Assembly (NCBI GenBank): GCA_964510585.1
Contig: CAZECW010000027.1
Coordinates: 13,595 to 45,594 of the forward strand
Origin: an uncultured archaeon
Lineage (GTDB): Archaea; Asgardarchaeota; Jordiarchaeia; Jordiarchaeales; Jordiarchaeaceae
DNA length: 32,000 nt
Direction: 5' to 3'
Made by a program: the position numbers and the translations under genes. Below, piece after piece: positions 1 through 32,000 of the stretch. The notes under the pieces are model-generated. The model was not told the origin of the DNA. It searched no databases and saw only the letters and a list, made by a program, of their open reading frames with translations. Numbering within the stretch: position 1 is the first letter of the stretch; each line of letters begins with the position of its first letter.

Positions 1-2
1 CT

Positions 3-1121
3 TGGCTGGATAACTATCCATACTCCAAGCTTAAGAGGTCTTGGGCAGTGGGTATCGCGGGAACCGTTCTAAACATAGTTGTGGTTTGGTTCATGGTTTA
101 TGTGGTGTTCTACCAACTGATCGGTAGCTTGGTCCCTGAGGCCAGCTTTCCGAAGCTTCTCGCGTACGGGTTCCCCATCGAAACTGCGCTTTACATTTCT
201 TCATCCGCTACTGGTATGGTCACCGGGGCTACGTTTTCCTTCGGTTTACTTTGGGTAGCAGGCACAATGTTTTGGCCCCTCTACCACGCCAAGCAGCCGA
301 AAAGGGGACTTTACAGTGTCCTTCTCGCATTCGCCATTGGGCTGACCGCTTGGTACTTTTTACTCCTTCCACCTGTCTCTCAGATGGCGCAGAACTCCGC
401 AGCAATATTAACGTTTATGGGCCTCTCAGAGCTTCAACCAGCCATGAGCACAATATACACCATTATAATCTACTACTACACAGTCTCGTGGTTCTACCTT
501 AACACTGGAGCCCTGAGAATGCTTAACTTGACTCAGTGGGTAATTTTCTTCGCACTGCTCACAATGCTAACCTGGGAGTATGAGCCTTGGATAAGGCTGA
601 AAAAACAGCCTTTGGTAGGCATGGTCGCTTTCGTCTCTTGCACGTTTCTAGGTGTGCTCTTCGGACTCGTCCTATCACAAATGGTATACACGCCGCCTAT
701 CCCCTCGTCTTACGTGTGGTTTGCGTTGGGCCAAACGTTACTGGCTCCTATGGCAGAAATTGCGAGGGAGGGTGCGAGGTGGACGGCTCCGCTAGTCTTA
801 GCAGTGTTCTTCATTATGGCAGAGTTTATCCTCTATTTCTACTTTGACAACTGGCCCAAAAAGTACAATAAACTGGTCAACATCGCGGTGAGAACTGTGA
901 TAGTCGTCCTGGGAGGGCTGGCAATGCTTTATCTATACTACCTATTCTCGGCCAGAATCATTGGCGACCCGGACATACTCACGATGCTAAGTTACCCCAT
1001 ACTCTTCCTAGACCCTAGACCACTGACAAACCCATTACCCTTCCAGCTCTGGCTCCTATGGGTTCTACTGCTACACGGATATGTATGGAGGAAATGGCCC
1101 ATCTGGAAGCCCCTAACATAA
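3..1121 (+). CDS. Multi-pass membrane protein, 5'-truncated by the window edge; possible transporter
   Basis: The frame is open from base 3 (WLDNYPYSKLKRSWAV...), upstream of the GTG at 48 used by the ORF track. It has about 10 hydrophobic segments and recurring aromatic-Pro...KQP..G motifs. No specific family recognised. Confidence 0.75.
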   Translation, partial: WLDNYPYSKLKRSWAVGIAGTVLNIVVVWFMVYVVFYQLIGSLVPEASFPKLLAYGFPIETALYISSSATGMVTGATFSFGLLWVAGTMFWPLYHAKQPKRGLYSVLLAFAIGLTAWYFLLLPPVSQMAQNSAAILTFMGLSELQPAMSTIYTIIIYYYTVSWFYLNTGALRMLNLTQWVIFFALLTMLTWEYEPWIRLKKQPLVGMVAFVSCTFLGVLFGLVLSQMVYTPPIPSSYVWFALGQTLLAPMAEIAREGARWTAPLVLAVFFIMAEFILYFYFDNWPKKYNKLVNIAVRTVIVVLGGLAMLYLYYLFSARIIGDPDILTMLSYPILFLDPRPLTNPLPFQLWLLWVLLLHGYVWRKWPIWKPLT

Positions 1122-1126
1122 AAAGA

Positions 1127-1155
1127 GGAGGGCAAGAACCCTCCAATTTCTTTTC
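1127..1155 (+). terminator. Hairpin plus T-rich tract after the membrane-protein gene
   Basis: GGAGGG(1127-1132)-CAAGAA-CCCTCC(1139-1144) followed by AATTTCTTTTC, 6 nt after the stop codon. Confidence 0.5.
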
Positions 1156-1329
1156 AACCCAAATTTTATGAATAATAAACTTCTCATAGAAAGCCAAAAG
1201 CAGTGGGATAAGCAAAACTTTTTTATTAAAAAAGTAGGTCTAATATAAACCCTAGCCTGTATGGATTTACCTTGATGAAAGGTTTGAGGGACGGTGAAGA
1301 AATTTTTCGTTATTTGGGAGTGGTTTGGT

Positions 1330-2190
1330 TTGCCGTATACTGAACTCAGGGATGGTGTGAGACTGTTTTTCGAAATCCGGGGAGAAGGGCCTCCCCTTGC
1401 GATGATAGAAGGGTGGGGATACTCCCGATGGATGTGGTTTAAACAGATTAACCACTTCTCAAAAAAGTATACATGCATCGTCTTTGATAATAGGGGGGTG
1501 GGTTTGAGTGATAAGCCCGATGAACCTTATAGTGTCGAGTTGTTCGCTGATGACTTGAGGGAGCTCCTTGACCATATTGGAGTTAGTAGGGCGCACATAC
1601 TAGGGATTTCTATGGGGGGCTTTATTGCCCAAAAGTTCGCCTTAAAGTATCCGGGGAGAGTGTTGAGCCTGATCCTTGTATCCACCCACTTTGGGGGAGA
1701 AAAAGCAAGGCAAACGCCAAAGGAAACCATGGACGCTATTTTGAGTATAAGAGAGGAGGACCTTGGGGCTGGAGAAGCCTTAAAGAGAAAGATGTCCTTT
1801 GCATTTAACCCAAAATACTTAGAGGAAAACCCAGAAGAAATAGACCAGATAATATCGTGGAGAATTGAGGAAGCTCAGCCAAGATACGCTTGGCTCAGGC
1901 AGGCCGAGGCTGTCCAAAACTTCAACCTTGGAAACAAAGCATCGCAAATAAAAGCCCCCACCCTGATTGTGGCAGGCACCAATGATCGGGTTGTCCCACA
2001 CCAGAACGCCGAGCTACTACTGGAAACCATTCCCAACTCGAAACTGGTACTTTTTGAGGGGGGCTCCCACCTCCTCTTTATAGAAAACGCGGACACCTTT
2101 AACAAAGTGGTTATGAAATTTCTAAACGAGGTGGATGAAGGAGTGTTTAGCACAAGTAAAAGAAAGATAACGATAAATGTTAAGAGGTGA
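1330..2190 (+). CDS. Alpha/beta-fold serine hydrolase (3-oxoadipate enol-lactonase/arylesterase-like)
   Basis: Nucleophile elbow GISMGG, DNRGVGLS, acid residue in GTND, catalytic His in GGSH. TTG at 1330 (MPYTELRDGVRLFFE) fits the family N-terminus better than 1294. Confidence 0.9.
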   Translation: MPYTELRDGVRLFFEIRGEGPPLAMIEGWGYSRWMWFKQINHFSKKYTCIVFDNRGVGLSDKPDEPYSVELFADDLRELLDHIGVSRAHILGISMGGFIAQKFALKYPGRVLSLILVSTHFGGEKARQTPKETMDAILSIREEDLGAGEALKRKMSFAFNPKYLEENPEEIDQIISWRIEEAQPRYAWLRQAEAVQNFNLGNKASQIKAPTLIVAGTNDRVVPHQNAELLLETIPNSKLVLFEGGSHLLFIENADTFNKVVMKFLNEVDEGVFSTSKRKITINVKR

Positions 2191-2194
2191 GCGC

Positions 2195-3721
2195 ATGTCT
2201 TGGAGCTGGATTGGAGACTGGTCTGAGAGGCGGGCTTCACTAACACCCAAGAAAGAAGCCCTAATATATGAGGAAAAATCATTCACCTACGGTGAACTGA
2301 ACTCTAGGGCCGATAGACTTGCAGGATATCTCGCTAAGAAAGGTGTCGGCAAGAGAGACAGAGTCTCATACCTTCTCAGGAACTGTGTAGAATGCTATGA
2401 CACCTTCTTCGCGACAGGAAAGCTCGGAGCCATCTTGGCCCCTATGAACATAAGACTTTCTCCCAGAGAGATGACTCTCTTAGTGAAGCAAGTAAAACCA
2501 AAAGTTTTCATTTACGACCCAGAGTTCGAGGAAATCGTAAAGGAGATAAAGAAAGAGGTTAAGAGAGTCGACTTTCTTTCTATAGGCGAGGGAGGAGAGT
2601 ACGAGGCAGCCCTCGATGAAGGAGGCGAAAAGCCGAAAAGAACGCTTGCCTCAATGGAGGATCCACACTTGATGCTGTTCACCGGCGGAACCACTGGTTT
2701 GCCTAAGGGGGCTATTCTTTCCCACAGGATGATTTTCTGGAACTCAGTGAACACTATAGTTACGTGGGGAATAACTCCTGAGGACATATCACCAATAGTT
2801 TTCCCACTCTTCCACACTGGAGGGTGGAACACACTCGCAGTCCCCCTAATCCATGTTGGAGGCAAAATGATAACTTGGAGAAAATTCAACCCCGACGACG
2901 TCTTAGACGCAGTGGAAAGGTACAAGTGCACCATAGTAATAGGCGCACCAACAATGTTCCACATGATGATGAACTCGCCGAAATTCGAAAAAACAAACAT
3001 ATCCTCAGTTAGAATGTGGATATCAGGAGGCGCCCCATGTCCCCTCCCAGTTATGGAGGCGTTCTGGAAGAGGGGCGCCGTCTTCATCCAGGGCTATGGA
3101 CTAACGGAGGCGGGGCCAAACAACTTTTACATGCCAGTCGAATACATGAAGGAGAAGCACAGGTCGGTGGGGCTGCCATTCTTCCACAACGAGGTTAAAC
3201 TTGTCAACGAAAAGGGGAAAGAAGTTGGGGTAGGCGTGCCAGGAGAACTCCTCATCAGGGGACCCCACACCTTCTCAGGATACTGGGAGATGCCCGAAGA
3301 GACATCAAAAACTATAGACAAGGAAGGTTGGGTTCACACAGGAGACATAGTCATGAGGGACAGCGACGGCTTCTACTACATAGTAGACAGGAAGAAGGAC
3401 ATGTACATTAGTGGAGGCGAAAACGTATACCCAGTTGAGATTGAAAACGTAATATACCAGCACCCGAAGGTGGCAGAGGTTGCAGTCATAGGGGTTCCAG
3501 ACGAGAAGTGGGGAGAAGTGGGAAAAGCAATAATTGTGCCCAAGCCGGGAGAGACCATAACCAAGGAGGAAATAGTGGAGTTCTGCAAAGGGAAACTGGC
3601 AAAGTACAAGGTGCCGAAATACGTGGCACTTGTCAACTCGCTTCCAAAGTCACCTGCAGGAAAAATACCAAAAAAAGACCTGAGAGGGGAATACGGGAAG
3701 CCGCAGGACGAAATACCCTAG
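2195..3721 (+). CDS. AMP-forming acyl-CoA synthetase (long-chain fatty acid/aryl-CoA ligase family)
   Basis: ANL-family motifs TGGTTGLPKG, QGYGLTE, HTGD, SGGENVYPVEIE and PAGKI. ATG at 2195 follows the SD GAGGTGA. Confidence 0.93.
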   Translation: MSWSWIGDWSERRASLTPKKEALIYEEKSFTYGELNSRADRLAGYLAKKGVGKRDRVSYLLRNCVECYDTFFATGKLGAILAPMNIRLSPREMTLLVKQVKPKVFIYDPEFEEIVKEIKKEVKRVDFLSIGEGGEYEAALDEGGEKPKRTLASMEDPHLMLFTGGTTGLPKGAILSHRMIFWNSVNTIVTWGITPEDISPIVFPLFHTGGWNTLAVPLIHVGGKMITWRKFNPDDVLDAVERYKCTIVIGAPTMFHMMMNSPKFEKTNISSVRMWISGGAPCPLPVMEAFWKRGAVFIQGYGLTEAGPNNFYMPVEYMKEKHRSVGLPFFHNEVKLVNEKGKEVGVGVPGELLIRGPHTFSGYWEMPEETSKTIDKEGWVHTGDIVMRDSDGFYYIVDRKKDMYISGGENVYPVEIENVIYQHPKVAEVAVIGVPDEKWGEVGKAIIVPKPGETITKEEIVEFCKGKLAKYKVPKYVALVNSLPKSPAGKIPKKDLRGEYGKPQDEIP

Positions 3722-4740
3722 CATGGCCCCCACTTAATTACTAAAGCGTCCCACGCATAACCTATACCTGCGCTAACTAGTACCACAAGGCTTCCATCCC
3801 TTATTTTTCCGCTTCTTAAACCCAACTCTAAGGATAGTATCTGGTCGCACTGTCCCAGATGGCCGTACTCCTCGAAATAGGTTGTCTGGTTCTCTTTTAG
3901 TCCCAGCTCGCTGAGTATGTAGTTATGTGCACTGCGTTTCATATGGAGAATTGCCAGGTAGTCTATGTCTTTGACGGTGTAGCCGCTTTTCTCCAGGGCA
4001 TCGTTGATCACCTTGAGGAAGTTTTTCATTGATAGGTCGTCGAGTCTGCGCTTCATATCCTCTGGGTCTCTTACGTCAAGGTAGTGGAGTTTACGCTCCA
4101 GGGTTTCGTGGCTTGTGGGCATTACGGTGCCTCCAGCCGGTACGTAGACGTCGTCCGCGAAGGAGCCGTCAGACATGAAGGCAGCACCTAATATGTGGTT
4201 GCTGGGATGGTTTTTTCTGAGAACTGCCGCCGCGCCCCCAGCGGCTAGGTTGAACATGAACCTTGTTCTTTGGTTTTGATAATTTATGAGGTCGCAGTTT
4301 CTGTATCCTGCGGCTACAAGGACTGTGTTTATGTCCTCGTTGGCTATCATCATGTCTTTTGCCAGTTTTAAACCGACAATCATTGTTCCGCAGCGTTGAG
4401 ATATGTCGAATGCCCAAGCGTTAATTGCGCCAACCTCGTGTTGAAGCTTAATCCCGGCAGTAATCATTGGGTACTCCTTGTACTCCTCTCCAGACCATAT
4501 AACTAAGTCGATATCCTCAGGATTGACATTCCCCCTTTCAAGTGCCGCCTTTGAGGCTTCGACACCCATGGATATTGGGTGGTCTTTATCGCTTGATGGC
4601 ATAACTTTCCTTAGTATTCCCATCTTTTCCTCAACGATTTGCTTAGGTACTCCTGAAGCCCTAGCTATATCCTCGCTTGTGTGGAAACCTTTAGGTACGT
4701 AAACACCTATCGAAACAACACCCACAGATGGCTTACCCAA
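3718..4740 (-). CDS. FabH/KAS III-like condensing enzyme (3-oxoacyl synthase III family) with Cys-His-His triad
   Basis: FDISQRCGT (catalytic Cys), ILHMKRS (His), YGHLGQCDQ (His at the usual Asn position), GIGYAW C-terminal motif. TTG at 4740 follows GGTGGTG; the ORF-track start is 4776. Its stop overlaps the ligase stop (3718-3721). Confidence 0.85.
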   Translation of the reverse strand: MGKPSVGVVSIGVYVPKGFHTSEDIARASGVPKQIVEEKMGILRKVMPSSDKDHPISMGVEASKAALERGNVNPEDIDLVIWSGEEYKEYPMITAGIKLQHEVGAINAWAFDISQRCGTMIVGLKLAKDMMIANEDINTVLVAAGYRNCDLINYQNQRTRFMFNLAAGGAAAVLRKNHPSNHILGAAFMSDGSFADDVYVPAGGTVMPTSHETLERKLHYLDVRDPEDMKRRLDDLSMKNFLKVINDALEKSGYTVKDIDYLAILHMKRSAHNYILSELGLKENQTTYFEEYGHLGQCDQILSLELGLRSGKIRDGSLVVLVSAGIGYAWDALVIKWGPC

Positions 4741-5252
4741 AATGAGCACCACCTTCCCTTCAAAATGGAGAACCACAAAGGCCTAAATGAGTTATGCTTA
4801 ATAAATTTTGCAAATGTGTTATATATACTTCACTGCTTTGCAGGATGTATTTAATTTTCCTGTTTGGTATGCTTTTCGAAAACTTGTGTGTCTCATTTAG
4901 CTTTTAGCGTCTATTCCTACTGGTTATGTGGTTTTTCATCTATGTTTTCTTAGCAGTGCTTCTTGCGACTCACAAACTATGCTTCCTAAAATGGGTGGAT
5001 TTAAAAAGGGGAGCCTTTAAGAGGAATTTTCTTAGCTGAGCCCTTTGTTTGTAAATTCATTTATTTTTCTGTGGCTTCACTCCCCTTGATGGCCAAAAAG
5101 TAGATACTTTTATTTATAATTGGGGGGAATAATAAGAAAAGAACCAATTGTTTGAGAATATGTGGTGAAAAAACAAGTTTGTTTCTATGTTTTTGGGAGG
5201 GTTGCGGTGTTATTACTTGGTGTGTTGTGTGAATTAGAGTTTTTGTGAAGGG

Positions 5253-6695
5253 GTGGCTGAGTTAAAATTGCTGGGAAAAGTCTTTAAACCCGTTTGGGAG
5301 GCTCTCGCAGTCCTTTTGGCGGGTAAATGTGAAAAGTGTGGTCGGGAACGTTTACTCTCAATTTTTGATTCATTTACTGGAAGGAGCGAATTTGTCTGTG
5401 AAGGTTGCTTGTTGGTCTCTGCTTTTTTGAAGCCTTTGATTCGCTTGTTTTTCTTCCGTATTGGTGTTGATAATAGTACACTAAGTGGGCTATTGGAGGA
5501 TGATTTGATTCGCAAGTGCATGCTTAGTGTAATTAGGGGCGTAGCTCTTTTTGGAATGAGGAATCCTCAGCCTACCGGTGCTCCGGTGACTGTTGTTTGG
5601 AACTTCACCAACAGGTGCAATCTTAACTGTTTACACTGCCATCAGGACTCCTCGGCCCACGCATCTGAACCGGAACTGACAACGTCTCAAGCCTTCAAGG
5701 TTGTTGATAACCTGGGCGAGGCGGGGGTAGCTGTTTTAACCTTTTCTGGGGGTGAACCGCTTCTACGTAGAGACGTTTACCAAGTAATCAGAAGATCTGA
5801 TGACTGCGGGATGCTCTGCACAATCGCCTCAAACGGAACCCTTATGACCCCAATGGTTGTAGAAAGGTTGGCTAGGGCGGGGATTAAGCGGGTGGAAATA
5901 GGATTGGACGGAGCAAGGGCTGAAACCCACGATTTTCTGAGAAACAAGCCTGGAAGTTTTGAAGCAACAGTTGAGGGAATAAAGAACTGCGCAAGGCAGG
6001 GCTTTGAAGAGTTGGCCACCACAATGACACTATACTCAAAAAACATCAACGAGCTTGAAGAAACAATGGAGTTAGCAGAGAAGCTGGGAGCAACTAGGTT
6101 CTATTTAAACCGACTTATACCTGCTGGTCGAGGAAGGGAATCAATACACCTTGACGTGACGCCCGAGGAAAAAATTAGAGCACTCGAAACCCTGTACAAA
6201 AAATTCTATAAAAGCATTGTTAGAGGAGGGGGCATGCAGTGCTATGCTCGGGGAATGACCTACTACGCTCGACTAGGTTATGAGCGTTCAGGTGGAAAAA
6301 TTTTCACGGTAAGCGAAGCCCTCTCTGGCTACGAGAACATGTTTCAAAGAAAGTTCGGCCTGGAAGTTTCCAAAATTGTGAGAAGGCTTGCCTCCGGTTT
6401 CGGTGGATGCTCAGCTGGCATAACCTATGCAGGGCTCACCCCATCCGGAGACCTCCTACCCTGCGTTCCCGCCCCCATAAAACTGGGAAACCTCCTAGAA
6501 AAAAGCCTAGAGGAAATTTGGGTTCACAACGAAACACTAAACTATATCAGAAACAGAAAAGATTTGAGGGGCTCCTGCAAAAAATGTGCATACAATTGGA
6601 TATGTGGCGGTTGCAGATACACCGCTTATGTGGCTACCAAAGATTGGCTGGGCCCCGACACTTCCTGTCCTTTCGGCCCAAAAATCTACGCCTAA
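5253..6695 (+). CDS. Radical SAM protein with C-terminal SPASM domain and N-terminal Cys-pair extension (PqqE/NirJ/AhbC-D-like clan)
   Basis: CNLNCLHC cluster motif and FSGGEPL. SPASM cysteines CSAG...PC...CKKC...CGGC...C. N-terminal CEKC and CEGC. Confidence 0.9.
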   Translation: MAELKLLGKVFKPVWEALAVLLAGKCEKCGRERLLSIFDSFTGRSEFVCEGCLLVSAFLKPLIRLFFFRIGVDNSTLSGLLEDDLIRKCMLSVIRGVALFGMRNPQPTGAPVTVVWNFTNRCNLNCLHCHQDSSAHASEPELTTSQAFKVVDNLGEAGVAVLTFSGGEPLLRRDVYQVIRRSDDCGMLCTIASNGTLMTPMVVERLARAGIKRVEIGLDGARAETHDFLRNKPGSFEATVEGIKNCARQGFEELATTMTLYSKNINELEETMELAEKLGATRFYLNRLIPAGRGRESIHLDVTPEEKIRALETLYKKFYKSIVRGGGMQCYARGMTYYARLGYERSGGKIFTVSEALSGYENMFQRKFGLEVSKIVRRLASGFGGCSAGITYAGLTPSGDLLPCVPAPIKLGNLLEKSLEEIWVHNETLNYIRNRKDLRGSCKKCAYNWICGGCRYTAYVATKDWLGPDTSCPFGPKIYA

Positions 6696-7124
6696 AAATT
6701 CAACTAATGAACCAACAAAGAAAGATTCGAAAAATGAAGCAGTTCATCGGAAAAAAGGATTAGTGAGGATTAAAGGAAAAATCTGTACTGAGGTTTTGCG
6801 GTTAACAAGCAGGACACTATTTCTTCCCTTTGCCCTGCAGAATTTATGATGCCATTCGTTCATTAGTTCCCCAAAAGTTTGTTAGGCGGTTTGCTCACCA
6901 CTTCCCTTCCACCGCTAATCCTTTGAGTAATAACAGGCACCATTTTCTGGTGAAAATGGTTTTTGTTTCTGCTTCCCTTTCTTTGGGGATTTATGTGCAT
7001 TTCGACCGGTAAAATATTGACGCAAGACTAAAACTGTCATAAGCAGTCTTTTGACCTTTCAAAGATTTATCATAATTATTCCGAGGAATCGAGTCTATTT
7101 CCTCAGTAAATCCTTCACCCTCTC

Positions 7125-7511
7125 CTAGAATTCTTTTAAGAATCCACTATCATTCTGGAGTATACTGTAAACCTTATTCATGTCTGAATTCCAGTACATG
7201 TGAACCAGCATGTTTCGGAAACCCGCTAGGTCTGATAAATTGTTTGCTAAATCAGTTAGTATTATGTTTGATTCTGAAAGTATCTCGAAAGTTTCCTTAT
7301 AAGTTAAAGGCTTTCTATGCCCCCTTTCCGCAATTACATGGTTAGCAATATCTATTGCCGACTGAATGCTTACCAGCATGGCGTGTAAAACCATGTTTCT
7401 CTTATCTCTATCTTTTGCTAAATCCTCTTTTGAAATAGACTGATAACGCTCCCAGTCACTAAGAGACGCTTTTAATTCCTGCAAATGCTGCAGTATTCCC
7501 TCCACGTCCAT
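7125..7511 (-). CDS. hepT: HEPN (DUF86/HepT-like) ribonuclease toxin, possibly C-terminally truncated
   Basis: LAGFRNMLVHMY contains the HEPN R-X4-H motif; also AIDIANHVIA and PLTYKETFEIL. The TAG at 7125-7127 is followed in frame by ERVKDLLRK and a second TAG at 7095-7097. Confidence 0.85.
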   Translation of the reverse strand: MDVEGILQHLQELKASLSDWERYQSISKEDLAKDRDKRNMVLHAMLVSIQSAIDIANHVIAERGHRKPLTYKETFEILSESNIILTDLANNLSDLAGFRNMLVHMYWNSDMNKVYSILQNDSGFLKEF

Positions 7512-7513
7512 AA

Positions 7514-7923
7514 CTATATCCTCGCTAGAAATTTTTTGTTAAACCAGTCAAGAGTCTCCTTGTAGTCGAGATAGTTTGAGATAACCTCAGCCTCAAATCT
7601 CACGCGCTTAACATTATCCCTAGAAAAAACAAGCTGGTCGCTCCTTATCACCTCATACTGGAAGGTGACTGGAGCCGTGTTAAGATCTTTTACGTCAAAC
7701 TAGTCGAGGCTTCACCTTACTCTCCAAAGCCCTTGCAACACTCATAGTAAACTTCATCAAACCGTAGGAATCATAATCTCCCCCCCACATAGATAGCTAC
7801 ATCTACATCTCTAAATCCCCGATCTCCAAGAAAAGAGCCGAAAACGTATCCAAAATCAACATCGCCGAACCCCCACAGAACCCCACCAATCCTTCCCAGT
7901 ATTTCTTCCCTTTCCTGAACCAA
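7514..7923 (-). pseudogene. mntA: Minimal nucleotidyltransferase (MNT) antitoxin with two frameshifts
   Basis: Manual translation: TTG at 7923 after GGAGG gives MVQEREEILGRIGG...YVFGSFLGDRGFRDVDVAIY (GS...DxD motif). Frameshift at the 7-C run (7780-7786), then DYDSYGLMKF...ALESKVKPRL. Second shift near 7700, then FDVKDLNTAPVTFQYEVIR...FEAEVISNYLDYKETLDWF, with a stop at 7514-7516, 2 nt before the HEPN ATG. Confidence 0.88.
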
Positions 7924-8787
7924 GAGCGAACCTCCAAAAACCAGTAAACCTATTCAGCAAAAAATAATAATCAGACTATAATATTTAAGACCTTCTGTGC
8001 CGAGGGAACACTAAAATCTGGAAAACTATTTTTGCAAGTTTTAATCATCCAAAGCTAAATGGAAGGGTTAAAAATGAGCCCCAAACCTCCCCGACTGGAA
8101 ACTACGTTTTTTCGCTTTTAGGCTTATGAGAAAGATTATGGCAACCAAGTTCCAAGATAGAGAAAAATAAAGACCCTTTGAGGTGATAGAAACAGAAAAA
8201 CTGAAACTCTCAGATAAAATGGTTAAAAACCGGTGAACTTTTCTCTGCCACTTTACCAATTTCTAGTGTTGATGATTACGGTGGATAAAGGTGGAGCTCC
8301 TGGCACTCTAGAATTTTTATCCTCTACTCTTCAAACTCATAACATAGCAAAAACCAGTATTATACCGAAAATGTGCACGTTTCATAACTCCAAACTCTTT
8401 AGTCAAAGGGAAAAACACACCCTAAAACTCGGGCATAAAAAGGCGTTGGGAATTAATTAACCAAAAAATTGGAGTAGATCTTCATAGCTGCTAGTCCAAG
8501 GAATATGGTAAAAGATCTATCAGAGCATTATGTACACGCATCGAAATCCGGCCAGAGGCAAATCCCCTAAAAAGTTTCTAGGAAGTAACTTTAACACTCC
8601 TAAAAATTTGGGTTCGGAAAAAGAGGAGAAACCGAATCTCTATCATCCTTCGGAAATACATGGTGCTTATGGGAAAATAATAGGGACACACGGTGAGACT
8701 TGATGCAGTAACCTCGGATAATGTTCAGAGAGGCTGGAAGAGCCCCCCTAAAATGTTGTACAAAGGCTTTTTACGTCCAAATATGAG

Positions 8788-11652
8788 TTATTTTACTCGC
8801 CTTTTATCTAATTGTTCGATGAGGTTCATAAGTTCTTTCTTAAGTTTTTCTTTGCGTTTTAATTCTTTAGCGGTTATTACTCCCCCCTGTTCTTTTCTCT
8901 GCAATTCGTCGATTTGCATGCGGATTTCAATGAATCTGTCCCTTATGGTTTCTATCCCCTCTTTGTCTTGTGAGATCTCCCACATGGATTCTATGGTGTA
9001 GGGTACCTTGCTTAGAATTATGCTTGTTCGGATATAATCCATTTGAATCTTGTCATATCTGGGTTCTATCTGAGATTTTCTGGCTTGAAAATCCATTTCA
9101 CTAATTTTTCCTTCGCGATATTCCTGGTTCAGTTTCTGCAACTTTAAGCCCAGATTGTTGAGTTCCTCTTGGAGCTTCTCCCGTTCCCTAAGCAGTTTCA
9201 CAATTTTCTTTCTCTGAAGTGTCTCTACCTTATCCAAATCAATCAAGGAAGACAATATCTCCAATAGAGAAGCCTTTAATGTTGAAACTTCACCCTTCCA
9301 ATTTACAAGCTTTTCCCAGTTTTGCTCCTCAGCGCTAGACACAAATTCACGTAGCCTTTTTCTAATCCATTTCTCTTCTTCCACAGTGACACCACTGGTG
9401 ATACAGGTTGCGGTCAGTATATTTCCATCCTCCCGAATAAAGGTGCCGAACTCCGTCTCCAACTTTCTCAGACCGCCCTTCTTCATCTCGGCAAGGAAAG
9501 TCTTAACCGCTGACATAAAGCCCGAAACCAAAGTCGCATCCTGTTCCATCTTGAAAAAGTCAAAAGCCCACACAGTAACACCACTTGGAATGTAGTCAAC
9601 AATAATGTTCTCAAGACTAGCCATAGCCCTCAACGGAACCATGCGTCTCCTATGTACTCTACTAGCCACCATTCCCCCCACAGCCGCCAATCCCACAACA
9701 ACTCCTAAAGCGAGGTAACGTGTAATTTTCTGATTTTGCTCAGATAACATATTAGACACTAACAGGATTAAACCAGTTACCTCGGGATTAATAACCACGT
9801 AATATGGAGCCTTAAAGTTAATGGTAACAGTACCAGAAACACTCGACGCATAAAATCTTACGCCACTAGCTACGAAACGAATTTCGTGAACTCCAAAATC
9901 TGTGCCAAAATCCACAATGAAACTATAAGTACCGTTCCCATAATCCGTTTTATTATAAATAGGTAAAACCTTCGCACCCTCATAGGCCATTATTGCAGCA
10001 CCAGCCAACCCCTCCCCTGTTACATTATCATAGTAGAAAAGAGTTATTGGGACAGTATTAGGATACTCAACATGTTCAGGAAAACTAGTCACAACCAAGC
10101 CAGTAGCAATTAGAGGCACAATTTCCAGAACAGTTTCATTATATCCCACTGATAATCCATCCCTAAAACTAATCGTCACATTAAACATTCCGTGGGTGGT
10201 GGCTGTACTTCTCACATTCCAACTAAACACCACACTAGGAACACCCGACAAAGCCTTCGTATTTGTATAATTCAACCTTTGAGATGAATCATAAATATCC
10301 AGAGTCACACTTCCACTAACAGAAGCATCAAAGCTCACAGCGATCTCAAGAAAATCATCCAGGGTGGCGTTTTCAACAGGAACCCCACCAACCATAAAAC
10401 CTATGCCGGAAAGATAATTGGGAGCCGTGCAGTTAACAGTCCAAGTACCATTACCAGCAACAAAACTAATAGCATCGGGAGGGTGAGAGTCCAATGCAAC
10501 CCAATTGGCACCATCAAAAGCCATCGAGCTCGAATCACCCCAGTCTGAAGGAATACCCGTAATGTTAATATGATTAACACCAGTGCCAGTCATAGGGAAG
10601 GCGTTTTCAGCATCGATGGTAACATTCCAAAAAGCGTCACTATTATTATAAACAACAAAATTAGTTGTAGCAGTGAAATTCCTGGCGTAGGTTACGTTCC
10701 AAACATAAGAAAAACTAACAGGGGCCCACCATGTAGAAGCTACATCATAAAAGATATATCCCGTTGAAACAGGTGTTTCGCTACCGCTAATCCAGTTTCC
10801 ATTACCCCTACTGGCGTCTAAAACAGTTGAACCATTAATAGTTAAACCCACTTCTGATGGAAGAAAAATATTACTAACATTTACTTTCAGCTTAAAATCA
10901 ACATTCAACGGTGACCAGGTTCCAGACTGGTATTCGTATGCGTATCCTCCACTAGACGGTGAGACTTGTTTCCAGTAAAACTTGGAGGAGTCTATGTTTT
11001 CAATACCGATGAAAAACGTGTTATCAAATGTAGTGGAAGTGTCAAGGAATTGATGGCCAAAATCCACATCAAACCAAATGGGGTTACCAGAGGGTATAGA
11101 AATGGTTGAAACATTTTTAATTAAATTATTCGGTACGGGCACTCCACCGCTGTTAATTGCATTGTAGACATAAAAGTGACCGATGCTTCCCCCACCGGGC
11201 GACCTTAACTCAACACTAACATTATCCAGGTAGGCGTTACTCGTCAATCTAAATGACATGGCAAGAAGGCTAATTTTTGTGTCGCCGTTGTACGGGTTAG
11301 GATTTGGTTCAATTGTAGTATTTGGTGCATTAATACCAGTGAGTGTTAGGTTTGCCCAGATGATTTTCCAACCGCTGGGACAGGGAACATAAATATCTGA
11401 AGAAGTGTTCGTGTAATTTGGCACATTATCATAATTGTTTGTAATATACAATAAAGCATTTAATTGATCTCCGCTGCCCGTGTATGATTTTGTCATGTTG
11501 TCCAAGTTATTCAAGTTTAGGAAGGTGAGGGGCTGATTCGGGCTTAATGTGGCGAGTATAGCGATTGTTGAAATGGCAAAAATCAGAAAGGTTGCTAACG
11601 CTACCCTTTCTTTCAATTTTATCCTCCCAAAGATAGAATTTTTAGTCTTCAT
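8788..11652 (-). CDS. Large membrane-anchored surface protein: N-terminal signal/anchor, beta-rich ectodomain, TM helix, cytoplasmic longin-like domain, coiled-coil tail
   Basis: Hydrophobic residues ~17-36. Residues ~40-620 are Asn/Ser/Thr/aromatic-rich with about 23 N-x-S/T sequons (eye count). TM ~646-663 followed by RVHRRR. Residues ~680-800 contain DATLVSGFMSAVKTF...NWKG, a pattern I associate with Asgard longin-like domains. Residues 805-954 are a charged heptad-rich helix. Confidence 0.8.
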   Translation of the reverse strand: MKTKNSIFGRIKLKERVALATFLIFAISTIAILATLSPNQPLTFLNLNNLDNMTKSYTGSGDQLNALLYITNNYDNVPNYTNTSSDIYVPCPSGWKIIWANLTLTGINAPNTTIEPNPNPYNGDTKISLLAMSFRLTSNAYLDNVSVELRSPGGGSIGHFYVYNAINSGGVPVPNNLIKNVSTISIPSGNPIWFDVDFGHQFLDTSTTFDNTFFIGIENIDSSKFYWKQVSPSSGGYAYEYQSGTWSPLNVDFKLKVNVSNIFLPSEVGLTINGSTVLDASRGNGNWISGSETPVSTGYIFYDVASTWWAPVSFSYVWNVTYARNFTATTNFVVYNNSDAFWNVTIDAENAFPMTGTGVNHINITGIPSDWGDSSSMAFDGANWVALDSHPPDAISFVAGNGTWTVNCTAPNYLSGIGFMVGGVPVENATLDDFLEIAVSFDASVSGSVTLDIYDSSQRLNYTNTKALSGVPSVVFSWNVRSTATTHGMFNVTISFRDGLSVGYNETVLEIVPLIATGLVVTSFPEHVEYPNTVPITLFYYDNVTGEGLAGAAIMAYEGAKVLPIYNKTDYGNGTYSFIVDFGTDFGVHEIRFVASGVRFYASSVSGTVTINFKAPYYVVINPEVTGLILLVSNMLSEQNQKITRYLALGVVVGLAAVGGMVASRVHRRRMVPLRAMASLENIIVDYIPSGVTVWAFDFFKMEQDATLVSGFMSAVKTFLAEMKKGGLRKLETEFGTFIREDGNILTATCITSGVTVEEEKWIRKRLREFVSSAEEQNWEKLVNWKGEVSTLKASLLEILSSLIDLDKVETLQRKKIVKLLREREKLQEELNNLGLKLQKLNQEYREGKISEMDFQARKSQIEPRYDKIQMDYIRTSIILSKVPYTIESMWEISQDKEGIETIRDRFIEIRMQIDELQRKEQGGVITAKELKRKEKLKKELMNLIEQLDKRRVK

Positions 11653-12099
11653 TTTTGGATTCTTGAGGTCTTCCCAATTTTTCGCCCTTAAATAATTTAT
11701 ATAATAATAAGTATTTTTAAATATTTACTTCTATAAAACATTAGATATTTCAAAAACATTTTTATAAAGATGGCGCCATTTCTCTTCTTTTTGGATAAGA
11801 ATTTATTGAGTTAAGTAAAATGGAATAGTAATAATCACAAAGTTGCAGAAAATTCTCCATCAAAATTACCTTCAAAAAACATCCAACGTATGGATTTCAC
11901 TCCAAAAGAGAAGAATGAACGAATAAGTGCGGAGGAATAACTAAATAAAGGGAGGTAAGGGTGTGACCAGAGTACATAAACCGTTAACTCTTAGTTAAAA
12001 ATATTATCAATCAATCGGGATAAGGCATCGACAATTGTTGATTTATGTTGGCGTGCCGGTGCTGCTCTTCCTTTGAAATTTAAAAAACTTTACGCAGTT

Positions 12100-12217
12100 G
12101 GGCGGGTATGTGTAGGGTTGATGATGGAATTGATTGATTTACCCTTCTCTTTCTATTTTAGCCCTTTTTTGGACATTTTTTGAAAAAAGGGGAATAAATA
12201 ATCCCTGTGTCCATATG
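12100..12217 (+). repeat. Dispersed noncoding repeat, copy A
   Basis: 12100-12159 aligns with the reverse complement of 31876-31937 at 47/60 identities plus one 2-nt gap. Gapped similarity continues to ~12217 (GGAATAAATAATCCCTGTGTCCATATG vs GGAAATAAAAAATTTCTGTTCTTATTG). Confidence 0.7.
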
Positions 12218-12604
12218 TTTAAACAACGCTCCTAGAATGTGGCTTGTTTTGATCCGCCTGTTTTTTAGCCTCTATGCTCCTTTTTTCCAGTGACATTTTC
12301 TGCACAGTGATGTCAAAAAGAGCGGAAAACAGATTCATCAAACCCAGCAACACCAGATTCTTAACACAAGGAGCGGCGATTAAACATATTGGAATAATTC
12401 TGTTTTTCACAAATTCAGGGTAAAAAGAGTTTAGTCTCATCACTTGTGTAATCCGCCCATAAAGTAATCTTCAACTGTATAACTCTTATAAAAGAATATG
12501 AGAGGCAGCTACAAAATTATCTGCGTAGATCTCCTATGTAGGTTGGGGAAGGGGTGGGCTTCTTTTTATTTTTCTGGTATTTTATTTTTGGGTTTGTTTT
12601 TTGT

Positions 12605-12670
12605 GCAAAAGATTTATATATATCTTAATGCGACATATTACACATATTATATCGTATAACATAATATGTC
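12605..12670 (+). promoter_or_regulatory. BRE/TATA promoter and candidate PadR operator
   Basis: GCAAAAGA then TTTATATA (12613-12620). Inverted repeat GACATATTA(12632-12640)/TAATATGTC(12662-12670) with an inner TTATA-tcg-TATAA (12647-12659), directly before the SD and start. Confidence 0.6.
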
Positions 12671-12682
12671 TTGGTGAAAATT

Positions 12683-13042
12683 ATGTCCAAAAAATCCATC
12701 CCTCAAGACCTAGTAGAAAACTGGAAAAGACAGTTACGAAAAGGAATCCTCGAACTCGCCGCCCTATCAAGTGTTGCAGAGGAAGAAGTTCACGGCTATG
12801 CATTGATAAACCGCCTCAAAGAGTACGGCATTCCGGTAACTTCAAGCACAATATACCCAATACTTCAGAGGCTCACAGACAATAACCTAATAGAATCAAG
12901 GTGGGCGGAGTTCGACCAGGGACACCCCCGAAAATACTACACGATCACGGAACAGGGAAAACTAGTACTCGCAGAACTGAGGGAAGAATGGAGAAACTTT
13001 ACCAACCTAATAAATTCTCTCATCCTGAAAGAAAAGAGGTGA
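12683..13042 (+). CDS. PadR-family transcriptional regulator
   Basis: QLRKGILELAAL...HGYALI...STIYPILQRL...GHPRKYYTITEQG is the PadR winged-helix signature. ATG at 12683 follows GGTGA. Confidence 0.93.
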   Translation: MSKKSIPQDLVENWKRQLRKGILELAALSSVAEEEVHGYALINRLKEYGIPVTSSTIYPILQRLTDNNLIESRWAEFDQGHPRKYYTITEQGKLVLAELREEWRNFTNLINSLILKEKR

Positions 13043-13047
13043 AGTGA

Positions 13048-13851
13048 ATGGTAAGCAAAGAAGCAGAAAACATGATAGAAGACTACCTGAAAAAAGTTGA
13101 AAAGAGTATGACTGAAGCGAGCAAAGCCAAGAAGCAAGAGGTACTCAAAACACTGAGATCCCACATAATGGACGCACTACAAGACCAGAAGGGAAAAATG
13201 CCCGAAACCGAAATAGTCAAAAACACGATAAAAGACTTGGGAGTGCCCAAAACAGAGCGTTTCGCTGAAAAGTTAATACCCTTGATTGTTTTAACAGTCG
13301 TTGGCCTATTCATCCTAACAGTAGAAAACATTGCTGGCCTCATGTACCATTTTTCGCTTCCCTACTTTGTATGCGTTTTCTCCGCGGTAGGAGTATGGGA
13401 AGTCTGGCGTAGAACCATAGGCGAAAGATTTGAGAACAGGAGAATAGACATTATTGGATTCTGGCTGATCTACCTAGTGGCTATAGTTGAACTATTCTTA
13501 CTTGAACATTACATTATTCCAGTAATGGGACCAGCAACCATACTGAAACTTGTAGGATTCGTTTCGGTAAGAGATGCACTCCTTGGGTTTGTTAACCCGC
13601 CAATCGTAGTGGATTTGCTTATGTATGAGGCTCTAAAGTCGCTTTCGTTTGAGATCCTTATCGTTTCAGCCCCAGGCGGAATCGGTTTAACAAGCATGGT
13701 TGCACTAAGCGCAGGTATCATAACAGTTTTGATGTCTGGCTTCTTGATTCTAAGGCCCCAAGAGTTCCAGAGTAAAAAGTGTTCAAACTGTGGGAAAGAA
13801 GTCGAAGGAAACGCGAAGTTTTGCTGGAATTGTGGAGAAGAAATCGCATAA
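13048..13851 (+). CDS. Membrane protein with N-terminal HAAS/DUF1700-like domain and C-terminal zinc ribbon
   Basis: IEDYLKKVEKSM...LRSHIMDAL...DLGVP N-terminus, typical of PadR-partner proteins. About 4-5 TM segments. CSNCG...FCWNCG at the C-terminus. Starts 5 nt after padR. Confidence 0.8.
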   Translation: MVSKEAENMIEDYLKKVEKSMTEASKAKKQEVLKTLRSHIMDALQDQKGKMPETEIVKNTIKDLGVPKTERFAEKLIPLIVLTVVGLFILTVENIAGLMYHFSLPYFVCVFSAVGVWEVWRRTIGERFENRRIDIIGFWLIYLVAIVELFLLEHYIIPVMGPATILKLVGFVSVRDALLGFVNPPIVVDLLMYEALKSLSFEILIVSAPGGIGLTSMVALSAGIITVLMSGFLILRPQEFQSKKCSNCGKEVEGNAKFCWNCGEEIA

Positions 13852-14339
13852 CTTCCATCTTCCCTTTTTCACTTTTTTGAGTACTAATTTCCGTCTTTTC
13901 TTGGATAAGTACAAAAAGAAGAATTAAATTGATAAGAGAGGTTTGTTTCTGTTCCTCTGAAAAATAAGTGGATTGACGACACTATGATAATCACCACCAC
14001 AATAAATGTATCAAGTGGATACCAGCACCAGTCAAATCTAGTCAGAACCAATACAAGTAATATGTTGCTGCATTTATTGGACCGAACTCTTTTGAAACTA
14101 AATAAACTGTAAAAAAGTTGGGGTTGAAATACTGAATCAGCCAATCGTTATTTAGGAAAACTGAAGGCAATCCTAAAAGTTCAGCGGAGAAAGGTACAGC
14201 CTTCTTTTTCCTGTATAATAATTGTCTCAAAAAAAGTTAATTATCTCCCAAATATTTTGATGTATTAGGATATTATTTTGAACATTTAAAGGACTATTTT
14301 CGGTAAGGATATTATTGAAATTTTTTGGGTGTCAAGAGT

Positions 14340-14585
14340 ATGGTAAAAGTTAGAGTCTATTCGACGCCGGAATGTCCCTATTGCAAGATGGTGAAGGAGT
14401 TTTTGAAGAGAAAGGGTGTAGAATTCGAGGACATAGATATTTCGTATGACGAAGAAGCGGTTAAGGAATTGTTTCAGAAATCTGGGCGATTTGATGTTCC
14501 CCAAATTGAAATCAACGGAAAAATGATCATGGGATTCGACAAAAAAGCTCTGGAAAAAGAGTTGGAAAACTCCCAAACCAAATAA
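14340..14585 (+). CDS. Glutaredoxin (NrdH/YruB-like)
   Basis: YSTPECPYC active site, VPQIEING cis-Pro motif, GFD. ATG at 14340. Confidence 0.92.
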   Translation: MVKVRVYSTPECPYCKMVKEFLKRKGVEFEDIDISYDEEAVKELFQKSGRFDVPQIEINGKMIMGFDKKALEKELENSQTK

Positions 14586-14939
14586 TTGCGCCGAGTGAAA
14601 AACCCAGCCACAGACAGACAAATAACAGAAACCACCATTCTACCACTATCTGTATAACCCCCTTCCAACTAGTCCACATATTTTCGAAGCAGAGATATAA
14701 TTGAGAAGAGTTCAAATGTTAAAAAGGAATATTAGGGCTCGTTTGGAAGAAGGATAGGTATGGAAAATATTAGCCGGGAATGTCGGTACATCTAAGACTT
14801 GTGCAGTGGTATATACTTCTATGCTTAAAGGATTGAAGCTATGTGGGTTGAGGGACTGCATAAAAAGAGCAAAGTTCTCCTTTTGGTTAAGTTTTTGAAC
14901 GTTACAAAAATAAAAAGGAGGGGGGAATGACGATGATTG

Positions 14940-16362
14940 TTACTTTACTTCTGGGCGTGTGTCTTTTAGGAAGATGACTATTGCTATTAGTGCTATACCA
15001 ACTATTACCACGAAGAGTATGGCTCCGAAGAATGCTCCGGGGAGGTTTAGTGGTGCGCTGGGTATTAGGCTGAACCACCATGCTCTGCTGACTGCGGAGA
15101 GGTAGCTTTGCCAGTAGTATATTTGGGATAGGAGGTAGGAGAATGAGGAGGTTTCTAGCGATTCCATGACTAGTGGTCCCACGGCGCCGCCTAGGTTTCC
15201 TAGGGTGTATAGGCCTCCGACTGCGAGGCCTGCCAGCATGGGTCCGATTGCTTTTGTTTCCATTGCGACTTGGAAGGATATGGGCATGGCGGAGAGTAGG
15301 AAGAATCCTAGTAGGAAGGCTGCAAGCATTATGATCCAGCCGCTCATTGTTCCTATGATGTAGACGAGTGGGGGTGTTACTATTGCTGTGAGGACTATGA
15401 AGGGTTTTCTTCTTTTTATCTTGTCTGATATTGTGGGAAGTATTAGGCATCCGAAGATTCCGCCGAAGGTGATTAATGCGCCTACTGTTCCTCCTGTAAT
15501 TTGTGACTGTGACACTATGATGGGTAGAAGGTAGGGGTTGGCTTGGGCGAGGTATACTTCAACGAATTTTTCGAAGATTGGTGCGTTTGAGGAGACAATG
15601 TTTTGTATCCAGGTTGTCAGGCCCAAATAAACTATGAAGCCTAAAGAATAGTGCCGAGAGTACCCAGAACTGTCTAACTCTTAGTATTCGACTGAAGCCC
15701 GCTCTTAGGGGTACCTCCTTTTCCTCAACTCTTGGTTCTGGGGGTAGGGGTGGCTTCTCTCTGGCAACTGCAAAGAATATGATTGCAACAATGACTGCCA
15801 TAAATCCGTAAATGAGGCTGAGGTTTCTTAGGCTCTCATAAGCGTTGAAAAGTGGGTTGCCTAACATGTTTACGAGCACTGGGGAGAGGAATAGTGGAAC
15901 CATTAGGCCCACGAATTGGGATAGCACTCCTATCCCTTGGGCTGTTGCGCCTTCCTTGAAGGGGAACCATTGGGTTGTTAGTTTTGAGATGCCGTCAAAA
16001 ACAAAGAGTCCTACTGTTGTTATTGCTATTTGGCTAATCAGCAAAGTTACTAGGTCTGGTGCGAAGGCTCTCAAAACTCCTATTACTGCGAAGGCAATGG
16101 CACTAAACCCGCTGGTTTTTTTCCATCCCCACTTATCAACACCTGCACCGAAGGGAAACGATAGTACGAAGGACACCAATGGGCCTTCGATGGTTAGGAG
16201 GGCAACTAAGCTTTGATCTGCAAACGGTCCGAATGCGAAGGCCACTGTTTGAGGTATTGTTGCGAACTCAATCCATAGGAGCTGTGTAATGAAGAAAACA
16301 AGGCAATAGGAGCCGAGTACTGCCCACCGCCGTCTATATACTTGGTAAGTGGCTTTGCTCAT
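14940..16362 (-). pseudogene. MFS transporter split by a single frameshift near 15643-15646
   Basis: The N-half ORF (15559-16362) has the MFS motif-A-like GAGVDKWGWKK and PPLPP after TM6. The C-half ORF (14940-15626) has SDKIKRRKP. Removing one T from TTC TTT AGG CTT joins them as ...LFLGFIVYLGLTTW. SD GAGGT precedes ATG 16362. Confidence 0.85.
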
Positions 16363-16402
16363 TTTAATTACCTCAAATTTTTGCCTTTTTTTGGAGGCAA
16401 CC

Positions 16403-16433
16403 CCTATTTAAACTATACGATTATGTAACATAA
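16403..16433 (-). promoter_or_regulatory. TATA-like box and perfect palindrome upstream of the MFS gene
   Basis: TTTAAATA on the minus strand near 16405-16412. TTATGT-A-ACATAA at 16421-16433. Confidence 0.4.
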
Positions 16434-16926
16434 ATATAATTTAATATAAAATTACAAATATATGAAAAATAGAAAAATTATTAACTTTACTAAAATAACA
16501 TATTTAATAGGAATAAACTATCCATAACAATTTTAAAAAGAAAACTTTACAAAATCAACCCACAAACCCGCTGAAAAATAAAGGAACCGTGACGATTTTC
16601 TTCCCCACAAAAAAGGGTAGATGCATATAACTATTAGGATAAGGAATGAAAGAAACAAATCATAAAAAATGAAACTGGAACATACCCTGCTCGCGAAACC
16701 CCCTTCGAAAAACTCCCTGCTTTTCGAAAAAAGCTCCATTTAGGGCATCCTTCCTCAGCTATGATTGCTTATCAAAAAGTCCAAAAACAAATTCTTGAGA
16801 GCCTCAGTGACATAGCACCCCGTTTTCGGCTGCAACAGCTTAAGCGTGTACAAGAGGTTTAAAAAGTCTTATAATGGAATTCAGCTCATGTCCAGTCTGA
16901 TAAACTTATTATTGGAGGATTAATAA

Positions 16927-17997
16927 TTGGATGAGATTTACAGAAAGCTGAGAGGGAAGCTCGACCGGGCTCCCATTGGATTTCCAGAAGGCAGAGGAGC
17001 CATCGAGATTCTCAAAAACCTTTTCACCCCCGAAGAGGCGGAACTGGCACTCAAACTCCCTATGATTACCAAATCTCTTGAGGAGATAGCCGCCGAGCTA
17101 AACGAAGACCCCGCAACTCTTAGAGAGAAGCTTGACGGTATGGCGAGTAGAGGAACAGTTTTAGCCGTAGAAAAAGAAGGAAAAAAGCTTTACCGACTAC
17201 TACCCTCCGTGGTGGGATTTTGGGAAACACCCTTCTGGCCAGGAAAAAAGGATGAGAGAACACTAAAGCTTGCTCCACTTTGGAGAAACTACTTTGAAGA
17301 AAAATTCGCTTACGAAGTGGGTGACAGGAAACAGATCATATTCCGCATCATACCCGTAGACATTGCCATATCGCCCAAATCTATGATAACTCCCTTTGAA
17401 GATGTTATCGAGCTCCTCAAACCCTTAAACTATTTTGCAGTTGCCCATTGCCCCTGTAGACAGATTGCAGCCTACACCGGCGATGGATGCGATCACTCAC
17501 TTGAGGTATGCCTTCACTTTGACAGTATTGGAGAATACATGGTAAAACATGGTTTAGCAAGAGAGATAACCAGGGAAGAAACAATAAAAATTCTCAGAAA
17601 AGCCAACGAGGAAGGACTCGTCCACATGACTGATAATCACCAGGGAAAAATCACCACAATATGCAACTGCTGCGGGTGCTGCTGCATATTCTTCAAAATG
17701 CTTAAAGAAATGAACCTACCCAGAGCAGTGGCAAAATCCAACTACGTAAGCAGGGTAGACACCGAGCTATGCGCAGCCTGTGGAACCTGCGCCGAACGCT
17801 GCCCCATGCAAGCAATAAAAGTAGACGACTTCGCAGTAGTAAACGAGGAAAAATGTGTGGGATGCGGAGTCTGCTACCCCACATGTCCACAAAAAGCCAT
17901 AACCCTCGTAAGAAGGCCCGAAGATAAAATCGTAGAAATCCCAGACAGAAAAACATACATAAACAACCTCCTCAAAGAAAAAGGACTAATCCCATAA
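16927..17997 (+). CDS. Iron-sulfur protein with N-terminal HTH-like region, Cys-rich centre and C-terminal 2x[4Fe-4S] ferredoxin domain
   Basis: CPCR...C...CLHF, ICNCCGCCC, CAACGTCAERCP and CVGCGVCYPTCP. TTG start after GGAGG. Confidence 0.85.
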   Translation: MDEIYRKLRGKLDRAPIGFPEGRGAIEILKNLFTPEEAELALKLPMITKSLEEIAAELNEDPATLREKLDGMASRGTVLAVEKEGKKLYRLLPSVVGFWETPFWPGKKDERTLKLAPLWRNYFEEKFAYEVGDRKQIIFRIIPVDIAISPKSMITPFEDVIELLKPLNYFAVAHCPCRQIAAYTGDGCDHSLEVCLHFDSIGEYMVKHGLAREITREETIKILRKANEEGLVHMTDNHQGKITTICNCCGCCCIFFKMLKEMNLPRAVAKSNYVSRVDTELCAACGTCAERCPMQAIKVDDFAVVNEEKCVGCGVCYPTCPQKAITLVRRPEDKIVEIPDRKTYINNLLKEKGLIP

Positions 17998-18281
17998 CTA
18001 GAAACCAACCCCTCTCCTTACCAAAAGTAACAAAACTCTCATAAAAAACAGTACCTACTACAAATTCACCCCTTTTCCCAATCATGACTCCCACGGTTAA
18101 TTCACAAAAAATATTTCAAGCGTATTTGCGCCGCAACAATTGATTATTGGTTCTTCTTGCGGTAATGTTTTATAAGACTGGCGATCCACTATTTTTTGGC
18201 TTGGCAAACAATGAAGTTTTGCATTTGATTTCCAACTCTCACCTGTCACTAAGGGATGTTGGACTTGCGGAGGCTTAATCC

Positions 18282-19247
18282 TTGTTAGTTTTGGGAGTCG
18301 ATGGTGGGGCCACAAAGACTGCATGTGTGGTGGCTGACGAAAATTTTAAGATTTTAGGTGTGGGAGTAGCTGGCTCCAGTAACTACCACGTGGTAGGTGT
18401 GGAAGCAGCCCAGAAGAGTGTTGCCCTCGCCCTCAAGCGAGCCATTCCCCCAAAGCTCAAGCACAACATTGATGTTTGCTGTTTTGGTATAGGTGGGCTT
18501 AACACTAAACGGGACGAAAAGATAATCTCAGGATTTATAAAGCCCCTAGTGTCTGCCAGAAGACAAATATTCGTTAATGATGTAGTTATCGCCTTCCACG
18601 CCGCTACCTGTGGCGAACCCGGAATCGTTATGGTTGCGGGAACGGGATCCATAGCCTACGGAGTTAACCAAGAGGGAAGGGAAGGGGTGGCAGGAGGCTG
18701 GGGATGGCTCATAGGAGACGAGGGAAGCGCATTTTACATAGCTAAAAGAGCATTAATGAGTGCTTCCAAAGCTTATGACGGCCGCGGAAAACCTACAAGC
18801 CTTGTGGAACTCTTCTGCAATCATCTAAAAATTTCTAAGTTTGAAAACATTATCTCCAAAATTTATGAGGAAATGAAGCCCCGCGACCTGGCATCCCTAG
18901 CTCCCCTAGTTACGCAAGCCGCCCAAAACGGAGACGAGGTAGCCCAAAAAATATTGGAGGATGCGGCGAGGGAGCTGGCACTAACAGTTAAAGCCCTAGC
19001 AGAAAGACTAAACATGAAGGGTCGCTTCACCGTGGGAGCGGCGGGCGGCGTTTTCAAATCCCAACCGGTGTGGAGATTCTTCCAGAGCGAAGTTCAAAAA
19101 CAGGTTCCCGGAGCAGAGTTAACTAAACCCTTGGAGTATCCTGTGATTGGGGCCCTAATAATGGGATTCAGAGATCAGAGGGTGATGGTAACTCCAGAGG
19201 TTAGGGAGAAACTGGAAAAGAGTTTGAAAACCTGGCTTGAAAACTAG
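18282..19247 (+). CDS. BadF/BadG/BcrA/BcrD (ASKHA) family sugar kinase, probable N-acetylglucosamine kinase
   Basis: GVDGGATKT phosphate-1 motif, VNDVVIA, AGTGS, GGWGWLIGDEGS, GGVF. Adjacent to nagA and a SIS deaminase. Confidence 0.85.
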   Translation: MLVLGVDGGATKTACVVADENFKILGVGVAGSSNYHVVGVEAAQKSVALALKRAIPPKLKHNIDVCCFGIGGLNTKRDEKIISGFIKPLVSARRQIFVNDVVIAFHAATCGEPGIVMVAGTGSIAYGVNQEGREGVAGGWGWLIGDEGSAFYIAKRALMSASKAYDGRGKPTSLVELFCNHLKISKFENIISKIYEEMKPRDLASLAPLVTQAAQNGDEVAQKILEDAARELALTVKALAERLNMKGRFTVGAAGGVFKSQPVWRFFQSEVQKQVPGAELTKPLEYPVIGALIMGFRDQRVMVTPEVREKLEKSLKTWLEN

Positions 19248-19250
19248 TTG

Positions 19251-20282
19251 TCATATTTTTACAACTTTTTTCAGGTGGCGGGGAGCGTCCGGGTTTAGAC
19301 CTCTACTCACACAGTAGTGGTAGGCAAATAGCTGCAAAGGAATTATCTGGATCGTGGGGGAGAGTATGTCATCCACTTTGGGGGTGGCGAGGGTTTGGGT
19401 GGCTGGTACGGTGGCTCCGCTTGTTACTGCTAGAACTTTGGCCCCCTTCTCCTTTATCTCTTTGATGAGTTCTACGTATTCATTGCTAGGTCTTTCTGGA
19501 ACCAAGCATATTGCAAGGGTTTTCTCATCAACTACTGCCATGGGGCCGTGTCTAAACTCTAGCGGGTGGTAGGCTTCCGAGTGAACGTAGGATGTTTCCT
19601 TGAGTTTTAGGCTTCCCTCAAGGGAGACCCCATAGCTTGAGCCCCCGCCCAGGAAAATAAATTTCTGCTCCTCGCAGTTTAGCGCTAGTTCACGCATCTT
19701 TTCGTTCAGGGTGAGGGTTTTTTGAGCAAGTTTAGGTATTCTTCTTGCCTGGCTTAACTGTTTTCCCACTTCTTTGCCCTGGGTTTCGGCGTAGTGGAGT
19801 GCTAGGAGCTGTAGGGCGTAGACTTGGGTGGTGAAGGTTTTCGTCATTATCACACTTTTCTCTTCTCCGGCGTTGACTGTTATTGCCAGTTTTGAGTTTC
19901 TGGCCATGCTGCTTTCGCGGGTGTTTGTGATGCTTACTGTGAGTGCTCCGAGCTGGTTTGCTTTGGAGATTGCTCTTACGGTTTCGGTGGTTTCCCCCGA
20001 GCGGGAGACTCCTAAGGCTACCGCTTGACTTTTGGCTTGTGGTGGGGGATACTCGTAGAACTCGGAGGAGGGTGTAACGTATGCGTCAACTTGGGCATAG
20101 GTTTCTAGGGCGAATTTTCCGCAGAGGCAAATATAATGTGAGGAACCGCACCCAAAAAGGTAGAATCTATACTCTTTTTCGGAGAGAATTTTAGCAACCT
20201 TCCCAATGTTTTCTTCCTCAAGGAGGGTTCTCATGAGAGCGTCGGGCTGCTCATAAATTTCCCTCAGCATATAGTGTTCCAT
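19251..20282 (-). CDS. Double-SIS-domain protein without a glutaminase domain, probable glucosamine-6-phosphate deaminase (isomerising, GlmD type)
   Basis: MLREIYEQP, GCGSS, VSRSGETTET, EKSVIMTKTFT, EGSLKLKETSY, EFRHGP, NPDAPRHLKKVV. No N-terminal amidotransferase domain. Confidence 0.85.
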   Translation of the reverse strand: MEHYMLREIYEQPDALMRTLLEEENIGKVAKILSEKEYRFYLFGCGSSHYICLCGKFALETYAQVDAYVTPSSEFYEYPPPQAKSQAVALGVSRSGETTETVRAISKANQLGALTVSITNTRESSMARNSKLAITVNAGEEKSVIMTKTFTTQVYALQLLALHYAETQGKEVGKQLSQARRIPKLAQKTLTLNEKMRELALNCEEQKFIFLGGGSSYGVSLEGSLKLKETSYVHSEAYHPLEFRHGPMAVVDEKTLAICLVPERPSNEYVELIKEIKEKGAKVLAVTSGATVPATQTLATPKVDDILSPTIQIIPLQLFAYHYCVSRGLNPDAPRHLKKVVKI

Positions 20283-20783
20283 TTTTACACCTCACCCTTG
20301 CACCTGAAAAAAGGGGGAAGAGGGACTCCGCCTTCTTAAAAGGCCAAACATTCGGGAATCCGATATTCTTCCCTGGAGATTGAAAAATGGGGGGTTTCCC
20401 ACTGAACAGTGAATGGGGGTTTTAATCCAATTATGCGTCTTATTATATTTTTCAATTCTTCTCGCCCTTAAAAAGATGAGGGCTTCTTCACAGTTACAAT
20501 TGGACACAGTGCTTCCTTGGCATATTTTACTTTTTTCAAAAAAATGGTTTTAATTCTGAAAATTTTTCAAATTTGCATTGTAAAATTGCAAAAAATTCAC
20601 CAAACATGCCAAAAAAGCAAAAATTAAAAACCGTGCAGCACAGCGTAAACACTCAAAATTCTTAAATAGTATCCCGCCCATATCAGGAGTTTAAACTAGT
20701 TCAACTTACACTGCCTCTAATGCCTGGAATTGAGCTTCTGTTCTGGGACACCCTCCATCAAATTGGGTTTTTGGTGATTTTTC

Positions 20784-21968
20784 ATGGTTAAGGAAACCCT
20801 TGCAGTTAGGTGTGGTAGAATACTTACACCCTCAAGAGAGATAAGTGACGGTATCATTCTAGTTGAGGGAAGCAGAATAGTTTCCCTAGGTGTTGATGGT
20901 GAATTAACTATTCCAAGGGGTGCCAAAACTTTAAACTTTGGGGACAAAATAGCTGTCCCCGGGTTCTTGGACATTCACATTCATGGGGGAGGAGGAAGCG
21001 ATGTAATGGAAGCTTCAGAAAAGGCAGCCATAGATTTAGCACTTTTTGCATCTAGCCACGGGGTGACATCCATTCTCCCCTCAACAGTCTCCGCCCCTCA
21101 CAGCAGCCTCTTGAAAGTTGTCAGGGTTCTTGGGGAAATGGTGGGGAGGGAAACGGGAGGAGCTGAAGTACTGGGAATCAATCTGGAAGGACCATACATT
21201 AATCCTAAAATGCGGGGAGCCCACAACGCCAAACACATTAGGCTCCCTTCAGTGAGAGAGTTTAAAGATTTGTGGGAGGCGTCAGGCGAGAAGCTGAAAA
21301 TAGTGACACTGGCTCCAGAGTTGGAGGGTGCTGAGAACCTTTTGGCTGAGCTTCAGAAACTGGGAGTGGTGGCCGCAGTTGGCCACTCAGACGCCGCCTA
21401 CAGTGAAGTCATGGAAGCAGTCACTCTTGGTCTCAGCCACGCAACCCACACTTTTAATGGAATGAGAGGGTTCCACCACAGGGAGCCTGGGACAGTGGGA
21501 GCGGCTCTACTTTGTGAGAAGCTAACAGCCGAGGTTATTTCTGACAATATTCACGTGCACCCAGAAGCAGTAAGACTGTTAACCAAGGTGAAGGATCCCA
21601 GCCTCATAGTTCTAGTCACTGACTCAATTATGGCTGCTGGCATGCCCGACGGTGAGTATCGATTGGGGAATCGGAGAGTTACCGTGAAAAACGGTGTTTG
21701 TAGGCTGAAATCCGGAAGCCTTGCTGGAAGCACTCTAACAATGGAGACCGCCATAAGAAACACTGTACGAGCTGCGGGTCTCCCCTTACAGGTGGTTTTA
21801 GGAATGGCTACTGTAAACCCTGCAAGAGTTATTGGTGTCGATGACAGGAAGGGAAGTTTGGCGCCGGGTAAAGACGCCGATATAACTATAATAGACAGTG
21901 AGGTAAACGTTTACGCCACAATAGTGAAGGGAAAAATGGTTTATGGGAAGGTTTTATTGGGTAAGTAG
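20784..21968 (+). CDS. nagA: N-acetylglucosamine-6-phosphate deacetylase
   Basis: PGFLDIHIHG, NLEGPYI, GAH, VGHS, ATHTFNGM, SDNIHVHP, LVTDS, LAGSTLTM, NPA. Confidence 0.93.
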   Translation: MVKETLAVRCGRILTPSREISDGIILVEGSRIVSLGVDGELTIPRGAKTLNFGDKIAVPGFLDIHIHGGGGSDVMEASEKAAIDLALFASSHGVTSILPSTVSAPHSSLLKVVRVLGEMVGRETGGAEVLGINLEGPYINPKMRGAHNAKHIRLPSVREFKDLWEASGEKLKIVTLAPELEGAENLLAELQKLGVVAAVGHSDAAYSEVMEAVTLGLSHATHTFNGMRGFHHREPGTVGAALLCEKLTAEVISDNIHVHPEAVRLLTKVKDPSLIVLVTDSIMAAGMPDGEYRLGNRRVTVKNGVCRLKSGSLAGSTLTMETAIRNTVRAAGLPLQVVLGMATVNPARVIGVDDRKGSLAPGKDADITIIDSEVNVYATIVKGKMVYGKVLLGK

Positions 21969-22065
21969 AGAATATTTTATATGTTATTGCCTTTGAAATC
22001 TTCCTAAAGGTATGGTGATTGGTGGGCCTCATTTTGTAATTTGGATACTGCTAAGGGTGAATGAG

Positions 22066-22203
22066 TTGGGAACAAGAAAAGTTTACTGCACTTGGTGTGG
22101 TAGAAGATATCTTCTCTCAACCAGGGAGAAATTAAAGGAGACAGTTTGTCCAAACTGTGGCAAAAAAGGCAAAATATATACTGTTGTCGACGAGTCAACC
22201 TAA
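22066..22203 (+). CDS. Small zinc-ribbon protein (45 aa)
   Basis: CTWCG...CPNCG. TTG at 22066, 5 nt after GGTGA. The ORF-track extension to 22012 is probably not translated. Confidence 0.65.
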   Translation: MGTRKVYCTWCGRRYLLSTREKLKETVCPNCGKKGKIYTVVDEST

Positions 22204-22357
22204 AAAGTCATAAAACCAACCACCAAACCGTAAACCTTGCCCCCCTGGGAAGTATTAAAACATAAAAGGAATTTGGAAGCTTCATTTGCCACCCCTTTGG
22301 AAAAATATAAAAAAGTGGGAAGGGAAGGAAAAATTCGTATCTCTTTTGTTATGTTAT

Positions 22358-22861
22358 TTATTTTATGGGTTCCACTCCGATTATGTCGCTTAGTTTTCCT
22401 TCGGGTTTTTCCTTCCAGACTGCTTGGACTCTCATTCCTATGTGTGCTTCCTCAGGCTTGGCGTTCAGTAGTATTGTTGTGTATTTTGAGTTGGTGCCGT
22501 CAAAATTGACGAGTACCATTATTAGTCTCTCTCCTTCCTTGAGCCAACCCATTTCCACAGGATCCATTCCTAAAACCTTTACTTGTCCCTTCTTTACCGC
22601 CTGACTCAAAGTGAAGGACTTAACTGTGCCCTTATCACTAACTGTCACTCGGGCGTCTATTTTTCTCCAGCATCTACCACAAATATTTCTCATTGGCACA
22701 TATACGAATCCGCAGCCAGTACACAATGATCCAATTATTTTCTTCTGCTTAAATCCCTCAAGGAGCTCCTGGTAGAGCGTAGGTGCCTTATAAACGTAGG
22801 AGCCTACGGGCCACACGCCTTCCACTGCAATTGTTTCTTTTCTTACCTTTTTCGACATCAT
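22358..22861 (-). CDS. DUF35-family Zn-ribbon/OB-fold protein
   Basis: GSLCTGCGFVYVPMRNICGRC, GTVKSFT, HIGMRVQAVW. Last gene of the thiolase-like operon. Confidence 0.88.
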   Translation of the reverse strand: MMSKKVRKETIAVEGVWPVGSYVYKAPTLYQELLEGFKQKKIIGSLCTGCGFVYVPMRNICGRCWRKIDARVTVSDKGTVKSFTLSQAVKKGQVKVLGMDPVEMGWLKEGERLIMVLVNFDGTNSKYTTILLNAKPEEAHIGMRVQAVWKEKPEGKLSDIIGVEPIK

Positions 22862-22862
22862 C

Positions 22863-24119
22863 TCACCACCTTAATCTTGGTGTATCCCCCAGAACTGTTA
22901 CTACTGTGAAGTTGGTTGAGCCTCCCCAACCGTGTGCTACTGCGTTCTTTACGTCTTTAGGCACTTGGTGTTCTTCAGCTTTACCCATTATTTGTAGGGC
23001 GCACTCCGCTACTCTCTGCATTGCTGAGGAGCCTATGGCATTGGTTGAGAGCACGCCTCCTGAGGGGTCGATTGGCAATTTGCCATCTATTTCTGTTTCT
23101 CCCTCCTCGAGGGGAATCCAGGCCTTTCCGTCGTCAAAGAGAAGAAGTCTCTCCGAATACATCAGTTCCTGGTGTGGGAATGGTTGGTAAATCTCAGCTA
23201 CATCAATCTCTTCTCTGGGATTCTTTATCCCAGCCATACGGTAGGCCTTCATCGCCGCAATTCGACACTGCATCTGCTCCGAAGTATCCAATATGGATAC
23301 TCCTTGAGCGTTTTCCGCCTGCTGATTCTCCTCATCGGCGCAAGCCGCAAGACCTCTCACCCAAGCTGGTCTATCAGCTTTCCTCGCTATTTCTTCAGAT
23401 GCAATCACAATGGCTGAGGCTCCATCACTTGCTGGGCAAATGTGTCCAAGCCTTAATGGATAAGCAACAATTTCGCCAAACCGGGGATGTTTTGCTAGGG
23501 ATTCAGCAGTGCAGTTGGGCCACTGAAGATGGGCATACTTATTTTTGGCGGCGTTTCTCCTTGATTTGGCGGCAACCATATCCAAATGTTCGATTTTGCA
23601 TCCAGAGCGGTGCATGTACTCACATGCCTGGTATGCAGAAACGCCTGCGGCTGCGCCAACTCCTCCACCATAGGCAAAGCTGGTTCTTACATCAACTCCA
23701 TTTGCAAGTAGGTGGAACATGTTTGCTAGTCCCACATGGGATAGCCCCATTGTTGCCCCGGGCTCTTTGCTATCTGAGTGTTTTTCAAATCCTATTGCTA
23801 GGACAGTGTCGAAGAGTCCTGAAGCTACCTGGTACATTCCACACTGGGCTACTGAGCCTCCGGTTGTGCCTCCAGTAGCTATTCTGAGTACTGGTTTGCC
23901 CGGTGCGGCGAAGAGGTCTCCACTCCACAATTCTGCTTGGCAGATGCCTCCAAAGCCTTGCATGTTCCCTATGGCAATGGCGTCTATGTCCTCGGGGCCT
24001 AGTTCGGCATCCTCTAGGGCCTTCCAGGCCGCCTCTGCTATCATTTCTGCAGCGTTAATGTCTCTCCTTATTCCATGTTTGGTTTGTCCAACACCAATTA
24101 CTGCAATGTTTCTCCACAC
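22863..24119 (-). CDS. SCP2-thiolase-fold protein lacking the nucleophilic Cys (Ltp3-like, probable aldolase subunit)
   Basis: IAVIGVGQT; GKPVLRIATGGTTGGS with Gly at the usual Cys position; CPASDGA; AEIYQPFPHQE; PSGGVLSTNAIG. The GTG start shares one base with the upstream TAG. Confidence 0.85.
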   Translation of the reverse strand: MWRNIAVIGVGQTKHGIRRDINAAEMIAEAAWKALEDAELGPEDIDAIAIGNMQGFGGICQAELWSGDLFAAPGKPVLRIATGGTTGGSVAQCGMYQVASGLFDTVLAIGFEKHSDSKEPGATMGLSHVGLANMFHLLANGVDVRTSFAYGGGVGAAAGVSAYQACEYMHRSGCKIEHLDMVAAKSRRNAAKNKYAHLQWPNCTAESLAKHPRFGEIVAYPLRLGHICPASDGASAIVIASEEIARKADRPAWVRGLAACADEENQQAENAQGVSILDTSEQMQCRIAAMKAYRMAGIKNPREEIDVAEIYQPFPHQELMYSERLLLFDDGKAWIPLEEGETEIDGKLPIDPSGGVLSTNAIGSSAMQRVAECALQIMGKAEEHQVPKDVKNAVAHGWGGSTNFTVVTVLGDTPRLRW

Positions 24120-25270
24120 TACTCCTCACCTCCCAGAATGAAGACTATGTTTTGCTGGGCGCATATGCCAGTTTGGCCGTGGGCTAGGACTCTCCAAGCT
24201 CCTGGTATTTGGTGGGCTCCAGCTTCTCCCCTTATCTGCATTGTGGCTTCAACTATTCTTATCAACCCTGTGGCAGTTATGGGGTCTGCTGAGAGGGCCC
24301 CACCGCTGGGATTTACTGGCAGTTGACCATCGTTAAAGGTTGCACAGCTATCTATCAGGGTTCCTCCTCTGCCTTCCTCGCAGAAGCCCAGTGCCTCATA
24401 AATCATAAGCTCCTCATGGGCGTATCTTTCTGACACTTCGGCTGCATCTAGTTCTGCGAAGGGGTTCTTTATACCCGCCATTTGGTATGCTTTTTTTGCT
24501 GCGGCTTCGAGTCCCTCGAGCTTGTAAAGTTTTCTATCCCTAATATATGAGTCCTGGCAGCTGCCTACGCCTTTTATCCAAACTGGACAGTCAGAAAGCT
24601 CCCTCGCCTTCTTCTCTGAGGCTAGCACCACTGCTGCGGCCCCATCACTTATGGGAGACATGGTAAGTTCCCTAATGGGGTCACAGTAGAGCTTGGAGCT
24701 TAACACCTCTTCCAGAGAAATTCCGGGCATTCTGCGGTGTGCATGGGGATTCTTAGCGGCGTTGCCCAGATTCTTCACGGATACTATGGCTGCTTCTTCC
24801 TCAGATATGCCGTACTTGTTCATGTATACTCTCGCCTGAATAGCGGCCGCAGAAATGTCGTTTAAAACACCTATTTGCCTATCAAAAGTTGGGTCTAAAG
24901 TGTAGACAGAGATTTGGTGTGGATTGAATGTTGAACCCTGAGTGTTGGCTACTATTAATGCTATGTCGTGTGTTCCTGAGAGTATTTTGAGCATACCGTA
25001 GAAGACGGCGTTGGCTCCATCCATCTCCACCTTGGTGTAATCCTTAAGGTATGCCCCAATGGGCATAACTAGGAAAAGCTCTGAGATGGTTCTTCCCTCA
25101 TAGTAATCGTTTGTGGCGTTAATTACTGTGTCAATGTCCTCCCTTTCAATGCCCGCCATCTTGGCGGCTTCCTTAGCCACCTCAAAAACCATGTCTTCCC
25201 TGGTCATTGGCATGTTTGCCTGATGGTAGGATTGCGCGTACCCAATTATTGCAACTTTTTCCCTCATCAT
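24119..25270 (-). CDS. SCP2-thiolase-fold protein lacking the nucleophilic Cys (Ltp4-like)
   Basis: NDYYEGRTIS...TKVEMDGANAVFYGMLKILSG resembles Ltp4-type sequences as I recall them. Also SPISDGAAA and NPSGGALSAD. Confidence 0.82.
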   Translation of the reverse strand: MMREKVAIIGYAQSYHQANMPMTREDMVFEVAKEAAKMAGIEREDIDTVINATNDYYEGRTISELFLVMPIGAYLKDYTKVEMDGANAVFYGMLKILSGTHDIALIVANTQGSTFNPHQISVYTLDPTFDRQIGVLNDISAAAIQARVYMNKYGISEEEAAIVSVKNLGNAAKNPHAHRRMPGISLEEVLSSKLYCDPIRELTMSPISDGAAAVVLASEKKARELSDCPVWIKGVGSCQDSYIRDRKLYKLEGLEAAAKKAYQMAGIKNPFAELDAAEVSERYAHEELMIYEALGFCEEGRGGTLIDSCATFNDGQLPVNPSGGALSADPITATGLIRIVEATMQIRGEAGAHQIPGAWRVLAHGQTGICAQQNIVFILGGEE

Positions 25271-25279
25271 GTTCTCACC

Positions 25280-25753
25280 TTACTTCTCGGGTTTGAATCC
25301 TTTAATGTCGGAGATTTGGCCTTTGGTCTCCTCCTGCCAGACTACTTTCACTGTGATGCCCTCCTTAAGTTTCTCTGGCTCCACATCTATTAGGGGCATA
25401 AATATTGTTGAATCCGCGTCTTCAAGCTTTATGGCTCCAATCGCTTTAGGCTTTTCCAGATCTCGAAAGTTGCCGTTGCCGTCCAGTTCAACATAGGCAG
25501 TTGTGTAGCCTACCAGAACTCCCCTACCGGAAAGTTCCACTAGGTTGTTTGCGTCCATTTTTGCTGAGCACTTACTACACCATGCTCTTGGAGGAACATA
25601 GGTATAATTGCACTTGGAACATTTGGCTCCCAATATTTTCTTGTTTCCCAGTTCTTTGATGAATCTGTCCATGAGTTCTCCCACAGACCACCTGAACCCG
25701 GCGACAACTGGAATTCCCTTAACCGGTATAACTTCCTCTTTTAATATTTTCAC
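25280..25753 (-). CDS. DUF35-family Zn-ribbon/OB-fold protein
   Basis: LGAKCSKCNYTYVPPRAWCSKC, GRGVLVGYT, VKVVWQEE. First gene of the operon. Confidence 0.88.
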   Translation of the reverse strand: MKILKEEVIPVKGIPVVAGFRWSVGELMDRFIKELGNKKILGAKCSKCNYTYVPPRAWCSKCSAKMDANNLVELSGRGVLVGYTTAYVELDGNGNFRDLEKPKAIGAIKLEDADSTIFMPLIDVEPEKLKEGITVKVVWQEETKGQISDIKGFKPEK

Positions 25754-25810
25754 AAATTAACCCTCCAAAGTAGAAAAACTGCGAAACACTGAAAAGTATT
25801 CATTCGACAC

Positions 25811-25826
25811 ATTTATAAAATTAACG
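25811..25826 (-). promoter_or_regulatory. Candidate BRE/TATA of the DUF35-thiolase operon
   Basis: The minus strand reads CGTTAA-TTTTATAAAT about 60 nt upstream of the start at 25753. Confidence 0.4.
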
Positions 25827-26029
25827 AAAAGAATCGTCAAAAGTTGATCGGATTCTATTCAGAACCATTCTCTTTTTCTGAAGACTCAAAAAATAATGTC
25901 CCAAAGACCCCTTATTAAATTAAAAACAGACACATGACGATAATAATTTTTCAAATTAGTTGAATCTGGAGTGACGCATAGTCTCAAATAAAATTTATAA
26001 ATTTGTGGTTAGCCCTATTGGTCATGTTT

Positions 26030-26594
26030 TGTTGATTTTTCTTGTAGTTCTCTTATCTTGACCACCTCTCCAAGTGTTTTCAAGTTGATGTTTTCTCTTC
26101 TTCGTAGGTTTCTGTGACTACTGGTTTCACACCCCAATATACTTCATTACTTTTTTCTCTCTAAGATCTTCAAACTGTTCTATTACATCCAAATTTACTT
26201 TAGCGATTCGTTTACTATAATATCCTGTAATTTGAATTTTTAGCAAAGCTATCCCAAGCCTTCTTAAGACAGGCCCAAGACCAACGTCAGTGTTAGTTAT
26301 CCTGCTTTAGGGAACAATACCAGTTTTTAAAACATATTCCTCTTCTTCATACAATTTCACTATCCATAAGTTGAAAAAGATCATGCCGCAATATTTCCTG
26401 CCCCAACAGAAAAAGAAAAAAACATTTAGGCAAGACGGATAAAGAGTAGAAGAAAATACTTATGGCTTTAAGTGGACTAAAAACAGTAAAGGGGAAATAC
26501 AGGGCAAAAACAAGAAACAAAACGCTGCCACCGAACAAGTGTAGTAGAGTTTTCTAAGCTGGGGATAGGTTTAACCCCCTTAACCAATTTTCAC
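26030..26594 (-). pseudogene. Degraded YdbS/DUF304-like membrane protein with bacterial PH (bPH_2) domain
   Basis: Pieces across frames: VKIG*..KPIPSL/RKLYY, a hydrophobic stretch, then KLYEEEEYVLKTGIVP*SRITNTDVGLGPVLRRLGIALLKIQITG...EQFEDLREK. This matches the bPH_2 pattern IPxxRIxxVDxxQGPLxRxFGxxxLKIQTAG. Several stops and frameshifts; ends are approximate. Confidence 0.65.
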
Positions 26595-26810
26595 GCCAAA
26601 ACTTTTCAAAAATGTTAACCTCACAAAAAATTTGAAAAACCACCATTAAATAGGCCTTCGCCAATCTGAAACTATAAATAATTTTGCACAGCCAAACGTA
26701 AACTTATCAAACCCATACAAAGCCACAATAAAATTAACCACCAAGCCATTGCAGATGGCTTAAAAAAAGGTACAGGATCAGAACTTTAAAAAAATGGGGG
26801 GAATGCGATT

Positions 26811-27959
26811 TTAAATGGATATGGGGTATTTCCCATATTTTTTGATGGAGTTGACTAGTGCTTCAACGTTTTCTGGTGGAGTGTCCCTAGGCACCTGGTC
26901 GCCGAAGACCATACAGCCCCCTCCAGGAGCCAAGACTTTTATTAGTTTTTTGACGTGGTTTTCTATTTCTTTGGGAGTGCCTTTGCTTATGATTCCCGCT
27001 CTTACCCCGAAGAACCAGGGTTTCTTCAGCCTATTAGACATCTCCTTTATCTTCTCTGGAGGCAGCCAGTCAGACTCCAGCATAACCACCATGCCCACCA
27101 GCGATCCCGTTTTAACCACAACGTCTTCCATGATTTTCTCCCACCCAGGAATTTCCATCACTGGGAAGCCTCCCGCCCACATCATGGGGCCAAGTCTTTT
27201 CATAATCTCTGTCGTGTGCGGAATCACATAGTCGTAGACAAGCTGGGGACTTGTGGGTGGGATGCACGAAAAGGCGTCTGCAAGTGCTGGAAAAGCTGCT
27301 ACACCTCCCAGCGCTTCTTTCTGGGCTTTTACAAATGCTTCGATAACGTCGACACAGAAATCGAGGATTTTGTGGGCGAACTCCGGGTTTTTCCTCGTAT
27401 CGCGTACTAGGTTATTGAATCCCCGGATTTGCACTGCCATAGACCAGGGTGCGGAAGCTACCAAGGTGGTGAAGGCATATTCTCCTAACTTTTCTAAGTA
27501 TAGTTTGGAGCCCTCAATGACATAAGGTCCGCGGCCAGCCTTTGTGAAGTCTGGTATATCTAGTTTTTCCAGGTCCTTGGGCTCCTTGATTAGGGGTTCT
27601 AAAATGACTGGAAAGCTGTCTTCAGGGAATAGCATTTTTGCTCCCAGAGCTTCGGCCTCATAATTGTAGGCGTCGGCAAAAGCTCCTGGTATGTCGAACT
27701 TGTACTTTATTGCTGTAAATAGCTGAGCGTAAATCATTTTCTTGGGATCAGTGCATAGCTCTCTTACAGTTATCCCTGCTACTTTCGCGGCGTGGTCGTG
27801 TATCTGCATAAAGACTGGCATTCTATCTGGCTCTTGGAACATGAATATCTTGGTAAACCGCTCTATTGTGGTGTGGGGTTCTTTTGAGGCCATCTCCTTG
27901 AACTTTTCGGCAAGCTTATTTATCTCAGCATCGATGTTTGCTTCAGTTAATTTAACCAT
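26811..27959 (-). CDS. URO-D-fold (MtaA/CmuA-like) corrinoid-dependent methyltransferase, paralog 1
   Basis: EPDRMPV, YNYEAEALGA, DFTKAGRGP, APWSMAVQIRG, KGTPKEI, APGGG, DTPPEN. Lacks the HemE RQAGR motif. Directly downstream of a corrinoid protein. Confidence 0.85.
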   Translation of the reverse strand: MVKLTEANIDAEINKLAEKFKEMASKEPHTTIERFTKIFMFQEPDRMPVFMQIHDHAAKVAGITVRELCTDPKKMIYAQLFTAIKYKFDIPGAFADAYNYEAEALGAKMLFPEDSFPVILEPLIKEPKDLEKLDIPDFTKAGRGPYVIEGSKLYLEKLGEYAFTTLVASAPWSMAVQIRGFNNLVRDTRKNPEFAHKILDFCVDVIEAFVKAQKEALGGVAAFPALADAFSCIPPTSPQLVYDYVIPHTTEIMKRLGPMMWAGGFPVMEIPGWEKIMEDVVVKTGSLVGMVVMLESDWLPPEKIKEMSNRLKKPWFFGVRAGIISKGTPKEIENHVKKLIKVLAPGGGCMVFGDQVPRDTPPENVEALVNSIKKYGKYPISI

Positions 27960-27973
27960 CCTTTTTTGCCTCC

Positions 27974-28612
27974 TTATGCTTTTACTAGTTTTTTCGCTAC
28001 TTCGACTGCTTCTAGGGCGTCGTTGGCGAAGGCGTCTGCGCCTACCTCTTCAACATGTTTGGGGTAGACTGATGCTCCTCCAATGAGGTATTTTATTTTT
28101 TTTCTGACGCCTGCTTTCTTCATTTCTTCGTTGAGTTTACGGAGTTCGTCTATGGTTGTGGAGATGTATGATGAGGCTCCCACTATTTGTGGGTTCTCTT
28201 TTTTGATGGCTTCTATGAATTTTTGGGGTGAAACATCTGTTCCCAGGTCGACTACATAAAAACCGGCACCGCGAAGCATAGCTACCACAATGTTTTTTCC
28301 AATGTCGTGTACGTCTCCTTGGCAGACTCCCATAACAATTTTTCCGAGGAACTCTTTACTTGCTGTTTGTAGTTGTGGGAGGATTAGCTTCAGCCCCTCA
28401 CTCATTGCCTCCGCAGCCATAACTAGGTCGGGAACGAAGTACTCTTTGTTCTCATATTTTTTGCCAACTTCGTCCATTGCCTTGCCCATACCTTTAATTA
28501 TGTCTATGGGTTTAACTCCCTCTCTTAACAGTTTTTGAACCGCCTCCTTTGTGGCGTCAGATTCACCATTAATTATTGCTTCTTGGAGTTTGCTTAGTGT
28601 ATTTTCAGACAA
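27974..28612 (-). CDS. Corrinoid (B12-binding) protein, MtbC/MttC/MtaC-like
   Basis: N-terminal four-helix cap (GMGKAMDEVGKKYENKEYFVPDL), GDVHDIGKNIV (DxHxxG), DLGTDVS, IGGA. TTG start after GGAGGA. Confidence 0.93.
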   Translation of the reverse strand: MSENTLSKLQEAIINGESDATKEAVQKLLREGVKPIDIIKGMGKAMDEVGKKYENKEYFVPDLVMAAEAMSEGLKLILPQLQTASKEFLGKIVMGVCQGDVHDIGKNIVVAMLRGAGFYVVDLGTDVSPQKFIEAIKKENPQIVGASSYISTTIDELRKLNEEMKKAGVRKKIKYLIGGASVYPKHVEEVGADAFANDALEAVEVAKKLVKA

Positions 28613-28916
28613 AAATCATATCCTCCTTAGGGAAGTTAATCAAGTATTAGCCTTTTTCTAATTATTAAATATTACTATTAATTATTTTTGGCGTGGGAGA
28701 AAACTGTTTTTAGCCGTTTTTTGGTTTCCCGGGAGGGAATGATTAGTTTGTGGGACGAAAATCTCTTCTTTTAAGTTCGTCTTTTGATAAAAATGTTTAT
28801 CGGGGCTGCTTCTGAAAATGTGAGTTAGCCTACTTTGCTGTTCCTTTTTTTGGGTTTGGATCGATTTCCTACGCTTTTTTGGGGTGAGGGTTTCAAGTGT
28901 TTGTTTCCACTTTTTA

Positions 28917-28933
28917 GTGAAAAGATTTATTTA
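28917..28933 (+). promoter_or_regulatory. BRE/TATA upstream of the RHH gene
   Basis: GTGAAAAGA-TTTATTTA, nearly the same as GTGCAAAAGA-TTTATATA upstream of padR. Confidence 0.45.
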
Positions 28934-29003
28934 GTTCCTTTACTACAATAATATGCAGTTTATGTATGGCGATTTGTATGGCACTAAATGGGTGTGGTTT
29001 TCT

Positions 29004-29483
29004 TTGAAGGGCAGACCTAAACTGTTTAAATCAGACCTGGTGAAGGTTACTATAAGGATTCCCGAGAGTTTGAAAAAAAGAATTGAGGAATATGCGGAAC
29101 GTAACAAGATTAATTTTAATGAGGCGACTCGAAGGCTGTTCTTGGGAGGTCTGGAGGGGCCCCGTCTCAGGGAGCAGGGGTTTAACTGGTTTCAGAAGCT
29201 TTTTGAGGGCGCTCAAAACTCTCCCCTCTTTGAGGATTTTAAAGAAGCATTTATCAGGATTCTAGGTGAATTTTTGGGCGGGTATTTAGAGGCGAATCCT
29301 CACGTTTTCGCAGAAAGCATAGCCGGATTTCTTGGGGGTCACCTAAAATATTCTGAGAACGTTTTGGGTCTTGACAAGGGAATGCTGGCTAAGGCGGTTG
29401 CTGGGGGAAATCCTGAGGTACAGAAAAGAATGTCAGAATTAATTGAAAACATGCTGTGGATTATGGAGTGGATTCACAAGTAA
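29004..29483 (+). CDS. Ribbon-helix-helix (CopG/Arc-like) DNA-binding protein with unknown helical C-terminal domain
   Basis: VKVTIRIPESLKKRIEEYAERNKINFNEATRRLF fits the RHH strand-helix-helix pattern. TTG at 29004 preferred over the ORF-track start at 28953. Confidence 0.7.
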   Translation: MKGRPKLFKSDLVKVTIRIPESLKKRIEEYAERNKINFNEATRRLFLGGLEGPRLREQGFNWFQKLFEGAQNSPLFEDFKEAFIRILGEFLGGYLEANPHVFAESIAGFLGGHLKYSENVLGLDKGMLAKAVAGGNPEVQKRMSELIENMLWIMEWIHK

Positions 29484-29516
29484 ACTCGGAGAAACAGATA
29501 CACAAATGGAGGAATC

Positions 29517-29729
29517 TTGAATTTGAACAGATTAGAGAACGTTATTATTTGTGGAGTCTGCAGAAAAACGCGGAAAAACACCGATATCGCCTATGTTGAT
29601 ACACACACAGGGGTTGCAGTTTGCTCAACCTGCGCTTTAAAAATAAGCATGGATCTAGTTGAGCGGGACAAAGAATGCTTAGAAAAAATTGATGAATTCC
29701 TCAAAAACAAGACTGAAAACGAAACGTGA
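29517..29729 (+). CDS. Small C4 zinc-finger protein (ClpX-type finger-like)
   Basis: ICGVCRK...GVAVCSTCA followed by a charged helix. SD GGAGGA immediately upstream. Confidence 0.7.
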   Translation: MNLNRLENVIICGVCRKTRKNTDIAYVDTHTGVAVCSTCALKISMDLVERDKECLEKIDEFLKNKTENET

Positions 29730-30127
29730 AACTGGTAACCTCTCCAACGAGCAATTGCTGAGAAGCCACGTATTGGTCTGTTTGCTCCCCAAAACTTAAG
29801 TAACCCTCTACATGAAAAAATCTTGGAAGACAAGCACAAAATGGAAATCACACTAGAAAATCTGTAGAACCTGATGGCCGAAATAGATTTAGGCTCAACT
29901 GAAGGAATCGAGGAGAAAAATGAAAAATGCTGGAGGTATTTTTAGTCCCACGTTTTATTCCTTTTTTCGCCAAAAGAAGCCCTCATATGGTTCCTTTCGC
30001 AACTGAGGCACAGGCCACCTTTCTGGGGAGAACTTCTTCCAACCAGCCAAAAACAAAAAATGCAAAAAAACTTTTTATGTTCAAACCAAGTTTAGAAATA
30101 TGCTGAAAAATGTGGGGACAGTTTGAG

Positions 30128-30346
30128 ATGATTTTACCCGTACAACTTTTTGGTTACGGATTTCCTTGGTCAACAGTTCTAATAGTTGCATTTTATGCAG
30201 GTGTCATAACGATTTGGGCTCTGGTGGCCCGCTGGGTTTACAAGGATGCAGAAGAGCGTGGTATGGACGCCGTACTTTGGGCGGTTCTAGTATTTTTATT
30301 TGGGCTAATAGCACTTATAATCTATCTAGTTAAGAGACCTAGTTAA
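30128..30346 (+). CDS. Small membrane protein (PLDc_N-like hairpin)
   Basis: WALVARWVYKDAEERGMDAVLWAVLVFLFGLIALIIYLVKRP pattern. Start is 30110 or 30128. Confidence 0.7.
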   Translation: MILPVQLFGYGFPWSTVLIVAFYAGVITIWALVARWVYKDAEERGMDAVLWAVLVFLFGLIALIIYLVKRPS

Positions 30347-30438
30347 AACCAATCCAACCCCGCAGACTCAAAAATAAGAGTAGAGACAGCATACCCGCCG
30401 AGAGATAAAAGCCGCTTCCCAAGAAGCAGGGGATTCGA

Positions 30439-31587
30439 TTATTCGATTGCTATCGGGTATTTTCCATGCTTTTTTATGGAGTTGATGAAGGTCTCGAAGT
30501 TCTCGGTTGGGGTGTCTATGGGGATAGGGTCGCTTATTACAACGCAGCCGCCTCCGGGGCCAAGTATCTTTATTTTGCTTTTAATGTAGTTTTCTATTTC
30601 TTTGGGAGTGCCTTTACTTATGAGAGATGATCCAACTCCGAATGCTAAAGGTTTGCGTAGCCTGTTTGATATTTCCTTGATTTTCTCGGCTGGCATCCAG
30701 TCCGACTCTAACATAATGAGGAAGCCCATTTGCGTTCCACTCTTTGTCACCATGTCTTCCACGATTTGCTCCCACTGCGGAATTTCGCAAACAGGGTAGC
30801 CTCCAATCCACAGTGCCATACCAAGCTTCTTGATGAGTTCTGCTGTGTATGGAAATACGTAGTCGTAGACGATTTGGGGACTAGCTGGAGGGATGCATGA
30901 GAAGGCATCATTTATAGTGGGAACCCCGGCAATCCCCGCTGCTTCCCTCTGGGTTTTCACAAAGACTTCAATAACACCAACACAGAAATCAAGTAGCCTC
31001 TCCACAAATCCCGGATTTTTCCTAGTGTCTTTAACCAAATTGTTGAAACCTCTTAATTGCACCGCCAGTGTCCAGGGACCATTAGCTACTATGCTTAGAA
31101 GACCATAATTTCCCAGTTTCTCTAAATATAGCCTATTTCCCTCCAACACGTAGGGTCCGCGGCCAGCCTTTGTGAAGTCTGGTATTTCCAGCTTTTCCAA
31201 GTCCTTGGGCTCCTTAATTAGGGGTTCAAGGATAACTGGCCAACTGTTTTCAGGATAGGACATTTTTGCTCCCAACGCTTCGGGCTCAAAGTTGTAAAGG
31301 TCAGAAAGGTTGACTACAGTGTCCATCTTGAATTTCACAGCTGTGTAGAGTTGTGCGTAGAGCATTTTTTTGGCATCAGTGCAAAGTTCCCTAATTGTTA
31401 TCCCCGCAATTCTTGCTGAGAACTGGTGCACCGTTGTTGAGACGGGCATTCTGTCCGGCTCTTGAAAAAACATAATCTTTGTGAACCTCTCCAAGAACGA
31501 TTGGGGCTCCCTTGAAACCCTATCCTTAAACTGCTCAGCCAACATATCTATTTCAGCATCAATACTTCCCTGTTTAAATTTGGCCAT
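30439..31587 (-). CDS. URO-D-fold (MtaA/CmuA-like) corrinoid-dependent methyltransferase, paralog 2
   Basis: Colinear with 26811-27959 over its full length (roughly 60% amino-acid identity by eye). A 32-nt identical DNA stretch occurs at 31154-31185 and 27526-27557. ATG after GAGGAG. Confidence 0.85.
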   Translation of the reverse strand: MAKFKQGSIDAEIDMLAEQFKDRVSREPQSFLERFTKIMFFQEPDRMPVSTTVHQFSARIAGITIRELCTDAKKMLYAQLYTAVKFKMDTVVNLSDLYNFEPEALGAKMSYPENSWPVILEPLIKEPKDLEKLEIPDFTKAGRGPYVLEGNRLYLEKLGNYGLLSIVANGPWTLAVQLRGFNNLVKDTRKNPGFVERLLDFCVGVIEVFVKTQREAAGIAGVPTINDAFSCIPPASPQIVYDYVFPYTAELIKKLGMALWIGGYPVCEIPQWEQIVEDMVTKSGTQMGFLIMLESDWMPAEKIKEISNRLRKPLAFGVGSSLISKGTPKEIENYIKSKIKILGPGGGCVVISDPIPIDTPTENFETFINSIKKHGKYPIAIE

Positions 31588-31824
31588 ACCACTCTCCTCG
31601 GGTCAAAAATTCTCCACCTATACCATCAAAAAATAGACTAGTTACTTAAAACGCTTTTGCAGCTTACAATTTCATTATTAGGAGACACCTGATTCCCAAC
31701 CAGAGAAAACTATTAAATTCCAACCACGAGACTTCTCCTTTATCATGGAGTTACGCAGTTGGAGGCTGCTTTATGGCTGTTTTGCCCCTTTAGTGATGTC
31801 AAACTCTCCGCTTATACCTTGAGT

Positions 31825-31937
31825 CAATAAGAACAGAAATTTTTTATTTCCGTCTCTCAAAAAAGAGGAAAGGACAAAATAGAAAAAGAACGAAAATTCA
31901 GCCAATTTCACAACAAACCCTACACACATAACCGCCC
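31825..31937 (-). repeat. Dispersed noncoding repeat, copy B
   Basis: The reverse complement begins GGGCGGTTATGTGTGTAGGGTTTG and aligns with 12100-12217. Confidence 0.7.
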
Positions 31938-32000
31938 ATAGAGAAATAGTAGAATCTGGGAATGTATTAAAAGGTAAATAATTTTTAATTTATACTATAC

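Follow-up and report, generated by a model that had tools for sequence, protein, structure and literature searches.

Three clustered acyl-handling genes of an Asgard archaeon, most likely part of a widespread catabolic module with a KAS III-fold enzyme

The locus and its genes

Three genes packed at positions 1330-4740 of the window (the whole 32,000-nucleotide stretch analysed) are most likely part of a widespread, uncharacterised catabolic module, and not of a metabolite-building pathway. The host is an uncultured Jordarchaeia/Freyarchaeota Asgard archaeon, with a genome 96% complete. Chances are evenly balanced that the module serves to take up (R)-3-hydroxyacyl esters, activate them with CoA and cleave them by thiolysis.

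All three ORFs have been confirmed. An alpha/beta hydrolase gene (1330..2190, plus strand, likely TTG start at 1330, stop at 2190, 286 aa) is followed by the gene of an AMP-forming acyl-CoA ligase (2195..3721, plus strand, likely ATG 2195, stop 3721, 508 aa). The gene of the KAS III-like enzyme, hereafter KS, lies on the minus strand (3718..4740, likely TTG 4740 to 3718, 340 aa), and the ligase and KS stop codons share the CTAG at 3718-3721. The original prediction of three clustered acyl-handling genes, the last one convergent with overlapping stops, is thus borne out; the gene set is nonetheless incomplete, as a fourth gene, encoding a multi-pass membrane protein, ends at position 1121. Its 3' part spans 1..1121 on the plus strand, and the full ORF (C27:13381-14715, 444 aa) starts 214 nt ahead of the window. 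Only in Jordarchaeia is the arrangement convergent, ligase and KS genes at other loci being mostly co-directional, and the stop-codon overlap has therefore no meaning of its own. Promoter and terminator scans of the locus gave shuffle-level signal only. Neither MaoC nor SDR genes are found in cis in this window.

The ligase carries the motifs FTGGTTGLPKG and GYGLTE, and scores above the cut-off (480.8 vs 476) of PRK06187, a long-chain fatty-acid ligase model. The activation step of the module falls to this AMP-forming acyl-CoA ligase, whose putative substrate is considered below. Ligases adjacent to KS genes in other Asgard genomes are 49-56% identical to it (84-91% within Jordarchaeia), and its identity to the roughly 20 further ligase paralogs of the host is 36.6% at most; because of this difference the gene clustering is not due to chance.

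The hydrolase matches Pfam Abhydrolase_1, its best PDB match being the esterase Est1 (E 1.6e-51), and features the catalytic motifs GISMG (Ser), GTND (Asp) and GSHL (His). Scores are below cut-off for both NF050089, the Bacillus PhaZ model (87 bits vs 300), and a haloalkane dehalogenase model (49.7 vs 241). Judged from its sequence, it is a predicted cytoplasmic alpha/beta serine esterase, neither OleB nor a PhaZ-family enzyme; the GISMG serine agrees with the nucleophile originally assigned to it, unlike the Asp of OleB. Orthologs (41-47% identity) occur in clusters of KS and ABC genes in Thorarchaeota-type genomes and in six Bacillota, and KS-adjacent hydrolases are not all orthologous to one another.

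The membrane protein, the putative importer of the module, contains an internal repeat of a W-P..K-Q-P..G motif and matched no Pfam or NCBIfam family. Distant homologs carry the JGI name 'AAT family amino acid transporter'; one of these is not adjacent to a KS. A fold search with a model of moderate confidence (pLDDT 63) returned no match (best Z 5.6, atlas TM 0.34), a result which, with such a model, does not show that the fold is new.

The KS family

The KS is a member of PRK06840/NF005308 (HMM search, 502.7 bits vs a cut-off of 315, profile positions 3-337 of 339), is 57-64% identical to members from Bacilli, and shares their gene context. The label of the family, '3-oxoacyl-ACP synthase', is an automatic name, and the family is uncharacterised. 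Literature and structure searches found no assay or structure of any member. The literature searched holds no mention of PRK06840, nothing on FabH-like enzymes of Asgard archaea, and nothing joining a PHB depolymerase with a PRK06840-type synthase and ABC genes; the Asp-triad argument and the Asgard-wide PRK06840 count and tree given below were likewise not found in the papers searched.

The predicted KS model has a KAS III (thiolase-superfamily) fold (pLDDT 92), and matches FabH/BioZ with Z about 40 and a Foldseek TM of 0.81 (B. subtilis FabHA: VIA Z 39.9, rmsd 1.9, 310 aligned). Fold search rows for FabH, BioZ and PqsC were tied, with no separation among those three. The likeness to FabH and KAS III enzymes includes the position of the catalytic Cys, but the FabH Asn is replaced by His, FGDGAG by FNLAAG, and scores are below cut-off for both FabH models (TIGR00747, 119.1 vs 292.1; PRK09352, 115.4 vs 249). 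The same holds for the archaeal HMG-CoA synthase model (50.6 vs 353), the likely HMG-CoA synthase of the host being a separate gene on contig C20, and for PRK09258, the OleA-type model (35.6 vs 285).

The ACP search suggested along with the original prediction detected no ACP, AcpS or FabD in the host genome. Carboxylase components (carboxyltransferase, biotin carboxylase, biotin/lipoyl carrier) were not detected in it either, nor was a source of malonyl-CoA. A role of the KS as FabH substitute or FAS II component was discarded on these grounds.

Catalytic residues

Residues are numbered on the 352-aa ORF starting at GTG 4776 (codons on the minus strand), and conservation was counted over 306 KS homologs. 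His306 (codon 3859-3861) and Asp311 (3844-3846) are invariant (306/306), and Cys129 (4390-4392) is found in 302, with Ser in the other four. His278 (3943-3945) varies: it is present in 278 homologs (91%), replaced by Arg in 25 and by Lys in 3. Arg is found at 11/11 Thorarchaeota-type loci; the present archaeon retains the His. Since His306 and Asp311 are invariant while His278 is dispensable, the Cys-His-His triad proposed earlier is probably wrong, and the predicted triad is Cys129-His306-Asp311. Replacement of the Asn of the FabH GN motif by the His of GHLG had been correctly read, and this residue is His306.

The same spacing, with Asp at His+5, is found in the Cys113-His296-Asp301 triad of ChlB3 (PMC9573744), and GHLGQCD of the KS aligns with GHLGGGD of DpsC. 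CerJ, which forms esters, lacks the first His, needed for decarboxylation (PMC4425429). CerJ, ChlB3 and Pau29 (and DpsC) have in common with the KS the KAS III fold, the GHxGxxD motif and the Cys-His-Asp spacing; the first His, dispensable in CerJ/ChlB3-type enzymes, is kept in the present KS and replaced in 28 of the 306 homologs. Sequence similarity is distant: that to CerJ (E 6.6e-15) is weaker than that to FabH, the KS appears overall nearer FabH/BioZ in sequence and fold, and CerJ is absent among the 50 tied fold matches listed. These enzymes serve natural-product biosynthesis and belong to PKS clusters of actinomycetes, frequently together with ACP, whereas the KS is found in ACP-free uptake clusters. 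The condensing enzyme DpsC also carries GHLGxxD. Asp311 is thus compatible with condensation too, because DpsC condenses and 91% of the KS family keep His278.

The KS might instead catalyse a Claisen condensation independent of ACP and leading to a lipid or specialised metabolite, be it head-to-head as in OleA, similar to PqsD, or part of an archaeal elongation of fatty acids in which SDR and MaoC take part. This would fit the failure to find ACP and FabD and the His278 kept in this KS. Glu97, found in 279/306 homologs, could serve as base, and an archaeal synthesis route also uses (R)-type SDR and MaoC (10.1101/2024.07.05.601840). Against it, Glu97 is absent from Thermotogota members and His278 from Thorarchaeota ones, the carboxylase for malonyl-CoA was not found in the host, and the OleA-type score is low. 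No enoyl reductase, OleB/OleD or exporter was recognised among the recurring neighbours, which include importers and depolymerases, and a role in fatty-acid synthesis seems unneeded in bacterial carriers. Condensation is accordingly held quite improbable. A catalytic Glu as universal base, as in HMG-CoA synthase or OleA, was rejected, Glu97 falling short of all homologs and Glu98 being found in 142/306.

The module resembles OleABCD and PqsA/PqsD in combining a KAS III-fold enzyme, an AMP ligase and an alpha/beta hydrolase on a CoA basis; it differs from OleABCD in the Ser, not Asp, hydrolase, the lack of OleD, and the importer and depolymerase neighbours. The archaeal ACP-independent fatty-acid synthase (KT/DUF35, ACR, MaoC-HCD and ECR; Schmerling et al., 10.1101/2024.07.05.601840) is similarly ACP-free and has MaoC and SDR, but at its core stands a ketothiolase paired with DUF35 in place of a KAS III-fold enzyme, and the module clusters lack a conserved DUF35 or enoyl reductase. 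Recurring Asgard neighbours include no DUF35 or ketothiolase; a separate, unrelated thiolase/DUF35 set lies 18 kb from the locus. The OleA/PqsD-like specialised-metabolite pathway initially envisaged is disfavoured by the OleA-type score, the undetected malonyl-CoA source and the neighbours, which point to catabolism. Of the alternatives 'Claisen condensation or acyl-transfer', acyl transfer is supported, and a Cys-His-His condensing triad is not.

Distribution in Asgard archaea

PRK06840 members are found in 40/151 Asgard genomes and form one clade in the tree. The clade is not purely Asgard, since one with a deltaproteobacterial sequence nests within; the KS of locus L143 nests inside the Asgard clade. 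About a quarter of the sampled Asgard genomes thus carry a gene labelled '3-oxoacyl-ACP synthase', a label which may be misread to mean that these relatives of eukaryotes synthesise fatty acids in the bacterial way, a scavenging enzyme being more likely.

The orthologous ligase is found near the KS in 29/30 Asgard loci and a hydrolase in 25/30, so that the co-occurrence check suggested earlier reveals co-conserved genes. With ACP and FabD not found and the ligase co-conserved, the notion of an ACP-independent, CoA-dependent module in an archaeon holds. In 19/30 loci the membrane protein is encoded no more than about 8 kb from the KS, and 5 others have a Liv-type ABC importer; the two never occur together. 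Compared with other PRK06840 loci, the Asgard version mostly replaces the ABC importer by this unannotated membrane protein. Thorarchaeota clusters feature MaoC and lack SDR. In one Asgard family the KS is bordered by genes for a GH5 glycosidase and MFS proteins.

Bacterial relatives and the candidate substrate

The gene context was sampled at 45 bacterial loci. A Liv importer is present in 35, an (R)-type SDR or MaoC in 33, and a family-I CoA-transferase in 34; a ligase is found in 8, never with the CoA-transferase. In three loci tested, hydrolase and importer permease form a single fusion protein. Importers, depolymerases and CoA-transferases make up the neighbourhood conserved over five phyla, and the module therefore quite probably works in the catabolic direction.

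By analogy with the bacterial relatives only, a PHB-type substrate is somewhat favoured. NF050089 was found above cut-off in 13/25 PRK06840-positive and 2/276 other Bacillota genomes, counts in which kin are not independent, and in 13/22 carriers its gene is at most about 6 kb away from the KS. Extracellular PHA depolymerases score above cut-off within three clusters (L057, L143, L159). L143 also contains PhaC-like and PhaR-like genes, and L146 a PHB_depo_C protein. Activity of the B. thuringiensis phaZ product is described second-hand in PMC7236355. The window hydrolase belongs to a subfamily different from the PhaZ (NF050089) hydrolases of many bacterial clusters, and neither NF050089 PhaZ nor an extracellular PHB depolymerase was found above cut-off in 23 Asgard genomes tested; the PHB link therefore rests on the bacterial relatives. 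A canonical extracellular PHB depolymerase was rejected as universal partner, none being found above cut-off in 77 genomes. A PHB storage cycle was also set aside: PhaC is found in just 5/75 carrier genomes, none Asgard, and the substrate is therefore mostly external. In the host, the best match to PHA synthase scores 21.7 vs a cut-off of 365 (class III model only).

Alternatively, other ester lipids (acylglycerols, 3-acyloxyacyl lipids such as ornithine lipid and lipid A, or glycolipid fragments) may be catabolised, PHB being used only in some bacterial lineages. The lack of Asgard PHB depolymerases in the genomes tested, the GH5 and MFS genes mentioned above and the long-chain model matched by the ligase are in line with this, as are secreted Lipase_2 enzymes in three clusters, nearer Bacillus lipase A than PhaZ7. 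The sole substrate-specific families above cut-off in the clusters are, however, PHB depolymerases, and the butyrate/4-hydroxybutyrate-type CoA-transferases found there have a range suiting short acids, which makes this alternative rather unlikely. Identity of the Lipase_2 neighbours with PhaZ7 was rejected, a weak long-range match (E 5e-4) being found in 1/3 only. Some clusters encode lipase-A-like secreted enzymes or a GH5 glycosidase, which lipids fit equally.

Synthesis of esters, with the KS joining hydroxyacyl-CoAs to oligoesters like NonJ/NonK (nonactin) or CerJ and the hydrolase editing or recycling them, has precedents in the KS-like ester-forming enzymes CerJ, XclB/C and NonJ/K (PMC4425429), and may be hinted at by the PhaC-like genes in L143. 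It is made very improbable by the absence of PhaC from most carriers, by transporters which, having a substrate-binding protein, are of the importer type, and by the co-encoded extracellular depolymerases.

Proposed mechanism

The catabolic module would import and activate (R)-3-hydroxyacyl esters and then transfer their acyl groups, the likeliest substrates being 3-hydroxybutyrate oligomers from bacterial PHB. A short ester-acid would enter through the membrane protein, or through the Liv-type ABC importer where bacteria and some Thorarchaeota have it, and the ligase, of established class, would join CoA to the free carboxyl of this presumed substrate. The triad and the context suggest that the acyl-CoA is then bound by the KAS III-fold enzyme, whose Cys, activated by the His-Asp pair, would attack the internal ester, releasing (R)-3-hydroxyacyl-CoA and transferring the rest of the acyl moiety onto another CoA. 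One CoA thioester per monomer would be gained with no further ATP. The esterase may trim or de-cap esters hydrolytically. MaoC or a FabG/PhaB-like SDR would then channel the (R)-isomer into the large beta-oxidation set of the host. The corresponding genes are in cis in most relatives; in this host MaoC homologs are located elsewhere in the genome, which features 25 crotonase and 16 acyl-CoA dehydrogenase matches. Triad and context together make such ester thiolysis a tentative assignment for the KS, a little short of even. Thiolysis of PHB to 3HB-CoA has a precedent (Uchino 2007, as summarised in the review PMC7147478).

Bacterial cluster relatives contain depolymerase families and MaoC/SDR known from PHB mobilisation (Bacillus PhaZ NF050089, dPHAscl depolymerases, PhaJ, PhaB; thiolytic PhaZa1), whereas Asgard loci have no recognised depolymerase. 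In the classical route PHB is hydrolysed to free 3HB, which is then oxidised; the module instead has activation with CoA at its centre, together with a KAS III-fold enzyme. It is conceivable, though doubtful, that PRK06840 is an undescribed class of KAS III-fold ester thiolases, cutting 3-hydroxybutyrate oligomer-CoA with CoA and saving one activation per monomer, and forms with the new membrane importer family an ancestral module with which Jordarchaeia, Thorarchaeota and Hodarchaeota-labelled Asgard archaea feed on the polyester stored by bacteria that have died. If thiolysis is true, the KAS III fold gains a catabolic role, and the anaerobic turnover of PHB in sediments a route that saves energy. 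PHB hydrolysate is a concrete candidate growth substrate for Asgard enrichments. The module is also found in cultured Bacilli and Thermotogota, and is therefore directly testable.

The KS could also be a non-canonical thiolase of the same catabolic module, cleaving the C-C bond of acetoacetyl- or 3-oxoacyl-CoA after esterase, ligase and SDR. Its fold is that of the thiolase superfamily, esterase, ligase, SDR and thiolase would make a full route from oligomer to acetyl-CoA, and no classical thiolase is nearby in 30/45 bacterial loci. The other 15, however, have one in the cluster, and the Thorarchaeota clusters, with MaoC and no SDR, therefore make no 3-oxoacyl-CoA in cis. One oxyanion-hole His is missing in 28 members, and ordinary thiolases are already present in the host. 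C-C cleavage by the KS is consequently unlikely.

Genes of the module and host metabolism

Three genes for the handling of acyl groups had been predicted at 1330-4740, and all were found at the expected positions: a hydrolase (1330-2190, + strand), an AMP-forming ligase (2195-3721, + strand) and a KAS III-like enzyme, or KS (4740-3718, - strand; residues are numbered on the longest ORF, 352 aa from a GTG at 4776). Ligase and KS genes are convergent, and their TAG stops overlap, the bases CTAG at 3718-3721 being common to both. The closest named loci, from Jordarchaeia and Freyarchaeota MAGs, are 92-93% identical, which places the host among the Asgard archaea. Comparison of Asgard neighbourhoods adds to the module a fourth member, a 444-aa membrane protein whose gene ends at 1121. 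In Jordarchaeia, genes for a second serine hydrolase and for a 217-aa protein matching no family precede the membrane protein (10937-13088 of the host contig, 5' of the window).

The KS is a clear member of the PRK06840/NF005308 family (HMM score 502.7, cut-off 315), and falls under the cut-offs of FabH (119 vs 292), OleA-type (36 vs 285) and archaeal HMG-CoA synthase (51 vs 353) models. Its predicted structure (pLDDT 92) has a KAS III fold, for which FabH, BioZ and PqsC are level (Z 39-40); no close relative was found among solved structures. PRK06840 has an HMM, and neither a naming paper nor a described function was found for it in the literature. Of the Asgard genomes, 40 of 151 have a member over the cut-off, as do 47/81 Thermotogota, 25/301 Bacillota, 3/151 Myxococcota and 1/351 Pseudomonadota. 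A divergent sub-clade (loci L113:16250-17314, L120:8357-9391 and L180-L188 of other genomes) features the motifs HxNPKAH and DGHCGxxD, keeps Cys, His and Asp, and may have two or three KS copies in one cluster. A second KAS III-fold paralog (L045:16339-17409, L047, L049, L052, L106, L110-L113, L117, L163:7477-8478) shares KS clusters in Thorarchaeota, where a separate ligase and an ortholog of the hydrolase at 1330-2190 accompany it, and in several bacteria. It features TDTP, FTQ(V/I)N and GY(T/S)G, lacks both histidines, and reaches or nears the PRK09352 cut-off, although a FabH triad is impossible.

A module independent of ACP had been proposed. In the host genome, which is 96% complete, neither ACP nor FabD was found, nor AcpS, an acyl-CoA carboxyltransferase or a biotin/lipoyl carrier, and the host therefore has no malonyl-ACP and no obvious supply of malonyl-CoA, a lack that this analysis adds to the picture. 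PhaC was not found either. The same genome contains 25 crotonase and 16 acyl-CoA dehydrogenase matches, about 20 ligases, and MaoC, SDR and thiolase homologs, and is built for the breakdown of acyl-CoA.

Conservation in Asgard genomes

The three genes are co-inherited. Among 30 Asgard loci from five families, a ligase is found next to the KS at 29 and a hydrolase at 25, the membrane protein at 19, MaoC at 12 and a Liv-type ABC importer at 5. Ligases adjoining the KS are orthologous (49-56% identity, while paralogs reach no more than 36.6%). The hydrolases belong to more than one subfamily, and the convergent ligase/KS arrangement is restricted to Jordarchaeia. Orthologs of the window hydrolase (41-47%) are found in the same cluster type in Thorarchaeota and Bacillota. 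None of the 30 loci has both the membrane protein and the ABC importer. This mutual exclusion, and the JGI names of distant homologs, suggest that the membrane protein is a putative importer standing in for the ABC system, a replacement proposed in this analysis; a fold search gave no match. At L039, L041 and L042, all from one Asgard family, a GH5 glycosidase, DinB and two MFS genes lie between ligase and KS.

The Asgard-wide count and the KS tree are further additions of this analysis. In the tree, one clade (100/99) takes in the 18 enzymes from Asgard loci, all of them sorted by host family, with Jordarchaeia apparently branching first. Eight other sequences, one labelled Deltaproteobacteria, form a clade nested inside. 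The pattern is compatible with a single early acquisition followed by exchange.

Bacterial loci and association with PHB depolymerases

The 45 bacterial loci analyzed mostly host a Liv importer (35) and a FabG/PhaB-like SDR or MaoC (33); hydrolases (about 26) and classical thiolases (15) are less frequent. Either a ligase (8/45) or a family-I CoA-transferase (34/45) is present, never both, and two interchangeable CoA-attaching enzymes next to an importer denote an uptake pathway. At three loci tested (L117:13817-15544, L130:16086-17501, L132:1249-3021) the Liv-type permease is fused to a C-terminal alpha/beta hydrolase.

Clues to the substrate come from PHB enzymes. NF050089, the Bacillus PhaZ family, is over the cut-off in 13 of 25 PRK06840-positive Bacillota vs 2 of 276 others, counts in which kin are not independent. 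In 13/22 carriers a gene of this family is no more than about 6 kb away from the KS. The window hydrolase scores 87 against this model (cut-off 300). Extracellular short-chain PHA depolymerases over the cut-off lie within three KS clusters. The locus of the deltaproteobacterial sequence that falls within the Asgard clade encodes KS, ligase, SDR, depolymerase, two PhaC-like proteins, one PhaR-like protein and a symporter, and a myxobacterial locus has the order ligase, KS, PHB_depo_C protein. Since PhaC is found in only 5 of 75 carriers, most store no PHB and would scavenge it. No recognised PHB depolymerase was found in the Asgard genomes tested. Lipase-A-like and GH5 neighbours, present in some KS clusters, also allow lipid substrates. 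Several Thermotogota genomes (G473, G482, G487, G492 and others) have NF050089, named intracellular PHA depolymerase, over the cut-off and lack PhaC, and the name may hence describe an oligomer esterase.

Catalytic residues and a plausible reaction

The predicted Cys129-His278-His306 set holds in part. Cys129 is found in 302 of 306 homologs (Ser in 4) and His306 in all; in place of His278, 25 homologs have Arg and 3 have Lys, Arg occurring at all 11 Thorarchaeota-type loci, and the invariant third residue is instead Asp311. ChlB3 has the triad Cys113, His296, Asp301, used also by CerJ (PMC9573744), and the His-to-Asp spacing is the same in ChlB3 and KS. CerJ, which forms esters, has lost the first His, required for decarboxylative condensation (PMC4425429). 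Because Cys, His and Asp are conserved as in ChlB3 and CerJ and His278 varies, the catalytic set resembles that of KAS III homologs which transfer acyl groups, an argument that this analysis adds for PRK06840. However, the KS motif GHLGQCD aligns with GHLGGGD of DpsC, which condenses, and the window enzyme, unlike CerJ, retains its first His.

The original prediction of a CoA-based module survives, with acyl transfer as the proposed reaction; condensation is disfavoured by the missing malonyl supply and by the uptake context in bacteria. A short (R)-3-hydroxyacyl oligoester would be imported and CoA ligated onto its carboxyl end; Cys129 would attack the ester, releasing 3-hydroxyacyl-CoA, and the bound acyl group would be handed to CoA. 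MaoC or SDR would bring the product into beta-oxidation. Such a route would explain why the KS is always accompanied by a CoA-activating enzyme, and why it keeps a role of its own at loci that also have a thiolase. Thiolytic cleavage of PHB has a precedent in Cupriavidus PhaZa1 (PMC7147478). The chances of this whole sequence of steps are about even, and the KS may be an enzyme of the KAS III-like acyltransferase type serving a catabolic module.

Other genes in the window

A radical SAM/SPASM gene (5253-6695, + strand), divergent from the KS, is probably outside the module, because its adjacency is limited to close Jordarchaeia relatives. A HepT-like ribonuclease gene (7125-7511, - strand) and a 954-aa ORF matching nothing in Pfam and NCBIfam (8788-11652, - strand) follow. 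An MFS transporter at 14940-16362 (- strand) is apparently split into overlapping ORFs (15559-16362 and 14940-15626), possibly by a frameshift. A BadF/NagK-like kinase, a SIS-domain protein and an amidohydrolase (18282-21968) probably serve amino-sugar use. Two thiolase-like genes lie between two ChsH2/DUF35 genes at 22358-25753 (- strand), and ketothiolase/DUF35 pairs of this kind have been discussed in connection with fatty-acid metabolism in archaea or with steroid metabolism. A methyltransferase system at 26811-31587 (- strand) comprises a corrinoid protein and two genes of the URO-D family (MtaA-like).

Follow-up and report, generated by a model that had tools for sequence, protein, structure and literature searches.

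A cassette of two cysteine-free thiolase folds and two DUF35 proteins in an Asgard archaeon, a probable counterpart of the actinobacterial Rv3521-Ltp4-Ltp3 module

Four adjacent genes in a 32,000-nt stretch of DNA (the window) from a Jordarchaeia/Freyarchaeota (Asgard) archaeon encode two thiolase folds, here called ThlA and ThlB, and two DUF35 proteins, DUF35a and DUF35b. The locus raises the question of which reaction could be carried out by a pair of thiolase folds that both lack the nucleophilic Cys, and of which characterized system, if any, it represents.

The operon and the active sites of its thiolase folds

Features of the locus are listed in Table 1. The genes follow one another on the minus strand in the order DUF35a-ThlA-ThlB-DUF35b with spacings of 9, −1 and 1 nt, and the tight coupling described in the initial annotation was thus confirmed by the ORF coordinates. 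As read from the sequence, the TATA-like box is probably the operon promoter and the three oligo-T runs probably form an archaeal terminator. A spacer of approximately 1 kb without coding (25754-26810; largest ORF at most 63 aa) lies between the TATA-like box and the upstream URO-D gene, and the next gene 3′ of DUF35b (20784-21968, plus strand) is convergent. Within the window the operon had as neighbours genes for corrinoid/URO-D methyltransferases together with a sugar-amine trio, and none for a ligase, a dehydrogenase or a hydratase adjoined it there; no HMGCS, reductase or dehydratase gene was linked to it, and a steroid side-chain catabolic context (fadD19, echA19, cyp genes) was not found among its neighbours there. 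A FabH-like gene was present at 3718-4776, 18 kb from the operon.

Table 1. Features of the operon, in the direction of transcription.
Feature	Coordinates	Strand	Remarks
TATA-like box TTTTATAAAT	25811..25820	-	approximately 60 nt 5′ of DUF35a start codon; direct sequence reading
GGAGGG Shine-Dalgarno-like site	25761..25766	-	7 nt 5′ of DUF35a GTG start
DUF35a, 157 aa	25280..25753	-	Cys4 zinc ribbon (C45, C48, C59, C62) and OB fold
ThlA, 383 aa	24119..25270	-	Ltp4-like thiolase fold
ThlB, 418 aa	22863..24119	-	Ltp3-like thiolase fold
DUF35b, 167 aa	22358..22861	-	Cys4 zinc ribbon (C47, C50, C61, C64) and divergent OB fold
Oligo-T runs, three (T5, T6, T5)	22301..22333	-	at most 60 nt 3′ of DUF35b stop codon; direct sequence reading

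Membership of the thiolase fold was evident from the Pfam domains of both proteins (Thiolase_N and Thiolase_C_1) and from the AlphaFold model of ThlB (pLDDT 84, pTM 0.90), which had the SCP2-thiolase fold with TM scores of 0.75-0.88 to 6esq, 6hsp, 6ok1 and 9myr; 6esq was the top match by sequence and by fold (E 6e-33; TM 0.83-0.88). The residues of a competent SCP2-type thiolase, i.e. the nucleophilic Cys, the His and Cys of HDCF and the His of GHP, were absent from both proteins. In ThlB, RIATGGTTGG aligned with RVEAACASGS of 6esq, placing Gly84 at the Cys position, and VAEIYQPF aligned with VAEVHDCF of a solved thiolase, His being replaced by Tyr (Y311) and Cys by Pro (P313); the GHP His position was occupied by Asn360 (T-N360-A). 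Among 52 relatives, G83, G84, Y311, F314 and N360 of ThlB were invariant and P313 was conserved in at least 90%. In ThlA, KVEM---DGANAV aligned with KIEAACASGGAAV of 7yvy, with a three-residue deletion and no Cys, EVSERY aligned with EVHDAF of a solved thiolase, with SERY at the HDCF position, the GHP His position was occupied by Asp329 (ADP), and the C-terminal loop read GQxGxCAQ. E82, D84 and G85 were invariant in 35 relatives, and ThlA is not a decayed copy, because 65 of its positions were at least 97% conserved in 104 relatives.

These alignments agree with the first reading of both nucleophile loops, in which the ThlB fold was said to lack the Cys and to keep a Tyr in AEIYQPF, and the ThlA fold to have VEMDG without Cys. 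Since the replacements are conserved across the 52 ThlB and 35 ThlA relatives, the loss of catalytic residues is not due to chance; no acyl-cysteine intermediate is possible in the cassette, which excludes both a thiolase and a Claisen condensing enzyme.

Relatives, partner proteins and distribution

The actinobacterial Rv3521-Ltp4-Ltp3 module serves in the degradation of C24-branched sterol side chains. ThlB carried the active-site signature of Ltp3 (Gly at the Cys site, Y-x-P-F, and Asn at the GHP His): members of NF006180 (Ltp3, PRK08313) from Mycobacterium, Rhodococcus, Nocardia and Gordonia read HTAGSVGG, YVPF and SNP, and ThlB reads ATGGTTGG, YQPF and TNA. Its score against NF006180 was 437 bits, below the 514-bit cut-off curated by NCBI, with true members scoring 600-760 bits. 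A phylogeny rooted on canonical thiolases and including actinobacterial Ltp3 grouped Ltp3 with the ThlB orthogroup (UFboot/SH-aLRT 99/96); the ThlB clade was sister to actinobacterial Ltp3, outside Ltp3 itself, and the other B-type paralogues of the genome fell apart from this group. The nucleophile loop of ThlA reads KVEMDGAN, against HVEMDGAW in the NF005924 (Ltp4, PRK07937) proteins that adjoin actinobacterial NF006180 members. ThlA scored 202 bits against NF005924, below its 419-bit cut-off (642-657 bits for the actinobacterial neighbours), and its group has SERY or SEKF at the HDCF position, against [HYL]APF in Ltp4. Phylogenetically, ThlA fell among other A-type proteins, its orthogroup having SH-aLRT support of 100, but the branch linking it to Ltp4 was weakly supported (37).

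DUF35a matched Pfam zf-ChsH2 (1.4e-07) and OB_ChsH2_C (1.8e-09), and DUF35b matched zf-ChsH2 (7.5e-06) with its OB domain under the cut-off; the four Cys were invariant in 26 relatives of DUF35a and in 21 of DUF35b. In the predicted complex model, DUF35b docked on ThlB, contacted mainly by residues 128-170 (an insert, the modelled docking site), 216-221 and 263-279. The ipSAE of DUF35b with ThlA and ThlB was 0.86, against 0.11 for the top of three controls, although this pass may stem from likeness, because thiolase-DUF35 complexes have already been solved. Of 80 solved complexes, 58 reached the ipSAE mark, as did 2 of 110 mismatched pairs. The runs agreed on at least 79% of contacts, partner pLDDT was at least 81, and the score collapsed once ThlB was swapped out. 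DUF35a would be the partner of ThlA. All four genes were found together in every complete locus (31 relatives), in the order a-A-B-b in archaea and A-B-b-a in Dehalococcoidia; this co-occurrence and the modelled docking of DUF35b make the four-subunit complex suggested initially plausible.

Distribution of the cassette was patchy and cross-domain, covering Archaeoglobi, Hadarchaeales, Methanolliviera, Dehalococcoidia, Lokiarchaeia and anaerobic Actinomycetota, and within the genus it was present in two of five other genomes. Archaeal and Dehalococcoidia cassettes were 60-70% identical, a likeness suggestive of a mobile module for the catabolism of some substrate widespread in hot springs and anoxic sediments. 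Orthologues were adjoined by an acyl-CoA ligase gene in many lineages, by paired acyl-CoA dehydrogenases and BKACE nearby in Dehalococcoidia and one archaeon, and by a MaoC hydratase and an ACAD in Archaeoglobus; in Lokiarchaeia the neighbours were unrelated to acyl-CoA metabolism. The host genome holds 24 'thiolase' genes, seven with the full thiolase catalytic set and 12 in six Cys-less A/B cassettes. As only these seven are catalytically complete, counts of thiolase/DUF35 pairs, as made in a 2024 preprint, would overcount the evidence for fatty-acid synthesis in Asgard archaea.

Proposed reaction and its alternatives

On balance, we consider it probable that the DUF35a-ThlA-ThlB-DUF35b complex is a counterpart of Rv3521-Ltp4-Ltp3 that most likely performs reversible retro-aldol cleavage of a 3-hydroxyacyl-CoA. 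By analogy, such chemistry accounts best for the present data; we infer it, as we do the four-protein assembly and the direction in which the reaction runs, from a gene set, missing residues and homology and orthology to Ltp3 and Ltp4 that were shown directly. At the core of the complex, two unlike cysteine-free SCP2-thiolase folds would pair as a heterodimer, each capped by its own zinc-ribbon/OB (DUF35) protein. Tyr311 of ThlB (Y-x-P-F) would act as base on the 3-hydroxyl, and the 3-hydroxyacyl-CoA would yield an acyl-CoA (acetyl- or propionyl-CoA) and an aldehyde, ketone or beta-keto acid. In a beta-oxidation-like route the cassette would thereby stand in for the dehydrogenase and the thiolase where the beta-carbon of the substrate is not oxidizable, i.e. 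with branched or ring-borne substrates.

The aldol lyase of the initial annotation is accordingly retained as the favoured function; the ThlB Tyr aligns with the base of Ltp2 and Sal, but the second catalytic residue of both enzymes is absent. Retro-aldol activity, which had been taken as established for Ltp3/Ltp4 as well, is in fact proven only for Ltp2 and Sal (PMC12329534). Ltp3-Ltp4 was named a heteromeric aldol-lyase from genetic evidence only (PMC6678751, PMC6593523); the name derives from knock-outs, and the genetic data fit a C-C cleavage step (PMC6678751). A search of the literature library used here for an enzyme assay of the Ltp3/Ltp4 branch returned none. The sterol or hopanoid substrate suggested earlier found no support, the operon having no catabolic neighbours in the window and the host being an anaerobic hot-spring archaeon. 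A wider proposal, which we hold to be rather unlikely, is an undescribed pathway, independent of oxygen, in which the cassette would cleave the C-C bond as beta-branched acyl-CoAs, e.g. isoprenoid acids derived from archaeal lipids, are degraded by archaea and bacteria of the subsurface and of hot springs (Asgard, Archaeoglobi, Hadarchaeales, Methanoliparia relatives and Dehalococcoidia). Paired acyl-CoA dehydrogenases, a MaoC hydratase and BKACE for the beta-keto-acid product would be its partners, and the catalytic set would be Tyr/Asn (ThlB) and Glu/Asp (ThlA), unlike that of Ltp2 or Sal.

Since aldol reactions are reversible, the cassette might instead work in biosynthesis, adding acetyl-CoA to an aldehyde or ketone to give 3-hydroxyacyl-CoAs, e.g. 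in CoA-dependent, ACP-free chain elongation, which resembles the proposed archaeal ketothiolase/DUF35 fatty-acid synthase in spirit. Thiolase/DUF35 pairs in Asgard genomes (mean 3.8 per genome) have been taken as a sign of fatty-acid synthesis (10.1101/2024.07.05.601840), and in Lokiarchaeia and anaerobic Actinomycetota the cassette lies amid housekeeping genes with no catabolic island. The characterized Sulfolobus enzyme, however, is a true ketothiolase whose Claisen condensation needs the Cys absent from ThlA and ThlB. The metabolic neighbours of orthologues (ligases, FAD acyl-CoA dehydrogenases, BKACE) are typical of breakdown, no reductase or enoyl reductase is linked, and the cassette is patchy even inside the genus, so that a biosynthetic role is regarded as unlikely.

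An equally low probability is given to other Cys-independent chemistry, such as decarboxylation of malonyl- or carboxy-acyl-CoA with the Glu82/Asp84 loop of ThlA as active site, or to a role of one or both subunits as scaffold. Precedents for decarboxylation are the weak activity of TbSLP and the Gln-bearing chain-length factor of type II polyketide synthases. The 65 near-invariant positions of ThlA, its acidic nucleophile-loop residues and GQxGxCAQ would be unexpected in a pure scaffold, and the conservation of the acidic loop and of GQxGxCAQ is unaccounted for by the aldolase model. Malonyl-CoA is slowly decarboxylated by TbSLP, but at a very low rate, and TbSLP itself is argued to be an aldolase (PMC12329534); ThlB Tyr311 aligns with a proven aldolase base, and the genetics of Ltp3/Ltp4 fit C-C cleavage (PMC6678751).

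A CoA-independent acyl-transferase of the PhlABC/MucABC type, with thiolase folds joined by DUF35, is very improbable. Detectable relatives include PhlC (E approximately 1e-17), the acyltransferase chains of 9skh/9skm and the MucABC chain 9vbo_E, at fold TM scores of 0.75-0.78, and the PhlABC and MucABC complexes likewise use a DUF35 staple; PhlC nevertheless works via Cys88, absent from ThlA and ThlB, the operon has no KAS III/HMGCS-like PhlA partner, and ThlB groups with Ltp3 in the tree. The deposited structures include a C88S mutant of a related acyltransferase.

That ThlA and ThlB are ordinary acetyl-CoA acetyltransferases or 3-ketoacyl-CoA thiolases, as would follow from their fold and from the name 'acetyl-CoA C-acetyltransferase' that homologues do bear in the sources, as had been predicted of automated annotation, is hardly credible, all three catalytic elements being replaced in both proteins by conserved residues and seven fully canonical SCP2-type thiolases being available for that job in the same genome.

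Under the favoured retro-aldol reading, the Ltp3/Ltp4 branch, which lacks the catalytic pair of Ltp2 as well as that of Sal, would be a third, heterodimeric thiolase-fold solution to aldol chemistry. The thermophilic split-gene version may express and crystallize more easily than the mycobacterial proteins and could permit an assay of the Ltp3/Ltp4 reaction.

Comparison with known systems

The archaeal thiolase/HMG-CoA synthase/DUF35 complex (6esq) and the Sulfolobus ketothiolase/DUF35 fatty-acid synthase core are also archaeal and use a DUF35 staple, but in them the thiolase is a homodimer that retains Cys, HDCF and GHP, unlike ThlA and ThlB. The TcLtp2-ChsH2(DUF35) aldolase (6ok1) shares with ThlB a Cys-less SCP2-thiolase fold with a DUF35 cap and Tyr at the position of the HDCF His (fold TM 0.75-0.82, with sequence similarity only at E 1e-15). 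The Tyr of YDHF in Ltp2 and of YDCY in Sal is the catalytic base of a proven retro-aldolase, and in Ltp2 the YDHF His forms the oxyanion hole and Tyr344, at the GHP position, is the acid (PMC12329534). ThlB keeps the base as Tyr311, but has Pro313 for the YDHF His and Asn360 for Tyr344; Ltp2 moreover forms homodimers, and the DUF35 that caps it belongs to the hydratase ChsH2 as one of its domains. The CtSal-CtShy(DUF35) bile-acid aldolase (9myr; fold TM 0.80) likewise has a Cys-less loop with Gly and a Tyr base, and its alpha-beta-beta-alpha arrangement of DUF35 and thiolase folds (PMC12329534) is given as common with the archaeal cassette. Its essential Cys304 (YDCY), however, corresponds to Pro313 of ThlB and its Gln352 to Asn360, and its DUF35 zinc site is Cys3His, whereas DUF35a and DUF35b keep Cys4. 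As the second Tyr of Ltp2 and the Cys of Sal are absent from the cassette, their mechanism is not simply transferable.

The closest correspondence is with Rv3521-Ltp4-Ltp3, published in the order Rv3521-Rv3522 (ltp4)-Rv3523 (ltp3) (PMC6429209). In Mycobacterium, Prescottella and Nocardia, a protein of approximately 325 aa with two DUF35 domains lies upstream of ltp4; domain 1 was nearest DUF35a in all three loci, and domain 2 nearest DUF35b in two (Prescottella, Nocardia). Each part has its equivalent, both sets comprising two DUF35 domains, one A-type fold with VEMDG and one B-type fold marked by the G-G loop, Y-x-P-F and Asn, and the DUF35-A-B gene order is common to both. The module has one fused DUF35 gene where the archaeal cassette has two separate genes flanking the A/B pair, ThlA has SERY where Ltp4 has [HYL]APF, and the cassette stands outside a steroid-catabolic context. 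The labels Ltp4-like and Ltp3-like hold by the common motifs, the ThlB clade (99/96), the gene order and the DUF35 correspondence, with both archaeal proteins under the NCBI subfamily cut-offs. Judged by sequence and gene order, the archaeal cassette is the split-gene equivalent of the Rv3521 (tandem DUF35)-Ltp4-Ltp3 module of actinobacteria.

Operon layout and surroundings

The genes DUF35a, ThlA, ThlB and DUF35b are separated by gaps of 9, −1 and 1 nt, and the coordinates and tight coupling reported in the initial annotation were borne out. Thiolase_N and Thiolase_C_1 were matched in both ThlA (A-type) and ThlB (B-type), and a ChsH2-type zinc ribbon plus OB fold in both DUF35 proteins (Pfam). 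The GTG start of DUF35a is preceded by a GGAGGG site 7 nt upstream and by a TATA-like box, TTTTATAAAT, about 60 nt on its 5′ side; 5′ of these signals lies a 1-kb spacer containing no ORF longer than 63 aa. The last stop codon is followed on its 3′ side by three oligo-T runs, and the next gene is convergent. The four genes are a self-contained operon.

Features of the window, with coordinates in nucleotides
Feature	Coordinates	Strand	Description
DUF35a	25753-25280	minus	157 aa
ThlA	25270-24119	minus	383 aa
ThlB	24119-22863	minus	418 aa
DUF35b	22861-22358	minus	167 aa
ORF	3-1121	plus	372 aa, 5′ end open
Gene group	1294-6695		alpha/beta hydrolase, AMP-binding acyl-CoA ligase, convergent FabH-like KAS III, radical SAM/SPASM protein
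HepT-like ribonuclease	7125-7511	minus	toxin of HepT/MNT pair
ORF	8788-11652	minus	954 aa
PadR regulator, then HAAS/zinc-ribbon protein	12671-13851
Trio resembling amino-sugar catabolism	18282-21968		BadF/BcrA-type ATPase (sugar kinase-like), double-SIS protein, amidohydrolase (NagA-like)
Corrinoid/URO-D genes	26811-27959, 27974-28612, 30439-31587		MtaA-like methyltransferases of the URO-D family (two genes) and a corrinoid protein that binds B12, upstream of the operon

Within the window the operon stands alone, with the corrinoid/URO-D methyltransferase genes on one side and the sugar-amine trio on the other. The corrinoid/URO-D arrangement was kept only within Jordarchaeia (related loci L001 and L002, 85–89% nucleotide identity); with 0 of 111 related loci of other lineages sharing these neighbours, and with the operon set off by a 1-kb spacer and its own TATA box, a conserved link between them was rejected. 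The two sets of genes may be co-regulated in this genus. The group containing the KAS III gene, 18 kb away from the operon, may act on small molecules or modify lipids. In 15 loci of Lokiarchaeia type, too, a PadR-zinc-ribbon gene was seen a few kilobases from the cassette (e.g. L068:9863-10495). The 954-aa and 372-aa ORFs gave no Pfam match at E ≤ 0.001, and a tRNA scan of the window found none.

Active-site residues and relation to Ltp3 and Ltp4

Residues were mapped using HMMER alignments of ThlA and ThlB to solved thiolases. ‘RVEAACASGS’ and ‘VAEVHDCF’ of 6esq were aligned with ‘RIATGGTTGG’ and ‘VAEIYQPF’ of ThlB, and ‘KIEAACASGGAAV’ and ‘EVHDAF’ of 7yvy with ‘KVEM---DGANAV’ and ‘EVSERY’ of ThlA; the His position of GHP is occupied by Asn360 in ThlB and Asp329 in ThlA. 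The alignment is sound, because seven other thiolase genes of the source genome (G000) read xCAS/HDCF/GHP in it. ThlB G83, G84, Y311, F314 and N360 were invariant and P313 nearly invariant in 52 relatives, and E82, D84 and G85 of ThlA were invariant in 35. The claim that both thiolase folds lack the catalytic Cys was thus confirmed, with replacements conserved among relatives. In ThlA, 65 positions were at least 97% conserved over 104 relatives, and ThlA is therefore constrained and not a decayed duplicate.

Other cysteines were also located. A displaced catalytic Cys in ThlB was rejected, as the conserved Cys174 and Cys228 both lie outside the nucleophile loop, and canonical thiolases have Cys228 (CPxSDG) too. 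Residue 332 of ThlA (approx. 24275-24277) is Thr and is Cys in 99 of 104 relatives (P-C-A-T-G); Cys370 of GQxGxCAQ is retained.

For ThlB the best NCBIfam model was NF006180 (PRK08313; cut-off 514 bits), which it matched at 437 bits; ThlA scored 256 bits with this model and 202 bits with NF005924 (PRK07937, ‘lipid-transfer protein’; cut-off 419). Members of NF006180 above cut-off were present in 33 of the 251 Actinomycetota genomes searched, and a locus search with one member returned Mycobacterium, Rhodococcus, Gordonia, Nocardia and Prescottella. The order in these loci is a protein of about 325 aa with two DUF35 domains, an NF005924 protein (642–657 bits) and an NF006180 protein, the same as the published order Rv3521 - ltp4 (Rv3522) - ltp3 (Rv3523) (PMC6429209). 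Domain 1 of the tandem protein was closest to DUF35a; domain 2 was closest to DUF35b in the loci of Prescottella and Nocardia.

Motifs of the window proteins and of Ltp3 and Ltp4
Protein	Nucleophile loop	HDCF position	GHP position
Ltp3	HTAGSVGG	YVPF	SNP
ThlB	ATGGTTGG	YQPF	TNA
Ltp4	HVEMDGAW	[HYL]APF	ANP
ThlA	KVEMDGAN	SERY	ADP

In an IQ-TREE phylogeny rooted on the canonical thiolases of G000, the ThlB clade (window orthogroup plus Loki/Solincola group) was sister to Ltp3, the whole forming one clade with support of 99/96, and the other B-type paralogues of G000 fell outside it. The A-type proteins joined Ltp4 with weak support (37) on a long branch. By motifs, gene order and this tree, the labels ‘Ltp4-like’ and ‘Ltp3-like’ used in the initial annotation hold as statements of homology. 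Homology of the cassette to Rv3521-Ltp4-Ltp3 is solid; ThlB and, apparently, ThlA are sisters of the actinobacterial Ltp3 and Ltp4 subfamilies, not members of them.

Complex model, distribution and genomic setting

Three chains (ThlA, ThlB and DUF35b, one alignment per chain) were modelled as part of the proposed four-subunit complex. The ipSAE of DUF35b was 0.86 (best of three controls, 0.11), which shows likeness rather than proof, since thiolase-DUF35 complexes have already been solved; of 80 solved complexes 58 attained this mark, as did 2 of the 110 mismatched pairs. Runs had at least 79% of contacts in common, with partner pLDDT of at least 81. DUF35b docked chiefly on ThlB, mainly on the ThlB-specific insert 128–170 and also on residues 216–221 and 263–279, with some contacts to ThlA, and its score was lost when ThlB was swapped out. 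Pairing of DUF35a with ThlA and an A/B heterodimer are suggested by gene order, by the actinobacterial protein in which two DUF35 domains are fused and by the alpha-beta-beta-alpha arrangement seen in Ltp2 and Sal (PMC12329534). In a fold search with the ThlB model, thiolases, BbsB, PhlC, Ltp2 and Sal scored alike, all being SCP2-type, and the fold is therefore without power to tell the chemistries apart.

The closest loci (96% protein identity) belong to Candidatus Jordarchaeia/Freyarchaeota MAGs, and the window DNA occurs in hot-spring metagenomes (seven DNA studies, one of them possibly its source), with no RNA dataset listed as containing it. Every complete locus among 31 relatives (50–69% identity; Methanolliviera, Archaeoglobi, further archaea and many Dehalococcoidia) had all four genes, ordered a-A-B-b in the archaea and A-B-b-a in the Dehalococcoidia; protein matches also came from Hadarchaeales and Deltaproteobacteria. 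A second group, about 50% identical, comprises Lokiarchaeia, Thor-, Hod- and Hermodarchaeota and anaerobic Actinomycetota (Solincola). Of 201 Asgard genomes sampled (G000 counted), 38 had a strong match, mostly from one family (32/45) and with only two of five other genomes of the genus among them; these figures rule out a core Asgard gene. This patchy occurrence and the wider spread indicate that the cassette is accessory and has crossed domains. Two contigs, L070 (DATKTW010000129.1) and L205 (CAMCWJ010000343.1), appear to be mis-binned: of this pair, the one labelled ‘Nanopelagicaceae’ grouped tightly with Hermodarchaeota (support 97–99), and the one named ‘Bifidobacterium breve MAG’ has an ltp3 of mycobacterial type (86% identity).

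In several lineages an AMP-forming acyl-CoA ligase adjoins the orthologous cassette; those of Dehalococcoidia and one archaeon have paired acyl-CoA dehydrogenases nearby, as well as BKACE (at L005:3842-4813 and L227:1902-2825), and a MaoC hydratase, an acyl-CoA dehydrogenase and ligases neighbour the Archaeoglobus cassette. BKACE converts a beta-keto acid and acetyl-CoA to acetoacetate and acyl-CoA, and would suit a beta-keto-acid product of HMG-CoA-lyase-like cleavage. Archaeoglobus-type loci also carry a small AF_0136-family gene (PF27315/PF27313) directly 5′ of DUF35a (L033:7802-8359, L228:7828-8388), which is absent from the window.

G000 is rich in acyl-CoA enzymes: its ORFs include 17 ACAD-like and 5 MaoC-like ones, together with 21 ligase-like and 6 BKACE-like. 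Seven of its 24 SCP2-thiolase-like genes have the full Cys/HDCF/GHP set, and 12 form six A/B cassettes with two DUF35 genes each. The other five Cys-less pairs are at C28:24938-28263, C38:12428-15747, C60:54352-57750, C87:5419-8948 and C139:19000-22288 (contig:positions), and BKACE genes lie near paralogous cassettes at C60:52666-53526 and C139:12825-15173. The B-type paralogues C38:12917-14086, C12:6645-7814 and C193:23317-24510 read ATCG[TS]TG, with YNPF, and have a Cys one residue ahead of the thiolase nucleophile position.

Comparison with assayed aldolases

The cassette is of a kind already known, Rv3521-Ltp4-Ltp3, but one itself poorly characterised. In the literature searched, the name ‘heteromeric aldol-lyase’ for Ltp3-Ltp4 comes from genetics only (PMC6678751, PMC6593523), and no assay of the pair was found; for this reason the retro-aldolase of the initial annotation, sound in its homology, is kept as plausible and unproven chemistry. 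Retro-aldol cleavage is the best reading for ThlA/ThlB, slightly more likely than not and not an established fact. That the substrate is a sterol, hopanoid or isoprenoid side chain is speculative, and no catabolic genes adjoin the operon in the window.

Assays exist for two thiolase folds that lack the Cys, TcLtp2 and CtSal: in TcLtp2 the base is Tyr294 of YDHF and the acid is Tyr344, and CtSal relies on Tyr302 and Cys304 of YDCY (PMC12329534). Compared with these, ThlB and Ltp3 retain the Tyr only, with Pro at the His/Cys position and Asn at the position of TcLtp2 Tyr344 and CtSal Gln352, and the ThlB/Ltp3 branch therefore has a third active-site arrangement.

Follow-up and report, generated by a model that had tools for sequence, protein, structure and literature searches.

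A 32,000-nucleotide stretch of DNA from a hot-spring Asgard archaeon (the window) encodes a vitamin B12 carrier (corrinoid) protein together with two related URO-D-fold enzymes, here termed A and B. It is proposed, with a probability of about 0.7, that A and B are zinc-independent MT-I enzymes of a corrinoid-dependent methyl-transfer system in which an MtrH-type methyltransferase II (MT-II) and an activase would act in trans. Corrinoid MT-I enzymes set the range of methylated compounds that anaerobes can channel into the Wood-Ljungdahl pathway. The type of system is already known and what is new here is the branch of enzyme.

The gene for the MtaC/MtbC-type corrinoid protein (212 aa; 27974 to 28612, minus strand) has a TTG start 9 nt past a GGAGG and lies upstream of A (382 aa; 26811 to 27959, minus strand). 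Reading of the sequence between them (27960 to 27973, minus strand) places the TAA stop of the corrinoid protein before a GGAGG, with the ATG start of A a further 8 nt on, and this 14-nt Shine-Dalgarno junction implies co-transcription and coupled translation. On the other side of the corrinoid operon an AT-rich divergent intergenic region, presumed to be a promoter region (28613 to 28952), separates it from a divergent 176-aa ORF (28953 to 29483, plus strand) that is a possible regulator of uncertain membership, with a weak ribbon-helix-helix match (RHH_1, E 0.0056, under the cut-off); three near relatives (L001-L003), in which the corrinoid protein/A layout is syntenic, have a called gene in the corresponding position. 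Paralog B (382 aa; 30439 to 31587, minus strand) is 64% identical to A by BLASTP and has its own GGAG ribosome site, being 2.5 kb from A with three opposite-strand genes between, and is proposed as a second MT-I that would work with this corrinoid protein or a different one. All three ORFs were found where the preliminary description had placed them, and its statement that the window holds no MT-II or reactivating ATPase was borne out with neither MtrH nor RACo, nor remnants of either, detected in the window, such that these partners would have to act in trans.

Both A and B match PF01208 far above the gathering cut-off of 23.9 bits (134.9 bits, E 4.5e-39 for A and 122.2 bits, E 3.3e-35 for B). 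The AlphaFold model of A (pLDDT 93.2, pTM 0.91) is a URO-D (beta/alpha)8 barrel with Foldseek TMq values of 0.70-0.75, including 0.75 to MtaA (4ay7) and 0.73 to HemE. Assignment to the MtaA/CmuA methylcobamide:CoM methyltransferases (TIGR01463) was rejected with scores of 53.2 bits for A and 54.6 bits for B against a cut-off of 235.4. The same was true for the MtvB/MtoB/OdmB/VdmB/CdmB type, as represented by CdmB (PDB 9rui) and own-genome paralogs, with A scoring 21.5 bits to CdmB compared with 303.6 for a paralog encoded on contig C62 of the same genome. In keeping with this, the tree places A and B outside the CdmB/MtoB group and within a superclade marked by the motif DxYN-x-E-x-EA (60 rows, SH-aLRT 92), with the CdmB-like paralogs of the same genome, on C62 and C32, in another part of the tree.

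MT-II enzymes of the URO-D fold use a zinc site to activate the thiol acceptor. The claim that both paralogs lack the His-x-Cys...Cys zinc motif was upheld, there being no His or Cys at either candidate placement of the ligands. The ligand columns were anchored on MtaA (4ay7) via an MtaA-like paralog from the same genome, in which LHVCGD falls on LHICGN and ATGCE on APGCG of the solved enzyme. When the A/B family alignment was compared with the zinc-type alignment by hhalign, the His-x-Cys fell on E269-I270-P271 of A (VMEIPGW in A, VCEIPQW in B) and the late Cys on D354, with MAFFT giving the same placement. The late Cys is thus replaced within FGDQV in A and ISDPI in B as previously described, while the suggestion that MMWAGG and ALWIGG stand in place of HxC was not supported, these lying some 8 residues upstream. 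The MMWAGG/ALWIGG site does, however, form a beta-strand in the AlphaFold model (residues 260-263) such that structural superposition might favour the earlier placement.

The absence of zinc ligands in A and B is no discovery by itself. The chloromethane:corrinoid methyltransferase CdmB of Acetobacterium dehalogenans (PDB 9rui) and the MtvB of Moorella are both zinc-free URO-D-fold MT-I enzymes (PMC13222342), making a zinc-free URO-D MT-I neither new nor surprising. CdmB, with no zinc and a cavity of mainly aromatic residues, serves as a scaffold that selects the substrate to be attacked by Co(I) (PMC13222342), and A and B resemble it in lacking zinc ligands and in three tryptophans, W172, W261 and W298, that are invariant in the A/B family. 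The resemblance is nevertheless distant, with A scoring only 21.5 bits to CdmB as a single sequence and 53 bits as a profile, and with A and B lacking the extensions of the 429-aa CdmB. Moreover, A and B carry an invariant acidic set (D96, E101, E103, D228, E295 and D354, with D297 kept in 29 of 30 Asgard family members), no such set being mentioned for the CdmB cavity (PMC13222342). Across the 30 Asgard family members D228, E295 and D354 show no substitution, with at most one row gapped, and the acidic motifs DAFSC and MLESDW together with D354 are common to both paralogs, as had been noted. Compared with MtaA, MtbA and MtsA (4ay7), A and B share the barrel and an MtaC-type corrinoid partner, but have Glu-Ile-Pro plus Asp in place of His-x-Cys...Cys and a proposed role as MT-I rather than MT-II.

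The two paralogs share every clade-invariant pocket residue, and their sequences diverge most in five stretches (2-8, 50-57, 88-97, 160-166 and 286-292) containing 7-residue windows with at least six differences. The preliminary description held that the differences are concentrated in short blocks that probably line the pocket. This is only partly borne out, since the full set of differences shows no enrichment near strand C-termini (34/81 vs 102/301, p=0.19) and only the 25 subclade-fixed differences were enriched there (10/81 vs 15/301, p=0.024). The B-type orthologs form a separate subclade in the tree, and A and B may plausibly have diverged in substrate.

The corrinoid protein contains a B12-binding_2 cap (PF02607, 70.7 bits) and a Rossmann-type B12-binding domain (PF02310, 84.4 bits), with the DxHxxG His-on cobalamin motif at D100/H102/G105 invariant in 21 homologs, and scores 195.6 bits against TIGR02370, just under the cut-off of 215.3. 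Its adjacency to the URO-D gene is conserved in seven loci (L001-L007), and pairing with a corrinoid protein was seen at every fetched Asgard locus with an A-type gene as well as at some 20 fetched bacterial loci. Complex prediction hints that A may bind the adjacent corrinoid protein, with a score of 0.58 against 0.00 for the best of three controls; of 80 solved complexes 58 reached the mark used, as did 2 of 110 mismatched pairs, with scores at or below 0.60 taking in only seven of the 80 solved complexes yet both passing mismatches. Contact agreement between the runs was at least 75% and partner pLDDT at least 81.

In more distant Asgard relatives, at 73-75% identity, the URO-D genes lie in CP-UROD-MtrH-CP-UROD or CP-MtrH...UROD clusters (CP, corrinoid protein). 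The former arrangement, with MtrH between two CP/UROD pairs, is found in the Asgard loci L004 and L005, while in L008 a CP-MtrH pair lies about 1.6 kb upstream of the single family member. Among the bacteria of the superclade, Thermacetogenium (L015) has CP-UROD-MtrH-DUF1638-CP-UROD, and CP-UROD-MtrH-RACo operons were found at six or more of the fetched loci. In the two such operons scanned (L055 and L058), neither MttB/MtaB families nor any other MT-I was found in the flanks, leaving the URO-D protein as the only MT-I candidate there. Candidate partners for A and B were found by searching the genome for RACo and MtrH, which yielded four full MtrH-type MT-II and two RACo, all outside the window, with the RACo genes on C99 and C33 and an MttB-CP-RACo-MtrH arrangement on C99. 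The low MtaA and HemE scores, the lack of zinc ligands, the synteny with MtrH and RACo and these genome partners together favour the view put forward in the preliminary description that A and B are MT-I enzymes sharing a corrinoid protein and not CoM methylases.

In the proposed mechanism, A or B would bind a methylated substrate in the URO-D-type barrel and present it to Co(I) cobalamin, with the adjacent corrinoid protein taking the methyl group as CH3-Co(III). The MtrH-type enzyme encoded elsewhere would then methylate tetrahydromethanopterin or folate and so supply the Wood-Ljungdahl pathway, while a RACo/RamA-type activase, likewise encoded elsewhere, would re-reduce any corrinoid lost to Co(II) by oxidation. 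A and B would have arisen by duplication inside one Jordarchaeia/Freyarchaeia genus, and their methyl donors probably differ. As no superclade member with a measured activity, nor any characterised member or known substrate, was identified, the MT-I role is argued from synteny and from homology at about 30-36% identity.

A published precedent for one corrinoid protein serving two URO-D-family MT-I paralogs is the Mto operon (PMC8630106), which encodes MtoC, MtoB1, MtoB2, the MtrH-like MtoA and the MtoD activase. In this system, known from Methermicoccus shengliensis and Archaeoglobus fulgidus, MtoB1 and MtoB2 are O-demethylases, and the likeness extends to the activase, of RamA/RACo type, and to an MtrH-type MT-II that methylates H4MPT (PMC8630106; PMC8359953). 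In contrast to Mto, the MT-II and activase are unlinked to A and B in the window and no neighbour of A and B points to a methoxy-aromatic substrate.

The direction of methyl flow is not readable from sequence, and A and B might instead be enzymes of the MT-II type, taking a methyl group from CH3-Co(III) to a non-thiol acceptor or completing a biosynthetic route in which the methyl group of methyl-H4MPT passes through MtrH and then the corrinoid protein before reaching an acceptor bound by A or B. Such a role would be in keeping with the MT-II enzymes MtaA, MtbA and MtsA being among the closest solved and Swiss-Prot folds and with there being no other methyltransferase in the window. It is considered unlikely, as the thiol-activating zinc site of these enzymes is absent from A and B, the MT-II position next to the URO-D gene is already taken by MtrH in relatives, and the four-gene operons L055 and L058 would be left without any MT-I. 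A division of labour, with one paralog as MT-I and the other as MT-II, would make the window a self-contained system and account for two URO-D-fold genes flanking a single corrinoid protein with no MtrH. The high identity of the paralogs and their common pocket residues, the separation of B from A with its own ribosome site, and the presence of MtrH near the single family member in L008 make this very unlikely.

It is hardly credible that A and B are URO-D-like decarboxylases or binding proteins lying beside the corrinoid protein by chance, given the coupled junction between the corrinoid protein and A and the recurrence of the pairing in Asgard and bacterial loci. Although the best PDB sequence matches are uroporphyrinogen decarboxylases and D96 falls on Asp86, the catalytic residue in human UROD, A reaches only 30.7 bits against the HemE model (TIGR01464, cut-off 302.95) and B has no match.

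The A/B family is limited to one genus among 400 Asgard genomes, while 324 superclade relatives are found in species-level genomes, mostly of sulfate reducers and Chloroflexota, with bacterial URO-D proteins carrying DxYN[FYI]E[AP]EA present in Thermodesulfobacteriota, Chloroflexota, Thermacetogenium and others. These share the motif and those inspected (P0028, P0037 and P0062) likewise lack zinc ligands, but identity to A and B is only 27-36%, and the bacterial proteins inspected do not share the D354 and E269 seen in the Asgard clade. For many bacterial clade members no corrinoid protein was found within 6 kb. A speculative and, taken as a whole, rather doubtful extension is that the superclade would add a third functional class to the URO-D-fold corrinoid MT-I enzymes. 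The pocket in this class would be acidic and aromatic with no metal, formed by H54, D96, Y98, N99, E101, D228, E295, D297, W172, W261 and W298, and in the Asgard clade also by E269 and D354, and the donors would be new to the fold, such as cationic methyl-ammonium or methyl-sulfonium compounds or O-methylated sugars. In this view one hot-spring Jordarchaeia/Freyarchaeia genus would have received the cassette from bacteria, with a later duplication widening the substrate range. A and B offer a clean entry point to this large branch of the URO-D fold, in which a substrate, once identified, would give an annotation to hundreds of genes. Across the genome as a whole there are 20 URO-D ORFs and some 16 MtaC-type corrinoid proteins, with around ten corrinoid/URO-D pairs, and with so many URO-D ORFs and pairs the lineage has the look of a methylotroph that is non-methanogenic and of broad range.

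Paralogs A and B, two proteins of the URO-D fold, are each 382 aa long, share 64% identity and are encoded on the minus strand at 26811-27959 (Pfam URO-D, E 4.5e-39) and 30439-31587 (E 3.3e-35), respectively, their paralogy being the sole outcome of a repeat scan of the window. The corrinoid protein (27974-28612, minus strand, 212 aa) matches B12-binding_2 and B12-binding, carries the His-on motif DxHxxG at D100, H102 and G105, and has a TTG start 9 nt after GGAGG. In the sequence, GGAGG comes immediately after the stop codon of this gene and is separated by 8 nt from the ATG of A, such that the two genes are predicted to be co-transcribed. B has a GGAG ribosome site of its own and is set apart from the corrinoid protein gene by three small plus-strand ORFs encoding a weakly matched ribbon-helix-helix protein, a 70-aa Cys-rich product and a 78-aa membrane product. 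An Rfam search of the window gave no match.

The window ends where its contig ends. The last 449 nt of another contig of the same genome (C24:14977-15424) match this end (31138-31587) in reverse at 93% identity, over roughly 70 nt of sequence upstream of gene B together with the first third of the gene. Beyond the match, C24 carries the genes found upstream of B in the near relative L001, namely those for a 190-aa protein of unknown function, an 84-aa ferredoxin and a 278-aa Fer4 protein. Rather than a third paralog, this looks like a place where variation between strains broke the assembly.

The fold of A is predicted with confidence (AlphaFold pLDDT 93.2, pTM 0.91), its model resembling MtaA (TMq 0.75) and HemE (0.70-0.73) among solved structures and MtsA, MtbA and HemE among Swiss-Prot models. 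The sequences score far below curated family cut-offs, with 53 bits (A) and 55 bits (B) against 235 for MtaA/CmuA and 31 bits against 303 for HemE. To place the MtaA zinc ligand columns, a paralog from the same genome was used (C90:7785-8831), which aligns with solved MtaA (PDB 4ay7) at 115.6 bits, setting LHVCGD on LHICGN and ATGCE on APGCG. Aligning the A/B family with the zinc-type sequences by both MAFFT and hhalign placed E269-I270-P271 of A, and E-I-P of B, at the His-x-Cys motif and D354 at the distal Cys. The preliminary description had reported the zinc motif to be missing from both paralogs, and this holds as neither candidate HxC site has a His or Cys; the site it had named, MMWAGG in one paralog and ALWIGG in the other, lies however about 8 residues upstream of the aligned E269-I-P271. 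Since this segment is a beta-strand in the model (residues 260-263), structural superposition might favor it as the HxC equivalent. Across 30 Asgard family members R46, H54, D89, D96, Y98, E101, E103, R143, W172, D187, D228, W261, G263, P271, E295, W298 and D354 are invariant, with N99 and D297 each kept in 29, while among the cysteines just C232 (27/30) and C349 (28/30) are well kept, and both are replaceable.

Profile searches of the PDB gave nearly equal scores for UROD (62 bits), MtaA (60.5 bits) and CdmB (53 bits), and the family was placed using two own-genome paralogs as proxies, one anchored to PDB MtaA and the other (C62:51901-53163, 303.6 bits to PDB 9rui) to CdmB. In a quick IQ-TREE tree of 97 family members, with SH-aLRT support only, the ten Asgard A/B-family sequences form one clade (support 100), in which A-type and B-type sequences each make up a subclade of their own, nested in a superclade of 60 sequences (support 92) that shares the motif DxYN[FYI]E[AP]EA and is otherwise bacterial except for two own-genome paralogs on contigs C59 and C206. 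The zinc-type and CdmB-like paralogs fall outside this superclade, and single bacterial members of the clade gave no match to CdmB. As CdmB has been grouped with MtoB, MtvB, OdmB and VdmB (PMC13222342), A and B are placed by sequence outside that group, here represented by the CdmB proxy only. A motif scan of species-level genomes confirmed 324 relatives at 27-36% identity, mostly from Thermodesulfobacteriota and Chloroflexota; the Asgard clade is reduced to one full-length cluster, with the next relative 38% identical, when searched for among 1.84 billion library representatives, and a protein atlas gave only clusters labeled "URO-D family." The family occurs in 4 of 400 Asgard genomes, all of one genus, and is absent from two further species in the genus, one of which has a closed genome. 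This restriction to one genus, together with the nesting among bacterial sequences, suggests that the family was acquired from bacteria.

Zinc-free substrate:corrinoid methyltransferases (MT-I) of the URO-D fold are established in CdmB and Moorella MtvB, with CdmB crystallized without zinc and unaffected by EDTA or zinc (PMC13222342). The Mto operon of Methermicoccus encodes two MT-I paralogs alongside a single corrinoid protein, an MtrH-like MT-II (transferring the methyl group from corrinoid to acceptor) and an activase, and Lokiarchaeota and Helarchaeota have been reported to carry mto homologs (PMC8630106; PMC8359953). This kind of system is thus known, and a missing zinc motif is expected for an MT-I. 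The Bathyarchaeia "MtgB" MT1 was set aside, being described as about 300 aa long and without homology to known MT1 (PMC10989822). The literature on Freyarchaeia and Jordarchaeia discusses MtrH, MtrAH and MttB-like genes, and the URO-D branch of A and B was not found there; as far as found, no description exists of an activity for the superclade or of its presence in these lineages. The enzyme class of A and B is thus a known one, and no characterized member was found in the branch to which they belong.

The strongest argument for A and B as MT-I comes from gene order in bacteria, where corrinoid protein, URO-D protein, MtrH and the reductive activase RACo form operons in at least six of the loci fetched. 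A scan of the flanks of two of these (L055 and L058) turned up neither MttB nor MtaB nor any other MT-I family, leaving the URO-D protein as the only substrate-side candidate, with MtrH the likely MT-II and RACo the likely activase. On this basis chiefly, the earlier proposal that A and B are MT-I is supported. The window layout is common to near relatives at 95-97% identity, while the more distant Asgard loci L004 and L005 (73-74% identity) have in a row a corrinoid protein, a CdmB-like URO-D protein, MtrH, a second corrinoid protein and an A-type URO-D protein. In Ca. Jordarchaeum madagascariense, a corrinoid protein-MtrH pair lies about 1.6 kb upstream of the URO-D gene, and in Thermacetogenium the order is sigma-54 activator, corrinoid protein, URO-D, MtrH, DUF1638, corrinoid protein and URO-D. 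Complex prediction for A with the corrinoid protein scored 0.58 against 0.00 for the best of three controls (contact agreement between runs at least 75%, partner pLDDT at least 81), in a range of passing scores up to 0.60 that holds only 7 of 80 solved complexes and both of the mismatched pairs that passed; the mark itself was reached by 58 of the 80 and by 2 of 110 mismatched pairs. The predicted complex lends the pairing weak support.

Twenty-five positions are fixed differently between the A-type and B-type subclades, clustering at 51-56, 95-102 and 226-227. Sites no more than 8 residues from a strand C-terminus are overrepresented among them (10/81 versus 15/301, p = 0.024), whereas the pooled A/B differences show no such enrichment (p = 0.19). 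The enrichment fits different substrate pockets in A and B without proving them.

No MtrH, RACo or remnant of either was detected in the window (tblastn, nothing below E = 1), in keeping with the preliminary description, which had seen no MT-II or reactivating ATPase there. Elsewhere the genome encodes four full copies of MtrH (three on contigs C29, C99 and C208, the fourth as an MtrA-MtrH fusion on C71), two RACo genes (C99 and C33), about 16 MtaC-type corrinoid proteins and 20 URO-D-family ORFs, some 10 of them adjoining a corrinoid protein. C99 carries a complete set of MttB-like protein, corrinoid protein, RACo and MtrH, while the MtrH of the L004/L005 cassettes is matched most closely by the one that stands alone on C29 (563 bits). 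On C62 (51646-53796) the CdmB-like gene adjoins a corrinoid protein gene, after which comes a short piece of MtrH containing an in-frame TAG; the arrangement is suggestive of an MT-I system of the chloromethane or methoxy type whose MT-II has decayed.

A BadF/BadG-type ATPase (18282-19247, plus strand) was considered as corrinoid activase and rejected, since its match to the NagK model (128.7 bits, below the 370-bit cut-off) and the neighboring SIS-domain and amidohydrolase genes point to an amino-sugar cluster. The 356-aa protein at 16927-17997 (plus strand) has 270 N-terminal residues without assignment and a C-terminal 2x[4Fe-4S] domain.

Neighboring genes gave no hint of the substrate, the bacterial neighbors being heterogeneous and the linkage to thiolase-like and DUF35 genes being conserved within the genus only. 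Beside the L055 and L058 operons (L055:10003-10758; L058:2052-2825) are coproporphyrinogen-oxidase-like and ferredoxin-dependent bilin-reductase-like proteins, with modest matches above cut-offs, hinting that some superclade members might act on tetrapyrrole-derived substrates. Downstream of A (22358-25753, minus strand) the gene order is DUF35, thiolase-like, thiolase-like and DUF35. The intervening gap (25754-26810) is 1057 nt long with no ORF above 63 aa, compared with 419 nt in the 97% identical L001, the extra 640 nt or so being non-coding or decayed sequence. The 418-aa thiolase-like protein has Gly (GGTTGG) where the archaeal thiolase 6esq has its nucleophilic Cys (ACASG), and so may be an aldolase-like or non-thiolytic member. 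No RNA runs were among the sequencing runs listed with the window DNA, which is present in metagenomes that several studies obtained from hot springs.
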